64,000 nucleotides of DNA from an uncultured Leptospirales bacterium (lineage in GTDB: Bacteria; Spirochaetota; UBA4802; JAFGDQ01), in assembly GCA_964626055.1 (NCBI GenBank), contig CAZVDF010000003.1, positions 2,848 to 66,847 of the forward strand, read 5' to 3'. This document shows, piece after piece, positions 1-64,000 of the stretch. Position numbers and translations under genes: made by a program. Position 1 is the first letter of the stretch. Each line of letters begins with the position of its first letter. The notes below the pieces were generated by a model. That model made no database searches, was not told where the DNA came from, and saw only the letters and a program-made list of their open reading frames with translations.

Positions 1-281
1 AAAATATAATGATCGAGCAGAACTCAAAAAACGCCCTGCAGTCGTTTATCGATTACAAACCGGATGTTGTCTTTATTGATATCGTAATGCCGGGAATGAA
101 CGGAAAGCAGGTATTTGAAGAAATCAAAAAGATAGACAGTAAAATACCTCTTATTTTCATGAGCGGCAAGGTTGATGTAAAAAAAGATGAGCTTACTCAG
201 ATGGGTTCATACGATTTTATTAAGAAACCGTTCAGCCTTAACGATTTTTACAGGATACTCGACAGGATTTCACTACAGTAA
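1..281 (+). CDS. CheY-like response regulator receiver domain protein, 5' end truncated by the window edge
   Basis: The reading frame is open back to position 1. The translation contains VVFIDIVMPGMNG, the conserved region around the phospho-acceptor Asp, followed by the receiver-domain SGK and KP motifs. Only the C-terminal ~90 aa are present. Confidence 0.6.
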   Translation, partial: NIMIEQNSKNALQSFIDYKPDVVFIDIVMPGMNGKQVFEEIKKIDSKIPLIFMSGKVDVKKDELTQMGSYDFIKKPFSLNDFYRILDRISLQ

Positions 282-353
282 GTCCGGGCGCCGATGAATC
301 CGAATACTGCAATGCGCAATTGCTCTTACTGCCAGCTCCGTCCCCGGGGAATT

Positions 354-2996
354 TTACTCGCCTTCACCCCATTCTTCATTTATCTCGAATTCCTTGTTTG
401 TCAGCGCTGCTGATTTAACCGCTGATATTGTACGGTAAACTTTTTCAGGCTTTAATATTTTCCCCTTCACTTTTAAAATATGCTCGTTAATAGAAATGCC
501 GAAAAGTCGTTCGTTTTCCTGAAGATGAGGAAGAATAAGCTTCCAGTCACGGTCGGTAAATGGATGAATCTCACCGCCGTTTAATTGTTCCGGCACTATT
601 TTTTTAAACGGATCGCGGACGAAAATCGCCCCTCCCGAAGCCAGTGAAAACAGGTTTGAACCGGCGTACGGTACATCCTGAGGAATTACATTCCCATCCT
701 TATCAAAGGTAAGTCCGTTAAGTATTACAAATCCCCCTCCGTTGTACGGGTCGCCTGCCATGAACGATTCAGCAAGAAAATCGAGAGCGGTACCGTTTAT
801 AACGACCCTCGGTTTTCCGACCGCGTTGATCAGAGGACGCCCGGCAGCATTGCCGAGAACGTAGACTTCGCCGCCCTTTGCCCCGTACATGAAAGTCTGT
901 CCGATATCTCCGTGAATGACAAGCTTGCCCGACATCATTATCTGGCCGAGCTGATCCTGCGCATTTCCGTGCACGTGTATTTCAAGGCCGTCTATGCCCG
1001 ACGCCAGATAATCCCCGCTGGAACCGTACGAGTCGATGCGCACGCCGTCTGATTTAGGCCCGAAGCCGCATCCCAGAAAGCGCTGGCCTTTCTGGCCGTA
1101 GCACACAAACCGCTTCCACCCAAGGTTGTACGCCCCTGAAATTATTCCCGCAAAAGAATTGTCCCCTTCGGGGTCAAAGCCATTGGCATTTGCAATAAGG
1201 ATTTTTTCCTTCTTCCCAGGAGCGCGCAGCTTCTTGCGTGATTTAAAATCAATCCTGGAATAAATTCCCTTGGGTGCGCCGTTCATTACAGGAACAGCTT
1301 CAAAGATTGAGTCAAGCGCAGTTGAAATCATCTGAAGAACGGAGCGCCTGCTTTTCCGGCCTGTGGAATAGCGTCTGTCCAGCAGGAACGTCAGCATCTT
1401 TATTACCGGTTCTTTCAGGCTTTCTTTCCTGGAAAGACTTACGAGCAGATCGATATAGGCCGATACCTTCTCAAAATCCCATTTTATAATTGTCTGTTTT
1501 ACAGCCGCAAAATGTTTTTCAACTTTTCCCTCAGATAATAATTTCTCAGCATTGTCCCGGATTTTACCGTCAGCTTTTACAGGTGACGGTCTCTTTGAAA
1601 AATCGTAAGGCTTTTTATCTTCAGGCACATCGATACCCCGTCCGAACTTATCGGCGCAGCTGAGTTCCATTTTCCCGGGAGAAGATTCTTTTACCGTAAA
1701 AATAAACGATCCGCCGTCGGTATAGCTGCCTCCCCTCGCGTTCCAGTACCGGTCCGCGACTGTTCCGAAACGCGGATCTTCCTTTGCCAGGCTTTCAAGG
1801 GTCGCGTCTATTGCCTGCTTTTCGGAGCAGATAAGGCCAATTTCGACATCGCCCTTCTGCAATGCAAAAACCTGCGGCCTCAGCATAGCGGTATCCGTGA
1901 TGCCGATCAGCTGGTATTGCCTGTTTTTCACGTCATTGCGCGCAATGATGAAAAACCACGGGCCGTCAGGCGAACCGTGAATATGAGTGCTCTGGATCTG
2001 GCGGTAAATATGCTGTTTTTCCCTGGGCAGTTTGTCGAAGTCCATTTCGCTTGTCGGAGCAAAAGCTTCAATAATGTATTCAAGAGGATAGCCGTAAACC
2101 CTGCTTAAAAGATCGAAGACCTGCACCGAAACTTCGGTATCTGTGAGAAACAGAGGATACACATTACGCTGTTTAAGATATTCTGTTATGGAATAATAAT
2201 TCGCAAAGTCGCCGTTATGGACAAGCGCTTCATCAAGGCCGATGAACGGATGCGCTCCGCCGGGGTGCCACATACGCCCTTTAGTGGGGTACCTCTGATG
2301 TGCGATCCAGATATGAGCATCGAAATTTTCAAGCCTGTAATACTGTGCGACCTGTTCAGCATAACCCACGATCTTGAGAATCATCATATTTCTGCCGTGG
2401 GACAATACGAATGCCTTTTTATCGTTAAGCGAGCTGTAAAGCGCATAGTTCAGTTTAAAGGAATTCTGATATATGAATTCTTCTTCGAGCTTATCGGAAC
2501 CGAGCATCTCCAGTCCGCGCTCTTTTCTGAATGCCGAAAGGACTTCCGGCTTTACACGCACAAAATATCGTTTTACATCCGGAGGTTTAACTTCAAGCCC
2601 TTTGATATCCCTGTAATCATCAATAGTTTCCGCAAAAGCTTCGTGATCTATTCTGAAAAAAGGTTTAATATACCTGGATTCCATTTCACTTACAATCGAT
2701 TTATCGAGCAGCGCGATCTGCAGTAAAAAATCTTCGTCAAGCGTATCCCGGTCGACACCGAGCTTTTCAGGGATGAGGCCGACCGCAGCAAGCCCGCCTC
2801 CTTTCCCGTTCCCGCGGTTATGCATCTGTACCGAAGGTTCAAAGATGTGTTTACCGCTAACGGGAATATTGCATGCAAATCCCGTAACACCGCATCCGCC
2901 TTCTCCTGTTTCCAGCTCTTCCCTTGTGATTTTTTCCGCGTCTTTGCGCAGATGGTAACGGCTGTTTAATATCTCACGTGCAAAATTATTTCTCAT
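354..2996 (-). CDS. Glutamate-synthase-like protein: N-terminal class-II glutamine amidotransferase domain fused to a C-terminal GXGXG (GltS domain-3-like) beta-helix domain
   Basis: 880 aa ORF. The N-terminus has a Cys-containing Ntn-type amidotransferase region (GGCGVTGF, RGNGKGGGLAAV). The C-terminus has repeated G-X-G-X-G stretches (GCGFGP, HVHGNAQDQLGQ, VIHGDIGQTFMYGAKGGEVYVLGNAAGRPL) typical of the GltB C-terminal domain. No FMN (domain-2) region lies between them. Confidence 0.7.
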   Translation of the reverse strand: MRNNFAREILNSRYHLRKDAEKITREELETGEGGCGVTGFACNIPVSGKHIFEPSVQMHNRGNGKGGGLAAVGLIPEKLGVDRDTLDEDFLLQIALLDKSIVSEMESRYIKPFFRIDHEAFAETIDDYRDIKGLEVKPPDVKRYFVRVKPEVLSAFRKERGLEMLGSDKLEEEFIYQNSFKLNYALYSSLNDKKAFVLSHGRNMMILKIVGYAEQVAQYYRLENFDAHIWIAHQRYPTKGRMWHPGGAHPFIGLDEALVHNGDFANYYSITEYLKQRNVYPLFLTDTEVSVQVFDLLSRVYGYPLEYIIEAFAPTSEMDFDKLPREKQHIYRQIQSTHIHGSPDGPWFFIIARNDVKNRQYQLIGITDTAMLRPQVFALQKGDVEIGLICSEKQAIDATLESLAKEDPRFGTVADRYWNARGGSYTDGGSFIFTVKESSPGKMELSCADKFGRGIDVPEDKKPYDFSKRPSPVKADGKIRDNAEKLLSEGKVEKHFAAVKQTIIKWDFEKVSAYIDLLVSLSRKESLKEPVIKMLTFLLDRRYSTGRKSRRSVLQMISTALDSIFEAVPVMNGAPKGIYSRIDFKSRKKLRAPGKKEKILIANANGFDPEGDNSFAGIISGAYNLGWKRFVCYGQKGQRFLGCGFGPKSDGVRIDSYGSSGDYLASGIDGLEIHVHGNAQDQLGQIMMSGKLVIHGDIGQTFMYGAKGGEVYVLGNAAGRPLINAVGKPRVVINGTALDFLAESFMAGDPYNGGGFVILNGLTFDKDGNVIPQDVPYAGSNLFSLASGGAIFVRDPFKKIVPEQLNGGEIHPFTDRDWKLILPHLQENERLFGISINEHILKVKGKILKPEKVYRTISAVKSAALTNKEFEINEEWGEGE

Positions 2997-3047
2997 TCTA
3001 AAACCTCATTATAGCAGCGGGCAGATAATTTTTTTCCGCTCGTAATA

Positions 3048-4592
3048 TCATAATTCCAGTTCCCCGTCCAGTTTACGGTTTTGTATATAATCAATATGCG
3101 CGATAAGATCCATGCGCCCTGTCAGTTCAGTTACGCTTTTCAGCTCCAGACGTTTCAGTATGCGTATAAGCTCATTGCGCCACGCAGTATACATATTTGT
3201 TATGCGCTGTACAGCCCATTCCATGCTCATCAATCCGGTCAGTTCGTCATCGGTTGTAGCAATGCCGCGCGCGCAGCCCCTTCCCGATTCGCAGTGATGG
3301 CAGCGGATGCATTCAAGCGCGACAAGGTCGGCAGTGCCTATGCAGATCCCGTCTGCTCCCATTGCTATTGCTTTTGCCATGTCATAGGGAGAACGTATCC
3401 CGCCGCTTGCAATAACCGTTATTTTATTTCTTATGCCTTCAGCGACGAGAAATTTATGCACTTTTGGAATTGCATACTCTATCGGCATTGCGATATTCTT
3501 CTTTGCAATTTCAGGAGCCGCACCGGTACCGCCGTAGCTTCCGTCAAGATGGACAATATGCGCCCCTGCATAGTATGCCCCGACAGCGACCATATCGACA
3601 TCAGTCGGGGTTGATACCTTTATCGAAACAAGCGTTTTCGGATTAATTTCCTTGATCCAGTCGACGTGCTTTTTATGGTCTTCTACAGAGTACACGCTGT
3701 GAAACGGGAACGGAGAAAAAAGCGCGGTTCCCGGAACAGCCTGTCTCATTGCAGCAACCCGCGGAGTAACCTTGTCTCCAAGCAGATGGCCCCCAAGTCC
3801 GGGCTTTGCCCCCTGCGCGTATTTGAATTCCACAATGCGGACGCGTTTAATGGTTTCCTCTTTGACGCCAAAAAGCCCGGTAGCAACCTGTGTAATTATA
3901 TGATCATCATATGGTATCAGCTCTTCCGGATATCCTCCCTCACCTGTGCAGCAGAACGTGCCCAGCTTTGTTGCCGCGCGGACGCGCGACAGCATGGTAA
4001 CAATGCTTACGGAACCGAACGACATTCCTCCGAGATAGATCGGGATCGGGATGGTTACTCTGGGACGCGAATCCTCCGAATGGTTAAGGTCGATGGCAGT
4101 CGAAATTTCATCAGAAGTTAAATTTACGTCCTTAGAATCTTCTTTGATATCCTGATTGCTGCTTTTTGGGAATATGATGCCGATCTTATCGAATCCTCCG
4201 CCTGAATTACCGGTTCTGTAATTAAGATGTTCCGGCGCCTTGCCCGTGTCTGCCATATGCCAGGTTGCAGCCAGAAGCTCACCCGGCCAGCGCCTGTCGC
4301 CAAGCACCTCAAAAGAAGGATTTGATCTTAGTGAGATCGCTTTCTCGGGACATTTATCCACGCAATAAAAATCGTTTTTACCGCAATCGAAACCAATGCA
4401 AAGATGATCCGATATAGTCTTCGGTCTTTTCATCCCCGGTTTGTAAACGCCGTACGGGCAAAGATCAATACACTTTCCGCAGTTCGTACATGCCTTGCTT
4501 ATGCTGATGCGGTATTTTCCAAGAGCATTACGGAACCGGCTGGGTACTTCTTTAACTTCCGGGAAAACAAATGTGTCATTATTTTTTGCCAT
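3048..4592 (-). CDS. Glutamate synthase FMN-binding (domain-2-like) protein with N-terminal 2x[4Fe-4S] ferredoxin motifs
   Basis: CTNCGKCIDLCP and CxxxxCxxxC motifs at the N-terminus. The core carries GltS FMN-domain motifs (FKYAQGAKPGLGGHLLGDKV, IASGGIRSPYDMAKAIAMGADG). The C-terminus has the C-x-C-HHC-x-GRGC Fe-S region. It overlaps the upstream gene by 14 bp, suggesting translational coupling. Confidence 0.75.
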   Translation of the reverse strand: MAKNNDTFVFPEVKEVPSRFRNALGKYRISISKACTNCGKCIDLCPYGVYKPGMKRPKTISDHLCIGFDCGKNDFYCVDKCPEKAISLRSNPSFEVLGDRRWPGELLAATWHMADTGKAPEHLNYRTGNSGGGFDKIGIIFPKSSNQDIKEDSKDVNLTSDEISTAIDLNHSEDSRPRVTIPIPIYLGGMSFGSVSIVTMLSRVRAATKLGTFCCTGEGGYPEELIPYDDHIITQVATGLFGVKEETIKRVRIVEFKYAQGAKPGLGGHLLGDKVTPRVAAMRQAVPGTALFSPFPFHSVYSVEDHKKHVDWIKEINPKTLVSIKVSTPTDVDMVAVGAYYAGAHIVHLDGSYGGTGAAPEIAKKNIAMPIEYAIPKVHKFLVAEGIRNKITVIASGGIRSPYDMAKAIAMGADGICIGTADLVALECIRCHHCESGRGCARGIATTDDELTGLMSMEWAVQRITNMYTAWRNELIRILKRLELKSVTELTGRMDLIAHIDYIQNRKLDGELEL

Positions 4593-5979
4593 TAACCAAC
4601 CCCTTTATTCCCATTCCGGAAAATGTTTCTCTTTCAAGATCCTCAAAAAACATCGCCCTGCCCATTTCCCCGCGCATGCGGCGTATCTCGCGAATACCCA
4701 TTGCTCCCATTACTTCAAGAAGCTGATTATACCAGCCTGATATCAGGTTCCTGATGCGCGAAGCTCCCCAGGACGGGTCAACGCTTTCAAGATCGACAGG
4801 GCATGGTATCCCTTCCTTGCAACGCCTGCAAACCCTGCATTCCATTGCGACAAGCAGAGGTATGTCAATAGCCACGGCATCCGTTCCGCAGATGACAAGC
4901 TTTGCAACATGCTCTGCCATTGCTATGCCGCCCGAACCTATCAGGGTGATCTCATCTCTGAGGCCTTCTTCAATAAGATGCGAATGTACCTGCTTTATCC
5001 TGTCTTTGATAAAAAGCGGATCCGCATCCTTTCCTGATCCGAACTCATTTGCAGTAAGATGGATGACTTCCGCTCCTTCCTGCGCAAGGGCAACAGCGCG
5101 TACAGAGGCATCGCGGTTCAGTCTTAATCTGATAAATATTACAAGTTTTGGATTTATTTTCTTTAATCTGTGCTGTGCCGTCATTACATCGGCGCTGTCC
5201 GGCAGTTCAATTATCTTTAAACGTTTAACCAGTCCCGGATCCAGTTTGGAAATATCTTCATCTGCGAATAAAATCACTCTGGATAAATACTTATCTATTT
5301 CAGGGAACATGCCGGACTGATTTATTACTGCGAATGTTCCCATTTTTTTTGCTGCCTGAAGAATTGCAAGAGTGATCCCTTTCCCCGGAGGAGACCAGGG
5401 CAGAACGTCAAAAATAACAGGAAGAGGAATTTCAACAACCGGTGAAGGGGCGGTAAGAAGCTTTCCATTTGCATTGAATTCCAGGGACATCGGCTTTCTA
5501 CCGAGATCCACCGTAGTACTGATATATTCCCGACCGTGTATACCGTCCCGCGTAGGACGAACGATCTCGGACATGTCAGTCCACATTGAATCGAAACCCG
5601 GACCCGAGAAAGGCCCCCCATAACCTCCGCCCGAAACAGGCACTTTCCCGTTCTCCGCCTGGCTCCAGATATTCGCTATTACTTCAGGAGTCCAGTATTG
5701 ATCTCCAAGTGCTTTATATTGCGGATTAATTGATTTCTGGATAAGACGGTTAGGGCAGTTCTGAACGCACCTGAAACAATCCATGCAAACCGTGTCCAGT
5801 GAATCCAGCATTTGCCGGGCATCCAGATTTCGTTTCTCGTATACTTTATAAACACAGTCTTTCTTGACACAGCGCGCGCATTTAAGGCAGCCCTCCTCCC
5901 ATGCTATTACACCCGCTTTGGTAATTGCCTTGAATCTTGCCGGAGTAGGAGATGTCGGAATATGGTATTTTAAAGCCAT
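4579..5979 (-). CDS. Second, paralogous glutamate synthase FMN-domain-like protein with N-terminal ferredoxin motifs
   Basis: CLKCARCVKKDC and CMDCFRCVQNCP motifs are followed by a GltS FMN-domain-like core (LIGSGGIAMAEHVAKLVICGTDAVAIDIPLL, CRVCRRCKEGIPC). I moved the start from the ORF-track 6060 to the internal ATG at 5979 (MALKYHIP...) because a perfect AGGAGG sits 7 nt upstream and this removes a 71 bp overlap with metF. Confidence 0.7.
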   Translation of the reverse strand: MALKYHIPTSPTPARFKAITKAGVIAWEEGCLKCARCVKKDCVYKVYEKRNLDARQMLDSLDTVCMDCFRCVQNCPNRLIQKSINPQYKALGDQYWTPEVIANIWSQAENGKVPVSGGGYGGPFSGPGFDSMWTDMSEIVRPTRDGIHGREYISTTVDLGRKPMSLEFNANGKLLTAPSPVVEIPLPVIFDVLPWSPPGKGITLAILQAAKKMGTFAVINQSGMFPEIDKYLSRVILFADEDISKLDPGLVKRLKIIELPDSADVMTAQHRLKKINPKLVIFIRLRLNRDASVRAVALAQEGAEVIHLTANEFGSGKDADPLFIKDRIKQVHSHLIEEGLRDEITLIGSGGIAMAEHVAKLVICGTDAVAIDIPLLVAMECRVCRRCKEGIPCPVDLESVDPSWGASRIRNLISGWYNQLLEVMGAMGIREIRRMRGEMGRAMFFEDLERETFSGMGIKGLVNGKK

Positions 5980-5989
5980 CAATAGCCTC

Positions 5990-6913
5990 CTATCGGATCT
6001 CAGGTCTCGGGAATAGCCCCGCTTCCTTGACAATTTCCGGTACAGCTTCTTCCCATTCAATAGCCATAATGTGAACGCCGTTTACGCCATTAATTTTTTT
6101 TAACTCTTTTATTGTCTCAACAGCTATTTTTATTCCTTCTTTACGCTGATCTTCAGCAGGCACCGATTTCATTCTTTCTATGATCTCCGCAGGCACGTCC
6201 ATGCCTGCAACGTTCTTGCTCATATATTCAGCCATGCGCGCGGATTTGATAGGTGTAACTCCGCCCAGAATATATACTTTCTTATGAAGACCGCGCGCTC
6301 TCACTTCTTCCATCCATTCTTTAAAACGCCTGATATTATAAATGCACTGTGTCTGGATAAATTCCGCACCTGCAGCGATTTTCTTGGCAAGTCGCGCAGC
6401 CCTGTAGTTCAGGGGATCGGCAAACGGATTTTCCGCGGCTCCTATAAAAAGATCCGGCGCCTGTGTAAGCTTGTCCCCTCCGAGAATTATTCCTTTGTCT
6501 CTCATTGTCCTGACCATCTGAATCAGCTGTATGGAATCCACGTCAAATACTCCCTTTGCCTGCGGCTGGTTCCCGAAACTCTGGTGATCCCCGGTTAAAC
6601 ATAGAATATTATTAATACCGAGAGCCGAAGCGCCGAGAATATCGGACTGGAGCGCTATGCGGTTGCGGTCGCGTGTTACCATCTGAAGAACCGGATCCAC
6701 TTCTTCATTTTTAAGAAGCACGCATGAAGCCATGCTCGAAAGCCGGACAACGGCTGTCTGGTTGTCTGTCACATTTACGCTGTCGACGAACTCTTTCAGC
6801 AGTTTCCCTTTATTCTGAACGGCTTTGGGATCCGCACCCTTCGGCGGGCCGCATTCGGAGGTTACTGCAAAATGGCCTTTTTCCAGTATTTTCTTAAGCC
6901 GGCTTTCTGTCAT
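5990..6913 (-). CDS. metF: 5,10-methylenetetrahydrofolate reductase
   Basis: 307 aa with MTHFR family motifs: FAVTSECGPP (FEFFPP-like), CLTGD, GAAENPFADP, AGAEFIQTQCIYN and ILGGVTPI. The size and architecture match the small acetogen/anaerobe type MetF. Confidence 0.8.
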   Translation of the reverse strand: MTESRLKKILEKGHFAVTSECGPPKGADPKAVQNKGKLLKEFVDSVNVTDNQTAVVRLSSMASCVLLKNEEVDPVLQMVTRDRNRIALQSDILGASALGINNILCLTGDHQSFGNQPQAKGVFDVDSIQLIQMVRTMRDKGIILGGDKLTQAPDLFIGAAENPFADPLNYRAARLAKKIAAGAEFIQTQCIYNIRRFKEWMEEVRARGLHKKVYILGGVTPIKSARMAEYMSKNVAGMDVPAEIIERMKSVPAEDQRKEGIKIAVETIKELKKINGVNGVHIMAIEWEEAVPEIVKEAGLFPRPEIR

Positions 6914-7578
6914 ATTCTTTGATCCTCTCTTATGATTTTTCTAGGTCCTTTGCCGATCTGCTTCGACCAGTCCACAGGCTCATATATCTTTTCCAGATTA
7001 CCGAGCTCTCCCTTTTCTTCAAGCCGTGTGATAATCAGGTCCCATGCACAGGGCACATCCGGATCTACTTCGCATTTGCCGTCCTTTGATCCTCCGCATG
7101 GCCCGTTGAAAAGGCTCTTTGAACAGCGGGTCACCGGACAGACGGCGGCAAAACTCCCAAGCTTGCAGTCTCCGCATGCCCTGCAGTTTTCCATCCAAAG
7201 TCCCGATTCTTTTGTCTGCCCTATAAAAGTAGTATTCAGGGCAGGCAGAATAATCGCTTTTGTGTATACATCGGCAACCGCCTGGACACCCGCGCCGCAT
7301 CCAAGCGAAAGTACTGCGTCATAATTTTCAATAACGCCAGTAAGCTGGTCGATAAATTCATAAACGCATTGCCGGTCAATGGTCATTTCTTTGATTTCAA
7401 TTTCATGTTTTTTATTTTTCGCTTCAATCCTTAATGCCGAAGCCAGTAATCCGACTTCCTTCTCGCCTCCGGCCGCGCATTCCGCAACGCATGATCCGCA
7501 GCCCAGAATGAGAATTTTTTTAAATGGAGCGATCATCCCCCTGATCTCTTCCATGGGTTTTCTTTCGGCAGTAATCAT
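6910..7578 (-). CDS. metV: MetV-like Cys-rich protein (methylene-THF reductase C-terminal-domain family)
   Basis: 222 aa with the hallmark NGPCGG motif and multiple Cys clusters (CGSC..EC, CRACGDC, CPVTRC, CEVDPDVPC). It overlaps metF by 4 bp, so the two are translationally coupled. Confidence 0.7.
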   Translation of the reverse strand: MITAERKPMEEIRGMIAPFKKILILGCGSCVAECAAGGEKEVGLLASALRIEAKNKKHEIEIKEMTIDRQCVYEFIDQLTGVIENYDAVLSLGCGAGVQAVADVYTKAIILPALNTTFIGQTKESGLWMENCRACGDCKLGSFAAVCPVTRCSKSLFNGPCGGSKDGKCEVDPDVPCAWDLIITRLEEKGELGNLEKIYEPVDWSKQIGKGPRKIIREDQRI

Positions 7579-7670
7579 TACTTTACTCCTCGTAGTATCT
7601 TAATATTTTAAGCATGCAATAGCAGCAAATTATAACTGATTCAGATTTTCAGTATTCCTGATTAACTTTT

Positions 7671-8048
7671 TTATACGATCAATTCATCCACAATTTTATC
7701 GATCGTTGTTTCCGTCCCGGGCTTAAGATGGATAAGTTCCAGTGCTTCGCGTTTAATCCCTATTTCTTCCGCGAGCTTCTGCGTATAAAGCAGCCGTTTT
7801 TTTGCCCGTACATTGCCTTCCCTGTAACGGCAGGCTCCTTCAGGACATGTGAGGACATACACATGATCCGCCCCCGATTCCAGCGCTCTCATAAGATGCA
7901 GGGGTTCAATGCGTCCGCTGCAGGGGATCGGGAAAAACCTGATCCGGGAACCATATTCCTTTTCAATAGATCTCCGGTTTATATCCTGATCCTTATCGAT
8001 CTGCTGGCAGAAGAAAATCGCGATATTATTCGAATTTATTTTTTTCAT
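7671..8048 (-). CDS. MvhD/FlpD-like iron-sulfur protein (methyl-viologen-reducing hydrogenase delta-subunit family)
   Basis: 125 aa with CSGRIEP...GADHVYVLTCPEGACRYREGN, matching the FlpD/MvhD Cys pattern. It is the first gene of the metVF-glt-like operon. Confidence 0.65.
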   Translation of the reverse strand: MKKINSNNIAIFFCQQIDKDQDINRRSIEKEYGSRIRFFPIPCSGRIEPLHLMRALESGADHVYVLTCPEGACRYREGNVRAKKRLLYTQKLAEEIGIKREALELIHLKPGTETTIDKIVDELIV

Positions 8049-8100
8049 GATTTGCCGTTTATATATAAAATTGTAATTTAAAAAAATTTAGCTCTTTCCG

Positions 8101-8118
8101 GCATTTCTAGAGAAATGC
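8101..8118. promoter_or_regulatory. Inverted repeat GCATTTCT-AG-AGAAATGC about 50 bp upstream of the mvhD-like start; candidate operator or activator site
   Basis: Perfect 8 bp arms with a 2 nt spacer, read directly from the sequence. On the minus strand it sits just upstream of an A/T-rich -35/-10-like region (TTTAAATTACAATTTTATATATAA) that precedes the ATG at 8048. Confidence 0.3.
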
Positions 8119-8127
8119 CATTTCTCA

Positions 8128-8366
8128 CCCCCCTATCCCCCGGAGGGGGCACCATCGCTGAAACTTCAGTAAATTCTAAATAGTAATTCGGGATTATTAT
8201 TTCTGTATTTATCATCGGTTTTCTATATTATTTATAATCTATTATCACTTTTATCATTTATCAATCCTTTCTTATTGATAAATGCCAAGAGACTGTAAAT
8301 TTTAAAAAAGCATTTAAACTCTATGGCACTATCCAAGTCGGTACCCCCTCCGGGGGATAGGGGGCT
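8128..8366. mobile_element. MITE-like element: ~25 bp GC-rich terminal inverted repeats flanking ~190 bp of AT-rich DNA
   Basis: The left end is CCCCCCTATCCCCCGGAGGGGGCACC (8128-8153). The right end is GGTACCCCCTCCGGGGGATAGGGGGCT (8340-8366), its reverse complement with one mismatch. Each end is itself a hairpin. The same repeat family recurs at 19.6, 43.9, 44.05, 44.15 and 46.3-46.4 kb. Confidence 0.45.
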
Positions 8367-8891
8367 AAATGATTTCATAACTGTTACATTCTCTCTTTAT
8401 TTATTCACTTTTCCCAACATTCCGGAATGAACCAAAAATATAAAAAAGGACGCCATTCCAGACGTCCGTACCATGAAACAAAAGAAAGTAAATTTATTAA
8501 AATTTAAATAAACACGATACTTTAAAATATAGTACTTATCTCAGAAAAATCATAATTTCAAACGGTCCGCAACGACTAAAAGTATATTTTCAAACAGACA
8601 TCTTTTTTATAATAATAATAGCAAACTTTTTCAGAATCAACATATTTTCAACTAAATATAAAATGGAATTATTACAAATATGTTAATTTTTTATTATCAC
8701 ATTTAAATTTAGCAATAACTAAATATATGAGAATAATTTTTGTAAAAGCAATAATAGAAGTATCAATTTGACCAGATGTTAAAAATACTGCAAATGACAT
8801 GATAGCATAATATCATTATTGAAATATCCACTGGAATCAGCTCTTGACACTGGAAGATCAAATTAATAAATAGCGGTTCTATTCTATAATA

Positions 8892-8916
8892 AAACCCCCG
8901 CTTTTAGCGGGGGTTT
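8892..8916 (-). terminator. Rho-independent terminator of gdhA
   Basis: AAACCCCCGC-TTTTA-GCGGGGGTTT hairpin. On the minus strand it is followed by a T-rich tract (TTTTATTATAG), about 40 nt after the gdhA stop. Confidence 0.7.
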
Positions 8917-8957
8917 GGGATTATTTCTCAGACCACTTTTTAAAGTAACAAATATTT

Positions 8958-10313
8958 TTATACAATGCCTGCCGCAAGCATTGATTTAGCGACCTTGATA
9001 AATCCGGCAATATTGGCGCCCATTACGTAATCGCCTTTTTTACCGTATGTCTCGGAAGCGCTCAGACACGCTTTGTGAATATTCTTCATGATTTCCTTTA
9101 ATCTGCTATCGACCTCTTCTCTGCCCCATGACAGTCTCATGCTGTTCTGCGACATTTCAAGTCCGGAGGTAGCAACACCGCCGGCATTTGCCGCTTTTCC
9201 CGGGCCGTATAGAATATTATTTTCCTGATATACTTTTATCGCTTCCGGCGCCGAAGGCATATTGGCTCCTTCCGAAACGCATACGCATCCGCTCTTAACC
9301 AGGCTCTCCGCATTCTTGCCGCTTATCTCGTTCTGAGTCGCAGACGGGAAAGCGACATCGACTTTTATGCCGTGCTCTCTTAATACATCCCATACGCTGA
9401 GACCGCTGAAATATTTTACGCCGTACTTGTCCGCATATTCCTTAATTCTGCCGCGTCTAATATTCTTTAAATCCATTATGAAAGTCAGCTTTGCTGAATC
9501 TATCCCTTTCTCGTCAATTATTGTTCCGTCGGAATCGCTTAGCGAAATCACTTTGCCTCCCAGCTGGTTGACCTTCTCAACAGTATACTGGGCCACATTA
9601 CCCGATCCGCTCACTGCGCATACCTTTCCTTTAAGATCCTGCTTCCTTGTCGTGAGCATTTCGGCAGCGAAATACGTCGCGCCGTATCCGGTAGCTTCGG
9701 GCCTGATCAGGCTTCCGCCGTATTCAAGCGCTTTTCCGGTAAGAACGCCGGTGTGCTCATTAACGATCTTTTTATAATAACCGAACATGTATCCTATTTC
9801 GCGACCGCCGACCCCGATATCTCCTGCAGGTACGTCCGTATCGGGCCCGATATACCTGAACAGCTCGCGCATGAAAGATTGCGTGAATTTCATGACTTCC
9901 ATGTCGGATTTGCCTTTCGGATCAAAATCCGACCCGCCCTTGGCTCCGCCCATAGGAAGCGTCGTGAGTGAATTTTTAAATATCTGCTCAAATCCTAAGA
10001 ATTTAATGATACCGAGATTGACCGACGGATGGAATCTGAGTCCTCCTTTATATGGTCCGATTGCATTGTTAAATTGAACTCTGAAGCCTCTATTAACCTG
10101 GGCTTCTCCTTTATCGTCAACCCATGGCACGCGGAACATTATCACCCTGTCGGGTTCAACAATCCTGTCATAGATCCTGGCCTTAACAAATTCCGGATGT
10201 TTCGTTATGGTAGGCTCAAGCGTGTGCATTACTTCTTCTACAGCCTGGTGGAATTCCTTTTGCTCAGGATCGCGTTTTTTGACTTTATCAATTAGTTCAC
10301 TGATTAACGACAT
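8958..10313 (-). CDS. gdhA: NADP-specific glutamate dehydrogenase
   Basis: 451 aa. Carries the GDH catalytic-region signature LPMGGAKGGSDFDPKGKSD, the dinucleotide-binding GSGNVAQY motif and a typical hexameric GDH length. Confidence 0.9.
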   Translation of the reverse strand: MSLISELIDKVKKRDPEQKEFHQAVEEVMHTLEPTITKHPEFVKARIYDRIVEPDRVIMFRVPWVDDKGEAQVNRGFRVQFNNAIGPYKGGLRFHPSVNLGIIKFLGFEQIFKNSLTTLPMGGAKGGSDFDPKGKSDMEVMKFTQSFMRELFRYIGPDTDVPAGDIGVGGREIGYMFGYYKKIVNEHTGVLTGKALEYGGSLIRPEATGYGATYFAAEMLTTRKQDLKGKVCAVSGSGNVAQYTVEKVNQLGGKVISLSDSDGTIIDEKGIDSAKLTFIMDLKNIRRGRIKEYADKYGVKYFSGLSVWDVLREHGIKVDVAFPSATQNEISGKNAESLVKSGCVCVSEGANMPSAPEAIKVYQENNILYGPGKAANAGGVATSGLEMSQNSMRLSWGREEVDSRLKEIMKNIHKACLSASETYGKKGDYVMGANIAGFIKVAKSMLAAGIV

Positions 10314-10569
10314 AATTTTACCCTTCCCTTGATTAAAATAGATTAATTATTTTAAAGCTAGAATATCCATAAAAATTTATTTTTCATTCATGTCAACAAA
10401 TATAGGTTACGGCACAGACCTGTTTGTTACGAATATGTTAAATTTTAACATATTCGTAATATGTATTAATATTTGCTTTTCAATATGGAAAAAATAATGT
10501 AGCATAGCAAACATTAATCAATAAAATATTTATGAATCATTCCGGGAAGAGCTTCGGATAAAAAAAATT

Positions 10570-13158
10570 ATGGCATCAGCAATTACTGTCAGTACAGGCC
10601 TTGAAGGTCTTGATAATATATTAAATAATCTGCATCTCGGGGATAACGTCGTCTGGCAGGTTGACTCGATAGAGGATTATAAACATTTTTTAACTCCATA
10701 TATAAATAACGCGCTTCAAAACAATAGAAAAATAATTTATTTCAGGTTCGCCAACCACGAACCGCTCATAATAGACGACGACCGCATTCATGTTTTCAAT
10801 CTCAATGCATACAGCGGATTCGAATCCTTCTCTAAAAAAATATACACCATCATAACCGAGATGGGAGAAGAAGCGTTTTATGTTTTCGACTGCCTGTCTT
10901 CGCTGCTTTCCGCATGGGCTACGGATTTAATGATAGGCAACTTTTTCGTCATTACCTGCCCTTACCTGTATAAACTGAACACGCTCGCATATTTCGCCAT
11001 ATACCGCAACTTCCACAATTATAAAACGATCGCTCGGATCAGGGAGACCACACAGGTGCTCATTGACGTTTACAGCAATAATAATAATTTTTATGTGCAT
11101 CCTCTTAAAGTGGAGAACCGCTATTCGCCTACGATGTTTTTCCCGCATTTCAGCGAAGAAGATCGATTCATCCCGATTACGAACAGCAACGACGCGGTCA
11201 ATTTTATAAACTTTATACAGAAAAGAGATGCGGAAAGCACACTGCGAAAGCTCGATTTCTGGGACCAGCTTTTCCTTGACGCCGAGAACCTGTTAAAGAG
11301 TCGAGCGTCCCTGGATGATAAGAAAAAAATGGTGGAACAATTATGCAGGGTGATGATCGGACGCGATGAAAGGATTTTAAAACTCGCAAAGGACAATTTT
11401 ACGCTCGAATTCATGCTTTCGTTAAAAGACAGGCTGATAGGAACGGGATTCATCGGCGGAAAATCCGTGGGGCTTCTTATTTCCAGGATGATACTCCATA
11501 ATGATACCGGGCGCGACTGGAACAGCCTTCTTGAACCTCATGACTCTTATTACATCGGATCGGACGTCTTTTATTCATATATAGTCCAGAACGGCTGGTG
11601 GGAGCTCTTCATGAAACAAAAATCCCCCGATCATTACTTCAGCGCCGCGCGTGAACTGCAGGGAAAAATGCTTGAAGGAGATTTCCCCGACCAGGTAAAG
11701 GAGCAGCTACAGTATGTTATTGAATATTTCGGACAGTCGCCGATCATAATCCGCTCAAGCAGCCTCCTTGAAGACGCCTACGGCAACGCATTTGCGGGCA
11801 AATACGAAAGTTTTTTCTGTGTGAACCAGGGATCGCCTCCCAAACGCTACAAGGACTTCATGGAAACTGTACGCCGGATCTACGCGAGCACAATGAATGA
11901 AGACGCCCTTTCTTACAGGCTGCAGCGCGGCCTCGACCAGATGGACGAGCAGATGGCTCTTCTCGTAATGCGCGTCTCGGGCACTCATCATAAAAACTAT
12001 TTTTTCCCGGACATGGGCGGGGTGGGGCTTTCATACAATACTTACGTATGGAACACGGACATTAAACCGGAATCCGGTATGCTGCGCCTTGTCTACGGAC
12101 TGGGAACCCGGGCTGTAGGCCGCGTGGAGGGGGATTACCCGCGTATTGTAGCGCTCGATTCTCCTGAAACGCTTCCCCTTGCGAATCAGGACGATCTTAG
12201 AAGATTTTCCCAGCATAAAGTCGATATACTCGATATTACGGAAAATAATCTTAAGACCATATCGTTCAACGACCTTATAAAGGAACAGTTAAATTTAAAC
12301 CTTGATTACATTGCGGAAAAAGACCTCGATGCTTTTCAGAAGATGAAAGACCTGGGAATCGAAGGACCCGAGCCGTGGATCATTAATTACAGGCGACTGT
12401 TCAACGATACATCATTTACGGAAGACATGAAACAGGTGCTGAAAAGGATAGAACGTGTTTATAACTATCCGGTAGATATAGAATTCACCGTGAACTTTAC
12501 TTCTCAGAATCAATACAGAATTAATCTTCTCCAGTGCAGGCCGCACCAGATAGCGGGCATGGACGGCCATGTTAAAATTCCGGAAAACATACATCAGAAA
12601 AAAATAATCTTTAAATCAAAAAGCAATTTCCTCGGAGGCAGCGTTTCACGGCCCATAAAGCAGGTCATTTACATTGATCCGACCGGCTACAACGACCTTG
12701 TAATCGCGGAAAAACACAACATCGCGCGTCTAATAGGCAAGCTGAACAGGCAAATAACCGACTGCGAGAACCGGCAGACAATGCTTCTCGGGCCCGGACG
12801 TTGGGGAACAACAACGCCTTCCCTCGGAGTGCCGGTGCGTTTTGCGGAGATAAACAACGTGAGAGTCCTGGTCGAGATCGCGCGCATGAGCGAAGATATA
12901 TTGCCGGAGCTCTCTTTCGGGAGCCATTTCTTCCTTGACCTGGTGGAAACTAATATTTTTTACATCGCCCTGTTCCCGGAAAATAAAGATGTATTTTTTA
13001 ATATCGATTATCTGAACGGCTGTGAAAATCGGCTGGCGGACCTCATCCCGGAAGACAGGCATTACGAAAACATCGTCAGGGTCTGTGACTTCACCTCGTC
13101 ATCGGTGCATCTGATGTCCGATATTATATCCCAGAATGTGGTGTGCTTTAATAAATAA
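10570..13158 (+). CDS. PEP/pyruvate-binding (PPDK_N, ATP-grasp) domain protein with an N-terminal degenerate KaiC/RecA-like domain
   Basis: The central and C-terminal region matches PEP synthase/PPDK N-terminal domain motifs (GGKSVGLL, IIRSSSLLEDAYGNAFAGKYESF, VDIEFTV...LLQCRP). No phosphohistidine or PEP-utilising domains are present. The N-terminus STGLEGLDNILNNLHLGDNVVWQV resembles the KaiC/RadA family N-terminus but has no Walker A motif. Confidence 0.55.
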   Translation: MASAITVSTGLEGLDNILNNLHLGDNVVWQVDSIEDYKHFLTPYINNALQNNRKIIYFRFANHEPLIIDDDRIHVFNLNAYSGFESFSKKIYTIITEMGEEAFYVFDCLSSLLSAWATDLMIGNFFVITCPYLYKLNTLAYFAIYRNFHNYKTIARIRETTQVLIDVYSNNNNFYVHPLKVENRYSPTMFFPHFSEEDRFIPITNSNDAVNFINFIQKRDAESTLRKLDFWDQLFLDAENLLKSRASLDDKKKMVEQLCRVMIGRDERILKLAKDNFTLEFMLSLKDRLIGTGFIGGKSVGLLISRMILHNDTGRDWNSLLEPHDSYYIGSDVFYSYIVQNGWWELFMKQKSPDHYFSAARELQGKMLEGDFPDQVKEQLQYVIEYFGQSPIIIRSSSLLEDAYGNAFAGKYESFFCVNQGSPPKRYKDFMETVRRIYASTMNEDALSYRLQRGLDQMDEQMALLVMRVSGTHHKNYFFPDMGGVGLSYNTYVWNTDIKPESGMLRLVYGLGTRAVGRVEGDYPRIVALDSPETLPLANQDDLRRFSQHKVDILDITENNLKTISFNDLIKEQLNLNLDYIAEKDLDAFQKMKDLGIEGPEPWIINYRRLFNDTSFTEDMKQVLKRIERVYNYPVDIEFTVNFTSQNQYRINLLQCRPHQIAGMDGHVKIPENIHQKKIIFKSKSNFLGGSVSRPIKQVIYIDPTGYNDLVIAEKHNIARLIGKLNRQITDCENRQTMLLGPGRWGTTTPSLGVPVRFAEINNVRVLVEIARMSEDILPELSFGSHFFLDLVETNIFYIALFPENKDVFFNIDYLNGCENRLADLIPEDRHYENIVRVCDFTSSSVHLMSDIISQNVVCFNK

Positions 13159-13160
13159 TT

Positions 13161-13190
13161 CACCGGCTCCGGAGGCTTTTTTACTTAATA
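13161..13190. terminator. Weak hairpin plus T6 between the convergent PPDK_N-like gene and carB
   Basis: CACCGGCTCCGGAGGC is followed by TTTTTT. The stem is poor, so this is a low-confidence terminator. Confidence 0.3.
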
Positions 13191-16100
13191 TCCTTATGAT
13201 AAGCCTGTATCGATTTTACATCGCCCGCGCCATTTCTTTTTAAATATTCCCTGATGCCCTCGGCAGCCGCTTTTGCCGCTGCGGCGGTAGTGATGTACGG
13301 GATCTTGTATTTAATGGCAGCTTTCCTTATATATGAATCGTCGTACATGCTGCTTTTCCCTATGGGCGTATTTATTATAAGATCAATTTCTTTATTATGA
13401 ATGGCATCCACAATATTCGGCCTGCCTTCGTAAACCTTTTTGATATAAGTCGAAGAAATTTTATTCCCTTCAAAAAATTTATGCGTGCTTTCCGTAGCAA
13501 TTATTTTAAAGCCCAGCTTGCTTAATGTACGGGCGGCCTCAAGAATATCTTTTTTATCCCTGTCAGTGACCGTTATAAGCACGCTGCCCTTAAAAGGCAG
13601 CCTTTGCCCCGCAGCTTCCTGCGATTTAAAGAATGCCAGCCCGAACGAGTCCGCGATGCCGAGAACCTCTCCCGTGGATTTCATTTCAGGGCCAAGCGTA
13701 GGGTCGACTTCAGGGAACATATTGAACGGGAATACGGACTCTTTGATGCCGACATGCGGATATGTTTTATGTTTAAGCCTTAAATCTTTCAGCTTTTTGC
13801 CCATCATCAGCTGCGTTGCTATTCTTGCCATCTGCACTCCTGTAACCTTGGACACAAGCGGGACTGTGCGGCTTGCCCTCGGATTTGCTTCGAGAATGTA
13901 AACCACATCGTCAGCGATTGCATATTGAATATTCATGAGACCGGCAACCCTGAGTTCAATCGCAAGCTTTTTTGTGTATTCATTTATTGTATCAATATGT
14001 TTTTTTGAAAGAGTGCGCGGAGGGATCGCGCAGGCGCTGTCTCCCGAATGTATGCCCGCAAGCTCAATGTGCTCCATAACAGACGGTATAAACGCGTCAT
14101 CCCCGTCCACAACCGCGTCGGCCTCCGCTTCGATGGCGTCCTCCAGGAATTTGTCTATAAGAACCGGACGGCCCGGGGAAATATCTATAGCGGCGTTTAT
14201 ATAAGCGGTCAGCATTTCATCGTCATACACAATTTCCATGCCCCTTCCGCCGAGCACGTACGACGGTCTGACCATCAATGGATAACCGATTCTCTTTGCG
14301 GCCGCAAGCGCTTCTTCAAGATTCACCGCAGTATCGCTTTCGGGCTGGGGTATGCCGAGCTTATGAATTACGTTTTTAAAACGCTTCCTGTCTTCAGCCA
14401 GGTCGATGCTGTCTGTGGATGTGCCGAGTATACTCACTCCGGCCTCTTCGAGCTCCCTGGCAATATTAAGAGGCGTCTGCCCGCCGAACTGCACTATGAC
14501 ACCCGCCGGCTTCTCGTTTAAATAAATGCTGAGAACGTCTTCCACAGTAAGAGGCTCGAAATATAGCCTGTCTGATGTATCGTAATCAGTGGATACTGTT
14601 TCAGGATTGCAGTTGACCATTATAGATTCATATCCTTCGTCCCTTAAAGTAAAAGCTGCGTGAACGCATGTATAGTCGAATTCGATGCCCTGCCCTATCC
14701 TGTTGGGCCCTCCGCCGAGTATCATCACTTTTGGCTTGTCGCTCGGCCTCACTTCGTTTGGGGCATTATATGTTGAATAATAGTAGGCGGCATCCGCGCC
14801 GCTAACCGGCACGGCGCACCATGCTTCGGTTTTTCCGAGAGAAGTTCTTTTATCTCTGATTACTTTTTCGCTTATACCAAGGATCTGGGCCAGGTATCTG
14901 TCCGAAAATCCGTCTTCCTTTGCCTTTATTAACAGTCTGTCAGGGGGTACATTCCCTCTGTGCTTTAATATCTCTTCTTCGAGCTCCACAAGCTCTTTCA
15001 TCTGATTAATGAACCAGTGCTTGATTTTCGTTTTTTCGAACAATTCATCGACAGACGCGCCTTTCCTCAACGCTTCGTACATTATGAATTGTCTTTCGGA
15101 CGACGGCTCCTTTAGCAGCACCATCAGGTCGTTCAACGGAAGCCGGTTGAAATTTTTTGCGAAGCCGAGCCCGTAGCGCTTGTTCTCCAGCGACCTGATC
15201 GCTTTCTGGAAAGCTTCTTTGTACGTCTTGCCGATGCTCATAACCTCGCCCACAGCCTTCATCTGCGTGCCCAGCTTATCCTCGGCTTCCTTGAATTTCT
15301 CAAATGCCCAGCGCGCGAATTTAATGACTACATAGTCCCCGGACGGGGTGTATTTATCCAGAGTGCCTTCCCTGTAATACGGGATATCCTTAAGCGTGTA
15401 CCCTCCGGCAAGCTTTGCCGAAATGAGCGCAATCGGGAAACCGGTCGCTTTGGAAGCAAGCGCGGACGAGCGCGAAGTTCTGGGATTTATCTCGATGACC
15501 ACAACGCGCCCGTCAGCAGGATTGTGCGCGAACTGTATGTTGGTGCCGCCGATCACCTGGATGGCTTCAACGATTCTGTAAGAATACTCCTGCAGCTTCT
15601 TCTGCAGATCTTCGGAGATCGTCAGCATGGGAGCGGCGCAGTACGAATCGCCTGTATGCACTCCCATGGGATCGATATTCTCGATAAAGCAGACGGTTAT
15701 CATTTTATTATCGGCATCGCGGACGACCTCCAGCTCAAGTTCTTCCCAGCCGAGCACCGACTCTTCAATCAGCACCTGGCCTATAAGGCTGGCGGATATT
15801 CCCCTGCTAACGATTGCGTTCAGCTCTTCTTTATTGTACGCAATGCCCCCGCCGGTGCCTCCCATAGTATATGCTGGCCTTATGATGACCGGGAATCCAA
15901 GCTTCTCGGCAATAGCAAGCGCTTCTTCGTAGGAATACGCAAGTTCGCTTTTCGGCATAGGAATATTGAGCCCGTTCATGGTCTTTTTAAACTCGTTTCT
16001 GTCTTCGCCGCGTTCTATGGCATCCGCCTGAACGCCGATTATACGCACGCCGTATTTTTCAAGTATCCCGCGCTTCGAGAGCTCAGAGGATAAATTAAGC

Positions 16101-16393
16101 CCGGTCTGTCCGCCGAGATTCGAAAGCAAGCCCTGCGGTTTTTCCTTTTTAATGATTTTTTCAAGGACTTCTATTGTCAGCGGCTCAACGTATGTGGCAT
16201 CCGCCATCCCGGGATCGGTCATGATTGTGGCGGGATTGGAATTGACAAGAACGATCCTGTAGCCTGCGGCTCTCAGCGCTTTGCAGGCCTGTGTGCCCGA
16301 GTAGTCGAACTCGCATGCCTGTCCGATAATTATCGGGCCCGAACCGATAATTAAAACTTTATCAATGCCGTTAATTTTATGCATTTGTTTCAT
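13181..16393 (-). CDS. carB: Carbamoyl-phosphate synthase large subunit
   Basis: 1070 aa with duplicated ATP-grasp halves. Canonical N-terminus KVLIIGSGPIIIGQACEFDYSGTQACKALR and the repeat MILGGGPNRIGQGIEFDYTCVHAA. There is an MGS-like C-terminal domain. Confidence 0.95.
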   Translation of the reverse strand: MKQMHKINGIDKVLIIGSGPIIIGQACEFDYSGTQACKALRAAGYRIVLVNSNPATIMTDPGMADATYVEPLTIEVLEKIIKKEKPQGLLSNLGGQTGLNLSSELSKRGILEKYGVRIIGVQADAIERGEDRNEFKKTMNGLNIPMPKSELAYSYEEALAIAEKLGFPVIIRPAYTMGGTGGGIAYNKEELNAIVSRGISASLIGQVLIEESVLGWEELELEVVRDADNKMITVCFIENIDPMGVHTGDSYCAAPMLTISEDLQKKLQEYSYRIVEAIQVIGGTNIQFAHNPADGRVVVIEINPRTSRSSALASKATGFPIALISAKLAGGYTLKDIPYYREGTLDKYTPSGDYVVIKFARWAFEKFKEAEDKLGTQMKAVGEVMSIGKTYKEAFQKAIRSLENKRYGLGFAKNFNRLPLNDLMVLLKEPSSERQFIMYEALRKGASVDELFEKTKIKHWFINQMKELVELEEEILKHRGNVPPDRLLIKAKEDGFSDRYLAQILGISEKVIRDKRTSLGKTEAWCAVPVSGADAAYYYSTYNAPNEVRPSDKPKVMILGGGPNRIGQGIEFDYTCVHAAFTLRDEGYESIMVNCNPETVSTDYDTSDRLYFEPLTVEDVLSIYLNEKPAGVIVQFGGQTPLNIARELEEAGVSILGTSTDSIDLAEDRKRFKNVIHKLGIPQPESDTAVNLEEALAAAKRIGYPLMVRPSYVLGGRGMEIVYDDEMLTAYINAAIDISPGRPVLIDKFLEDAIEAEADAVVDGDDAFIPSVMEHIELAGIHSGDSACAIPPRTLSKKHIDTINEYTKKLAIELRVAGLMNIQYAIADDVVYILEANPRASRTVPLVSKVTGVQMARIATQLMMGKKLKDLRLKHKTYPHVGIKESVFPFNMFPEVDPTLGPEMKSTGEVLGIADSFGLAFFKSQEAAGQRLPFKGSVLITVTDRDKKDILEAARTLSKLGFKIIATESTHKFFEGNKISSTYIKKVYEGRPNIVDAIHNKEIDLIINTPIGKSSMYDDSYIRKAAIKYKIPYITTAAAAKAAAEGIREYLKRNGAGDVKSIQAYHKDIK

Positions 16394-16586
16394 TTGAGAA
16401 TATTCCTGTAAGGTGGGATTTTGCGAAGAATACTATTAAAATTCTTTTATTCCAGTCAAGTAAAGTTTAACAACAGTAATTTTTTATTTTTTCTTCCAAA
16501 AAGCGGCTTGACATGATTTGCATGTTTTCCTGAGATTACTTAAAATGGATTAAATTCAAGTTTTAAATTGATTATTAAAATTTTTT

Positions 16587-16615
16587 TTGAAATATCTCAT
16601 TAAAATTACTATAAT
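16587..16615 (+). promoter_or_regulatory. Sigma-70-type promoter TTGAAA-17-TATAAT upstream of the moxR-like operon
   Basis: TTGAAA at 16587-16592, a 17 nt spacer, TATAAT at 16610-16615, about 110 bp upstream of the ATG at 16724. Read directly from the sequence. Confidence 0.5.
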
Positions 16616-16723
16616 TAGTTATTAGTGAACAATGATTTTCCCCGCTGCGAGCAGAGAAAAAACAAAGATTTGCCTCACTAAAATGAATTATTACCGGAAA
16701 CCGAAAACAATAAGGAGTAGAAA

Positions 16724-17572
16724 ATGCATAAAGAAAATAAACATAAAGAATTCGCCGGAGCTTCAAAATATGTTCTGGATGAGGAGCTTGCAAAGATCGT
16801 GAACATATCGATGGCTCTTGAAATGCCTCTTCTATTAAAAGGCGAGCCCGGAACCGGAAAGACAATGCTGGCGCACGCAATTGCCGAAGCCACAGGCATG
16901 AAACTGACTATACTTAATGTAAAATCGAGCATGAAACTAATTGATGCTCTTTATCAGTATGATACGCTTACGCGATTGAACGATAGCCGTTTCGGCGATT
17001 CTCAAAGAGACGTGAGCAATATTGAAGAATATATAAAAATGGGCAAGATAGGGCAATCCTTTGTTTCGGAAGAACGGGTAATCCTTCTGATAGACGAGAT
17101 AGATAAGGCCGATACGGATTTTCAGGACGATATGCTCGACGTTCTGGACCAGATGGAATTCGACATCATTGAGATCGATAAAACCATTAAAGCAAAGCAT
17201 AGACCCGTTATCATCATTACATCAAACGCAAAGAAAGACCTGTCCGATCCTTTCCTCGGAAGATGCAACTTCCACCATATAGCGTTTCCCGAACCCGATA
17301 TGATGAGAAGGATCGTTCATGTACATTTCCCGGATATAGACAAGGAATTGCTCGAAAGCGCCGTAAGGACATTCTACAACCTCAGGGACATAAGAGGAAT
17401 TGAAAAGAAACCTGCAACACGTGAATTAATTAACTGGATTAGAGCGCTGAAGGCCGATCCCGATTTCAAGGTTAAAAACCTTAAAGACGAGGTACCGTTT
17501 CTGGGAATATTGTTTAAGAAAAGCCCGGACTATATGATGGCGCAGCATACTGTATCAAGGACGAAAAATTAA
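16724..17572 (+). CDS. MoxR-family AAA+ ATPase
   Basis: 282 aa. Walker A GEPGTGKT, Walker B LLIDEIDKA and conserved MoxR spacing. The ALEMPLLLKGEPGTGKTMLA region matches the MoxR/RavA subfamily. Confidence 0.85.
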   Translation: MHKENKHKEFAGASKYVLDEELAKIVNISMALEMPLLLKGEPGTGKTMLAHAIAEATGMKLTILNVKSSMKLIDALYQYDTLTRLNDSRFGDSQRDVSNIEEYIKMGKIGQSFVSEERVILLIDEIDKADTDFQDDMLDVLDQMEFDIIEIDKTIKAKHRPVIIITSNAKKDLSDPFLGRCNFHHIAFPEPDMMRRIVHVHFPDIDKELLESAVRTFYNLRDIRGIEKKPATRELINWIRALKADPDFKVKNLKDEVPFLGILFKKSPDYMMAQHTVSRTKN

Positions 17573-17623
17573 TATAGCTCGCCAGACAGCCGTAATTAAA
17601 AATTTTGGATATTAAAAAATATT

Positions 17624-18826
17624 ATGTTCGTTGAGTTCTTTTTTTTATTGAAAAAAGTCGGGATACCGATCTCTCCTACTTCCTTCCTCAGGCTGCACAA
17701 AGCCCTGAGCATGGGAATAATTAATTCAATTGATGATTTTTATACCGGCGCCCGGACCATCCTTGTCAAAAGCGAAAAATATTTTGATCTCTACGACCAG
17801 GTTTTCGCTCATCACTTCAAAGGCGTTGAGCTCAAGGATCCGGAAGAATTCGAGCTGGCAGAAATTGCCAGAGCAATGCTGAATGAATGGCTAAAAGACC
17901 CTAAAGCATTTGCGGACGCGCTCGGTATAGACGAAAAAGAACTGCTTAAATTAAGCCCGGAAGAACTTATGAAGTATTTTCTCGACCGCCTGAAGGAGCA
18001 GAAAGAAGAACATCATGGCGGGAAAAAATGGATAGGGACGGGCGGATTCTCGCCTGTCGGGCATTCGGGCTATAATCCCGGCGGGATGAGAGTAGGCGGT
18101 GTTTCCAGAAACAAATCCGCAGTTAAAGTCGCGCTTGACCGCAGGTATCGCGATTACTCACAGATGGGACCCATGACATCATCGCAGATCGGCGAGGCGT
18201 TAAAAAGACTTCGCAACATGGTACCGCACGGACCGAAGGACAGGGTTAATATTGACAAAACCATCTATGAAACGATGAAAAAAGCCGGCGAGATCGAAAT
18301 AATCTACGACCGCAGCTTAAAGGACAAGCTTAAAGTCATACTTGCGATCGATAACGGCGGATGGTCGATGGATCCTTACATAGAACTCGTGCAGATCCTT
18401 TTTAACTACGCGCGCGCACAATTCAAAGACCTTAAAACATTCTTCTTTCATAACACAATTTACGAGAACCTGTGGGAGGATCCGCAGAGACGTTCAAAGC
18501 CTTTCCATGTGGATGAACTTGTGCGGCTGGATCCGGAGACGAGATTTATTATTGTCGGAGATGCGAGCATGGCTCCATACGAGCTCTCGAACCCGCACGG
18601 ATCTATTTATTTTGAAGAGCGCTCCTCAACGTCCGGGAAGTCCAGTGAAGAGAGGCTTAGATTCATTGCCAGGACATTCAAGCATTCCGTCTGGCTGAAT
18701 CCCGTAATGGCTCAGGAATGGCAGTACACTCACACCATACGCTATATCCGGGAAATATTCCCCATGTTTGAGCTGACTCTGGAGGGGCTCGAGAAAGCCG
18801 TTACTTATATTATGAAAAAAAACTGA
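17624..18826 (+). CDS. VWA domain protein, CoxE-like (MoxR partner)
   Basis: 400 aa. The C-terminal half has a VWA-like Rossmann region (KVILAIDNGGWSM...RFIIVGDASM). The architecture and the pairing directly downstream of MoxR are typical of the VWA_CoxE family. Confidence 0.7.
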   Translation: MFVEFFFLLKKVGIPISPTSFLRLHKALSMGIINSIDDFYTGARTILVKSEKYFDLYDQVFAHHFKGVELKDPEEFELAEIARAMLNEWLKDPKAFADALGIDEKELLKLSPEELMKYFLDRLKEQKEEHHGGKKWIGTGGFSPVGHSGYNPGGMRVGGVSRNKSAVKVALDRRYRDYSQMGPMTSSQIGEALKRLRNMVPHGPKDRVNIDKTIYETMKKAGEIEIIYDRSLKDKLKVILAIDNGGWSMDPYIELVQILFNYARAQFKDLKTFFFHNTIYENLWEDPQRRSKPFHVDELVRLDPETRFIIVGDASMAPYELSNPHGSIYFEERSSTSGKSSEERLRFIARTFKHSVWLNPVMAQEWQYTHTIRYIREIFPMFELTLEGLEKAVTYIMKKN

Positions 18827-18839
18827 TGAGCATAAAATC

Positions 18840-19562
18840 ATGCTTCATTTAAAAAGCGTAACCCTGCATCCCGAAAAATATCCCTCTGCCGATTTTTATC
18901 CTTTCAATCTTCCTGTATTCCAAAATTTAAAAAGTATCGAATTCGGCAACCCTGTTACTTTATTCGTAGGTGAAAACGGCACGGGCAAATCGACGCTTTT
19001 AGAGGCGATCACGAAAAAATGCGGGATACACATCTGGAAGGATGCGGAAAGAACCCGGGCCGGACATAGCCCTTACGAAGGCAAGCTTTATAATTATCTC
19101 TCCATAGAATGGGTAAACGGCCATGTGCCCGGCACTTTTTTCGGGGCAAGCATATTCCGGCATTTTGCCGGCATGCTCGATGAATGGGCCGCGGCGGATC
19201 CGGGACAGTTCTATTATTTCGGAGGGAAATCCCTTCTAACCCAGTCTCACGGGCAATCCCTGATGTCTTTTTTTAAAAACCGCTGCAGCCTAAAAGGACT
19301 CTATTTTCTGGACGAGCCGGAAACAGCTCTCTCGCCGGGAACCCAGCTTGAACTTCTCGAAATACTCGCGAAAACCGGCAATGGCAGCGCTCAGTATATT
19401 ATTGCAACTCATTCGCCGATACTGCTCGCCTGTCCGGGTGCGCTTATATACAGTTTTGAAGACTCGGCATTAAAAAAAACAAATTATGAGGATACGTCGC
19501 ATTACAAAATATATAAAAGCTTTATGGAAGACAGGAATAAATTTTTAAAAAATAAAAGTTAG
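18840..19562 (+). CDS. Minimal ABC-type (AAA_21-like) ATPase, stand-alone, 240 aa
   Basis: Walker A GENGTGKSTLLEAI, signature-like LTQSHGQSL, Walker B/D-loop YFLDEPETALSP and H-loop IIATHSP. No coiled-coil or effector domain. It starts 13 bp after the VWA gene, so the two are likely co-transcribed. Confidence 0.6.
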   Translation: MLHLKSVTLHPEKYPSADFYPFNLPVFQNLKSIEFGNPVTLFVGENGTGKSTLLEAITKKCGIHIWKDAERTRAGHSPYEGKLYNYLSIEWVNGHVPGTFFGASIFRHFAGMLDEWAAADPGQFYYFGGKSLLTQSHGQSLMSFFKNRCSLKGLYFLDEPETALSPGTQLELLEILAKTGNGSAQYIIATHSPILLACPGALIYSFEDSALKKTNYEDTSHYKIYKSFMEDRNKFLKNKS

Positions 19563-19628
19563 GCTCATTCTAGAAAGTTGAGGAAAATGAATAAATTAGT
19601 AAAAGTGCTGATGCATATAATGCTCTAA

Positions 19629-19651
19629 GCCCCCTAACCCCCAGAGGGGGC
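19629..19651. repeat. GC-rich hairpin repeat GCCCCCTAACCCCCAGAGGGGGC (family copy); probable bidirectional terminator between convergent genes
   Basis: 7 bp stem GCCCCCT/AGGGGGC. It lies between the + ATPase gene (ends 19562) and the minus-strand DUF2279 gene (ends 19678). Confidence 0.5.
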
Positions 19652-19677
19652 ATAAATAAGAAATGTATAATAAATAA

Positions 19678-20622
19678 CTAATCGTGCTTTGCGGGAGTTT
19701 TGCCGGCAAACGTATGATCAAGAGCATCCGGATTATATGCGATCGGGGGATGATAATACTTGAAGAACGTGGAGAATCCGTTTCGCCATGATCCCTCCGG
19801 CAAAACAGCATCGGAGACTGTGCTTAAATTGAACGCGAAGCCGATATATGCATGCCTGGTTTTATATCTGTAATGCGAATGGGAATACCAGTAACCTCTT
19901 GTGTAATATCCGAAATCGATTTGAAAAAATCTTGCCGGAGTTTCCTGAAGGTAAGGAATCCCGTCTAACTTTAAAGCCAGTATGAATTTTTGACCCGAAA
20001 CATCGCTCGTGAACTCAACCCATTTTTCAGCCCTCTGGCTTCTATAGTCTTTTGAAGGCCAATATTCCATCTGAAAGCCTATAAGCCTGTCAAGGGGAGG
20101 ATACATATCCAAGGCCATCGCGAAAATCCCTCCGCCGAAATTCCAGATCATATCGCCCCAGGAAAATCCGTACGTATCGCCGAAACCGTCGCCGATCTCT
20201 ATGCCGACTCCCATAAGCTGTCCGAAAAGAAATCCTTTGAAGGCGGCCCAATTTTTTGTATCGCCGCTTTTCTCAAATGCATAGGAGCCGACCCTTGATA
20301 TCAGGTAAATGCCCCAGGTATGCCCCAATTTATCCGCGCCGCCGGTGTATGAATCCTGTTCCATTCCCCAGCCGTCGTTCTCAAAATGCCATTCGGAAGC
20401 GGTCCCCCAGCCCCAGGCGCCGATCCCCCAGCCCAGAATGATTACGGGAACACTGCCGTAAAGTAAATACTCGGTCGTATAATCCTTTTTTGTCTGAATT
20501 GCTTTTTCATATCCATTATGGGTATTCTCAGCCGGAATTTCCTCTGAATACAAACCGAACGAAAAACAAAGCAAAATTACGATAAATATTGAAATAAATT
20601 TTGTTGCCGAATGTATTTTCAT
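19678..20622 (-). CDS. DUF2279-family secreted protein/lipoprotein (Trp/Gly-rich)
   Basis: Signal peptide. Conserved core GGADKLGHTWG and WG-rich repeats (GWGIGAWGWGTASEW). Confidence 0.5.
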   Translation of the reverse strand: MKIHSATKFISIFIVILLCFSFGLYSEEIPAENTHNGYEKAIQTKKDYTTEYLLYGSVPVIILGWGIGAWGWGTASEWHFENDGWGMEQDSYTGGADKLGHTWGIYLISRVGSYAFEKSGDTKNWAAFKGFLFGQLMGVGIEIGDGFGDTYGFSWGDMIWNFGGGIFAMALDMYPPLDRLIGFQMEYWPSKDYRSQRAEKWVEFTSDVSGQKFILALKLDGIPYLQETPARFFQIDFGYYTRGYWYSHSHYRYKTRHAYIGFAFNLSTVSDAVLPEGSWRNGFSTFFKYYHPPIAYNPDALDHTFAGKTPAKHD

Positions 20623-20628
20623 AGTAAG

Positions 20629-21723
20629 CTAAATTCCGTTAATAGCAGCATTTGCTCTTTTTGCTTCAGAGTTAATTACATCGGAATCATCTCCTGAATA
20701 ACCGATTATATTCAGACTGATCTTTGCAAATATCCGGAAGTCTATGCCCGGCGGATCCATTCCGTATAAATTCGCCGTAAAAATTATATCGGCAATTTCC
20801 TTATATCTTAAAATATCGTAATCCAGCCTGATGCGGTTGAGATAATTTTTTCTCTTGTTATAAAATAAATGCGAGTCGCCGTGATAATAATCATTATTAT
20901 AAAAACCCTGATAAGAAAGGTCGAAACTCTTACCGGAATAACCGACCGTTCCGCTTCCCGCATGGCCGTATTCCGATGAACTGCGGTTCTGTGAGAAAGA
21001 GCTCAGATAATACGCAGCTTCCAGATAAAATCCTTTATATATAAACCCAAGCACAGGGGAATTAACAATGTCCTGTTCGATTCTTACCGGATGAGTCTTC
21101 TTATTAAGCTGCCCGCCTTTATGATGGTAATGGTCGTAAAATTTATAATAAAAATTTTCGGAAAAATTATGCTTCAAGAGCAGTCCTGCGGTAAATTCTT
21201 CGGGGTGTTCCTCTGTATCGAGTTTTATCCAGTCGAGAAAAGCCGAGACATCTATAGTTTTTCTTTTCAAGGAAAATTTCAATCCTGACGAAACCGGCCT
21301 TTCTTCAAAGAAAAGGAACTCATTGTAAATTGTATTGGGATATTTCATCAGGTTTGGAAAATTCCCTATAATGAATTCCGAGTCATCCCATGGGAAAAAC
21401 GTCGCGTTCATATAAGGATACATTTTCTCGGGAGATTTATCTTTATCATACTGCACGTATACATGCCTGTACCATCCGCCCGCATTAAGCTGAAGCGGCA
21501 CGGTATTGATCTGCAGGTATGGGATAAATATATGCCCGAGATTTGTTCTGCCCGGATACGGATGATCGTCATATTCAAGATCCGCAAGATCGATATACTG
21601 GTCCAGCTGGATACTGACCGATTCTATATCGGCGGATGTATATAATTCGGCGATGAGATCTGGAAATAAAGATAAATGAAAAATAATTAATAAAATTATT
21701 TTTAAAATGCGCTGATCTTTCAT
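20629..21723 (-). CDS. Secreted Tyr-rich protein of unknown function (possible beta-barrel/OM protein)
   Basis: N-terminal hydrophobic signal. Alternating aromatic/hydrophobic strands (YKGFYLEAAYYLSSF, GYSGKSFDLSYQGFY). It lies 7 bp upstream of the DUF2279 gene, so an operon is likely. Confidence 0.45.
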   Translation of the reverse strand: MKDQRILKIILLIIFHLSLFPDLIAELYTSADIESVSIQLDQYIDLADLEYDDHPYPGRTNLGHIFIPYLQINTVPLQLNAGGWYRHVYVQYDKDKSPEKMYPYMNATFFPWDDSEFIIGNFPNLMKYPNTIYNEFLFFEERPVSSGLKFSLKRKTIDVSAFLDWIKLDTEEHPEEFTAGLLLKHNFSENFYYKFYDHYHHKGGQLNKKTHPVRIEQDIVNSPVLGFIYKGFYLEAAYYLSSFSQNRSSSEYGHAGSGTVGYSGKSFDLSYQGFYNNDYYHGDSHLFYNKRKNYLNRIRLDYDILRYKEIADIIFTANLYGMDPPGIDFRIFAKISLNIIGYSGDDSDVINSEAKRANAAINGI

Positions 21724-21840
21724 ATTAATAGTTCATCAGTAATATTTAATAATTAGAACCCGGCAGATAGCTAGCAATTATCAAAAACAGGCCATTCTCA
21801 CGCCAAAGGTGCGAAACATGCCGATATCCGCAAAGGACTT

Positions 21841-22821
21841 CTACTTGATTTCCCGTCTGTTTTCGTATCCAAAAGGCGGATTATAATATTTGAACGGCTG
21901 TTCCGCCAGCCATGCTGCTTTTTTATCAGGCAGGAAAAAATCCTTAGCCGCCTCGCGCATATTGAGAGAAATGCCCCAGTACCAGTATCTCTTCGCATCG
22001 TAGTGTCCGTATGAATTATCATAATCCGTGTAATTCCTTGTAAAATAACCGACGTCAAACTGAACATATCTTAAAACCTCGGGCATGGGCAGCCCGATGT
22101 ATTCCAATCCCGCCAGCTTAAGGTTGAACATATACTTCCATCCGCTGTAATCTCCTGCAAAATCCAGATAATCTTTATCGTTATATTCTCTGTAAGCTTT
22201 TGACGGGCAGTAATTGGCGGTAAATCCCAGAAACATGTCCAGTGTAGGATACCTGTCCAGGATAAGCCCTACCGTGATCCCGAAAAAATCCGAGATCAGA
22301 TCCTCCTTGCTGAATCCGTACCTGCCCGTAGTGGCGTCGCCGATCTCTATTAATGTACCGATCACTCCCGCCGTAATGCCGGAATACGCCAGCGCGCGTT
22401 CCCGGCTGTTTTCGGTATAGCTAAAAATTGTATACGATAAACGGCATATGGAATAATGAGCAAAGGCGTGGCCGGCCTTATCGGCTCCGCCGGAATCGGT
22501 GCCGGACTGGAACCAGCGCTCATGCGCCCAGCGCCAGGATCGATTCTCCCCCCAGTTCCATACCTTGCTGCCGTATAAAATAGTCATCACAGGCGGGAGT
22601 GCAAGCACGGAATAGCGCACGACGCTTTTAAAATCAGTCTCTCCATCTGTCCGGAAAGGATTTCCCGTTGGAGTAGAATAATAATACCTGGATTCATTCA
22701 CTCTACTTTGTGCGGGATTTATTGTCTGCCCTTCGTTCTTTTCCTGGGCTTCGATACTGGTATAAATATTCATTATAAGTATAACTGCCAGGCAAGCGCA
22801 ACTGATCTTAATAAGTTTCAT
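21841..22821 (-). CDS. DUF2279-family secreted protein, paralog of 19678-20622
   Basis: Signal peptide plus the same core, SGGADKAGHAF. The pattern of conserved W/G/Y residues is similar. Confidence 0.5.
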   Translation of the reverse strand: MKLIKISCACLAVILIMNIYTSIEAQEKNEGQTINPAQSRVNESRYYYSTPTGNPFRTDGETDFKSVVRYSVLALPPVMTILYGSKVWNWGENRSWRWAHERWFQSGTDSGGADKAGHAFAHYSICRLSYTIFSYTENSRERALAYSGITAGVIGTLIEIGDATTGRYGFSKEDLISDFFGITVGLILDRYPTLDMFLGFTANYCPSKAYREYNDKDYLDFAGDYSGWKYMFNLKLAGLEYIGLPMPEVLRYVQFDVGYFTRNYTDYDNSYGHYDAKRYWYWGISLNMREAAKDFFLPDKKAAWLAEQPFKYYNPPFGYENRREIK

Positions 22822-22982
22822 AATCCCCTACGCATTTACAATAAATTAAACAAATCTGCTAACATATTTTTAAACACGAATTTAGTCAATAAATATTACT
22901 TTATTTATTATGCAAAAATATAATTTACGCTGTTTTATTAAAAATTGGAAAGAAAATTGACGGAATTTATAAAAATAATTTC

Positions 22983-23873
22983 TTATGGCCTGTAAGGATG
23001 CGACAGGTTAATATTATAACCTTCGCCTGATATATTCTTTTTATCCGTATGATCTCTGTAATAAAGAACTGCAATATCGGATCCTGATTTAAAAACCAGC
23101 AGCCTCGATTCCAATCCGGTAATACCTTCATCGCGTATTGATCCGGTATCAATAAAGCAAATCCCGCGCAGTTCGGAATTTATATTATGCATATCAGGCA
23201 TCCAGCCCGGGAAGTGAGAATGCCCTGATATCCATATATCCACCCTATAGGTCTTCAACACTTCAATAAAACGGGATGAATTTATGATGTTTAACCTGTC
23301 AAGGTTTGATGATATCAGTCCGCTCCCGTCAAGATTGCCGTGAGTAACGGTGATGATAATTTTGTCCTGATTCGAGATAACGATGGACTTCCACCAGTTA
23401 AAGGTTGCATCCGATATAAAGGTCTTCCTGCCGTATCTCTCATTCGACATCAGAATAAAAATGATATTCCCTTTTTGGGATTTGTAATTAAGCTCGTTTC
23501 GGATGTATTTTTTATATAGGTCTATCGCCCTCCAGTCATGATTGCCGGCTATCTCCAGCCATTCGGGAATATGAATTTTCTGCTTTTGCGAATTATACCA
23601 TAAAAAAATTTCCTCGAAATCCGAGTGCTGAACAATATCGCCGCCAAAAATCGCGATATCCGTATTCGGAAAATTCTCTTTTATGTCTTTTAGCGCGGTC
23701 TCATAGTTGTTCTTCTCGTTTTCATTCCGGGGCTGTATATCCGAATGAGCCCAGATGGTCAAATAATTGCTGCGATCCGTCGAAGTATCTTTTATATAAT
23801 CTGTCTTAATACTTTTAAAACAGGACAAAAGAAAAATTGAAAATAATATAATAAATTTTAATAAATTTTTCAT
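22983..23873 (-). CDS. Calcineurin-like metallophosphoesterase, predicted lipoprotein
   Basis: Metallophosphatase motifs GGDIVQH, GNHDW, VTHGN and SGHSHFPGW. Signal peptide with the lipobox FLLSC. Confidence 0.7.
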   Translation of the reverse strand: MKNLLKFIILFSIFLLSCFKSIKTDYIKDTSTDRSNYLTIWAHSDIQPRNENEKNNYETALKDIKENFPNTDIAIFGGDIVQHSDFEEIFLWYNSQKQKIHIPEWLEIAGNHDWRAIDLYKKYIRNELNYKSQKGNIIFILMSNERYGRKTFISDATFNWWKSIVISNQDKIIITVTHGNLDGSGLISSNLDRLNIINSSRFIEVLKTYRVDIWISGHSHFPGWMPDMHNINSELRGICFIDTGSIRDEGITGLESRLLVFKSGSDIAVLYYRDHTDKKNISGEGYNINLSHPYRP

Positions 23874-24066
23874 TTTTTTAACTCTTTTTAATTAAAAGAC
23901 TCTTAACCGGTTTTAATTAAAAATATTATTTGAACACATCATAAATATAAAATTATAAAAATAGCCGACTATATATTAAAATACATTAAAAAATTTTTTA
24001 TGACAACTAACGGGCAGGAAGCAACGCCTCTTAAAAACACAAAAACCGGTTAAAAAAATTGCAAAG

Positions 24067-25071
24067 TCAAATCCGCGGCTCTACGTCCACAGAAAGACCG
24101 TCGGAAACTCCGTTGGAATAATATTGATAGCCTATGCCTGCTACCATCGCGGCATTATCTGTGCAAAGTCCGGGCGACGGTATAATCAGCCTTTCGTCTT
24201 CCCCTTTGCCGTTGTTTAACATTTCCCTTAATCTGCCGTTTGCCGCCACGCCGCCTGCTATTACAATATCTTTTATATTATATTTTCTCGCAGCCTGATA
24301 TACCTTCCGGACAAGAACCTCCAGAGCTCTTTCCTGAAAATAAAACACAATTTCGGAAGTATCAGCAGGCGGATTTCCCTTAACATAATTCACTACCGCC
24401 GTTTTCAGACCGCTGTAACTGAAGCGGAAATCCTGTGAATCGGCAAGGATCTTCGGAAATATATTTTTTTTTATTTCCGGCTTCACCCGGCCTGCCATTT
24501 TCTCGATTACCGGGCCGCCGGGATATCCCAGATCAAGAAATTTGGCGATCTTATCGAACGCTTCGCCCACTGCATCATCGGCAGTTTTACCGAGCAGATC
24601 CATGCCGCCGGTTTCCCTGACAATATACAAACTGGTATTGCCTCCGGACACTAAAAGTCCGATAAACGGATATAAAAGACTGAAATCCTCCAGAAAAGGC
24701 GCATATAGATGTGCCTCAAGATGATTGACTGCAATAAGAGGGATTCCCAGCGAATAAGAAATTGCTTTCGCGGACTGAAGCGCGATCAGGAGAGAACCGA
24801 CGAGTCCGGGCCTTGCGGTTGCTGCGGCATACGCCAGATCACCGATATTTATTCCGGCCTCGTTTAAAGCGATCTTGATAATTTCGTTAATTACCTCTAA
24901 ATGGGCTCTCGATGCGATTTCCGGCACGACGCCCGAGTATTCCCGGTGCAGATCTATCTGGCTTCTAACGATATTGGAAAGAATTTTCTTCCCGTTCAAT
25001 ACGACGGATGCGGAAGTTTCATCGCATGAACTTTCAAGTCCCAGCCCGACAATATATTTATTCATTCTCAT
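24067..25071 (-). CDS. tsaD: tRNA N6-adenosine threonylcarbamoyltransferase
   Basis: Kae1/TsaD signature GLESSCDETSASVV, the metal-binding AVNHLEAH (HxxH) motif and GGVAANGRLRE. Confidence 0.9.
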   Translation of the reverse strand: MRMNKYIVGLGLESSCDETSASVVLNGKKILSNIVRSQIDLHREYSGVVPEIASRAHLEVINEIIKIALNEAGINIGDLAYAAATARPGLVGSLLIALQSAKAISYSLGIPLIAVNHLEAHLYAPFLEDFSLLYPFIGLLVSGGNTSLYIVRETGGMDLLGKTADDAVGEAFDKIAKFLDLGYPGGPVIEKMAGRVKPEIKKNIFPKILADSQDFRFSYSGLKTAVVNYVKGNPPADTSEIVFYFQERALEVLVRKVYQAARKYNIKDIVIAGGVAANGRLREMLNNGKGEDERLIIPSPGLCTDNAAMVAGIGYQYYSNGVSDGLSVDVEPRI

Positions 25072-25086
25072 GTGAAAAACATGGCA

Positions 25087-26460
25087 TTAAATGTTATTGA
25101 TAATCCTGATGGCCTCTCCAAGCTGATTGTCGAACTCAAGATCATAAAGCGGACTTTTATTGAATTTGGTCATTTCCCGTTTCAATATAAAATTGGCGCT
25201 CTTTTCAGAAATGGAATACTTCCTTTCCTTAAGCAATGCCATAAATTTATTTTTATTTGCCTGGTTATATTCTTTATTTCCTTTAACAAATCCCTCCAGT
25301 ATTTTTTCCTTGTGAATGTTCCTGATTATTTCGGCATCTTCTTTGGACACCTCTTCCGCTTTTACTACATAATCCGGGACGATGCCCTTGCCATGTATGG
25401 AAACGCCTGATGGCGTATAATATTTTGCAATCGTTAAAGTTACCCCTATATTTTCATTAAGATTAAAAAATTTCTGCACGGAGCCTTTGCCGAAAGTCTT
25501 TGTTCCCACGAGCTTCCCTCTCTTGTTATCCCTTATGGCTCCCGAAAAAATTTCCGATGCAGATGCGCTGCCGTTGTTGACAAGAACGATCAGCTTGCCT
25601 TTGTACAGCGATCCCATCTCCGATCTGAATTCGGAAACATTCGATGTCCCTTCTCTTCCCTTTGTGGAAACTATTAGCTGATCTTTTTCGAGAAAGTAAT
25701 CCGATATTTTTATCGCTTTATCCAGCAATCCGCCGGGATTATACCTCAGATCGATTATCAGTTTTTCGACTCCTTTTTTATTAAAGCTCTTCAACGCTTC
25801 TTCAACGTCTTTCGGCGTATCGGCGCTGAATACTTTAATTTTGAGATAACCTGCCTTCTCATTTTCTTTGAAGACTCCGTACGCAACCGTTTCCACTTTA
25901 ATAGGAGCTCTTTCAATTACAAATTCGATCGGTTCGGCAAATCCCGCGCGTTTTACGGCAAGTTTCACTTTTGTGTGCGGAAAGCCTTTGATCATTTTAA
26001 TAATATCGGATAATTCCTTGTCTTTTGTGGGCACATCGTCGATTTTTATTATCAGATCCTCGGACCGAATGCCTGCTTTCATCGCCGGCGTGTCTTCGAT
26101 CGGCGAAATGACAACGATTTCGCCGTCTTTTACGGTAACTTCAACCCCGATTCCCACAAACTCTCCGGTCGTATCTTCTTTCAATGCGGAGAATGCGTCT
26201 TCATCGAGAAATCTGGAATAAGGATCGTTTAAGGAGCTGATCATTCCGCGTATTGCGCCGTAGAAAACATTTTTATTGTTCGGGGCTTCGACAAAGTTTG
26301 TCCTGATCGTCTGATACACCTGGTGAAAATAATCGAGATATCTGTGAGCGGGCTCTTCTTCAGCGCTGGATTGGCCCGATAAATTTATGCCGAAAAATAC
26401 GCCGAATAAAAACGTAATTATCGCAAGATGGATCTTCAACTCTTTAATTCGTTTTACCAT
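25087..26460 (-). CDS. ctpA: Carboxyl-terminal processing protease (S41 family)
   Basis: PDZ domain plus the S41 catalytic region (LIIDLRYNPGGLLDKAIKISDYF, GSASASEIFSGAIRDNKRGKLVGTKTFGKG). Confidence 0.85.
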   Translation of the reverse strand: MVKRIKELKIHLAIITFLFGVFFGINLSGQSSAEEEPAHRYLDYFHQVYQTIRTNFVEAPNNKNVFYGAIRGMISSLNDPYSRFLDEDAFSALKEDTTGEFVGIGVEVTVKDGEIVVISPIEDTPAMKAGIRSEDLIIKIDDVPTKDKELSDIIKMIKGFPHTKVKLAVKRAGFAEPIEFVIERAPIKVETVAYGVFKENEKAGYLKIKVFSADTPKDVEEALKSFNKKGVEKLIIDLRYNPGGLLDKAIKISDYFLEKDQLIVSTKGREGTSNVSEFRSEMGSLYKGKLIVLVNNGSASASEIFSGAIRDNKRGKLVGTKTFGKGSVQKFFNLNENIGVTLTIAKYYTPSGVSIHGKGIVPDYVVKAEEVSKEDAEIIRNIHKEKILEGFVKGNKEYNQANKNKFMALLKERKYSISEKSANFILKREMTKFNKSPLYDLEFDNQLGEAIRIINNI

Positions 26461-26577
26461 ATAACCTCAATTATATTATATTGATATGAAAACATACAAT
26501 AACAGCAACACGCGCGACTTTCTGCCGCATATGTAAAAATACCTCTTCACGGGAAATAACGCGGAAGCACAAAAACG

Positions 26578-26847
26578 CTATTCGGCAAATAACTTATGAT
26601 ATTTATCGCTATGATTTTTTTTCATGAATGACTTAAATTCTTCAAGGCTGAAATTATTTGCGGACAGTAATTCATTAAGTATTTTCCCCCGCTGTGCAAT
26701 TGATTGCTTCTCATCAAAGCTTTCTTCGAACTCCCTGCGCAGGTATTCCTGCCATATAGCAGAAAACTCCCTTTCAGTCATGCTTTTTTTCGAACAGCCC
26801 GTCAGGGCAATTATAATTACTAACAGAAAAAGAAAAAGTTTTTTCAT
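26578..26847 (-). CDS. Small lipoprotein of unknown function
   Basis: I trimmed the start to MKKLFLFLLVIIIALTGCSKK, a signal peptide with a lipobox. The longer ORF-track N-terminus has no support. Confidence 0.45.
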   Translation of the reverse strand: MKKLFLFLLVIIIALTGCSKKSMTEREFSAIWQEYLRREFEESFDEKQSIAQRGKILNELLSANNFSLEEFKSFMKKNHSDKYHKLFAE

Positions 26848-27012
26848 TGAAATTCCTTTAGTGAAATTACTGTTTTTATAAATTGCAGCTTCAATACAGT
26901 AATTTTTCTGTAATAAGCTGAATGTTTTTATCGCCGAAACTTGAATCATTAATCGGAAAATAATTAATAATGAGACAATATTTACTGCATGTCAATGCAT
27001 TTTGTTTTAAAT

Positions 27013-27618
27013 TTACTCCGCTTCATTCCTCAGGATAATCGAAGAAAATCTGGTCAGAATTGAAGCGGTCATGCCCCATATTTCAAATCCGTTATACAAA
27101 TAATAATAAACCTTCCTGTACTTCCCGTCGAAGAAATAGTCTTCAACTCTATAATACTCCTCGTTATAAAAAAGGGACAGCGGGACTTCGAAGCATTCTT
27201 CGATTTCATCCGCGTTTATTTTATATTCATACGGATATTTGATGGAACCTATGAAAGTATGGACATGGAAATCCGTTATTGATATCATTTCGTCAAATTC
27301 ACCTATGAATTCGACGTCAGACGGTTTGATGCCGGCTTCCTCGTATGTTTCCCTCAATGCCGTATCCAGGAAGCTCCTGTCGCTCTTTTCCTTTGCCCCA
27401 CCGGGAAAAGATACCTGTCCTTTATGGTTTTTAACTTTATTTGTTCTCTTGGTAAGAAAAACATGCGCTTCATTGTTCTTATTCAGCAGAAGCATCAGTA
27501 CGGAAGCGGGACTGGCTCCTTTTTTCTCAACTGTTATTTTTTTCCTGTTTTTGAGTCTGTTGCTTATTTCTTCCTTCAGTATTTTAAAATCATTCTCACT
27601 TTTAAAACTTAATTCCAT
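27013..27618 (-). CDS. NUDIX hydrolase, CoA pyrophosphatase-like
   Basis: Nudix box GGAKEKSDRSFLDTALRETYEEAGI. Size and flanking motifs are typical of NudL-type CoA pyrophosphatases. Confidence 0.7.
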   Translation of the reverse strand: MELSFKSENDFKILKEEISNRLKNRKKITVEKKGASPASVLMLLLNKNNEAHVFLTKRTNKVKNHKGQVSFPGGAKEKSDRSFLDTALRETYEEAGIKPSDVEFIGEFDEMISITDFHVHTFIGSIKYPYEYKINADEIEECFEVPLSLFYNEEYYRVEDYFFDGKYRKVYYYLYNGFEIWGMTASILTRFSSIILRNEAE

Positions 27619-27867
27619 CCGTATTCTCCGTCTATTTACATACTATCGTTACAAGAAACATAATAATTGTCAAGTTGGAATATCTATATTACGCTGTCAT
27701 GTTTATTTTTGCAGGTTAAGAGCACTAAAAATCATTTTTGCACACAAAGTTAAATGCGACAGCGTAATGAAAAATTTCAGCCTTGAAATAAAAAATAATC
27801 TTGAATTTTATAAATCCATAATAACTGAATTGCTTAAGTTAATTTACAATCATTTACGGAGAAGGAA

Positions 27868-28392
27868 ATGCCAGGATACGACGATAAAATAGACGGGTTA
27901 ACGAAGTATGCGAAGCTGATCCTTGTCTTTGGCGGTTTGGTAATCGGCTTTATTATATGCAGGATATTTTTCTTTGAGCCCTTTATAGCGGAAGACGATT
28001 CAATGAGTCCTAACGTTTCAAAGGGCGACTATGTGTTGATATTAAAAATTACTTCACCCGGGGAAGGGGATATTATACTTGTTAAAAGTCCGGTTGAACC
28101 GGGACGTGTGATCTTAAAACGCCTAATTGCGACCGGAGAAAAAAATATAGAAATAAAAAATAAAAAAATATTTATAGATAACGCGGAATTTCTCCCGAAA
28201 TGGAATCTGCTGTCGGCGGATAAACGCGTTTTCCCGGAGGATTATAATCACAGGGACAATATGCCTCAAGCAAAAATTAAAAAAGGCGAAATCTTTGTGA
28301 TGGGGGATAACTTTGATTATAGTTTTGACAGCCGCAATTTCGGCCCTTTTGATGGGAGGCTGATTATCGGAAGGAAAATTTTTAAATTTTAA
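27868..28392 (+). CDS. lepB: Signal peptidase I
   Basis: N-terminal TM segment, the catalytic Ser region SMSPNVSKGDYV, the KRLIATGE box, and GDNFDYSFDSRNFGP (box E). Confidence 0.8.
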   Translation: MPGYDDKIDGLTKYAKLILVFGGLVIGFIICRIFFFEPFIAEDDSMSPNVSKGDYVLILKITSPGEGDIILVKSPVEPGRVILKRLIATGEKNIEIKNKKIFIDNAEFLPKWNLLSADKRVFPEDYNHRDNMPQAKIKKGEIFVMGDNFDYSFDSRNFGPFDGRLIIGRKIFKF

Positions 28393-28407
28393 AACAGATT
28401 AATAATT

Positions 28408-29970
28408 TTATTCCCATTCAATTGTGCTGGGCGGTTTTGAAGAGATATCGTATACGACCCTGTTTACGCCTTTTACTTCGTTTATTATCCTGTTCGATAT
28501 CGTCCTTAAGATATCTTCCGGAAGATAAGCCCAGTCTGCTGTCATGGCGTCGACCGACGTTACGCCTCTTATCGCAATAACGTTTTCGTACGTGCGTTTA
28601 TCGCCCATTACGCCGACCGATTTTACAGGAAGAAATACCGCAAATATCTGCCAGAGCTTATTATAAAGCCCGGCATCTTTAATTTCTTTCACCAGAATGT
28701 CGTCCGCGTTCTGAAGGATTTTTATTCTTTCCTCTGTGACATCCCCTATAATCCTGATCGCCAGACCGGGTCCGGGGAAAGGATGCCTGTAAATTATCTC
28801 ATCGGGCATTCCCAATTCCTTCCCGAGCATTCTGACTTCATCCTTGAACAGCTCCTTCAGCGGCTCAATCACCCTGCCGGATTTAATAAGCTTGAGCACT
28901 TCAGGCACGCGGTTATGATGGCTCTTAATAGTATCCGACGGGCCCTTGGTGGATACGGACTCTATAACATCCGGATATAATGTGCCCTGCGCCAGGAAAT
29001 CGAATTGTCCTATCTTCTTTGCTTCTTTTATAAAAACCTTTATGAACTCCCTGCCGATTATCTTTCGCTTTTTCTCCGGATTCTCGACACCCTTTAATTT
29101 TCTCAGGAATCTCTCCGAAGCATCGATATATGTCATTTTTAAATCCAGGTTATCCCTGAATCTCTTTATTACGATCTCGGCTTCATTTTTTCTGAGCACG
29201 CCGTTATTCACAAAAACCGGATAAAGCCTGTCGCCGATCGCTTTCTTTAAAAGCACCGCGGCAACCGACGAATCGACACCGCCAGAAAGTCCCAGAAGCA
29301 CGCTCCCGCTTCCTACGTCCTTTCCGATAGATTCAACTGCCTGCCTTACGAAAGACTTCATAGACCAGTTGCCTTTAAATCCGCAAATATCGAAAAGAAA
29401 ATTCTTAAGTATTTTTTTGCCGTTAACGGTATGATAAACTTCGGGATGGAACTGCACGCCGTAGATCTTTTGCGTGTCGTTCTCGATTGCCGCGACTTCC
29501 GCATTTTTCGAGCTCGCTATAATCTTAAACCCGGATGGCGGGCTAGCTACTTTGTCTCCATGGCTCATCCATACTGTCTCTCTGGCCTTAAGCCCTCTTA
29601 ACAAAACGGATCTTCCCTTAATATCAATGAGAGCTCTTCCATACTCCTTACGGCTGGAGGCTTCCAGTTTGCCGCTGAACGCGTCCACTATTACGTAAAG
29701 TCCATAGCATATCCCGAGAACCGGTATGCCCAGTCTGAATATATCCCGGGAAATTCGCGGAGCATCTTTGTCATAAATCGAAGAAGGGCCGCCCGAAAGA
29801 ATTATCGCGCCCGGATTTTCTTCCATGATTCTGCCCGGCGGAATATCATACGGGACAATTTCTGCATATACTTTCAACTCACGCACCGATCTGGCGATCA
29901 GCTGTGTATATTGCGAACCGAAATCGAGTACGCAGACTTTTTCACCGGTCTTGGAAGCAGGCTTTATCAT
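28408..29970 (-). CDS. guaA: GMP synthase (glutamine-hydrolysing)
   Basis: Class-I glutamine amidotransferase domain with GICYG..H.E, followed by the ATP pyrophosphatase domain with SGGVDSSV and the C-terminal dimerisation domain ...EWE. Confidence 0.95.
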   Translation of the reverse strand: MIKPASKTGEKVCVLDFGSQYTQLIARSVRELKVYAEIVPYDIPPGRIMEENPGAIILSGGPSSIYDKDAPRISRDIFRLGIPVLGICYGLYVIVDAFSGKLEASSRKEYGRALIDIKGRSVLLRGLKARETVWMSHGDKVASPPSGFKIIASSKNAEVAAIENDTQKIYGVQFHPEVYHTVNGKKILKNFLFDICGFKGNWSMKSFVRQAVESIGKDVGSGSVLLGLSGGVDSSVAAVLLKKAIGDRLYPVFVNNGVLRKNEAEIVIKRFRDNLDLKMTYIDASERFLRKLKGVENPEKKRKIIGREFIKVFIKEAKKIGQFDFLAQGTLYPDVIESVSTKGPSDTIKSHHNRVPEVLKLIKSGRVIEPLKELFKDEVRMLGKELGMPDEIIYRHPFPGPGLAIRIIGDVTEERIKILQNADDILVKEIKDAGLYNKLWQIFAVFLPVKSVGVMGDKRTYENVIAIRGVTSVDAMTADWAYLPEDILRTISNRIINEVKGVNRVVYDISSKPPSTIEWE

Positions 29971-30497
29971 TCTTTTCCCTTTATATCATCTATATATTTC
30001 TTGTATCCCTTCGCGTTTAACTCTTTATTTTTAGCGATGATTTTATCGGCAGTTTTTTCCCTGTACTTTTTAAGTTTTAAATACAGATCATTGTCGTTTA
30101 CAGATAGAATACTCAGCGCGAAAAGTGCGCTGTTCGCCCCTCCGGCTTTACCGGAAGGCATCGCAGCCACAGGAATACCGGAAGGCATCTGTATTATCGA
30201 GAGAATGGAATCCAGCCCGCCTGCTATCTTCGTTTCGATCGGCACTCCTATTACAGGGAGGCATGTGTGCGACGCGACTACTCCAGGCAGATGAGCTGCG
30301 CCTCCGGCCGCAGCAATAATGAGATTTATGCCGCGCTCTTTTGCAGTCAAAGCCCATTCCTTCGTTTTTTCCGGAGTTCTGTGGGCGGAAGATATTACTA
30401 CTTCAAAATCAATACCGAATTCTTCAAGGATAGCAAAACAATCAGCAATCTTCGGCAGGTCAGAATCACTGCCTGCAATAATACCGATCTTCGGCAT
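29967..30497 (-). CDS. purE: N5-carboxyaminoimidazole ribonucleotide mutase
   Basis: MPKIGIIAGSDSDLP...SAHRTP...AAGGAAHLPGV. The start is taken at the ATG preceded by GAGGTG, because the longer ORF-track N-terminus is not PurE-like. The stop overlaps the guaA start by 4 bp. Confidence 0.85.
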   Translation of the reverse strand: MPKIGIIAGSDSDLPKIADCFAILEEFGIDFEVVISSAHRTPEKTKEWALTAKERGINLIIAAAGGAAHLPGVVASHTCLPVIGVPIETKIAGGLDSILSIIQMPSGIPVAAMPSGKAGGANSALFALSILSVNDNDLYLKLKKYREKTADKIIAKNKELNAKGYKKYIDDIKGKE

Positions 30498-30726
30498 AAA
30501 CACCTCACAAAAAATCAAATTAACGGACAGCATCGCATAGCAGCTACAAAATCGAAATATGTAATACAAACTAATATTTTAAAATTAAAAATGTAAAGAC
30601 TTTTATTTGGACGCATTAATTACCCTGAAACCACGTAAATTGAATTTCGATAAAAATGTCTTGCATTTATCCGGGACACTTGCAATGTGCATGGATAAAC
30701 TGGAGAGGTTTTAACAGAAAGTCACG

Positions 30727-31785
30727 ATGAGGCACATGATAAAAATGGAAACACCGTTGAATAAAACAATATTTATCATAATATCCTTTATTCTATTTAT
30801 TTCCACGGGATGCATGCAAAACGCAGAAGAAAAAATAAACCGGGGCATTGAATTATACAATAATAAAGAAATACAAAAAGCAAATGACTATATTGAAGAC
30901 GGTCTGATCAAATCGGCTCTCATTAAAAAATTAAGCGCAAATAAATTTTCGTATGGGGAAAATGTCATATATTACCGTAAGAATAAAACTATCAAAATAA
31001 TTTGGCCGCTGAAAATGGATATAGAATCAGACGAGAGTTATAATTTAATCAGCTATGACCGGGATTCACAGAAGCTGGGTTTGTCAAACGGGCATGATAT
31101 AAAAATCTACAATTCCGGCGGCAACCTGTTAAAGACTTACAGTACGCCGCAGGATGAACAGCAAATAAAAGCATTCATATTTAACAATGAAAAAATTTAT
31201 TATTATAAGGATAAAAAAATCTTTTTATATGACATGATATCGGAGGCTGTGAACTTTCTGGCAAGCGATAAATTATCAACTTCTTTCGGCAGCAATACCT
31301 ATAATGTTAAGCTGTATAAAACAGATTCCTTACTGGGTATAATATCAGGCATTGGGGGAAGCTATTATCTGAATATCTGGGATTTAAATAATAATTTAAT
31401 GATTCTGCAGAATGTCAGCCTTGCTTCCTCAAAATTATTTATAAAAAATAATGAAGTTTATTACATAAACGGTGACGCGGGGAAATATTCCTGTATAATG
31501 CAGACCATATCGTCAAAAAAAATAAAAATTCTTTCCGGATTCAGCAGCTTATCGGATATTGAATTTTTTTCATCGGGATTATTGTACGAGGATAAGGAAG
31601 GATTGGGTATTATTGACTATGGAAAAGCTAATAAGCTTAAAATCCCTTTTCATTATGGAATTTCCGGCCAATGCTGCGGCAATCCGGTATTAAAATCGGC
31701 AAACGGATATTATATCATTAATGGAAGCGTGTTTCTCGAAAAAATAAACTTTGTCAATAATATAATACCGGAGTTATTTCGATAA
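30727..31785 (+). CDS. Predicted lipoprotein of unknown function (repeat-rich, possible beta-propeller)
   Basis: Signal peptide with lipobox ISTGC. Asn/Tyr-rich repetitive strands. No recognisable catalytic motif. Confidence 0.45.
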   Translation: MRHMIKMETPLNKTIFIIISFILFISTGCMQNAEEKINRGIELYNNKEIQKANDYIEDGLIKSALIKKLSANKFSYGENVIYYRKNKTIKIIWPLKMDIESDESYNLISYDRDSQKLGLSNGHDIKIYNSGGNLLKTYSTPQDEQQIKAFIFNNEKIYYYKDKKIFLYDMISEAVNFLASDKLSTSFGSNTYNVKLYKTDSLLGIISGIGGSYYLNIWDLNNNLMILQNVSLASSKLFIKNNEVYYINGDAGKYSCIMQTISSKKIKILSGFSSLSDIEFFSSGLLYEDKEGLGIIDYGKANKLKIPFHYGISGQCCGNPVLKSANGYYIINGSVFLEKINFVNNIIPELFR

Positions 31786-31873
31786 ACATATTTACAACCT
31801 ATCTTAAAATTGTGCTAAATTCCCGGGTAAAATATTATTTTCAGGATGTCCAGTAAAAAGATCACTGTTCACA

Positions 31874-32329
31874 TTACCTGTTTCTCCATTCTCTTTGCAT
31901 TTCCCTGTCCAGATCTCGTTTTTGGATAGCTCTTCTTTTATCGTATTTTGCTTTTCCTTTCCCGAGTCCGAGCAGAATCTTTACTTTCCCTGTTTTGAAA
32001 TACATCTGCAGGGGAATCAGCGTCAGCCCTTTTTCTTTAAGCTTGCCCGTGAGCCTTTTAATTTCCTGCTTGTGCATCAGTAGTTTCCTGTCCCTGACGG
32101 GTTCGTGATTAAAACGGTTCCCTTTTTCGTACTGGGATATATTTATGCCCACAATAAACATTTCTCCGTTGATGACCCTGGCATATCCGTCTTCGATATT
32201 GCACTTTTTCATGCGCAAAGCCTTGACCTCTGTCCCGGTAAGAACAATACCCGCTTCAAATGTGTCCATGATTTCATATTCGAATCTGGCTTTTTTATTA
32301 TTTACAATCTGTACAACTTTTTCCTGCAT
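31874..32329 (-). CDS. smpB: SsrA-binding protein
   Basis: ARFEYEI...EAGIVLTGTEVKALR...LLMHKQEI and a basic C-terminal tail. Confidence 0.9.
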   Translation of the reverse strand: MQEKVVQIVNNKKARFEYEIMDTFEAGIVLTGTEVKALRMKKCNIEDGYARVINGEMFIVGINISQYEKGNRFNHEPVRDRKLLMHKQEIKRLTGKLKEKGLTLIPLQMYFKTGKVKILLGLGKGKAKYDKRRAIQKRDLDREMQREWRNR

Positions 32330-32451
32330 TATAATTGCTCCGCAATAAAATAACCATTGTTGACCTGGAATTAATTATTTCTGAACATTTATGCATATTA
32401 CAACAACAAAACAAATAATTTAAAATAAAAAATCCGGCTTTAATAATTTTT

Positions 32452-32480
32452 TTGACATTTGTCCAAATTTGAAATATAAT
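32452..32480 (+). promoter_or_regulatory. Consensus sigma-70 promoter TTGACA-17-TATAAT upstream of the hybrid histidine kinase gene
   Basis: TTGACA at 32452-32457, a 17 nt spacer, TATAAT at 32475-32480, about 75 bp upstream of the ATG at 32557. Confidence 0.5.
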
Positions 32481-32556
32481 CAATAAAGTAAAAATCGTAA
32501 CAAGCTGAATATCCGTTAATACGAACTCTGGAACAATTGTAGTCTGCAAGAATATT

Positions 32557-34110
32557 ATGCCGGGAACAGCCGATAAATCCTTAAATGTGCTCATAGTAGA
32601 TGATAACGTTTCGATACATAACGTTTTAATCAAACTGCTATCGGTATCTGATAACTGTATTTACAAAGTCGATTCTGCCAGTACAATTTCTACGGCGATC
32701 GAAAAATTGAATAAAAGTAATTTTGATATAATACTGCTGGATCTGAACCTTCCGGACAGCAGTCATCTTGATTCGCTGATAACGATAAACAAAAAAAAAC
32801 CTTCGATCCCGATAATCGTAATTACCGGGGAATATACCGATGAGATCAGCTCCAGAGCAATTTCTTATGGAGCACAGGACTTTCTTCTCAAGGGAAAATT
32901 TAACGGTTATCTGCTGGAAAAATCCATTAATTTTGCGATTGAGAGAAAAATTGCGGAATCGAACCTGATAAGCAAGGAAAGAGAATTCAGGATTATTGTC
33001 GAAAATGTATCCGATATTATTTCGATAATTGGCACTGACGGAATTATTCTGTATGAAAGCCCGTCCGTAAAAAATCAACTCGGTTATGCTCCGCTCGATT
33101 TGATAGGTGAAAATATTTTCAACTTTATTGATCCTGAAGACAAGCAAATTCTCGAAAACGAATATAACGGAATAATAAGAAATATTTATTCATCCCTTGT
33201 GAAGGAATATAGATTTAAAAATAAAAACGGTTCATGGCGAATACTGGAATCAAAGTTCAATCCGGTTCTGGATACGAACGGCGCCATCTCCTGCATTGTT
33301 ATCACCTCCAGGGATATTACCGAGCGCAAGCAGGCGGAAGAAGAATTAAAAACCAATCGCGATAATCTCGAAGAACTGGTCAAAGAACGCACATTTGAAC
33401 TGATGCATTCAAGAGAAATGGCAGAGGCTGCGAACAGGGCAAAAAGCGAATTTATTGCAAATATGAGCCACGAATTAAGAACACCGCTGAACTCCATACT
33501 CGGATTTTCAAAACTGATGGTATGCGGATACGATGCAAACACATATAGTAAATATTTAGAAAACATTAAAAATTCAGGCACTCGTCTTCTTCAAATGATC
33601 AACAAGATACTGGACCTCATAAAAATCGATGCCGGGAAAATAAAATTCGAAAAAAAACCTATCCTGGTAGAAACCGTTTTAAATTCCTGTATTAATAAGA
33701 TTACCGAAAAGACAGAGCGGAAAAATCGAAAAATAGACTATACGAATGCCAATATTAATTCTGCGATTCTTGGAGACGAGTTCAGACTGGAGCAAATGTT
33801 CCTTCAGCTCTTATCCAACTCCGTTAAATTTACCAGAGATGACGGCCGGATAGAAATAAGCGTCCTCAGGAAAAATAATTCCATCGAAATAAACATCACC
33901 GATAACGGCATCGGGATAAAAAAAGAACTTCAGGGCCAATTATTCAATGCTTTTTCAATCGGGGACAAAGGGCTGCAAAGAGAAAATCAGGGGATCGGCG
34001 TCGGTCTCAGTATCGTGAAAAAAATCGTAGATGCTCACGGCGGATCAATTTCAGTAAAAAGCAAAGAAGGAGAAGGTTCAACGTTCACGATAACAATGCC
34101 GGCTATTTGA
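32557..34110 (+). CDS. Hybrid sensor histidine kinase: N-terminal receiver, PAS, HisKA and HATPase domains
   Basis: Receiver domain (VLIVDDN...ILLDLNLPD...KP). H-box SHELRTPLNSILGF. ATPase G-boxes DNGIGI and GIGVGLSIVKKIVDAHGG. Confidence 0.8.
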   Translation: MPGTADKSLNVLIVDDNVSIHNVLIKLLSVSDNCIYKVDSASTISTAIEKLNKSNFDIILLDLNLPDSSHLDSLITINKKKPSIPIIVITGEYTDEISSRAISYGAQDFLLKGKFNGYLLEKSINFAIERKIAESNLISKEREFRIIVENVSDIISIIGTDGIILYESPSVKNQLGYAPLDLIGENIFNFIDPEDKQILENEYNGIIRNIYSSLVKEYRFKNKNGSWRILESKFNPVLDTNGAISCIVITSRDITERKQAEEELKTNRDNLEELVKERTFELMHSREMAEAANRAKSEFIANMSHELRTPLNSILGFSKLMVCGYDANTYSKYLENIKNSGTRLLQMINKILDLIKIDAGKIKFEKKPILVETVLNSCINKITEKTERKNRKIDYTNANINSAILGDEFRLEQMFLQLLSNSVKFTRDDGRIEISVLRKNNSIEINITDNGIGIKKELQGQLFNAFSIGDKGLQRENQGIGVGLSIVKKIVDAHGGSISVKSKEGEGSTFTITMPAI

Positions 34111-34229
34111 TCAGAGGATTCTGTTTATCGGCGATCCTCTCCGCGCGGCATCAGGCAGCCGATTTTTTCAGGTAATTATTTAAAATTATTTTCTGTTCAT
34201 ATTCTGTTTATTACTATGGAGGACGAATA

Positions 34230-35504
34230 ATGACTTCAAAGAATGAAGATGCATCCATCAAGAAATACGATATTAACTTCCTAAAAAATCCAATACTCAT
34301 ACTTGAAGATGTAATGGAAAACCAGATCCTTTTAAAAGAACTCTGTAAAAATATGGGATTTCCCTGTGAAATAGCCGAAAACGGGCAGAAGGGGCTTGAA
34401 TTGATGGAAAAGAGACAGTTTTCAATATTCATTGTGGATCTTATGATGCCTGTGATGGATGGGAAAACATTTATTAAAAAGCTCAAGGAAAAAATCCCTG
34501 ACGCGATAATACTGGTGCAAACAGCGCTCGATTCATCCGATACAATCATTGATATTATGAAAATGGGAGTATTCGATTACTTGATAAAACCATTGGATCC
34601 CCAGATGTTCCAGCGGGTCATAAAGAAAAGTATTGAATACAAACACCTTAAAGAAATGGAGATAAACCTGGCAGACAGCGCGTCTCTTAAAATCCGCAAC
34701 CAGCTGGAGTGGCTCAATTACAAAGAGGACCGCAGAATATCCTCGAAGGATTATGCTGAAATTAAATCAATATATAACCTGAAAACCTCGCTGATGCAGG
34801 GTAAAGGCTTCGGTTCATTGCTCAGTATCATCGATATTATTTTAAACACAAAAAAAGAGGAAGGGAGCAATTATTTAATTAATAAGGAAATGCTCGACCT
34901 GCTTCTTGAGAATTACGAAACATGCAATACACAGCTGAACTGGCTGCACGAGATTTCGAACCTGCTTGAAAACCTGTTCCCGGTTAAAGAAAGCAGTTCG
35001 GCCGAGCTTATTGCGGCTATCCCGGGCATGTTAAAAGAAATCGAACCGTATCTGGAGAAAAAAAATCTGAAGATTACGTATCCCGAACTGAAAATAAAAT
35101 GCAGTTTGAATCTGAATCTTGAAAAATTGTACCTGATTATCGAAGAGGTTGTCATTAATGCATATAAATATTCAGTCCCCGGAAGCACAATCAATATCTT
35201 TTCCTTTATTAGAGAAGGATATCTGTGGCTTTGCATAATGAATGAAGTATCCGAAAAACCGTATGGCGGCATCCCGCAAAAATACGAAAAACTGGTGCTC
35301 GAGCCTTTTTTCAGAATTGCGCCGCCGGATGAAAGCATAAGTAAAGTTGAAAAATTCGGTCTGGGGCTGGGATTAACGGTCGTGGATAATATAACAAGGA
35401 AACACGGCGGTCTTTTTTTAATACAGGATGTTAAAAGTCATATTGACAATCAGACAAGAAGCGGCGTACTGGCCCAGATCATGCTGCCGGTTGTCGTTGA
35501 CTGA
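34230..35504 (+). CDS. Response regulator receiver domain fused to a GHKL/HATPase-like domain without a recognisable H-box/DHp
   Basis: Receiver domain (ILILEDV...FIVDLMMPVMDG...KP). C-terminal HATPase-like region (IEEVVINAYKYS, GLGLGLTVVDNITRKHGG). I see no HExxT/P phospho-His motif. Confidence 0.6.
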   Translation: MTSKNEDASIKKYDINFLKNPILILEDVMENQILLKELCKNMGFPCEIAENGQKGLELMEKRQFSIFIVDLMMPVMDGKTFIKKLKEKIPDAIILVQTALDSSDTIIDIMKMGVFDYLIKPLDPQMFQRVIKKSIEYKHLKEMEINLADSASLKIRNQLEWLNYKEDRRISSKDYAEIKSIYNLKTSLMQGKGFGSLLSIIDIILNTKKEEGSNYLINKEMLDLLLENYETCNTQLNWLHEISNLLENLFPVKESSSAELIAAIPGMLKEIEPYLEKKNLKITYPELKIKCSLNLNLEKLYLIIEEVVINAYKYSVPGSTINIFSFIREGYLWLCIMNEVSEKPYGGIPQKYEKLVLEPFFRIAPPDESISKVEKFGLGLGLTVVDNITRKHGGLFLIQDVKSHIDNQTRSGVLAQIMLPVVVD

Positions 35505-35517
35505 CAGGATGCCGGAT

Positions 35518-36297
35518 TCATCTGTAGCTATGCAATCCAGACAGGAAGTAATTAACCCCGAAAAAAGTGAACATGGTCGCGAGATAGCCTGCAACCGATA
35601 ATGCCGCTGCTGCAGTTCCTTTTTTCTTTCTGATAATCCTGGTGTGCAGGTAGAGAGTATAGATCAGCCATGTTATAAGAGACCAAGTTTCTTTGGGATC
35701 CCACGACCAGTAATTACCCCAGGCATAGTATGCCCAGATGGATCCGAAGATAATAGCACCGGCTGTAAATGCCGGGTAGCCGATCCCAATAAATATATAA
35801 GTAAGTCTGTCCAGATAGTTCTTTCTTTCCTCATCTTTATTTAATAAAAAGAATAGCCCTGAAAAAAAAGACAGCGTAAAAAAAGCCTCTCCGATGAACG
35901 TAAATGCCACATGGAGCACAAGCCAGTTCGAGCGCAAAGCCGGTATCGGAGGCAGAATATCTTTCGGCGCTATGGGAGACGATGCCAAGGCAAGAAATAC
36001 TATGCTGATGAAAGTGCTGCCGGATATTATTTTGATATCAGCATTGTCTTTCTGCCACTTTATATAGGCAAAAATCATCAGGTTTATCAGGGCAGAAAAT
36101 AAAACCAGCGCTTCGAACATACCGGTAACGGCAATGAAACTGATCTCAATGCTTCTGTATGTTATCTCACCCAGCAACAGCAATGCGGAAAGTGTAAAAA
36201 CATAGGATAAATCGGTGTTCATCTTCTTCCTTGCAAAAATAAAATATATTTGAACAAGGAGCGCGATTATCTGGATCAAAAAACTGGCTGTAGGCAT
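35518..36297 (-). CDS. ccsA: Cytochrome c-type biogenesis protein CcsA/ResC (system II)
   Basis: Polytopic membrane protein with the Trp-rich WWD motif WAYYAWGNYWSWDPKETWSLITW and conserved His residues. Confidence 0.7.
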   Translation of the reverse strand: MPTASFLIQIIALLVQIYFIFARKKMNTDLSYVFTLSALLLLGEITYRSIEISFIAVTGMFEALVLFSALINLMIFAYIKWQKDNADIKIISGSTFISIVFLALASSPIAPKDILPPIPALRSNWLVLHVAFTFIGEAFFTLSFFSGLFFLLNKDEERKNYLDRLTYIFIGIGYPAFTAGAIIFGSIWAYYAWGNYWSWDPKETWSLITWLIYTLYLHTRIIRKKKGTAAAALSVAGYLATMFTFFGVNYFLSGLHSYR

Positions 36298-37239
36298 TTA
36301 TATTCCAGACTCTCCTTTCTTCTGATAAAAAGCAATAAATAAACCGCAGGATATAATTATAAAGGATATTATAACCGGCATAATCCCGGGATCGTAAACG
36401 ATCTTTAAACCCGATAGGTTACCGCCGGATAAATCTGTTAAAGTGAAACCATCAATACTTTCTCCGCGGCCGAGCAGTCTGATGATGTGAGATTTTTTTT
36501 TATCCCAGATAACGAGCCGTGCTTTTTGATTTTCAATTTTATTAAAATATATATGGTTTTTAAAATTTTTAAGACCCTCATTGTTCCTGATTTTAAAAAA
36601 TTTCCCGTATCTGTCTTTAAAAGTCAGCTCTTCATACAAAGAATATGATTCCTGGTACAGTTTATAGTTGCCGAAGCTTGCAGGTTTATTGACTTCGACT
36701 CCGAATTCCTTTTGATTATTTTCGCCGTCTTTTACCAGCACCGTGCTTATCCATTTTTTAGGTCTTCCGTCAGGGTATTTCATATGTTCAAATTTTTTAA
36801 GCGTGAGTTCGTATCTGCCGGCTATCTCGATTCTTTCATCCGGCGAAAGATAGATCACCCTGTCCTGACGCAGCGCAGACGAAAGGGAGCCTCCGATCAG
36901 AAGCATCATTACGCCAAAATGAATTATATCGGGACCGGGCCGCAAAGGAAGATTATTCTTTGCCCGTGTTAACAGCCTGTGAAAAGCACAGAACAGCAGG
37001 TTTACAAAAAATAAAAATCCGGGTATTATAAAAAATAATGAACGTATAAAATTATTCAATCCTGTGATTATTATAATATTTCCAAGAATTTTCCCGTAAT
37101 TATAATAATAATAATCTGGACTTTCATTCTGGATAATAAAACTGGCTAAAGTAAAAAAAACGATAATATATATTATTAATGTTATTGCAAGCCTGACGGA
37201 TCTCAAAAATTTTATGTATGGAATTATCCTGGAGTGCAT
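36298..37239 (-). CDS. Cytochrome c biogenesis protein ResB/CcsB (short form)
   Basis: N-terminal TM helices, a periplasmic domain, and a C-terminal TM region GLKIVYDPGIMPVIISFII typical of the ResB C-terminus. It abuts ccsA by 1 bp. Confidence 0.55.
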   Translation of the reverse strand: MHSRIIPYIKFLRSVRLAITLIIYIIVFFTLASFIIQNESPDYYYYNYGKILGNIIIITGLNNFIRSLFFIIPGFLFFVNLLFCAFHRLLTRAKNNLPLRPGPDIIHFGVMMLLIGGSLSSALRQDRVIYLSPDERIEIAGRYELTLKKFEHMKYPDGRPKKWISTVLVKDGENNQKEFGVEVNKPASFGNYKLYQESYSLYEELTFKDRYGKFFKIRNNEGLKNFKNHIYFNKIENQKARLVIWDKKKSHIIRLLGRGESIDGFTLTDLSGGNLSGLKIVYDPGIMPVIISFIIISCGLFIAFYQKKGESGI

Positions 37240-37420
37240 CTTAAAACCTCTTAAAGGCGATCGGCAATATGCCCCTGTGCCGGTGTTTTTACTGATATGC
37301 TATTAATGATTATTATCTTGATTTTGAGTTATATTCTTGTTGTAATTATAAAATAGGAAATGGGCTGTTAATATAATCAGCAGCCCATTCTAAAATGTAA
37401 AGAGTTTAATTTAATGAGGT

Positions 37421-38794
37421 TTATCTTTTGAGATTTATCAATTCCTGAAGCATCTGGTCAGAGGTTACAATTGTTCTGGAGTTTGCCTGGAAGCCGCGCT
37501 GTGTAATTATCATATCCGTAAACTGCTCCGAGAGGTCGACGTTAGACATTTCGAGAGTTCCGGCGGCTATCTTGCCTCTGCCTGCTTCCGAGGCCGCGCC
37601 GATGTTCGGCATACCGGAGTTGTTCGATGTCTCGAACAGGTTATCGCCGATAGCGGTCAACCCGCCCGGATTGGTAAATACAGCCATGCCGACCTGGCCT
37701 ACGGTCTCTTTCGTGCCGTTGGAGTAAACGCCCGTAATGACGCCGGAATCGTCGATATTGTACGCCTCCATGTATCCCATTGTAAATCCATTCTGTTCAA
37801 CCGCCTTGGTTGTCGAAGGGCTTGAATACTGCGTTATTCCTTCAACGAGACCTGCTTTGCCGAGATCCATCGAAATATTTCTTACGGTAGGATCTCCCGC
37901 GACGCGGTATTTGAAATTCACGGAAATATTTCCCTGGTTCAGCTCATCCGGGCTGCCTTCGTCCGCGGCTGAAATAAGCCTTCCCTCGGGAGAAAAACGC
38001 AGGTTCATTCTGCCGGATGTGTTCGCCTGGTCCGGCTGGCTTGCGCCCGCGGGCACATCGAGAGTGACGGGGCCGATAGAGCCTGTTACTGCTGCGGATG
38101 CGGTCCACTGGTTGGGAGCGGTTTTCCAGAACGTAAGCGTCAGCCTGTGAGGATCGCCCAGCTTGTCGTAAACATCGATGTTGGTCGTCACTCCTGCCGA
38201 TGCCCTCATCGCGCCTGTTGCGTTTGGCGGTAAAACGGGCATCTTCGAATCGAGATTGCATTTATATTTAATATAACTGGTTTCCTTCGCTTCCACTTTC
38301 CCGTAAATCGGGATTATAAGATCCTCAACCGTCCCGGATGTGTTGACGACTTTTTCGCCTCTTTCATTTCTGGTCGCCATCCAGCCCTGGACCCTAAGTC
38401 CGTTAGCAGGGCTTACCAGAGTACCGTCTTTATCGATTGTAAAATTTCCGGCTCTCGTATAATATTTTTTATCGCCTTTTGCCGTTACAAAAAAACCGTC
38501 GCCGGAAATAGCGAGGTCGGTCTGATTTCCCGTCGTCTGGAGGCTGCCCTGTGTGAACAGCCTGTCAATCGAAGCAATCGTCATCCCCAGACCTATCTGT
38601 TTAGGATTTACCCCCCCTTTGTTCTCTTCCGGTTTTGCCGCGCCTGCGATCGTCTGTGACAACATATCCTGGAATGTCACCCTGCTGGTTTTAAAACCAT
38701 ATGTATTTACATTGGAGATATTGTTGCCGACTACGTCCATTCTGGTTTGATGGTTTTTCAATCCGGATACACCGGAAAAAAGTGATCTCATCAT
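37421..38794 (-). CDS. flgE: Flagellar hook protein
   Basis: N-terminus MMRSLFSGVSGLKNHQTRMDVVGNNISNVNTYGFK and C-terminus ANSRTIVTSDQMLQELINLKR. These are canonical FlgE terminal heptad regions. Confidence 0.9.
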   Translation of the reverse strand: MMRSLFSGVSGLKNHQTRMDVVGNNISNVNTYGFKTSRVTFQDMLSQTIAGAAKPEENKGGVNPKQIGLGMTIASIDRLFTQGSLQTTGNQTDLAISGDGFFVTAKGDKKYYTRAGNFTIDKDGTLVSPANGLRVQGWMATRNERGEKVVNTSGTVEDLIIPIYGKVEAKETSYIKYKCNLDSKMPVLPPNATGAMRASAGVTTNIDVYDKLGDPHRLTLTFWKTAPNQWTASAAVTGSIGPVTLDVPAGASQPDQANTSGRMNLRFSPEGRLISAADEGSPDELNQGNISVNFKYRVAGDPTVRNISMDLGKAGLVEGITQYSSPSTTKAVEQNGFTMGYMEAYNIDDSGVITGVYSNGTKETVGQVGMAVFTNPGGLTAIGDNLFETSNNSGMPNIGAASEAGRGKIAAGTLEMSNVDLSEQFTDMIITQRGFQANSRTIVTSDQMLQELINLKR

Positions 38795-38830
38795 GGCGAT
38801 TATGCTCCTGAATCAAAAAAATTTTAATAA

Positions 38831-39391
38831 CTAATTAACTGTTGCCTGTTTATCTGCCTTATCGTCTGCCTTAATAGTATCGTTATTATTCTTATTATCT
38901 TTAGCAGTATTATTTTTATTATCGTTTATTTTCCCGGCCTTATTGCCCGGCTCGCCGGTATATACGGCATGTATATCGTTCAAGCCGATCTCCCTGCCGT
39001 TTACCATCAGTCTTATTTCATCATTTTTAAAGAATATAGATGTTACCGTCCCCTCAACCTTTACCCCCGATGCCGGGTCGAACGCCTTTACGTTTTTCCC
39101 GAGCAGCGAATATGCTTCAGCCGAGCGGGAAGTCCTGTTAAGCTGCTGAACGGACTTGTTTACGTTGGTCATTTGCTCAAGCGCGGAGAACTGCGCCATT
39201 TGTGAAATGAACTCCTTGTTCTCCATAGGCTGTGTCGGGTCCTGATGCCTCAGTTCGGTTACAAGGAGCTTCAGGAAAGCATCCTTGTCCAGGTTCTCAT
39301 TCCCGATCCTGTTTTTTTTCGGTTTGGATAAAATATTATTGCTATCGGTTTTTTTTATTGAGCTGTTTATTGCCACAGAAGTATTTTCCAT
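38831..39391 (-). CDS. flgD: Flagellar hook capping/assembly protein
   Basis: FLKLLVTELRHQDPTQPMENKEFISQMAQFSALEQ is the FlgD N-terminal signature. A Tudor-like C-terminal domain follows. Confidence 0.85.
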   Translation of the reverse strand: MENTSVAINSSIKKTDSNNILSKPKKNRIGNENLDKDAFLKLLVTELRHQDPTQPMENKEFISQMAQFSALEQMTNVNKSVQQLNRTSRSAEAYSLLGKNVKAFDPASGVKVEGTVTSIFFKNDEIRLMVNGREIGLNDIHAVYTGEPGNKAGKINDNKNNTAKDNKNNNDTIKADDKADKQATVN

Positions 39392-39412
39392 AAATATTTC
39401 CTCTGATATTCT

Positions 39413-40840
39413 TTAAATAATCATATCTATTTCGCCGCTATGCACATACGACGAATTCGATTCATATTCCGCTCCTGCGCTTCCAGTTTGCATCCCGGCG
39501 GCCATATGCAATGGAACTTCCTCGCTGTATTCGAAGAAAGGTTTCTTCTCATCCCTTACATTTACATTAAATCCGCCGACGGATATTCCTTCCTCGCGAA
39601 GCCGGTCGATTACAGATTGAATATTTTCAAGAAGCGCATCTTTCGCATCTGTGCTGTCCACAAGGAACTTGCCGAACAGGACGCCCTGTTCGAGGCTCAG
39701 ATTAACATTAACCTTACCAAGCGATTCGGGATAAAGCCTTATTGAGAAGCTCCCGTTCCTGCTGTCCTGCATCGTTACCTTTGCGTTCTGCATTATGATA
39801 TCCAGCTGATCGCCGAAACCGCTTCTTTTCCCCGCGTATCCGGCATCCGGCTTCTGCCGAATGGAAGCGGCGCTTTCGGTCTCTTTGCGGAAAGAAGAAA
39901 AATTAAACGCAGCTCCGTTATCCTTTGAATGCGTATTTTCTTTTTTTTCGTTTGCGGGAACTTCATTGAATACTTTATGTGCATTTATATTTTTATTATC
40001 AGGTTCATTGTTGCCGTACGCTGCATTTTCCTGTCTGCGAATATTCAAGTGCTGCTTTATCTCATCTATTAAATTTGATATCTGTTTTCTTAGAGTTTGA
40101 ACAGTTGCATTATCCGCAATACCGGCATCCTGTTTTTTCTCAAAATTAAATTCTTTTGAGCGTAATTTTTTCGAACCGGACCTGTCGTTCACGGTTTCTA
40201 CCAGTTTTTCAAGTCTATCCAGCAGATTCTTAATATCCGGGACAGCCGGCGAAACAACAGACTTCTTATCTGCAAAATTATTTTTTGTTTCCACGCTGTT
40301 CTTTAATTCGAGAAGAGTCGATTTTATCTCATTGCTCTGCTTCTTATCAAAAGCAGCACCTTTTAACATTTCTAAAATATGATTAATTGTTTTTAATAAG
40401 AACGCGATATCGTCAGCTTTGCCTGCTTTATATTTTTCTTTTAAAGGTTCTGCCTCGATTTTATCTTTCACTTTAGCATCTGATTCATTAATTGAACCGG
40501 AAGGATTGCCTTTAGTCTTTTCCTTTTGAGCTGTTTCTCCGGTATTTACACTGTTATTTTTAAGATCCCGGGATTCGTGTCTTTCCTGGACATCCTTTTC
40601 ACTGCTGCTTTTGCCGGAATGTCGCGTTTCATTACGGTCGGCAGGCACCAATTCTTCGGAACGGATTCCTGCATTTTGCAATTGGACCTGAAGAATATTG
40701 CTGAAACCGTGAGAGGAAGACTTATTTCCCTTTGATACATCGGTAGCATTCGCACTTAATTGCATCGGATTATCAAGGGTCTTTACAAAATTTATATTCG
40801 GAATATATTGCATCATCGATTCCCGTGGTAAATTAAACAA
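39413..40840 (-). CDS. fliK: Flagellar hook-length control protein
   Basis: Low-complexity N-terminal and central region. FliK C-terminal domain (SFSIRLYPESLGKVNVNLSLEQGVLFGKFLVDSTDAKDALLENI). Synteny with flgD-flgE supports the call. Confidence 0.75.
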   Translation of the reverse strand: MFNLPRESMMQYIPNINFVKTLDNPMQLSANATDVSKGNKSSSHGFSNILQVQLQNAGIRSEELVPADRNETRHSGKSSSEKDVQERHESRDLKNNSVNTGETAQKEKTKGNPSGSINESDAKVKDKIEAEPLKEKYKAGKADDIAFLLKTINHILEMLKGAAFDKKQSNEIKSTLLELKNSVETKNNFADKKSVVSPAVPDIKNLLDRLEKLVETVNDRSGSKKLRSKEFNFEKKQDAGIADNATVQTLRKQISNLIDEIKQHLNIRRQENAAYGNNEPDNKNINAHKVFNEVPANEKKENTHSKDNGAAFNFSSFRKETESAASIRQKPDAGYAGKRSGFGDQLDIIMQNAKVTMQDSRNGSFSIRLYPESLGKVNVNLSLEQGVLFGKFLVDSTDAKDALLENIQSVIDRLREEGISVGGFNVNVRDEKKPFFEYSEEVPLHMAAGMQTGSAGAEYESNSSYVHSGEIDMII

Positions 40841-41015
40841 TTATCCAGTACTGCCAAATTTATAAAGCAATGACTTAATAAATAGCTTCTTATCAAGTAG
40901 TTGCATTTTCCGGAAATAATATTCGCAAATTACCGGCAATACGCCCATTACTGATTATTAATATCGATACGTAATTGAATAAACTGAATGAAAATTAATT
41001 AAAATTATTTGCGGC

Positions 41016-41086
41016 GAACCTTTAAAAATTTAAAGGTTCCATTAAGGGGTTACCGACAAGTCGGAAATAATTTTCCCGGCTTGTCG
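41016..41086. promoter_or_regulatory. Tandem structured elements downstream of trxA: a 24 bp palindrome and an 11 bp-stem hairpin followed by T6 on the + strand
   Basis: GAACCTTTAAA-AA-TTTAAAGGTTC at 41016-41039. CGACAAGTCGG...CCGGCTTGTCG at 41054-41086, followed by ATTTTTTCT. The T-run sits on the + strand although the neighbouring genes are on the minus strand. Confidence 0.35.
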
Positions 41087-41112
41087 ATTTTTTCTGAAAG
41101 TATTTTACAGCT

Positions 41113-41427
41113 TTACTGAAGTTTGCTTTTTAATACGTTCTCCGGCTGGGTTCCTATCATCCTTTCCAATTCTTTGCCGTTTTCAAAAAGAATAAGGGTC
41201 GGGATGGATTGGATGGAATACCTGCCGGCGATTTCCTGATTTTCATCGGTATTTACTTTCACGACCTTTGCTTTGATTTCACCGGCCGCCGCGAGTTTTT
41301 CGAGTATCGGGGTCTGCATTCTGCATGGCCCGCACCATGGCGCCCAGAAGTCGACAAGTACTTTCCCTTTGGCATCTAGTACCTCTGTTTTAAAATTATT
41401 ATTATTAATTTCGGTTAAATTTGCCAT
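41113..41427 (-). CDS. trxA: Thioredoxin
   Basis: 104 aa with the WAPWCGPCRM active site. Confidence 0.9.
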   Translation of the reverse strand: MANLTEINNNNFKTEVLDAKGKVLVDFWAPWCGPCRMQTPILEKLAAAGEIKAKVVKVNTDENQEIAGRYSIQSIPTLILFENGKELERMIGTQPENVLKSKLQ

Positions 41428-41541
41428 TTTCCCTCCATTTGCTGATGTGACATATTTTATTATATATTATTACATTTATTACCGAAGTCAAATAAAAATA
41501 TATCAGTCTTTGAATTAAAAAGAATTAATATAATATGTTAT

Positions 41542-43758
41542 TTAATCTATCTTTTGAAGGTTCGCGTACTTTTCCAGAAAAGATTTGCTCCTGCCGTTAA
41601 AAGTTATTGTCAGCTTGATATTGTCTCCGGCGCCCTTTATGCCGGTTATTATCCCGGTGCCGTATCTGGGATGCATAACGATCTCTTTGATCCTGAACCG
41701 GCTGCCTCTGCCTGTCTCTTCGGAAAAATTATTTTCGGCTTTTTCAGAATAATTATTTTTTTTCTTCGCTCCGGGATAATAATCATTTTTTGCTTCCGGA
41801 GAATAATCGCCGGAAATGTATTCGGCGGGCTCAAGCAATTCTTCCGGGATCTCGCGTATAAACCTCGAAGGTACTTTAAACCTCTGCTCGCTGTAGCTCC
41901 TTCTCATCGCGGCATTCGTAATAAACAATCTGTTCATAGCGCGTGTAATTCCGACATAACACAGTCTTCTCTCTTCTTCCAGCCCTTCTTCCGTGTCGCT
42001 CGACATGCTGTGAGGGAAAGTTCCGTCTTCCATCCCGGTTAAAAATACGACCGGGAACTCAAGACCTTTCGCAATATGCACTGTCATTAGGGTTATATTC
42101 CCGGTTTCGTCGCCAACCTCGGGATTCTCTTCGGACGTCAGAAGCGAAACAGTCTGCAGAAACTCATCGAGTGTAACGCGCATGTTCATGGCTTCATAAT
42201 CATAAATGCTGTTCAGGAATTCCGCGATGTTTTCCAGTCTCGCCCTGCTCTCGATGCTATCTTCATCTTCAAGGTTTTTTCTGTAGCCGGATGTCTTAAG
42301 TATCTCACTAACAAAATCGGCAAGGCTTAAATTGTCGGGGATATTCTTTGCCGCTTCCATGCCGTCTTTAATGATCTCCCTGAACTCTTTAATCCCCTTC
42401 GGCTGCTTCCCTTTTATATCCATTTCCTTTTCTATAACTTCCCATTCGGATATTCCTTTTTCTTTTGCAGTCACGCGAAGCGCTTCAATAGTGACATCTC
42501 CCAGCCCCCTGGCAGGCTCATTAATGATCCTTAGCATTGAAACAATATCTGACGGATTTGCGATCACCCGGAGATACGCGAGAATATCCTTTATCTCCTT
42601 TCTGTCGTAGAACTTCAGCCCGCCGACAATCCTGTAAGGTATATTCTCCCTTCTCAGGTAATCCTCAAAAATCCTTGACTGGGCGTTTGTCCTGTAAAAT
42701 ATCGCAAAGTCCTTATTCCTGAGCCGCTCCCTGTTTTTCAATGTGATAATAGTGTTGATGACGTACTCAGCTTCGCCGTATTCGTTATTTGTCTGGCACC
42801 AGACGACCGGTTCGCCTTCGCCCCTTACGGCCTTAAGCCGCTTATCCTTCCGCTGCCTGTTATTTTTTATGACACAGGCTGCGGATTCAAGTATAGGCAT
42901 AGTCGATCTGTAATTTTCTCCGAGAGTAACAACCTTCGCTTCATTATAATCTTTTTCAAAGTTGAGAATGTTGCGGATATCAGCCCCTCTCCACGAATAG
43001 ATCGACTGATCATCGTCGCCCACAACGCACAGATTCCTTGAGCCGGATGACAGGTATCTGCAGATCAAATATTGCGCGTGGTTCGTATCCTGGTATTCGT
43101 CTATCATGAAATATTTCCACTGTTTCTGCATTTTTGAGGTTTCTTCCGGATATTCACCCAGCAGTCTTGTGGTTTCAATAAGCAGATCGTCGAAGTCGAG
43201 TGCGCAAAGTCTTCTTAAGCGGCGGTGGTAAACCGAATAGACCTCGGGAAAATTGAACGGAAGATTATCCGGCATAAGGCTGTCGGGACCGTGCGTAAAG
43301 AATTCGGGTCTGTTCTTTATTTCTGAAATACGCGAAGCGATTGTGCGCGGCTTGATCTTTTTGGGATCAATGCGCATCTCCATAAGAATGTCTTTTATTA
43401 GAGATTCCTGATCGCCTGTGTCATATATTGAGAATGAACGCGGTATCCCGATTCTCTCGCCGTACTTCCTTAGAATATATACCGCCGCAGAATGAAATGT
43501 TTTTATGAACACGCTGTTGCCTTCAGGCCCGACCAGATCTATCACTCTTTTTTTCATCTCTGCCGCCGCTTTGTTCGTAAATGTAACAGCCATGATGCAA
43601 TAAGGGGGAACTCTTTTCTCTTTAAGCAGATATGCAATACGGTATGTGATCACCCTTGTTTTCCCTGAACCCGCGCCTGCGAGTATAAGCAGAGGCCCTT
43701 CGGTATGAACCACAGCCTCTTTCTGGTTTTTATTTAATTTGTCTATCAGCTGGATCAT
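41542..43758 (-). CDS. pcrA: ATP-dependent DNA helicase PcrA/UvrD family
   Basis: LNKNQKEAVVHTEGPLLILAGAGSGKTRVITYRIAYL, with UvrD helicase motifs throughout. 738 aa. Confidence 0.9.
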   Translation of the reverse strand: MIQLIDKLNKNQKEAVVHTEGPLLILAGAGSGKTRVITYRIAYLLKEKRVPPYCIMAVTFTNKAAAEMKKRVIDLVGPEGNSVFIKTFHSAAVYILRKYGERIGIPRSFSIYDTGDQESLIKDILMEMRIDPKKIKPRTIASRISEIKNRPEFFTHGPDSLMPDNLPFNFPEVYSVYHRRLRRLCALDFDDLLIETTRLLGEYPEETSKMQKQWKYFMIDEYQDTNHAQYLICRYLSSGSRNLCVVGDDDQSIYSWRGADIRNILNFEKDYNEAKVVTLGENYRSTMPILESAACVIKNNRQRKDKRLKAVRGEGEPVVWCQTNNEYGEAEYVINTIITLKNRERLRNKDFAIFYRTNAQSRIFEDYLRRENIPYRIVGGLKFYDRKEIKDILAYLRVIANPSDIVSMLRIINEPARGLGDVTIEALRVTAKEKGISEWEVIEKEMDIKGKQPKGIKEFREIIKDGMEAAKNIPDNLSLADFVSEILKTSGYRKNLEDEDSIESRARLENIAEFLNSIYDYEAMNMRVTLDEFLQTVSLLTSEENPEVGDETGNITLMTVHIAKGLEFPVVFLTGMEDGTFPHSMSSDTEEGLEEERRLCYVGITRAMNRLFITNAAMRRSYSEQRFKVPSRFIREIPEELLEPAEYISGDYSPEAKNDYYPGAKKKNNYSEKAENNFSEETGRGSRFRIKEIVMHPRYGTGIITGIKGAGDNIKLTITFNGRSKSFLEKYANLQKID

Positions 43759-43934
43759 CTATTTTCCCCGATTATAGAATGCAAATCTTTAATTTCTTTT
43801 AACATTTGTAAAGATGTTTTCCTAATTAAAAAGTTCTTTCAGGAATATCGGGAAATGACATTAGCACTCTTCAACTTATGCCACTAAGTTTAATACGCTT
43901 CTCATTTTATCAAAACAACTGATGCCTTCACACT

Positions 43935-44076
43935 CCCCCTAACCCCCAAAGGGGGCATAAAAAAACTTCTGCTATATATTTCATTTCTTCATCTAATATT
44001 CGAATGATTCTAAAAATACTAAAATCTTCAGAAAAAAACCATCAGAACAGGTGCCCCCTCCGGGGGATAGGGGGCT
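43935..44076. mobile_element. Second, shorter MITE-like element bounded by the same GC-rich hairpin repeats
   Basis: The left end is CCCCCTAACCCCCAAAGGGGGC (43935-43956). The right end is GGTGCCCCCTCCGGGGGATAGGGGGCT (44050-44076), identical to the right TIR of the 8.1-8.4 kb element. About 95 bp of AT-rich DNA lies between them. Confidence 0.4.
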
Positions 44077-44150
44077 GGAATAGTATTGCGCATCCTTCTC
44101 CGGTTACTTTTTTTCATTCCCATAATAAATATGGACAGATGTCAGATCCT

Positions 44151-44177
44151 GCAAAGGGGGCACCAATCTGGAATAAA
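44151..44177. repeat. Partial copy of the hairpin-repeat family (GCAAAGGGGGCACCAATCTGGAATAAA)
   Basis: It shares GGGGGCACC plus the flanking ATCTGGAATAAA with the copy at 46337-46362 (GGGCACAATCCTGGAATAAAA). Confidence 0.3.
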
Positions 44178-44225
44178 TTTTCACATCAAAATTACTGAAA
44201 CAGGTGAGATATTGGCTATAATAAA

Positions 44226-46181
44226 CTACACTACAGGCGAAGAAAAAGTGCGTTTCAGCTCTTCAAGCGAATAAACAACTTTACAATCCGGGAGCGATTC
44301 AAGGAACATTTTGCCGTATCCCTTTGAAAGTATTCGCGGGTCGAGCACTGCAACAATGCCGCGGTCCTCTTTGCTCCTGATAAGCCTGCCGAACCCCTGT
44401 TTGAACTTGATCACGGCGCTCGGTATCTGGTATGACGAGAACGGGTTCAATCCGCGTTCTTCGAGTCTTTCTATCCTGGCCTGCGTTATGGGCCTGTCCG
44501 GCACGCTGAAAGGCAGGCGCATCATTATTACGCCGCGCAGGAGATCGCCGGGCAGGTCTATACCCTGCCAGAAAGAATGCGTGCCCATCAGAATCGATCC
44601 GTCATCATTTATATATCGCTCGACTGTCTCCACTGCGGAGAAATCACCCTGGGCGTAAATAGTATTCTTTGTCAGATTTACGAGCCTGCGCCTGATCGTT
44701 TCAAGCATTTTATATGATGTAAATAGCATGAGGCAATTCCCGCCGACAAGATCGATGATCCCTGATGAAATGTCAGCAGCCTGCTCGATATATCCGGCTT
44801 CATCGGGACTGTTTGAATTCTTTTCCAGATACAGCACAACCTGGTTCTTATAATCGAACGGCGAATCCAGAAGCAGCGGTCTGTAATCGAAAACTCCGAG
44901 CCTGTCGGCAATGAACGAAAATTCTCTTTTAGCGGTCAATGCGGCGCTTACGAAAATGCAGCTGTCGTAAAACGAATTGATTTCATGATACATCGGCTGT
45001 GATACATCGACAGGTTTCCCCATCAAATGAATGTCGCCAAGCATTGCCTCGCTTTCTTTTTCGATCCAGTAGACAAAATTCGAATTTTGCAGATGTATCA
45101 GCGATTCAAGGTTCTGTAAAAATGAGAACAATCTGCCGCGTGCAATTTCAAAATCAATGTTTACAGTATCTTCCGTAAAATCATCCTGAACTCTTTCAAA
45201 AATAACCAGAATATCCTTAAGATGTTTTACCAGCATGTCGCCGAACGGCAGGGACTCCCTAATGCGGAAAGTCTGCTGATCATCCTTGAAAAGGTCTCTG
45301 AGTTTTTCAAAAAAGAGGTTCAGCTCTTTCGAAATGGCATTTACCGCTTCCACCGTGCGTTTTCTGTCTTTTTCGCCTGATATCCTGTTCGCAATGCTGC
45401 TTTTTCTCGATCTTTTATAGACATTCTGAAGAGTCTCCATTGTGCTGTTATAGCTTTCTTCAAATCCTAGCTGATCCGAAGCTATCTCTTCGATCGAGTG
45501 AGCTTCATCGAAGATCACAATGTCAAATTTCGGCAGATAGGCTTTGCCTGCCGATATATTCGAAAAGAAAAGATAGTGATTCATTACCAGCAGATTTGAG
45601 TTCTGCCATTCTCTTTTGGCTCTTAAATAAACGCACTTCGTGGAAAATGGACAGCGATGAGAATTACATGCTTCGCTCTCCCTGTAAATCTCTTCCCACA
45701 GCTTGTTCGGCACAGACAGGTCAAATCTGGAAAATACGCCTTTCCCGGCGAACGCATCCGTTATTGCATCGATCGCGTATTTATCGCCTGCTTCAAAACC
45801 TCCGCGCAGTATAAGAGTTTCAAATCGTCTTCTGCACGGATAATTGGAACTGCCCAGACAAAGTGAATGCCTGAAATCCTTTCCGGTGTATTCTTTAATG
45901 ACCTTTCTTGCAAGTCGTATGTCTTTGTCGACAAGCTGCTTTTGAAGCGCTTTTGTCTCGGTACTTACCGCAACGATCTTCTTATTGTCCAGACTGTACA
46001 GAATTGCGGGTATAAGATATGCCAGGGTCTTGCCGATTCCCGTACCAGCTTCGATGAGAGCATTCTCCTTATCGAGAAGCCTCTCCATTATGAATTCCGC
46101 CATCTGGAGCTGTTCGCCGCGAAATTCAAAATTACTATGTACTCTGCTCAGATACCCTGATTTTCCGAAAATATCTTCCAT
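44226..46181 (-). CDS. dinG: DinG/XPD-like ATP-dependent helicase with Fe-S domain
   Basis: Walker A AGTGIGKTLAYL, DEAH box IVIFDEAHSIEE, and a four-Cys cluster between them (CLGSSNYPC...CNSHRC...C). C-terminal helicase motifs. Confidence 0.8.
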   Translation of the reverse strand: MEDIFGKSGYLSRVHSNFEFRGEQLQMAEFIMERLLDKENALIEAGTGIGKTLAYLIPAILYSLDNKKIVAVSTETKALQKQLVDKDIRLARKVIKEYTGKDFRHSLCLGSSNYPCRRRFETLILRGGFEAGDKYAIDAITDAFAGKGVFSRFDLSVPNKLWEEIYRESEACNSHRCPFSTKCVYLRAKREWQNSNLLVMNHYLFFSNISAGKAYLPKFDIVIFDEAHSIEEIASDQLGFEESYNSTMETLQNVYKRSRKSSIANRISGEKDRKRTVEAVNAISKELNLFFEKLRDLFKDDQQTFRIRESLPFGDMLVKHLKDILVIFERVQDDFTEDTVNIDFEIARGRLFSFLQNLESLIHLQNSNFVYWIEKESEAMLGDIHLMGKPVDVSQPMYHEINSFYDSCIFVSAALTAKREFSFIADRLGVFDYRPLLLDSPFDYKNQVVLYLEKNSNSPDEAGYIEQAADISSGIIDLVGGNCLMLFTSYKMLETIRRRLVNLTKNTIYAQGDFSAVETVERYINDDGSILMGTHSFWQGIDLPGDLLRGVIMMRLPFSVPDRPITQARIERLEERGLNPFSSYQIPSAVIKFKQGFGRLIRSKEDRGIVAVLDPRILSKGYGKMFLESLPDCKVVYSLEELKRTFSSPVV

Positions 46182-46322
46182 TAAAATTTAATATTTTATT
46201 CCAAAATATTTGCTTAATATGTAATAAATCTCCACTGCATCCAGGGGAAGCCTCTTCCTGTAAACAATTATTTGTATTAATATATTAAAACTGTGCTCCT
46301 CTTCTATTGTCACTCCTTTTTT

Positions 46323-46420
46323 GCCCTCTATCCCCCCAAGAGGGCACAATCCTGGAATAAAAGATATTATTCACATTATAAACTTCACAACTAGCGCACC
46401 CTCCCCGTCCCAAGGGGAGG
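46323..46420. repeat. Two further GC-rich hairpin repeats (GCCCTCTATCCCCCCAAGAGGGC and CCCTCCCCGTCCCAAGGGGAGG) in the rfaE-dinG intergenic region
   Basis: They have the same stem-loop design as the other copies: a C-rich arm, a C-rich loop, then a G-rich arm. One carries the flanking CAATCCTGGAATAAAA shared with 44151-44177. Confidence 0.4.
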
Positions 46421-46547
46421 CTTCGCGCGGGGTCTCAGGAGGCCGGGAGATTTCCTACTCCCTATTATTTAAAGGACGCAGAGAAGCCGGAGGGATTCAT
46501 AATCGAAGCAGCAAATTCGCTTATTAATATATTTAAATCAACCAACT

Positions 46548-47042
46548 CTATCTTTTTCCACTGCATAGTTTCGCAACAATATTCGTCGTGGAATATCCTT
46601 TCACAAGAGGCAATATTTTTATTATTCCGCCGTTATCTTCAATAACTTTTTTCTCTACTAATTCGTCAGGCGAGTAATCGCCTCCTTTCACATGAATATC
46701 AGGCTTGATTTTTTTAAGCAATTCAACGGGGGTGTCTTCATGAAACAGCACGCAATAATCGACAAAACCGAGCGCCGCAACTACGGAAATACGGCCCTCC
46801 TCGCCTGTTACCGGCCTGCCGTTGCCTTTTATTCTTCTTACCGACTCCTGGCTGTTGATTCCTACAACCAGAATATCTCCCAGCCTGGAGGCTCGTTCGA
46901 GATAGTCTATATGTCCCAGGTGAAGAATGTCGAAACATCCGTTGGTTGTGACGATTGTTTTCCCTTTCTTCTTAATCTTGCGGCATAAGTTCTCTATTTC
47001 GTCAAACCTGATTATCTTCCTGGAAAAATCTTCAACCTTCAT
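46548..47042 (-). CDS. rfaE: D-glycero-beta-D-manno-heptose 1-phosphate adenylyltransferase (RfaE domain II / cytidylyltransferase-like)
   Basis: 164 aa with TNGCFDILHLGHIDYLERA, the HxGH nucleotidyltransferase motif, and GINSQESVRRIKGNGRP. Confidence 0.75.
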   Translation of the reverse strand: MKVEDFSRKIIRFDEIENLCRKIKKKGKTIVTTNGCFDILHLGHIDYLERASRLGDILVVGINSQESVRRIKGNGRPVTGEEGRISVVAALGFVDYCVLFHEDTPVELLKKIKPDIHVKGGDYSPDELVEKKVIEDNGGIIKILPLVKGYSTTNIVAKLCSGKR

Positions 47043-47162
47043 GTCATTGATCCGTTTTACTTAATGGGGAATCTTTTAATCCGCAATACTTGCAGTTAAT
47101 ATTTAGAGCATTTCAGGCGTGGAAAAACAACTATAAATTTATTTTAAGATGTGTCCCGTGTC

Positions 47163-49139
47163 CTACTCGAATTTAAAAGACGGATATCTGTCAACGACCC
47201 CGGTAATAAAGGATAATATGCCGGCATAATACCTGTAGTATCGTACGATAAAATCGAATAATACTTTCGGCCATTTTCTGCGTACTATTATTGAAAGCAG
47301 ACCGATCAGATAAATTATAACGCACCCTATGGACAGTATTGTGATCAGGATCAAATGAGGCAGCGCCGCTAATATTATTCCTATCATACTGATCCTCAGA
47401 ACGGCAATAATCCTGGAGTAACGGATAGGATATGTGGCATCATATTGAAGAGGATAATCAATGTCCTTTCTGCCGGCAAATTTCGGCATTTCTTCCACTG
47501 CATCGATGCTGCATGCGCTGAGCGAAAGCATATACCTTATCGTGTTTTCCTGTATCGCAGTAAAATCTTCCTCGTGTAAGCCGGAGAATGCGATTATAAT
47601 CCAGTTAAAAAATGACAGAATGGCGGATAATACGGAATAAATCAGTAATACTATGAAGTGAGGGATAAGCACAATTGGATAAAGACAGATAAGCCTGAAG
47701 ATTGCCCCTGTCCTTGAAAATTTAAGGGAATAATCAATAGAAAAATTGATCATGCCGCGGGGAACAGTGTCCCTGATATCCGCATCGGGGCTTGAAATTT
47801 CCAGTTCATGCTCTTTAAAATCCCTGCTTAAATGTATATCATCGGGTTTAACGACCTTCTCGTCTTTTTTAAAGAAATCGTCATCATCAAACTCATCCAG
47901 TTCAATTTCCACCGACCCCTCTTCAATAAGGTCGAGCTCATCGGTTTTTTTTGCCGGTATTTTGCTCACTTCGGGAGCAACTTCGTCAATTGTAAGCCTG
48001 ATATCCTCTTCTTCGGTCTCCGCTATCTTCCCGGCTTCTTCCTCTTTTACAAGCTCTTCGGGAGTAAGTCCCGCGTCAGAAAGCGATATCCTTTCATCAT
48101 CCAGATCCACGGCCTCACCCTCTTTCAGTTCTTCAACTTCATCCAGGGTCAGATCGAGCGCGTCAAGATCCAATGTTATATTTTCGTCGTCTTCTTTTAC
48201 CGCTTCCGGCCTGGTTTTCAATTGTTCTTTTCTCTCTTCTTTTTTCCCGATCTCTTTAATCTCATCCCCAATGTCGCTGATGTCCAGGCTGTCTGTGCTC
48301 AACGGTTCGAAAGTATCGGAAAGCTCTTCTATCTCTCTGGTTTCTCCATTAAGGTTTTCAATATTTTCCTCAAGCTGGATATCCAGCGAATCCAGATCAA
48401 TTGTAATATCTTCTTCATCAGGTAATGCTTTTTTACCGGCAGACGCTTTATCGGATTTTTTATCTTCACCTAAAATCGAATTAATGTCTATTTCTTCAGC
48501 TTTTTCAAAAACGTTTTCATCCCCCGGCTCTTCCTCAATAAGAAAATCATCCTCAAATTTCTTCGCGGCCTCCTTCCCTCGGACATTTTCACGCTCGGAT
48601 ATATTAATCGCATCTTCCGCCGTCTCGCCTGTTTCCGAAATATCGCCGAGACTCTCGAGGTCCGGCAGGTCCATATCGCTTATATTAAATGAGCTATCCT
48701 CATCTTCCATCCTGGAACTCAGATTTTCCAGCGCGCCGCTCAGTTCGTCTTCAGTCGGCAGCTCCGGCTGCTCTTCTATAACATTGCCGCTCTTCTTCAT
48801 ATATCCCGCGGCTGCCGCACTTTCCGTCTCAGTCCCGTCTTCATCAGATGGCCCCATTATATCGCCAATAAGACCGTCTTCGCCGATCAATCCCTCGTCA
48901 TCCGTAAAATCAGCGCCTATCGGAGATTTTTTTTCTTCCGCGGTTTTCCCGGGAATCTCTTTCTTTACAGGTTTTTCGGCAACAGGTTCATGCGTCTCTC
49001 TTTCTCTCTTCTCCTGGCGGTTGTCGATCTCTACGTTAGTTCCGCACTTAGGACAGGTAAAACCGAAGATCTTATCCCTGATCTTGGAATCATTCACGGA
49101 ATACTGGGATTTGCAGTTTGTGCAGCTGACTATCATCAC
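47163..49139 (-). CDS. Zinc-ribbon (MJ0042-type) protein with a ~400 aa poly-acidic low-complexity linker and a C-terminal polytopic membrane (DUF4389-like) domain
   Basis: N-terminus CTNCKSQY...FTCPKCGTNVEI. The central region is extremely Glu/Asp-rich with repeated L-D-x-L-D motifs. The C-terminal ~200 aa has four or more hydrophobic helices. Confidence 0.55.
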   Translation of the reverse strand: MMIVSCTNCKSQYSVNDSKIRDKIFGFTCPKCGTNVEIDNRQEKRERETHEPVAEKPVKKEIPGKTAEEKKSPIGADFTDDEGLIGEDGLIGDIMGPSDEDGTETESAAAAGYMKKSGNVIEEQPELPTEDELSGALENLSSRMEDEDSSFNISDMDLPDLESLGDISETGETAEDAINISERENVRGKEAAKKFEDDFLIEEEPGDENVFEKAEEIDINSILGEDKKSDKASAGKKALPDEEDITIDLDSLDIQLEENIENLNGETREIEELSDTFEPLSTDSLDISDIGDEIKEIGKKEERKEQLKTRPEAVKEDDENITLDLDALDLTLDEVEELKEGEAVDLDDERISLSDAGLTPEELVKEEEAGKIAETEEEDIRLTIDEVAPEVSKIPAKKTDELDLIEEGSVEIELDEFDDDDFFKKDEKVVKPDDIHLSRDFKEHELEISSPDADIRDTVPRGMINFSIDYSLKFSRTGAIFRLICLYPIVLIPHFIVLLIYSVLSAILSFFNWIIIAFSGLHEEDFTAIQENTIRYMLSLSACSIDAVEEMPKFAGRKDIDYPLQYDATYPIRYSRIIAVLRISMIGIILAALPHLILITILSIGCVIIYLIGLLSIIVRRKWPKVLFDFIVRYYRYYAGILSFITGVVDRYPSFKFE

Positions 49140-49151
49140 TTTCTCCTTGCG

Positions 49152-49460
49152 TTATCTGCCCGGGAAATATCTTTCATTGATGTTGTTCTGGATAATCAAA
49201 AACGATAAAGGAAGAAAAAATATAGTATACCACTTCGCATCCCTTCCGTTCAACTGTTCGGATTTCTGGATATATTTGAGGCTGATATATAAATACCAAA
49301 TGCCGGCCGTAAATATAATGAGCATGATATTCGATATCGGATTCTCATTGAATATTCTGCTTACCCGGGCGATCCACCAGAATAAGTATAACCCGGCAGT
49401 CAACAAGGTCAGCAGAAGCAATACGATAAGATTATTTTCCGGATAATAATCTATTTCCAT
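49152..49460 (-). CDS. Small two-TM membrane protein of unknown function
   Basis: 102 aa with two long hydrophobic helices. It lies 12 bp upstream of the zinc-ribbon protein gene, so the two are likely co-transcribed. Confidence 0.4.
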   Translation of the reverse strand: MEIDYYPENNLIVLLLLTLLTAGLYLFWWIARVSRIFNENPISNIMLIIFTAGIWYLYISLKYIQKSEQLNGRDAKWYTIFFLPLSFLIIQNNINERYFPGR

Positions 49461-49993
49461 AAATAGCCTCGAAAATTCGTCAAAATATCATTATTCTCTA
49501 TTATTAACGGTAAATTTAACATTATATGTTACAATTTTTTATTATAAAAGTACGCCATTATTTATATAACCGGATATCCTGATTTGCCTGTTTTCCTGAA
49601 ATATATCCTAATATATTTACCCGTTCAAAGCAATCTAAAATTCTGTATTTTATATTAATTTTTCACTTTAATGCCCCTTCTTCGGAATACGATTATCCCG
49701 GTTATATTGCCCATACATTCAAAACATAAAAAGTAGTTGTAATTTAATCGTTTTTTTTTAACTTTAGAACAAAATATAAATGCAGGATTTTAATAATGCG
49801 AAGCAGCGCTGTTAAACGGGAGACAGATTAACATATCGTATTATTAAAACTTGCTTTTGGCTTTTGTACATATTATAATAGCGAATTAACTCTCACCAGA
49901 TAATCAACAACACAAAGTAAATATGCCGACCGACATTTTGCCGGGAGATATGGCGTTTACAATCTTTTTATAAAGCCGGAGACCATTTAGCAA

Positions 49994-52900
49994 ATGACTT
50001 TTCTCAGCGAATTCAGCTATCCCGAGGTATCACAGAGAAGAATTGTGCTGTTGAATGCATTCGTGTCATTTGTCATTCTTGGATTTATATATATTTATTC
50101 ATCTCTTATTCTTAATTATTATTTTATTTACCAGCAAGTAATGAGGCTGGTTTTTGTCTCCGGTTTAAGCGGGATATTTTTCGGAAACATCATAGCAAAA
50201 TTTACCTTATCGAGAGTCGGGAAATACAGACACATATTTATAGGTTCGGATATATTATTTATATTATCGTGTCTGTTCTATATTTACGGCAGATATTCGA
50301 TGCCCGGCAATTACGATCCGCTTTTATTTTTTTACATAAAAAGCCCTTTTTACGCGGCTCTTCTGATATTTGCCGTTTCTCTCTTCGCAGGAATAAAGAT
50401 CAACTATTTCCTTAAGATTTCCTGCGGAGATTTTATTGACAGCAAAAGAGCTGTACTGCCGTTAGTACTGTTTTTACTTGCAGGAGCGACTCTGGGGATA
50501 ATATTATCACTGGCATTCTATTGTATTGATGATTCAATCCTGTATTCAGGCATCCTGCTTATCCCTGTGCTTCCGACTATATTTCTTATAAATCTTTCAT
50601 ATAACCCGAAACCCATTTATGCGCAGGAATCAAAGGACAGCAACCAGGCTTCCGGCAAAAAGCAGATCGGCGACAGAAGAGACGATCTCTTTTTCATATA
50701 TCTGAATTTTACTTACATACTTATATATTCCTTTCTCGGCTTCACGACTGTTATTAAATTTTTCGGAGATTTTATCCATGTAAAAATCTTCTTTATCCTT
50801 ATTTCACTCGCATCTGCCGCAGCCGGAATAATTCTGGCAAGAATAATAAAACAGGCATTCTGGTATATTTACGCCGAGATGCTTTACCCGATTTTTTTTA
50901 TTATCTCAATGGTATTCTTAGTGACCTTCAGGGATACCGTATCCTTTACTGCAGCCGTGTTTATTTTTATTCCCGTAACCTTAATTCTGGGTTTTTCATT
51001 GTATCAGACAATAAATCACGTACTGATATTTAATAACCATAAAAAGAGGTTTAATATCATCAACTTTTCACTTCTTGTTCTGCCTGCGCCGATTTTAATA
51101 TCCCTTGATTTTATAGACTTCACGTATTTCTGGTTTTTTGTTCTTCTGTATACTGTCGCTTCGATGAATATTTTTATACCGGGTATTTATTTAACTCAGT
51201 CCGGGGTTCAGGGATATAAAAAACTTCTCTTTTTTATATGCACTTTAATTTTTATTCCCGTATTAATACTTATGCATATGTATTTCGGCATCCCGTTAAA
51301 CAGGGAATTATATGTAAAACATACAACAGGTTTTGAAAAACTTAATTTTATAAATTATAATTCCAGGTATATCGAAAATGAAGCCACGGTTCTTATACAC
51401 GGGATAAGAGCATTCCATGCCGACGATCCGTCTGTCAGAAATATGAAACGTTCCATATCGCCTGTATTGCTTTATGCGGACAGCGACAGCTGGGGCGAAT
51501 CGCTTTTCATAGACGGCAACAGAAAATTTTTCAGGAATCCAGTGATCTCGCAGCTTAAAGGAGCAAATTGCCTCGACTACGTGACTGACCGCATTACGGA
51601 TTATCATACGCTTCCGGTCTCCGGCGATCAGGATTACGTCCTTGACCAGTCGGAGATCCTCCCGTTCCTGGATAAAAAGATATCGCCCTACAGGATTATA
51701 GTGGATATTCCGAATCTTTTTGACCAGACGGTAAATGCTTTCAGGTTTTCAAAGGAATATTTCGGCTTTATAACGCATAAATTAAATCCCGAAGGCATAT
51801 TTGTTCAGATTCTGGCTGCCGGATGCAGAAAGGACTATATTGCGCGGGCCGCAGAAAGCTTGAAGAAGACTTTCAAAAAAACTATTGTCTGCTATTTCCC
51901 GAATTACTTTGTGTTCCTATCGTCAAATAAACCTGAGTCGCTGAAAATTTATCCGAATAACATTAATAATTTCAGGGAAGCGTTCGAATCAAAAAACGAA
52001 TTAAAGAACATTTTTTATAACGACTTTCATATGTTATCGCATATTTTATTTCTTGAAATAGACGACTTTATTGTTTATGCGCGAAATGAAAATTTATCCC
52101 CGCTGTGTTTTCTCCGGGGAACCGACAATTTTTTAACGGATAAAAATCTTATTGCCGGATTTATCGAAAACAATTCCGCCTTCCTTGATCTTGCAGACAA
52201 ATCCGGAACAAATAGTAATTTTTTCTATAATATGCAGGCTCTCTTCTGGACAAATAAATTTTTTCTTTCCGAAGTGAAAAAAGCGGAGCTATACGAAGCA
52301 AATAAAGAATATGAGAACGAATCCTCGCAGCTAATCAATTTACGCAGGAAATCCGAGTACAAGAGCGACCTGAGGAAATACATATGGGACACTCTGTCAT
52401 ATAAGGAAAACTATTACTACAATGCGGCGCTGAGGTTCGAAAAGGACAAAAACTGGGAGGAGGCCAGAAAACTATACAGGGCTATTCTCTCGATCAATAA
52501 AAATCATTTTGAGGCAAATTATCATCTGGGGATATTGAGTATAATTCTGCAGGATCTGGATGCAGCATTTGAATATCTGCAGAATGCAATGATGCTGAGA
52601 AAAGACGATCCCAAGGTGTTGTACCAGATGGGAGTTTTGCTTTATTCAAGCGGAAAACCCAGAGAAGCATTGACGTATTTCGAAAGGGCTCTCGCGTTCA
52701 AGGAAAAAACAGCTTCTTTATTTTACTATGCCGGATTATGCTTTGAAGAATTGGATAATCTGTCGAATGCGGCCGGTTATTTCAACCAGGCATTCGCCCT
52801 GGACCCCAACGATAAAAACATAATATCCGGCATTGAACGCATAAAAGAAAAGAACAAAGCAAGACGTGAAGAATACGCCGAAATTGAGAAAAAAAGCGAT

Positions 52901-53017
52901 CCCGAAGCCGAAAAGGGAGAAGATATGCCACTTCCCATCACCGAATCGGCTATAAATGTCCGGATCGAAGAAAATAAAAACGAACCGGATAAAAAAAATA
53001 AAGTACAAAAAAAATAA
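49994..53017 (+). CDS. Large polytopic membrane protein with a degenerate spermidine-synthase-like (class-I MTase fold) domain and C-terminal TPR repeats
   Basis: About 10-12 TM helices in the first 450 aa. The segment YRIIVDIPNLFDQTVNAFRFSKEYFGFITHKLNPEGIFV resembles the spermidine synthase post-motif II region, but no GGGDGG motif is present. The C-terminus has TPR-like repeats (WEEARKLYRAILSINKNHFEANYHLG...). Confidence 0.5.
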   Translation: MTFLSEFSYPEVSQRRIVLLNAFVSFVILGFIYIYSSLILNYYFIYQQVMRLVFVSGLSGIFFGNIIAKFTLSRVGKYRHIFIGSDILFILSCLFYIYGRYSMPGNYDPLLFFYIKSPFYAALLIFAVSLFAGIKINYFLKISCGDFIDSKRAVLPLVLFLLAGATLGIILSLAFYCIDDSILYSGILLIPVLPTIFLINLSYNPKPIYAQESKDSNQASGKKQIGDRRDDLFFIYLNFTYILIYSFLGFTTVIKFFGDFIHVKIFFILISLASAAAGIILARIIKQAFWYIYAEMLYPIFFIISMVFLVTFRDTVSFTAAVFIFIPVTLILGFSLYQTINHVLIFNNHKKRFNIINFSLLVLPAPILISLDFIDFTYFWFFVLLYTVASMNIFIPGIYLTQSGVQGYKKLLFFICTLIFIPVLILMHMYFGIPLNRELYVKHTTGFEKLNFINYNSRYIENEATVLIHGIRAFHADDPSVRNMKRSISPVLLYADSDSWGESLFIDGNRKFFRNPVISQLKGANCLDYVTDRITDYHTLPVSGDQDYVLDQSEILPFLDKKISPYRIIVDIPNLFDQTVNAFRFSKEYFGFITHKLNPEGIFVQILAAGCRKDYIARAAESLKKTFKKTIVCYFPNYFVFLSSNKPESLKIYPNNINNFREAFESKNELKNIFYNDFHMLSHILFLEIDDFIVYARNENLSPLCFLRGTDNFLTDKNLIAGFIENNSAFLDLADKSGTNSNFFYNMQALFWTNKFFLSEVKKAELYEANKEYENESSQLINLRRKSEYKSDLRKYIWDTLSYKENYYYNAALRFEKDKNWEEARKLYRAILSINKNHFEANYHLGILSIILQDLDAAFEYLQNAMMLRKDDPKVLYQMGVLLYSSGKPREALTYFERALAFKEKTASLFYYAGLCFEELDNLSNAAGYFNQAFALDPNDKNIISGIERIKEKNKARREEYAEIEKKSDPEAEKGEDMPLPITESAINVRIEENKNEPDKKNKVQKK

Positions 53018-53022
53018 TCCCC

Positions 53023-53745
53023 TTGAAGCCTTATACTATTTTTCCCTCGGTTTATGATAATATATTAAAGCATATCGATTATGAACGCTGGTATTTATAT
53101 ATCAGATCATTAATGCTGGAATTCGCAGGCAATCCGAAAACCCTGCTGGAACTCGGGTGCGGCACCGGAAAATTCGGGGCGAAATTTTCGAGGGACAATT
53201 TTTTGATATTCGGGCTGGATAACTCAATTGAAATGCTCAAAGTCGCTCATATCCGCGCTTACAAAAATTTTCATATATTCTGCGCCGACATGAAGGATTT
53301 CAGCCTGTTAAAAAAATTCGATTTTATTTTTTCCGTACACGACACGATCAACTATTTTTTAGATTTATACGATCTTTCCAGAGTTTTAAAATCAGTTAAA
53401 AGAATAATGCACAAAGACAGTATTTTTATGTTCGATATAACGACGGAACATAATATAAAAAAATATTTTTTTAATAACAAAACGGACTATTCGGTAAGAG
53501 GCATAGATATCGAATGGGCCAATGAATACGATACCGATAAAAAACTGATATATTCCCTGCTCACATTCAAATATAACGGTTATGTCGATACTGAAATGCA
53601 CATACAGAGAATATATTCCGTCGATGAGATCGTCACCCTGTTAAAAAATGAAAAAATGGAAGTTTTAGGCATTTTCGGAGATTACTCATATGAGCCGGTC
53701 AAGGAAGATTCTGTTATGATTAATTTTGTAACAAGACCGGGGTGA
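53023..53745 (+). CDS. Class I SAM-dependent methyltransferase
   Basis: Motif I LLELGCGTGKF. The acidic motif II is in IFGLDNS. It starts 6 bp after the preceding gene. Confidence 0.7.
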   Translation: MKPYTIFPSVYDNILKHIDYERWYLYIRSLMLEFAGNPKTLLELGCGTGKFGAKFSRDNFLIFGLDNSIEMLKVAHIRAYKNFHIFCADMKDFSLLKKFDFIFSVHDTINYFLDLYDLSRVLKSVKRIMHKDSIFMFDITTEHNIKKYFFNNKTDYSVRGIDIEWANEYDTDKKLIYSLLTFKYNGYVDTEMHIQRIYSVDEIVTLLKNEKMEVLGIFGDYSYEPVKEDSVMINFVTRPG

Positions 53746-53747
53746 AG

Positions 53748-54377
53748 CTAGTACATCCCTATTAAAGGCGTAAAGCTGCATAGATCATGAAAAGATATTT
53801 TATAAAGGCTGCCGTTTTCTCCCGGTTCATTGATCACAACTGTTATTTGCTGCTGATAAATTGGCCCCATCGGAAAAACGATTTTCCCTTTTTGTTTCAG
53901 GTAATCCGCCAGGAATAACGGGCGACTCGCGCAGGCTGCAAAAATAATAATCCCGTCGAACAAACCGGACAGGCCTCCAAGTTCCATAATATCGCCTGCC
54001 AGGAAAGTAACGTTTTTTATTTTCAATCCTGCAAGCCTTTCTTTAGCGCTTAATGCAAGCTCTTCATAATAGTCGACCGTTACAATCTCGTCAAACAGCC
54101 TTGAAAGAACGGCGGTTGAATAACCCGAGCCCGTGCCTATCTCCAGTATCCTGCTCGCTCTGTCGGGATTCAGATAATTTATCATCTTTGCAAGAGTCGG
54201 CGAGGCATCGGCTTTTTCTCCGAAACCGATCGGTATCGGCTCATGGGAATAAAAATATCCCGAAAATATCTGGTCGAAAAAATCTTTCTGATCGAACTTT
54301 TTTAATGCGCTTATTATTTCTTCCCTTACGCCGTCCTGTTTCAATAGATTAAAAAATTCTTTCTCTTGCTTGCTCAT
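53748..54377 (-). CDS. pcm: Protein-L-isoaspartate O-methyltransferase
   Basis: ILEIGTGSGYSTAVLSRL, VTVDYYEELA and the GDIMELGGLSGLFDGIIIFAA pattern are typical of PCMT. Confidence 0.8.
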   Translation of the reverse strand: MSKQEKEFFNLLKQDGVREEIISALKKFDQKDFFDQIFSGYFYSHEPIPIGFGEKADASPTLAKMINYLNPDRASRILEIGTGSGYSTAVLSRLFDEIVTVDYYEELALSAKERLAGLKIKNVTFLAGDIMELGGLSGLFDGIIIFAACASRPLFLADYLKQKGKIVFPMGPIYQQQITVVINEPGENGSLYKISFHDLCSFTPLIGMY

Positions 54378-54457
54378 ATATTGAAAATTTTAATATTTTA
54401 TACTGTAATAAACAGAGGGGCTGGAACACAACCGCAGCCGTTTTAAGATAGTATTTT

Positions 54458-55234
54458 CTACTCAAAGAACTGTAATAAATAGGTAAAGAAATAATCCGAA
54501 ACAAGAATTACCATTGATGATTTAACGACAGCCTGAATGGCAGACTTGCCGACGCCTTCGGCTCCGCCTGTCGTTTTGAATCCCTGGTAACAGGAAATTA
54601 CCGCAATTTCTATCCCGAAAAAAAATGTCTTTGCCAGTCCGGACAAAAAATCGGCAAGGGAGAGATAATTTAGAATATTCTCGAAATATTTGTCAACACT
54701 AATACCCAGGACCGCGAATGCCACAAAAGCGCCTCCCAGTATTCCGACAATGTCCGTTACTATCGTAAGAGCTGGAGTCATGATAAAGCAGGCTAAAAAT
54801 CGGGGTACCGAAAGATATTGTATCGGATTAGCCCTGAGCGTTACCAGCGCGTCTATCTGCTCCGTAACCCGCATTGTGCCGATCTCGGCTGCAATGGCAG
54901 AGCCGATCCTGCCCGCCAGAAGCAGCGCCGTCAGAACGGGGCACAGCTCCCTGAACATTGATATCGATACGGCGCTTCCGATGAATACCGAAGATCCGGA
55001 CATCAGCTTATCCATGGCTTTACCTATCTGGAGAGCCATAACCATCCCCGTGAAGAACAGGGTAATGGCGGTGACCGGGATGGATTTATAGCCGATTTCC
55101 AGCATCTGGACAAAAATATTCTTTATATCGAAAGGAGGTCTGAAAATCCATTTAACCGTCTCAGAAAAAAATATAAAATGCCCGCCTATCTCTTCGAATA
55201 CCCGGATAAGCAAACTTTTTTTGTCGCTTTTCAT
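54458..55234 (-). CDS. mlaE: MlaE-family ABC transporter permease (phospholipid transport)
   Basis: 258 aa with five or six TM helices and the conserved MlaE/Ttg2B region (IGYKSIPVTAITLFFTGMVMALQ, ELCPVLTALLLAGRIGSAIAAEIGTMRVTEQIDAL). Confidence 0.8.
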   Translation of the reverse strand: MKSDKKSLLIRVFEEIGGHFIFFSETVKWIFRPPFDIKNIFVQMLEIGYKSIPVTAITLFFTGMVMALQIGKAMDKLMSGSSVFIGSAVSISMFRELCPVLTALLLAGRIGSAIAAEIGTMRVTEQIDALVTLRANPIQYLSVPRFLACFIMTPALTIVTDIVGILGGAFVAFAVLGISVDKYFENILNYLSLADFLSGLAKTFFFGIEIAVISCYQGFKTTGGAEGVGKSAIQAVVKSSMVILVSDYFFTYLLQFFE

Positions 55235-55236
55235 GT

Positions 55237-56604
55237 TCAGTTAACTGGACCTTCGCTTTGGGCGGGTAACTTTTCGCCTGTATGCAGTTTATCGAGATTC
55301 CCGAATCTCGTATGCTGTTCCCAGAATAAAAGTTCAACGCTGCCTATGGGCCCGTTCCTCTGTTTCGCGATCATTATCTCGGCTATGCCTTTTTTATCGG
55401 TATCCGGATGCACTCTTTCTTCACGGTAAATGAAAAGAACAATATCGGCATCCTGCTCGATTGCGCCGGATTCGCGAAGGTCGGAAAGCTGCGGTCTCTG
55501 GTCCGTTCTGCTTTCCACGGCTCTCGATAGCTGGGACAGTGCAATGATAGGGACTGCAAGCTCCCTGGCCACCTGTTTTAGCGAGCGCGTTATTTCCGCG
55601 ATCTGCAGGTGCCTGTCAAGACCGCGTGTGCCCGTAATTAACTGTAGATAATCCACTATAATTACGCCGAGCGAGCCTTTCTGCTGAGCCATTCTTCTGG
55701 CCTTCGATCTGAGCTGGAATACGTTTACGTTCGGAGTATCGTCAATATAGATTGGGCTTCTAGCGAGTATCGAAGATACTTCGGTCAGTCTCTTCAACTC
55801 GCCGGAATCGAACCTGCCGGTCCTTACTTTTTGCGAATCGATCATTGTTTCTATGCAGAGCAGTCTCATCCCCAGCTGTGTGGCGGGCATTTCCAGAGAA
55901 AAGAAAAGAACTGGCTTTTTTTCTTTCAGGGCGATGTTATTCGCCATGTTAAGGGCGAGAGATGTCTTACCCATCGACGGTCGCGCCGCGATTATGATAA
56001 GTTCGGACTCATGAAGACCCGTCAGAAGAAAATCCAGGTCCGAAAATCCGGTTGCTGTTCCAGTTATCGGTTTCTTTACCCTGTATAGGAGTTCGACGTC
56101 CTTCATGGTTTTTTCCATGACGGATTCTATGCTGGCAAAATCTGTTGTTACCCTTCTTTCCGTTGCTTTGAATATTTCGCTTTCAATTTCATCGACGAGT
56201 TCATCCGTATCTCTCGATTTATCGTAGCATTTTTCGATCACTTCGGCGGAGACGTTGATAATTTTTCTCCGTATGCTTAATTCCTTTATCCTGCCCGCGT
56301 AAAATTCGGCATTTGCGGAAGTAGATACGCTGCGGTATAGATCGACCAGTGCGCGTTCGCCGCCGATCGAGTCAAACAAATTCTTGTCGGAAAGTCGCTG
56401 TTTGAGGGTTAAAAGATCAATCGGAGAGTTTTTTCTCTCCAATTCCAGTATGGATTCATAAATAATCCTGTGTTTATCCAGATAGAAATCATCCACCTCC
56501 AGGATGCCGGAAACCTTTGAAAGGGCATCTTTGCTTAAAAGAATAGAAGCGATACACGAAGACTCTGCTTCCAAATCCTGCGGCGGAAGATTTTCGATTG
56601 TCAT
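55237..56604 (-). CDS. dnaB: Replicative DNA helicase
   Basis: N-terminal DnaB domain (ESSCIASILL). Walker A ARPSMGKTSLALN, DYLQLI and RecA-like motifs. Confidence 0.95.
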   Translation of the reverse strand: MTIENLPPQDLEAESSCIASILLSKDALSKVSGILEVDDFYLDKHRIIYESILELERKNSPIDLLTLKQRLSDKNLFDSIGGERALVDLYRSVSTSANAEFYAGRIKELSIRRKIINVSAEVIEKCYDKSRDTDELVDEIESEIFKATERRVTTDFASIESVMEKTMKDVELLYRVKKPITGTATGFSDLDFLLTGLHESELIIIAARPSMGKTSLALNMANNIALKEKKPVLFFSLEMPATQLGMRLLCIETMIDSQKVRTGRFDSGELKRLTEVSSILARSPIYIDDTPNVNVFQLRSKARRMAQQKGSLGVIIVDYLQLITGTRGLDRHLQIAEITRSLKQVARELAVPIIALSQLSRAVESRTDQRPQLSDLRESGAIEQDADIVLFIYREERVHPDTDKKGIAEIMIAKQRNGPIGSVELLFWEQHTRFGNLDKLHTGEKLPAQSEGPVN

Positions 56605-56607
56605 TTA

Positions 56608-57051
56608 TCAGACCTTTTCGACAATTACCTTCAGATTGGCGGTTAATCCCACGTCGAGTTTTACGGGAATCGTATATTCGCCGACCTGCTTGATCGGCTC
56701 ATGATGAGCGATCTTTCTTTTATCCAGCTCATAACCGAGTTCCCTGAGCTTTCTCGCAATATCGATAGCGGTAACAGCGCCGAAAAGTTTTCCCTCTTCG
56801 CCTGCCTGCGCGGCTATTTTTACCTCGAGATTGTTAAGCGACTCAAGGATCTTTTCGCTCTGCTTCCTGCGTTTCGCTTTCTTTATCTTTATCACTTTTT
56901 CCTGGTGCTGGAGGATCTTTTTACTGGTTTCGTTCGCTAACATAACCAGATTCCTCGGCAAAAGAAAATTTCTGGCATACCCGTCTGCAACTTCTTTGAT
57001 GTCTCCGGATTCGCCTAAATTCGGGATATCCTTTTGAAGTATTACTTTCAT
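56608..57051 (-). CDS. rplI: 50S ribosomal protein L9
   Basis: MKVILQKDIPNLGESGDIKEVADGYARNFLLPRNL. The start is taken at this Met. The longer ORF-track extension is not L9-like. Confidence 0.9.
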   Translation of the reverse strand: MKVILQKDIPNLGESGDIKEVADGYARNFLLPRNLVMLANETSKKILQHQEKVIKIKKAKRRKQSEKILESLNNLEVKIAAQAGEEGKLFGAVTAIDIARKLRELGYELDKRKIAHHEPIKQVGEYTIPVKLDVGLTANLKVIVEKV

Positions 57052-57091
57052 ATCAGTCTCCGTCAGTAAGTTAATTTTTATAAGAGTAATA

Positions 57092-57865
57092 TTACGATTT
57101 TTTTTTATCCGGTTCCAGCTTTCTGAAATCAGCCCAAAAATCAATAGCTCCGATGCTGGACAAAATTATTAAAATAAAAATAAAATATTCCATGCCGAAA
57201 AATAAAAAGATAAGCACAGCCGCCGGGAACAAGGAAAACGGCATACTCTTTTTGCGCAAAATAAATTTTATTATTCCGAATGCCTGAATCAAATAGAAGC
57301 CGGATAAAATCAATGCAATATTCAATCCGGCTAAATATAAATAATTATTCCTTGATCTGTCAACCAGTAAAACAGCGAACCATGACGCAATAAAAACAAA
57401 AATTAAATATTCAGGAACTTTAAATCTCTCGATTTCGTTTAAATTTATTTCTTCTTTATTATCTTTATTTTCCGGTGCAGAATAGAGTTCTGGAATTTTT
57501 TTCTTCTTATAAAAAACAAATTTATAAATATAAAATATAATTAAGGAAAAAATCAGCGCATCTAAAAAATAGGCAAAAGGCACGATATATTCAATTGTAT
57601 CGATCGCCTCATTTATTTTCTGGATCATCCGGCTTCTATCGTTATCTGGAATATTATTCTGGTTCAGACTCTCGATGAATGCGCTCTTTGAATTCATCAA
57701 AATATCTGTATTTTCGAAATTCCTCAGATAATAATGGTTGAATGTCCAGATTAAGGTTATTGACAAAGAAGAAATAAAAATGAAAAATCGCAGACCCTTA
57801 TTTTGTTTAAAACTGAATACCGCGGAAGCGCTAATTATTATAATCGAAATTATTATTATGATCAC
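57092..57865 (-). CDS. DUF2232/YybS-like polytopic membrane protein
   Basis: Multi-TM protein positioned between rpsR and rplI, the position YybS-family DUF2232 proteins occupy in the conserved rpsF-(ssb)-rpsR-yybS-yybT-rplI neighbourhood. Confidence 0.5.
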   Translation of the reverse strand: MIIIIISIIIISASAVFSFKQNKGLRFFIFISSLSITLIWTFNHYYLRNFENTDILMNSKSAFIESLNQNNIPDNDRSRMIQKINEAIDTIEYIVPFAYFLDALIFSLIIFYIYKFVFYKKKKIPELYSAPENKDNKEEINLNEIERFKVPEYLIFVFIASWFAVLLVDRSRNNYLYLAGLNIALILSGFYLIQAFGIIKFILRKKSMPFSLFPAAVLIFLFFGMEYFIFILIILSSIGAIDFWADFRKLEPDKKKS

Positions 57866-57956
57866 ATTTAAAATTTAAGAACTTATTTTCAGAAAAAATC
57901 ATTATGCCGCCCGTCGGCAAGGGAATAATAAATATTCAAGCATTTTACACGGTTTC

Positions 57957-58418
57957 CTATTTAACGCTGAACGGCAAAACGGCAAGTATTCTTGCTCTTT
58001 TAATCGCTCTTGATAAATCTCTTTGATGTTTGGAGCAGGTGCCCGTAATTCTTCTCGGCAGAATTTTACCGCGTTCAGTAATAAAGTTGCCCAGGATTTG
58101 AGTGTCTTTATAATCAACTTTAATATTTTTGTCAGCGCAGAATCTGCACATCTTTTTTCTGTATCTGGCATGTCTTAGCGAATCTTTCTGGTCAAAATTC
58201 CCGCTTGAAGACGCGCCGGCTTTGAACGGCCTGGCATTTCTGTAAAAAGTTTTTCTTACAGGCTCTGTTTTTGCTTCGGCGCTTTTTGTTGAATCTGCAT
58301 CGACTGACGAGGCTGTCGTTTCATCTCTCTGCCCATCATTTGCATCTAAAACTTTTCCTTCTTTCTTGATCTCGTCTTTATTTTCCTGGGTTGCCTCGTT
58401 GATGTTCTCGTCGGCCAT
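57957..58418 (-). CDS. rpsR: 30S ribosomal protein S18 with a ~75 aa acidic low-complexity N-terminal extension
   Basis: The C-terminal 75 aa ([66 protein letters not shown]) is canonical S18. The N-terminal part is rich in E, D, K, S and T and has no S18 homology. Confidence 0.8.
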
Positions 58419-58483
58419 TTTTTACCTCTATAACCTTAATAAAATTTAATGAATTTCAAATTCCGAAAATCGAATATCCTGAA

Positions 58484-58771
58484 TTACGCGGTTTTCTTTT
58501 TGCTGTCTTTAATGAAGAAATAACGTAAAATGTCGTTATTAAGACGGAACTCTCCTATTATTTTCTCAACAGCATTTGCAGGAGACTCGATCAGCATAAA
58601 AAAGAAATATCCTTCGGTTTCATCATCGATCGGATATGCCATTTTTTTCACATTCCCTGCCTCTTCGGAAATAACTGAAACCCCATATTTATTTAAAATC
58701 TTTTTAACCTGTTCCTTTAAGGATTCAAGAATGTCTGTATTCCTCAAGATGAGGGTCAATTCATAACTCAC
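58484..58771 (-). CDS. rpsF: 30S ribosomal protein S6
   Basis: MSYELTLILRNTDI...EEAGNVKKMAYPIDDETEGYFFFM. 95 aa. Confidence 0.85.
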   Translation of the reverse strand: MSYELTLILRNTDILESLKEQVKKILNKYGVSVISEEAGNVKKMAYPIDDETEGYFFFMLIESPANAVEKIIGEFRLNNDILRYFFIKDSKKKTA

Positions 58772-58887
58772 GGGTTTTTCCTTTTAAAATAAAATATTTT
58801 TTATAATAGAGCAACAATCAATATAAACATAGGTATTTTTTCAACAATTATTTTTAAAAACCGATAAAAAACTGAAAAATATCGAAT

Positions 58888-59331
58888 TTATTTAACGCTT
58901 AAAGCGCCTTCTTCAAGTATAATATCAAAAATATACGCATCCCTTCTTGAATTCAGCGGTGTAAATATCACAAATTGACCTTTAAAATCGAAGGAATCGC
59001 CTTTTTTCAGCAAGGTGAGATATTCTTCCTGACCTGCAAAAATGTAAAGCCTTATATTTAAATCCGAGGTCTCATTACTGATAGCTGTAATTCTGAAATG
59101 CCTGCGGTACCGTTCGCTTTTCTCAACCGATTCAACAAACCCGCTGCCCTGTACAATAGCTCCCTGCATGCCGTTAAGCAAAACATCGCGAGCCAGCGGT
59201 TTGGATTTTACAATATTGGAGTAAAACTCATGATCTAACTGGATTATTTTATCTTTTGTATCCGAAAAAGCAAAGGTCGCAGATACTATAGCCGACAAAA
59301 CAGATATAACAATTCCGATATTTTTTTTCAT
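58888..59331 (-). CDS. Secreted protein of unknown function
   Basis: N-terminal signal peptide (IGIVISVLSAIVSATFA). No recognisable motifs. Confidence 0.45.
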   Translation of the reverse strand: MKKNIGIVISVLSAIVSATFAFSDTKDKIIQLDHEFYSNIVKSKPLARDVLLNGMQGAIVQGSGFVESVEKSERYRRHFRITAISNETSDLNIRLYIFAGQEEYLTLLKKGDSFDFKGQFVIFTPLNSRRDAYIFDIILEEGALSVK

Positions 59332-59444
59332 TTTTAGATGCGAGAGAATTTCAATGAGATTTCAGTCAATACCAGAAGTCATCTCAAAATTATAAATTTA
59401 TATAAGCGATTAACGATAAATATAATTTTGAGACGACTCCCAAT

Positions 59445-60749
59445 TTATTCGCTTAAAATATCAATATTATATTTATCCATATTTCTGGATATTTTCATTT
59501 TTGATATAATGTTTTTATTCCTGATATAAAGCTTTATGAACTCATCAAGGCTCGATACGGCAGCGCCATTCATCGATAAAATAACATCCCCTTTTTTAAG
59601 CCCGCTCTGATAGCCTATCCCCATAGGAGAGAGATATGATATCATAACATCATCCGTCATGGAATTTATATCAAGCTCAATACCGTACGTTAAAAAAATA
59701 TTTTCCAGCGCGCTTTGAATCTTTTTATAAGCGTCCTTTTCCCTTAAGATCAGGTTGTAATTGCGGATCTTGCCGTCGCTCGAAACGCCGATGTTAAGTT
59801 CCGAACCGATCGGCTTATAGCTGATAAAATTTATTAATTCTCCGAGAGAAGATATGTTTTTCCCGTCAACCTCTCTTATGATATCTCCTTTCTGGATACC
59901 GGATGCCTCGGCCGGTGAATTTTTAATTACTGAGATCACTTCCAGCATTTTCTTTTCTGCTTTGCCCGGAATCGCACGCTCCTGGACAAGAAATCCCAGC
60001 CAGCCCCTTCTTACCCTGCCGTACTTCAGCAGTTCCGGGACCACCTGCCTGATGATTTTTGACGGTATCGCAAAACTGATGCCCTGGTTCCTGCCGGTCG
60101 TCGTCCTTATGGCCGTATTAATGCCGACAAGCCTGCCGTTCAAATTAATCAACGGCCCGCCGGAGTTGCCGGGATTTATGGAAACGTCGGTCTGTATAAA
60201 ATCTTCAATATCCGCAAAGCCTAAATCGTTTCTTCCTTTGGAAGATACGATTCCGCAGGTGATTGATTGTCTTAATCCGAAAGGATTGCCAATCGCAATT
60301 ACCCATTCTCCTTCGGATAATTCATTCGATTCTTCAAACGGCACGGGCTTTATATGGGATATTTCATTCTCATCAATTTTCAATACGGCGATGTCGGTCT
60401 TCTCATCCGCCAGGAAAAATTCCCCGTTCGGGAAACTCTGCGCCTGGCATTCTCTTCCGTCAAAAAGAATTATCTGATAATAGCTGCCTGTTTTCAATAC
60501 GTGGAAATTCGTAACAATATAGCCCTTCCCGGAGATGATCGTCCCCGATCCAAAACCTATCTTTGAAAGATTTCTTTCTTTATTCTTGCCGGATTCCTTA
60601 TAACTGATTATATTGACGACTGAAGATTTGACGATAGCGGCAGCTGTTATAAAGCGCTCATTAATATCAGGCTGCGCAGCTTTAACCTCAATAAAAGAAA
60701 AAATAAACAGGCAGAGTGATATTATAAGATATTTAATTATTTTATGCAT
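59445..60749 (-). CDS. htrA: HtrA/DegP-family periplasmic serine protease with PDZ domain
   Basis: Signal peptide. Catalytic-triad regions IVTNFHV, DIAVLKI and GNSGGPLINLNGRLVGINTA. A C-terminal PDZ domain. Confidence 0.85.
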   Translation of the reverse strand: MHKIIKYLIISLCLFIFSFIEVKAAQPDINERFITAAAIVKSSVVNIISYKESGKNKERNLSKIGFGSGTIISGKGYIVTNFHVLKTGSYYQIILFDGRECQAQSFPNGEFFLADEKTDIAVLKIDENEISHIKPVPFEESNELSEGEWVIAIGNPFGLRQSITCGIVSSKGRNDLGFADIEDFIQTDVSINPGNSGGPLINLNGRLVGINTAIRTTTGRNQGISFAIPSKIIRQVVPELLKYGRVRRGWLGFLVQERAIPGKAEKKMLEVISVIKNSPAEASGIQKGDIIREVDGKNISSLGELINFISYKPIGSELNIGVSSDGKIRNYNLILREKDAYKKIQSALENIFLTYGIELDINSMTDDVMISYLSPMGIGYQSGLKKGDVILSMNGAAVSSLDEFIKLYIRNKNIISKMKISRNMDKYNIDILSE

Positions 60750-60837
60750 ATGAAATATCTAGAAGCTAAATTAAAAATACAATTATTTTACTATAAGTTA
60801 TCTTAAAAATATTAATTCAGAATAGAATTTAGTTATT

Positions 60838-60960
60838 AATCGGAATACATTACAAAATTTATGAGGACGCCTTTCAGACCTGATGCAACAGCATTCGAAA
60901 ACATTAAATACGAACCAGGAAGGTCTGATTCCGGAGTAAATTCTGTAATGTATTCCGATT
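60838..60960. other. 123 bp nested inverted-repeat element between htrA and the upstream amidase-like gene
   Basis: Outer 23 bp arms AATCGGAATACATTACAAAATTT (60838-60860) and AAATTCTGTAATGTATTCCGATT (60938-60960) are complementary with one mismatch. Inner arms TCAGACCT (60874-60881) and AGGTCTGA (60921-60928). Confidence 0.35.
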
Positions 60961-61002
60961 AATTATGAACCATAAAGTATTTTTAAGATGAATTCTATAT
61001 CT

Positions 61003-62340
61003 TTACGGCACAACAACATCAAAATAGCTCTGTCCAGATGGCAGCTTATATTTAGTTAAGTCAATTCTTTTACCGTGTGGCAATTCTTTCAATTTTATTT
61101 TGTTCGGTTTTAGTCCGGCAAACAGGGAATATATCCCTACGGCAATGCCTTCTGCGATTTCATCCTGCTTATTCGTTAAAATAAATCTATCCTTTTTATT
61201 TTTCAAATATCCCAATTCAATATATGCGGTAACAGCATTTACTAATATCGGCAGAGACCAGACAGAAATATACGGTTTACCGAGCCTGAGCCCAGTATAA
61301 AAATTACCGGATTGATGCATAGACAGAAGAATATATCTTATTATTTCCGAAGACGCGTATAAATTATCCCCCCCGAAACCCTCCATTCCTCCATCGCGTC
61401 TGTAGCTTTCATATACAGACTGTTCACGGTCCCAGAATTTCCCCCGCATTGTAAAATTCCCTGGATCAACGGCATATTGAGTGCCCATGGGATGATTTCT
61501 TGCCGCATTCTCCCAGCCTGAATGGTCGCTGTACTGCCAGGAAACCATATTATATATATATCCGCTGAATCTGTTGTTTACCCTGTTGTAATTGTCAAGA
61601 GGGAAACCGGTAAAATATACGGAGACATCTTTTAAAAACCATTTATACCCGGTTCTTTCAACGGATTCGGCAAACCAGTCGGCATAAGAACTTTTAAAAA
61701 AAAACTTTCTGCTCTTTTCAATCCCTTTTAAATAATTCAATCCGAGTTTCAATAGTCTGTTCGGCGCCGATATGACCGGATTAATACCCCTGTAATATAC
61801 AGGGGCCTGGAAATCGCAATGCAGGGAAAGAACAAGCTGAGGTTTATATGAATTTATTATCGAAATCCTGCCGGCTTTTTTATACCCGGCCTTGTCAATA
61901 AAATCAAATAATCTGAAAGGAGCATTCGGATCATCGCTGTCCGCATCGGAGATGTCCCGCGATTTCCCCCGGCTGAGATTTGTCTGTATAATAATTCGCT
62001 CAGGATTGTCATCTGTATATTTTTTTAAGATCTCCCTGAATCTCACGAAATTGCCGTCGTCTAAAGTGAGATCAAGAATTTTCTTCGCTTTACATGCTAT
62101 ATCATACGTAATTATTCGCTCTTCAAGCTGCCCGTAATTCGTACCGGCAGAATAACCGGAAAGATACTTCTTCGATATTGAATCGTATCTGTCGCCGTGT
62201 TTCGTTTTAGGCAACAGGGAAAAACCGCCGTGTCCCGGATCCAGAACAATCCTGTAGGATAAAAATTCAACTTTATTTATATTTGAAATAAACAGGAAGA
62301 AGAATGAAATCGTGATTATTAAAAGTATAAAAATTTTCAA
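61003..62340 (-). CDS. Secreted protein, possibly N-acetylmuramoyl-L-alanine amidase-like (Amidase_3-type)
   Basis: Signal peptide. VLDPGHGG resembles the Amidase_3 N-terminal zinc-ligand motif. The rest of the protein is not clearly assignable. Confidence 0.35.
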   Translation of the reverse strand: MKIFILLIITISFFFLFISNINKVEFLSYRIVLDPGHGGFSLLPKTKHGDRYDSISKKYLSGYSAGTNYGQLEERIITYDIACKAKKILDLTLDDGNFVRFREILKKYTDDNPERIIIQTNLSRGKSRDISDADSDDPNAPFRLFDFIDKAGYKKAGRISIINSYKPQLVLSLHCDFQAPVYYRGINPVISAPNRLLKLGLNYLKGIEKSRKFFFKSSYADWFAESVERTGYKWFLKDVSVYFTGFPLDNYNRVNNRFSGYIYNMVSWQYSDHSGWENAARNHPMGTQYAVDPGNFTMRGKFWDREQSVYESYRRDGGMEGFGGDNLYASSEIIRYILLSMHQSGNFYTGLRLGKPYISVWSLPILVNAVTAYIELGYLKNKKDRFILTNKQDEIAEGIAVGIYSLFAGLKPNKIKLKELPHGKRIDLTKYKLPSGQSYFDVVVP

Positions 62341-62382
62341 CTTGCAGTCTATCTGTATTGGTATCGATGGCGTAAATATGCA

Positions 62383-62408
62383 AAAGGGAGGGTAATCCCC
62401 CCCCTTTT
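62383..62408 (-). terminator. Putative intrinsic terminator of the 62506-63309 gene
   Basis: GGGAGGG-TAAT-CCCCCCCC hairpin. On the minus strand it is followed by TTTTGCATATTT. Confidence 0.45.
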
Positions 62409-62505
62409 ATCATTAAAACTTTTATTGATAGCTTATTGTCGGATTTACATCGGATTTACAGCCGGAAAATCCTTATTCAGCTTTTCCAGATAAAAATGAT
62501 ATTTA

Positions 62506-63309
62506 TTATTTAGGGCTGGTCTGCGGACCAGGAGTAGTCGATTTAGCTGTTTCCCCGCTTAATACTCTGTTCATATTATCGGCCTTATGAACCCTGAATT
62601 GCTCTTTATTGGTTCCTTCCGGGCTTAAATCTTCAAGAATCGAAATACCGTATCCTTTCGCAATTCTTAAATGATATACCGCGCTTTTGAACTGGTTGTC
62701 CAGAACCGAAGCATCCGCATCGTCTGTCTGACCATAGGCGATCCATAATCTCATCATGTTCTGGAAAAGCACTCTGCTTCTGTTCGGATCATATTTATTT
62801 CTTTCATCAAGAGAAAAATTGAGTATCTTGTCGGCGCATTCGTCCAGCATTTTGCCGGCCTGATCCTGATATACGACAACTATTTTTTTGAATAAATCAT
62901 TTATATGCTTTCTATTCTTCTCAAGTTCCAGTCTTGAATAGATTACCTGTCTCTTGTAATATTTCGCCACTGCCTTTTTATATTCTTCGTATATTTCGTT
63001 GTATTCTTTTTCCCAGCCCTGCTCTTTAAAGTTTACTACGATCACTTTTAATACATATATATTTTCCAGGTTTTCCGTCATGAGACGTTCGGAGACCTCA
63101 ATCCCTTTGAATCTTGCAAGATAATCTTCCTCGGGTCTTTGATCCGGCGGATATTCTTCTCTGGGATGTACTCTCTTACCCGTTGTTGTCTGTTTTGGCT
63201 GTTCCTTGACCTGCTGACCTGTCTGTGCCTGAGAAAAAACAATCGATGGAATAATTAACGACGCAATAAAACAAAGCACGCAAAGCAAATTTGTTGTTTT
63301 GAGTTTCAT
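62506..63309 (-). CDS. Secreted protein of unknown function
   Basis: Signal peptide (LLCVLCFIASLIIPSIVFSQA). Charged low-complexity N-terminal region. No known motifs. Confidence 0.45.
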   Translation of the reverse strand: MKLKTTNLLCVLCFIASLIIPSIVFSQAQTGQQVKEQPKQTTTGKRVHPREEYPPDQRPEEDYLARFKGIEVSERLMTENLENIYVLKVIVVNFKEQGWEKEYNEIYEEYKKAVAKYYKRQVIYSRLELEKNRKHINDLFKKIVVVYQDQAGKMLDECADKILNFSLDERNKYDPNRSRVLFQNMMRLWIAYGQTDDADASVLDNQFKSAVYHLRIAKGYGISILEDLSPEGTNKEQFRVHKADNMNRVLSGETAKSTTPGPQTSPK

Positions 63310-63608
63310 AAAATCGCTCCTTAAAAAATTAAGTTTTGTTCAAATAACCAGCTGTACTCCCCTCCCATAGCCATTTTTCGATTATTTTTACTGACCGGGA
63401 AGATAAATTCGGCCTATCCAGAAGGATTGTACTCATTTATTCCCTTTTTCAATATAACAATATTATAAACGATTGTTTATATATATGCAACATTTTTTTT
63501 GTTTTTTTACAAAAATAATAATAACAATTATAGCGTATATCAATAGTAATATTTGACTTTTTCCGCCGTATTTTTCCTCACAATTCCGGAACCGTTACAT
63601 TTGAAATT

Positions 63609-63674
63609 ATGGGAAAAATAAAATTCCCCGGGGCAAGCCCCCGGCCGAAGGTGACGTACCGACCGCCACCTTCG
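63609..63674 (-). terminator. Tandem-hairpin intrinsic terminator downstream of the MBL-fold gene
   Basis: On the minus strand the order is CCGAAGGTG...CACCTTCGG (9 bp stem), then CCGGGGGCTTGCCCCGGGG, then AATTTTATTTTT. Confidence 0.55.
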
Positions 63675-63728
63675 GTGTCGGCGGACTATTATTAATTACA
63701 AAGAACAGGTGTGACTCTGTATTAATAC

Positions 63729-64000
63729 TTAAAGTATAAATGTCATTCCCTCTCTGGCAATATATATGACAGGTTTATTGACTTTCATGTTATTCCTGTG
63801 CCTGATCGCATCAACGTGAATATTTCTGAGCTTCTCATCGTCATTACTCGGCTCATGATGTGTCAGAACCAGATGTTTGACACCCCACCGGATCGCACAA
63901 TTGACTGCGATCGTAAAGCTTGTATGCCCCCAGTCGAATTTTCTGAAATGTTCGTCCAGTGTATATTGCGAATCCAAAACCAGAAGATCGGCATCAAGAA
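63729..64000 (-). CDS. MBL-fold metallo-hydrolase, C-terminal part (gene continues beyond the window end)
   Basis: HLVLTHHEPSNDD and ...VYIAREGMTFIL are typical of the C-terminus of beta-lactamase-fold hydrolases. The ORF is open to the window end. Confidence 0.5.
   Translation of the reverse strand, partial: LDADLLVLDSQYTLDEHFRKFDWGHTSFTIAVNCAIRWGVKHLVLTHHEPSNDDEKLRNIHVDAIRHRNNMKVNKPVIYIAREGMTFIL

Follow-up and report, generated by a model that had tools for sequence, protein, structure and literature searches.

Within the window, the whole 64-kb stretch of DNA that was analysed, six genes on the minus strand (8048..354) lie in the order mvhD, metV, metF, A, B and C, and open reading frames together with Pfam and NCBIfam matches reproduce the gene order given in a preliminary description of the locus (Table 1). 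The genes are as closely packed as described there: metV follows mvhD after 92 bp, the largest gap, metV and metF overlap by 4 bp, A and B overlap by 14 bp, and the 10-bp gap between metF and A holds an AGGAGG ribosome-binding site; the spacing from B to C is 51 bp. Gene A is read from the ATG 7 nt past this site, an alternative TTG at 6060 being an upstream extension.

Table 1. Genes and sequence features of the cluster (positions in the window)
Feature	Position	Strand	Length	Evidence
subunit C, class-II (Ntn) glutamine amidotransferase with C-terminal GXGXG beta-helix	354..2996	-	880 aa	GXGXG E=4e-13; GATase_6 E=2.5e-5
subunit B, N-terminal dicluster ferredoxin domain and GltS FMN/2-oxoglutarate barrel	3048..4592	-	514 aa	Glu_synthase (PF01645) E=3e-93, 313 bits
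subunit A, N-terminal 2x[4Fe-4S] and degenerate GltS-type TIM barrel	4579..5979	-	466 aa	Glu_synthase E=1e-16; Glu_syn_central 28 bits; Fer4_10
AGGAGG ribosome-binding site of gene A	5986..5991	-		read from sequence; overlaps metF stop codon; ATG at 5979
metF, flavin TIM-barrel methylene-THF reductase subunit	5990..6913	-	307 aa	PF02219 MTHFR E=2e-42; NF006396 E=1.5e-73
metV, Fe-S/Zn small subunit of MetVF-type methylene-THF reductase	6910..7578	-	222 aa	PF12225 E=4e-36
mvhD-like [2Fe-2S] adaptor	7671..8048	-	125 aa	PF02662 FlpD E=7e-24; NCBIfam VhuD/HdrA2 C-terminal matches
long AT-rich 5' region	8049..8891	-		GC ~0.39; without ORF of at least 80 aa

A 900-bp AT-rich spacer separates the operon from gdhA upstream, which ends in a strong terminator (8892-8916), and the operon's own promoter must sit within the 5' region of Table 1. 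This region contains only weak sigma-70-like matches and matched no Rfam family; no sigma-54 site was found in the 64-kb window. Downstream of C lies a convergent response-regulator gene, beyond which a 93-96% identical contig has sensor kinases only. The window also holds carB and guaA besides gdhA, and no Wood-Ljungdahl genes were found in it.

Subunits A, B and C jointly hold every catalytic part of a glutamate synthase (GltS), with the active-site residues invariant. Subunit C consists of a 34-aa propeptide, an Ntn amidotransferase domain, a largely helical linker of about 200 aa and a GXGXG beta-helix (PF01493, residues 648-806, 49.9 bits against a cut-off of 32.5). Although its GATase_6 match (24.7 bits) falls slightly under the cut-off of 27, the full amidotransferase module claimed for it is borne out by the site residues E32-G-G-C35-G-V-T-G, R235 (HQRYPTKG), N261-G262 (VHNGD), D286 (TDTEV) and D344-G-P...LRP374, which are invariant in 39-59 homologues (C35, R235, N261-G262 and D286 in all 39 of one set, and at least 98% conserved in 59). 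An hhalign comparison with canonical GltB recovers the DGP...LRP motif, and the leader before Cys35 parallels the 36-residue leader of Azospirillum brasilense GltB (1515-aa versus 1479-aa chains). NCBI and JGI both name the protein 'glutamate synthase (domain 1/domain 3)'.

The preliminary description had seen in A and B two proteins of the GltS domain-2 type, each with an N-terminal ferredoxin module. Both proteins do have the ferredoxin module. Subunit B matches the alpha chains of GltS in the PDB (1EA0/2VDC) at E=5e-52 and keeps the AQGAKPGxGG, GGTGA and SGGI..GAD..IGTA motifs and the FMN loops; it has cysteines at the positions of A. brasilense C1102, C1108 and C1113 and a fourth that completes a CxxCxxCx5C motif. 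In subunit A, by contrast, the Glu_synthase match covers only the second half and the AQGAKPG substrate motif is missing; an invariant block occupies residues 130-155, and the CxxCxxCx5CP motif recurs as MECRVCRRC..CP at 379-394. AF2 models are poor overall (pLDDT 64 for C and 55 for A), but the barrel of A at 190-370 is confident, with GltS 7mfm_G and 1ofd_A as its best Foldseek matches. Judged from its sequence, A is a catalytically degenerate barrel paralogue of B that carries Fe-S clusters, and it would be equivalent to the central domain of GltS, the truncated barrel that lines the ammonia tunnel.

The remaining Pfam searches proposed in the preliminary description likewise found their families, FlpD in MvhD, PF12225 in MetV and MTHFR in MetF. 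MvhD has four conserved cysteines (C14, C43, C68 and C73), and the Cys-rich motifs of MetV are kept in 53 homologues. In MetF, the Asp of LxGD and the Gln of TQ were seen directly in an alignment to the Thermus MTHFR; this alignment starts at query residue 31, past E20 of the TSE motif, which is presumably the catalytic Glu. All three motifs are kept in 65 homologues. Purified MetVF enzymes contain FMN together with two [4Fe-4S] clusters and make no use of NAD(P)H; those studied so far are methylene-THF reductases fed by reduced ferredoxin or dyes (PMC8760232). Because the catalytic Glu, Asp and Gln are kept and MetVF enzymes work without NAD(P)H, MetF is best read as a competent folate-dependent flavoprotein rather than as an NADH site. 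With such a MetF, MetV and MvhD encoded together, the operon has this part of the type-IV methylene-THF reductase.

The usual partners of these modules are absent, as had been claimed for HdrABC and GltD. Neither the HdrA flavoprotein with its NADH site nor the CCG-domain subunits HdrBC had a Pfam or NCBIfam match in the operon, on either side of it or among the neighbour families conserved at related loci; no HdrA/B/C, GltD/NfnB or NuoF-like gene adjoins the operon; and a GltD-type protein (Pyr_redox_2/Fer4_20) occurs neither in or beside it nor in the near-identical contig. Pfam and NCBIfam searches found no NAD(P)H site in the operon, which also encodes no recognised bifurcating flavoprotein (HdrA, NfnB/GltD-like, EtfAB or HydB/NuoF-like).

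The same arrangement recurs across many uncultured anaerobes of several phyla. Relatives of A occur in at least 561 stretches of the GTDB species-genome collection, and of the 51 related loci whose flanks are long enough, 48 show precisely the order mvhD-metV-metF-A-B-C, mvhD being the first gene; metV and GltS-type genes therefore co-occur as the preliminary description had proposed to ask, and the arrangement is conserved far beyond chance. Carriers belong to the Syntrophorhabdaceae, Desulfomonilaceae, Desulfobacteraceae, Desulfarculaceae, Desulfatiglandales, Thermodesulfovibrionia, Dissulfurispiraceae, Anaerolineales, Abyssobacteria and Acidobacteriota, and include a Leptospirales MAG. Pairwise identities of MetV and MetF track those of A, B and C (Pearson 0.73-0.92). 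In a few loci mvhD stays with A-B-C where metVF is missing (L012 and L045 with full flank; L071, L079 and L059 with incomplete flank), so the core can do without MetVF; in L034 and L070 a divergent metVF is placed after C.

The nitrogen-assimilation context suggested by gdhA and carB extends well beyond this window: in 51 of 68 loci the cluster adjoins glnA, PII, amt, glnD, glnE, carAB, gatCAB, hisHF, class-I GATase or NtrC-like genes, and one (L045) is flanked by guaA, pyrG and nadE. By its score (1e-135) the adjoining GlnA is a standard glutamine synthetase, and it occurs together with PII, amt, glnD and glnE. Directly downstream of the cluster lies a GltD-containing split glutamate synthase (GOGAT) in L006, L013 and L029, the only loci with GltD-type genes and solely within that separate enzyme, or canonical gltB in L001. 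Sigma-54-type sites precede mvhD in 12 of 67 loci, compared with 1.3% of coding control windows. The related loci share no conserved Wood-Ljungdahl family in their neighbourhood.

That A, B and C work together is indicated by fusions. A and B form one open reading frame in L059, and in P0308 A is fused to B and C. Four giant single chains from other lineages (P0308, P0266, P0300 and P0374) join a GlcD-like FAD dehydrogenase, a Fer4 domain, a B-like and a C-like part, the C-like parts carrying GXGXG and, in some, a detected GATase_6; among these chains the A-like segment was verified in P0308, where A aligns over its whole length to residues 640-1089 at 28% identity. The operon L081 reads GlcD-like-A / B / C, and P0345 has B-like and C-like parts with no FAD module detected. 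In the fusions the GlcD-like dehydrogenase, of a family that normally oxidises its own substrate, occupies the position of MvhD-MetV-MetF. Since A-B-C thus follows another dehydrogenase in a fusion of unchanged order, the three subunits are best regarded as one enzyme and the upstream flavoprotein as a swappable redox module. The likeness to our operon lies in the B- and C-type modules (with the A-like part in P0308 and L081) and in a flavoprotein dehydrogenase with an Fe-S domain upstream; the fusions differ in that this module is a covalently attached homologue of FAD-linked 2-hydroxy-acid dehydrogenases, and their A-like part lacks the CxxCxxCx5C motif.

Most likely the product of the operon is a glutamate synthase of a form not yet described, in which MetF/MetV and MvhD stand in place of the NADPH-reading subunit. 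Gene order, co-variation and the analogy of the GlcD-like fusions suggest that MvhD and MetVF are physically associated with A-B-C. That the six genes form a single soluble Fe-S flavoenzyme, a glutamine-dependent GOGAT without GltD that is coupled to the methyl-/methylene-THF couple, seems to us about an even prospect. With the cofactors that we infer, C would hydrolyse glutamine at its processed N-terminal Cys35, the GXGXG helix serving as a scaffold, and B would bind FMN and 2-oxoglutarate and reduce 2-iminoglutarate to glutamate. Subunit A would fill the role of the central domain and contribute three extra [4Fe-4S] clusters as a wire, which the [2Fe-2S] cluster of MvhD and the [4Fe-4S] clusters of MetV would link to the flavin of MetF. 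MetF would then take the place that GltD has in bacterial GOGAT and the GlcD-like 2-hydroxy-acid dehydrogenase has in the sister enzymes. Methyl-THF is probably the electron donor, and if electrons run in this direction the net reaction would most likely be methyl-THF + 2-oxoglutarate + glutamine -> methylene-THF + 2 glutamate, so that mid-potential electrons (-200 mV) rather than NAD(P)H or ferredoxin would pay for nitrogen assimilation. Counting against this donor, the MetVF enzymes studied so far act as methylene-THF reductases, and methyl-THF would be of no benefit to an organism that lacks a catabolic pool of it; the window, from a Spirochaetota-like MAG, shows no Wood-Ljungdahl genes. 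The narrower reading, in which the complex is a methyl-tetrahydrofolate:2-oxoglutarate/glutamine oxidoreductase and its sisters draw on 2-hydroxy acids through the GlcD-like module, is more tentative and on balance doubtful.

Compared with bacterial and split archaeal-type GltS (A. brasilense 1EA0/6S6S, Synechocystis 1OFD), the operon shares the class-II Ntn glutaminase with a processed N-terminal Cys, the FMN/2-oxoglutarate TIM barrel, its motifs and the Fe-S cluster beside it, the GXGXG beta-helix, nitrogen-assimilation surroundings and, putatively, a truncated barrel comparable to the central domain. It differs in that the GltD of the NADPH enzymes is absent, a new linker joins glutaminase and beta-helix within one 880-aa protein, duplication has given a catalytic barrel, B, and a degenerate one, A, each with a dicluster ferredoxin domain, the three-Cys [3Fe-4S] site is replaced by the four-Cys motif, and MvhD, MetV and MetF are encoded alongside. 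The type-IV reductase MetFV-HdrABC-MvhD (Moorella thermoacetica, Sporomusa) has in common with it MetF, MetV, a large Fe-S flavoprotein partner and MvhD as the presumed connector; here, however, A-B-C replaces HdrA (NADH site and bifurcating FAD) and HdrBC, and the surroundings are those of nitrogen assimilation, not of the Wood-Ljungdahl pathway. That a GltS core can exchange the module through which electrons enter has a precedent in the FrhB-linked, F420-dependent glutamate synthase (FGltS) of methanogens and ANME, in which FrhB replaces GltD (as mentioned in PMC9012536); there the donor module is an F420H2 dehydrogenase, whereas here it would be MetVF with MvhD.

A different source of electrons would turn the complex into a dual reductase: reduced ferredoxin or another low-potential donor would dock on the ferredoxin-like domains of A and B or on MvhD, and a single Fe-S wire would serve two outlets, B making glutamate and MetF reducing methylene-THF, so that the complex would be GOGAT and MTHFR at once. 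Purified MetVF does take the electrons for methylene-THF reduction from reduced ferredoxin but not from NAD(P)H (PMC8760232), the dicluster domains of A and B belong to a type presumed to receive outside electrons in split archaeal-type GltS, and no methyl-THF pool would be required, which suits carriers without the Wood-Ljungdahl pathway. Nevertheless we consider this unlikely: it leaves unexplained why an MTHFR is embedded between mvhD and A in a nitrogen-context operon, the sister enzymes hold a normally substrate-oxidising dehydrogenase at the same position, and two outlets of high potential on a shared wire would be in competition for electrons. It is rather improbable that the operon merely co-transcribes two enzymes, a type-II MetVF reductase of C1 or methionine metabolism (perhaps with MvhD) and a ferredoxin-dependent split GOGAT. 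The stand-alone MetVF heterodimers of several acetogens (PMC8760232), the loci L012, L045, L071 and L079 without metVF and the displaced metVF of L034 and L070 fit such independence; yet metVF sits between mvhD and A in the 48 loci across phyla, translational coupling (4-bp overlap, 10-bp gap) and co-variation tie it to A-B-C, a GlcD-like module is covalently attached to A-B-C at the corresponding place, and MvhD is not known in any role other than that of an inter-module adaptor.

The preliminary description had left two readings, and the one adopted above, a glutamate synthase whose reductant arrives through MvhD and MetFV, is favoured by the invariant GltS sites, the nitrogen neighbours and the A-B-C fusions. 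If the operon were instead a fifth type of MTHFR, in which GltS-like proteins replace HdrABC as an electron-transfer or bifurcating scaffold and glutamate synthesis is not the function, the invariance of the glutaminase and 2-oxoglutarate/FMN sites in about 60 homologues would be unexpected, as would neighbours that are nitrogen rather than Wood-Ljungdahl genes. We therefore judge this quite improbable, even though MetF, MetV and MvhD are common to the Moorella type-IV complex and the degenerate barrel of A might hold a special flavin; with HdrA, NfnB, Etf and NuoF-type flavoproteins and an NAD(P)H site all absent, the bifurcation once suggested is pure speculation. Methylotrophs have in MgsABC another split GltS homologue, part of a pathway ending in methylene-THF, and automatic pipelines often put its name on split GltS genes. 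An amine-transferring enzyme of this N-methylglutamate-synthase kind, tied to C1-folate metabolism, is nonetheless very improbable here: no gmaS or mgdABCD-like genes are among the conserved neighbours, no sarcosine-oxidase-like family is among the neighbour families present in at least four loci, the adjoining GlnA is a standard glutamine synthetase, and at least seven Fe-S clusters with MvhD point to a net redox chemistry that the Mgs reaction does not need.

GOGAT is a key enzyme of ammonia assimilation and central to the entry of nitrogen into biomass, and it is known to be supplied with electrons by NAD(P)H, ferredoxin and, in some archaea, F420. A GOGAT wired to folate C1 would add a new donor class and tie nitrogen assimilation directly to the C1 redox state; anaerobes short of energy would then be spared the cost of NAD(P)H or ferredoxin when they take up nitrogen into biomass, and the thermodynamically awkward oxidation of methyl-THF would gain an exergonic outlet. 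It would define a GOGAT family with plug-in mid-potential donor modules joined through MvhD and A, widen the role of MvhD to complexes other than Hdr, and give a fifth context to MetVF, whose physiological partner in many anaerobes stays debated. As to novelty, the literature and PDB searched contained no paper or solved structure describing the operon, so that the combination may stand as undescribed; the cluster itself, however, is common, and annotation routinely breaks it up, calling its parts 'glutamate synthase', 'glutamate synthase-related protein' or 'ferredoxin'. Many sulfate reducers, syntrophs and Nitrospirota, the dominant groups of anoxic sediments and digesters, have conserved it, and MAG reconstructions that now split it into 'MTHFR' and 'glutamate synthase' may get both the Wood-Ljungdahl pathway and nitrogen metabolism wrong.

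Open reading frame and domain searches against Pfam and NCBIfam revealed six tightly packed genes on the minus strand, and the spacings noted in the preliminary description are all correct: 92 bp between mvhD and metV, a 4-bp overlap of metV with metF, 10 bp containing AGGAGG ahead of A, a 14-bp overlap of A with B, and 51 bp before C. The start of A is most likely the ATG at 5979, which follows the AGGAGG by 7 bases, rather than the TTG at 6060. Domain searches of the operon and its flanks found no HdrABC, GltD/NfnB or NuoF-like genes. Downstream lies a convergent response-regulator gene, beyond which a related contig (proteins 93–96% identical) encodes sensor kinases only. The original observation of six genes lacking HdrABC and GltD was borne out.

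Coordinates of the operon, of other features in the window and of selected features in related loci (L-numbers).
Feature	Locus	Position	Strand	Matches and remarks
mvhD	window	8048..7671	-	FlpD/MvhD protein, E=7e-24
metV	window	7578..6910	-	PF12225, E=4e-36
metF	window	6913..5990	-	MTHFR, E=2e-42; top NCBIfam match, MTHFR half of NF006396, E=1.5e-73
A	window	5979..4579	-	Glu_synthase partial (second half of model only), E=1e-16; weak Glu_syn_central; dicluster ferredoxin domain
B	window	4592..3048	-	Glu_synthase, E=3e-93; N-terminal dicluster domain
C	window	2996..354	-	GXGXG above cut-off; class-II amidotransferase slightly under cut-off
Inverted repeat	window	8129-8364		arms 8129-8181 and 8312-8364
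Terminator-like hairpin	window	8448-8467	-	GGACGTC...GGCGTCC, then TTTTTT
gdhA terminator	window	8892-8916		strong hairpin
PPDK_N protein	window	10570-13158	+	862 aa; PPDK_N at residues 294-676
DUF2279 lipoprotein pair	window	19678-22821	-	314 and 326 aa, around a 364-aa ORF
A+B fusion	L059	1746-5018		single 1,090-aa ORF
GlcD-like-Fe-S-A, B, C	L081	4877-12313		operon of three proteins
metV-metF past C	L034	15952-17505
metV-metF past C	L070	6313-7875
Glu_synthase-like paralogue	L001	4112-5752
Glu_synthase-like paralogue	L013	2673-6051
Glu_synthase-like paralogue	L012	7628-9223
Second GOGAT	L013	15691-20834		immediately downstream of C
Second GOGAT	L006	14299-19497		immediately downstream of C
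Second GOGAT	L029			immediately downstream of C

The six-gene cluster is a conserved unit and no local accident. With protein A as query against a single genome of each GTDB species, relatives proved to be encoded in at least 561 confirmed stretches. The 80 best loci were analyzed, and gene order was determined by tblastn with the six window proteins and counted in the 51 loci having enough flank on both sides. The order mvhD-metV-metF-A-B-C is present in 48 of the 51, with mvhD-A-B-C in two and mvhD-A-B-C-metV-metF in one. When loci are compared in pairs, the identities of MetV and MetF track the values for A, B and C (Pearson 0.73–0.92), as expected if all six genes travel together. Most carriers belong to the Desulfobacterota as formerly defined (Syntrophorhabdaceae, Desulfomonilaceae, Desulfobacteraceae, Desulfarculaceae, Desulfatiglandales and Syntrophus-like MAGs); Thermodesulfovibrionia and Dissulfurispiraceae represent the Nitrospirota, joined by one MAG each labeled Anaerolineales, Abyssobacteria, Acidobacteriota, Latescibacterota, Desantisbacteria and Leptospirales. 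The nearest relatives of the window proteins are from Spirochaetota MAGs (C, 81% to MBN2402233.1), and flagellar hook genes also occur in the window. In two loci, L034 and L070, metV-metF is placed past C and not ahead of A; because these metVF are merely 44–51% identical to those of other clusters, compared with 60–67% for B and C, their sequences suggest that MetVF was recruited independently.

Subunit B aligns over 313 residues with the alpha subunit from A. brasilense (E=5e-52) and retains AQGAKPGxGG, the Arg right after it, the FMN phosphate loops and GGTGA. All three [3Fe-4S] ligand positions (1102/1108/1113) are Cys in B, and because a fourth Cys completes a CxxCxxCx5C motif, its cluster is likely a [4Fe-4S]. 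Subunit A has no substrate motif and a little-conserved barrel core; it keeps a pair of cluster motifs at the N-terminus, the four-Cys motif also seen in B and, at 130–155, an invariant block (FDSMWTDMSEIVRPTRDGIHGREYIST). In its AF2 model the first 170 residues are unmodeled and the barrel alone is usable, and for this barrel (residues 190–370, pLDDT 84–95) the best fold matches are GltS chains. In the GltS central domain, too, a truncated barrel has been described, which lines the tunnel for ammonia and possibly arose by duplication of the FMN barrel (PMC8097209); we infer from this that A may be the counterpart of that domain and may also serve as an Fe-S wire. L059, a cluster without metVF in a Latescibacterota MAG, has A and B fused, and six other loci (L001, the Leptospirales MAG locus, with L012, L013, L031, L032 and L061) contain an extra degenerate Glu_synthase-like paralogue of 520–550 aa that matches PF01645 only in part, sits beside an HTH-cupin regulator and is often divergent and upstream of the cluster.

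Across 39–59 aligned homologues of C, the motifs E32-G-G-C35-G-V-T-G, HQRYPTKG (R235), VHNGDFANY (N261-G262), TDTEV (D286) and SPDGPW...DTAMLRP are invariant or nearly so. In class-II amidotransferases such as PurF, GlmS and GltS, these motifs correspond to the nucleophile, the ligands of the glutamine carboxylate and amino groups, the oxyanion hole and, last, the C-terminal Ntn motif. Because hhalign of the C family against the canonical GltB N-terminus recovered only a 35-column match at the last of these (DGP...LRP), the glutaminase, judged from its sequence, is a divergent class-II member and not closely related to GATase_2. A leader precedes the N-terminal Cys in both C and A. brasilense GltB, comprising 34 residues ahead of Cys35 in the former and 36 in the latter, whose precursor exceeds the mature chain starting at Cys1 by that number (PDB chains of 1515 and 1479 aa). 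The AF2 model of C has a mean pLDDT of 64, with the glutaminase half modeled poorly; Foldseek returned only weak GltS matches (E≥1e-3), and the linker at 450–600 received no fold assignment.

Proteins in which these parts are joined show that the redox module can differ. Queried with C, a set of 1.84 billion representative proteins gave 296 matches at E≤1e-30, including giants of 2,200–3,150 residues. Pfam and BLAST resolved four of these (P0308, P0266, P0300 and P0374) into a GlcD-like FAD-linked dehydrogenase, Fe-S domains, a B-like Glu_synthase barrel and a C-like amidotransferase/GXGXG region; only P0308 was verified to contain an A-like segment (28% identity to A residues 17–453). Another giant, P0345, comes from a Brocadiia MAG and has B-like and C-like parts, with no FAD module detected. 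The L081 operon encodes one GlcD-like-Fe-S-A protein followed by B and C; a transposase gene of the Y1 (IS200/IS605) type splits the operon. Together with L059, these arrangements argue that A, B and C act together, and the GlcD-like fusions imply that the place of MvhD-MetV-MetF is one for a redox module, which a different flavoprotein dehydrogenase can take. The giants and L081 represent a sister enzyme, perhaps a GOGAT driven by 2-hydroxy acids.

The neighbors of the cluster point to nitrogen assimilation. When the flanking ORFs of the 80 loci were clustered and representatives scanned against Pfam, all families present in at least five loci, lineage-specific ones aside, were nitrogen or glutamine genes: glnA and PII (16 loci each), carA (12) and carB (9), amt (9), glnD and gatCAB (8 each), a purF/asnB-like amidotransferase (7), hisF (7), hisH (5), glnE (5) and, immediately upstream of mvhD, a 270-aa class-I amidotransferase (12). 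Adding NtrC-like activators (4 loci) and GAF-ANTAR regulators (3), at least one listed family occurs in 51 of the 68 loci with four or more flanking ORFs. The window operon adjoins gdhA, with carB and guaA near, and L045, which has mvhD-A-B-C only, is preceded by guaA, pyrG and nadE and followed by hisF. Wood-Ljungdahl genes are neither conserved beside the cluster nor present in the 64 kb of the window. The Leptospirales MAG locus has a canonical gltB 1.4 kb downstream of the cluster, and in three Thermodesulfovibrionia loci a second, split, GltD-containing GOGAT has three parts: a 369-aa protein that matches nothing in Pfam, a 553-aa ferredoxin-Glu_synthase and a 777-aa fusion of GXGXG to GltD-like Fer4_20/Pyr_redox_2; these extra GOGATs look like isoenzyme sets. 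In L004, L009, L011, L024 and eight more loci, the string amt-PII-glnA-GATase1-mvhD places a PF00117 class-I GATase-like protein of 265–312 aa between glnA and mvhD; it is absent in the window.

Of the two readings offered initially, a glutamate synthase with MvhD/MetFV as redox partner is better supported than an MTHFR using GltS-like modules, given the complete GOGAT catalytic set, the nitrogen neighbors and the A-B-C fusions. We consider it very probable that A-B-C is a GOGAT, and somewhat less firmly, though still probable, that MvhD and MetVF are physically part of it. Cys ligands are kept in MetV and MvhD, and MvhD is retained beside A-B-C even where metVF is missing. In MetF, the LxGD Asp and TQ Gln align directly with the Thermus MTHFR, and the Glu of the TSE motif, just upstream of the aligned region, was assigned by its conserved motif; we presume these residues equivalent to E. 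coli D120, Q183 and E28. Electrons would pass from the MetF flavin through the MetV clusters and the MvhD [2Fe-2S] to the clusters of A and B, and from there via the FMN of B to 2-iminoglutarate, with ammonia from the glutaminase site of C reaching B through a tunnel. The net reaction would be methyl-THF + 2-oxoglutarate + glutamine → methylene-THF + 2 glutamate, which is predicted to be thermodynamically downhill. The 2-oxoglutarate+NH4+/glutamate couple lies at approximately -0.14 V, and glutamine hydrolysis makes the GOGAT half-reaction more favorable.

The direction of electron flow is the weakest step of this proposal. GlcD-type dehydrogenases usually oxidize substrates at roughly -190 mV or above, the GOGAT half-reaction being more positive, and it is by analogy with them that methyl-THF is favored as donor; that it would serve physiologically is a tentative and rather doubtful suggestion. 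The methylene-/methyl-THF couple is at -200 mV (PMC8760232). A serious rival has reduced ferredoxin entering through the ferredoxin-like domains of A and B, with glutamate synthesis and methylene-THF reduction as its two outlets. Also to be taken seriously is the possibility of two enzymes that are merely co-transcribed; the shared gene order and parallel divergence speak against it, and the loci without metVF and those with metVF past C speak for it. Other candidates were rejected. Oxidation of NAD(P)H by MetF was dismissed since MetVF enzymes, which contain FMN together with two [4Fe-4S] clusters, show no reaction with NAD(P)H once purified (PMC8760232). An HdrABC-type bifurcating MTHFR was set aside as the primary explanation because HdrA, HdrB and HdrC are missing and the operon encodes no known bifurcating flavoprotein, leaving the earlier suggestion of electron bifurcation unsupported. 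A methylamine enzyme of the Mgs type (N-methylglutamate synthase) was likewise rejected as primary because the neighbors give no support.

Set against known systems, the operon resembles glutamate synthase in its predicted glutaminase, synthase barrel, Fe-S centers and GXGXG domain, but differs from the NADPH class in having no GltD. MetF, MetV and MvhD are common to the operon and the type-IV MTHFR of Moorella, but the operon has no HdrA, HdrB or HdrC and therefore falls outside that family. Four types of MTHFR are recognized, none with a GltS partner (PMC8760232), and the F420-dependent GltS of methanogens (PMC9012536) provides a precedent for an exchanged donor module on GltS. The searched literature contained no description of a MetFV/MvhD/GltS-like operon ('MetF-ABC' in a D. 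autotrophicum paper is a figure abbreviation, unexplained there), and PDB sequence searches returned no structure of its complex or of a MetVF-type enzyme; within this literature and the PDB, the initial view that the combination is new to description holds. Among 8,000 candidates scored from a collection of 5.8 billion proteins, A and C each had more than 7,600 matches, whose names were only 'ferredoxin', 'glutamate synthase-related protein', 'glutamate synthase' or 'hypothetical'. The architecture is real, widespread and apparently undescribed; it would surprise specialists in nitrogen assimilation and anaerobic C1 energetics, and it affects how 'MTHFR' and 'GOGAT' are read in many MAG reconstructions.

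Between the gdhA terminator and mvhD lie about 840 bp that are AT-rich and ORF-free. An Rfam E-value scan of window positions 1–17000 found no riboswitch in this long 5' region, returning solely sub-threshold leader-peptide noise at the gdhA terminator. No sigma-54 consensus site lies upstream of mvhD in the window, where the total count is below chance; among 67 related loci, 12 have a sigma-54-type promoter no more than 400 nt ahead of mvhD, against 1.3% of coding control windows. The spacer also contains an inverted repeat, 80 bp upstream of mvhD, whose 53-nt arms are 74% complementary, enclose 130 nt and have palindromic G+C-rich ends (CCCCCTATCCCCCGGAGGGGG); this resembles a MITE-like element inserted into the operon promoter region. 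In mid-spacer, on the operon strand, a terminator-like hairpin with no matching Rfam family could mark the end of a small transcript or be an attenuator. Elsewhere in the window, the 862-aa protein between gdhA and carB, also kept in the related contig, has the PEP-utilizing, ATP-binding PPDK_N as its sole domain and scores far under the cut-offs of every PEP synthase model, and two paralogous DUF2279 lipoprotein genes surround an ORF that has no Pfam match.
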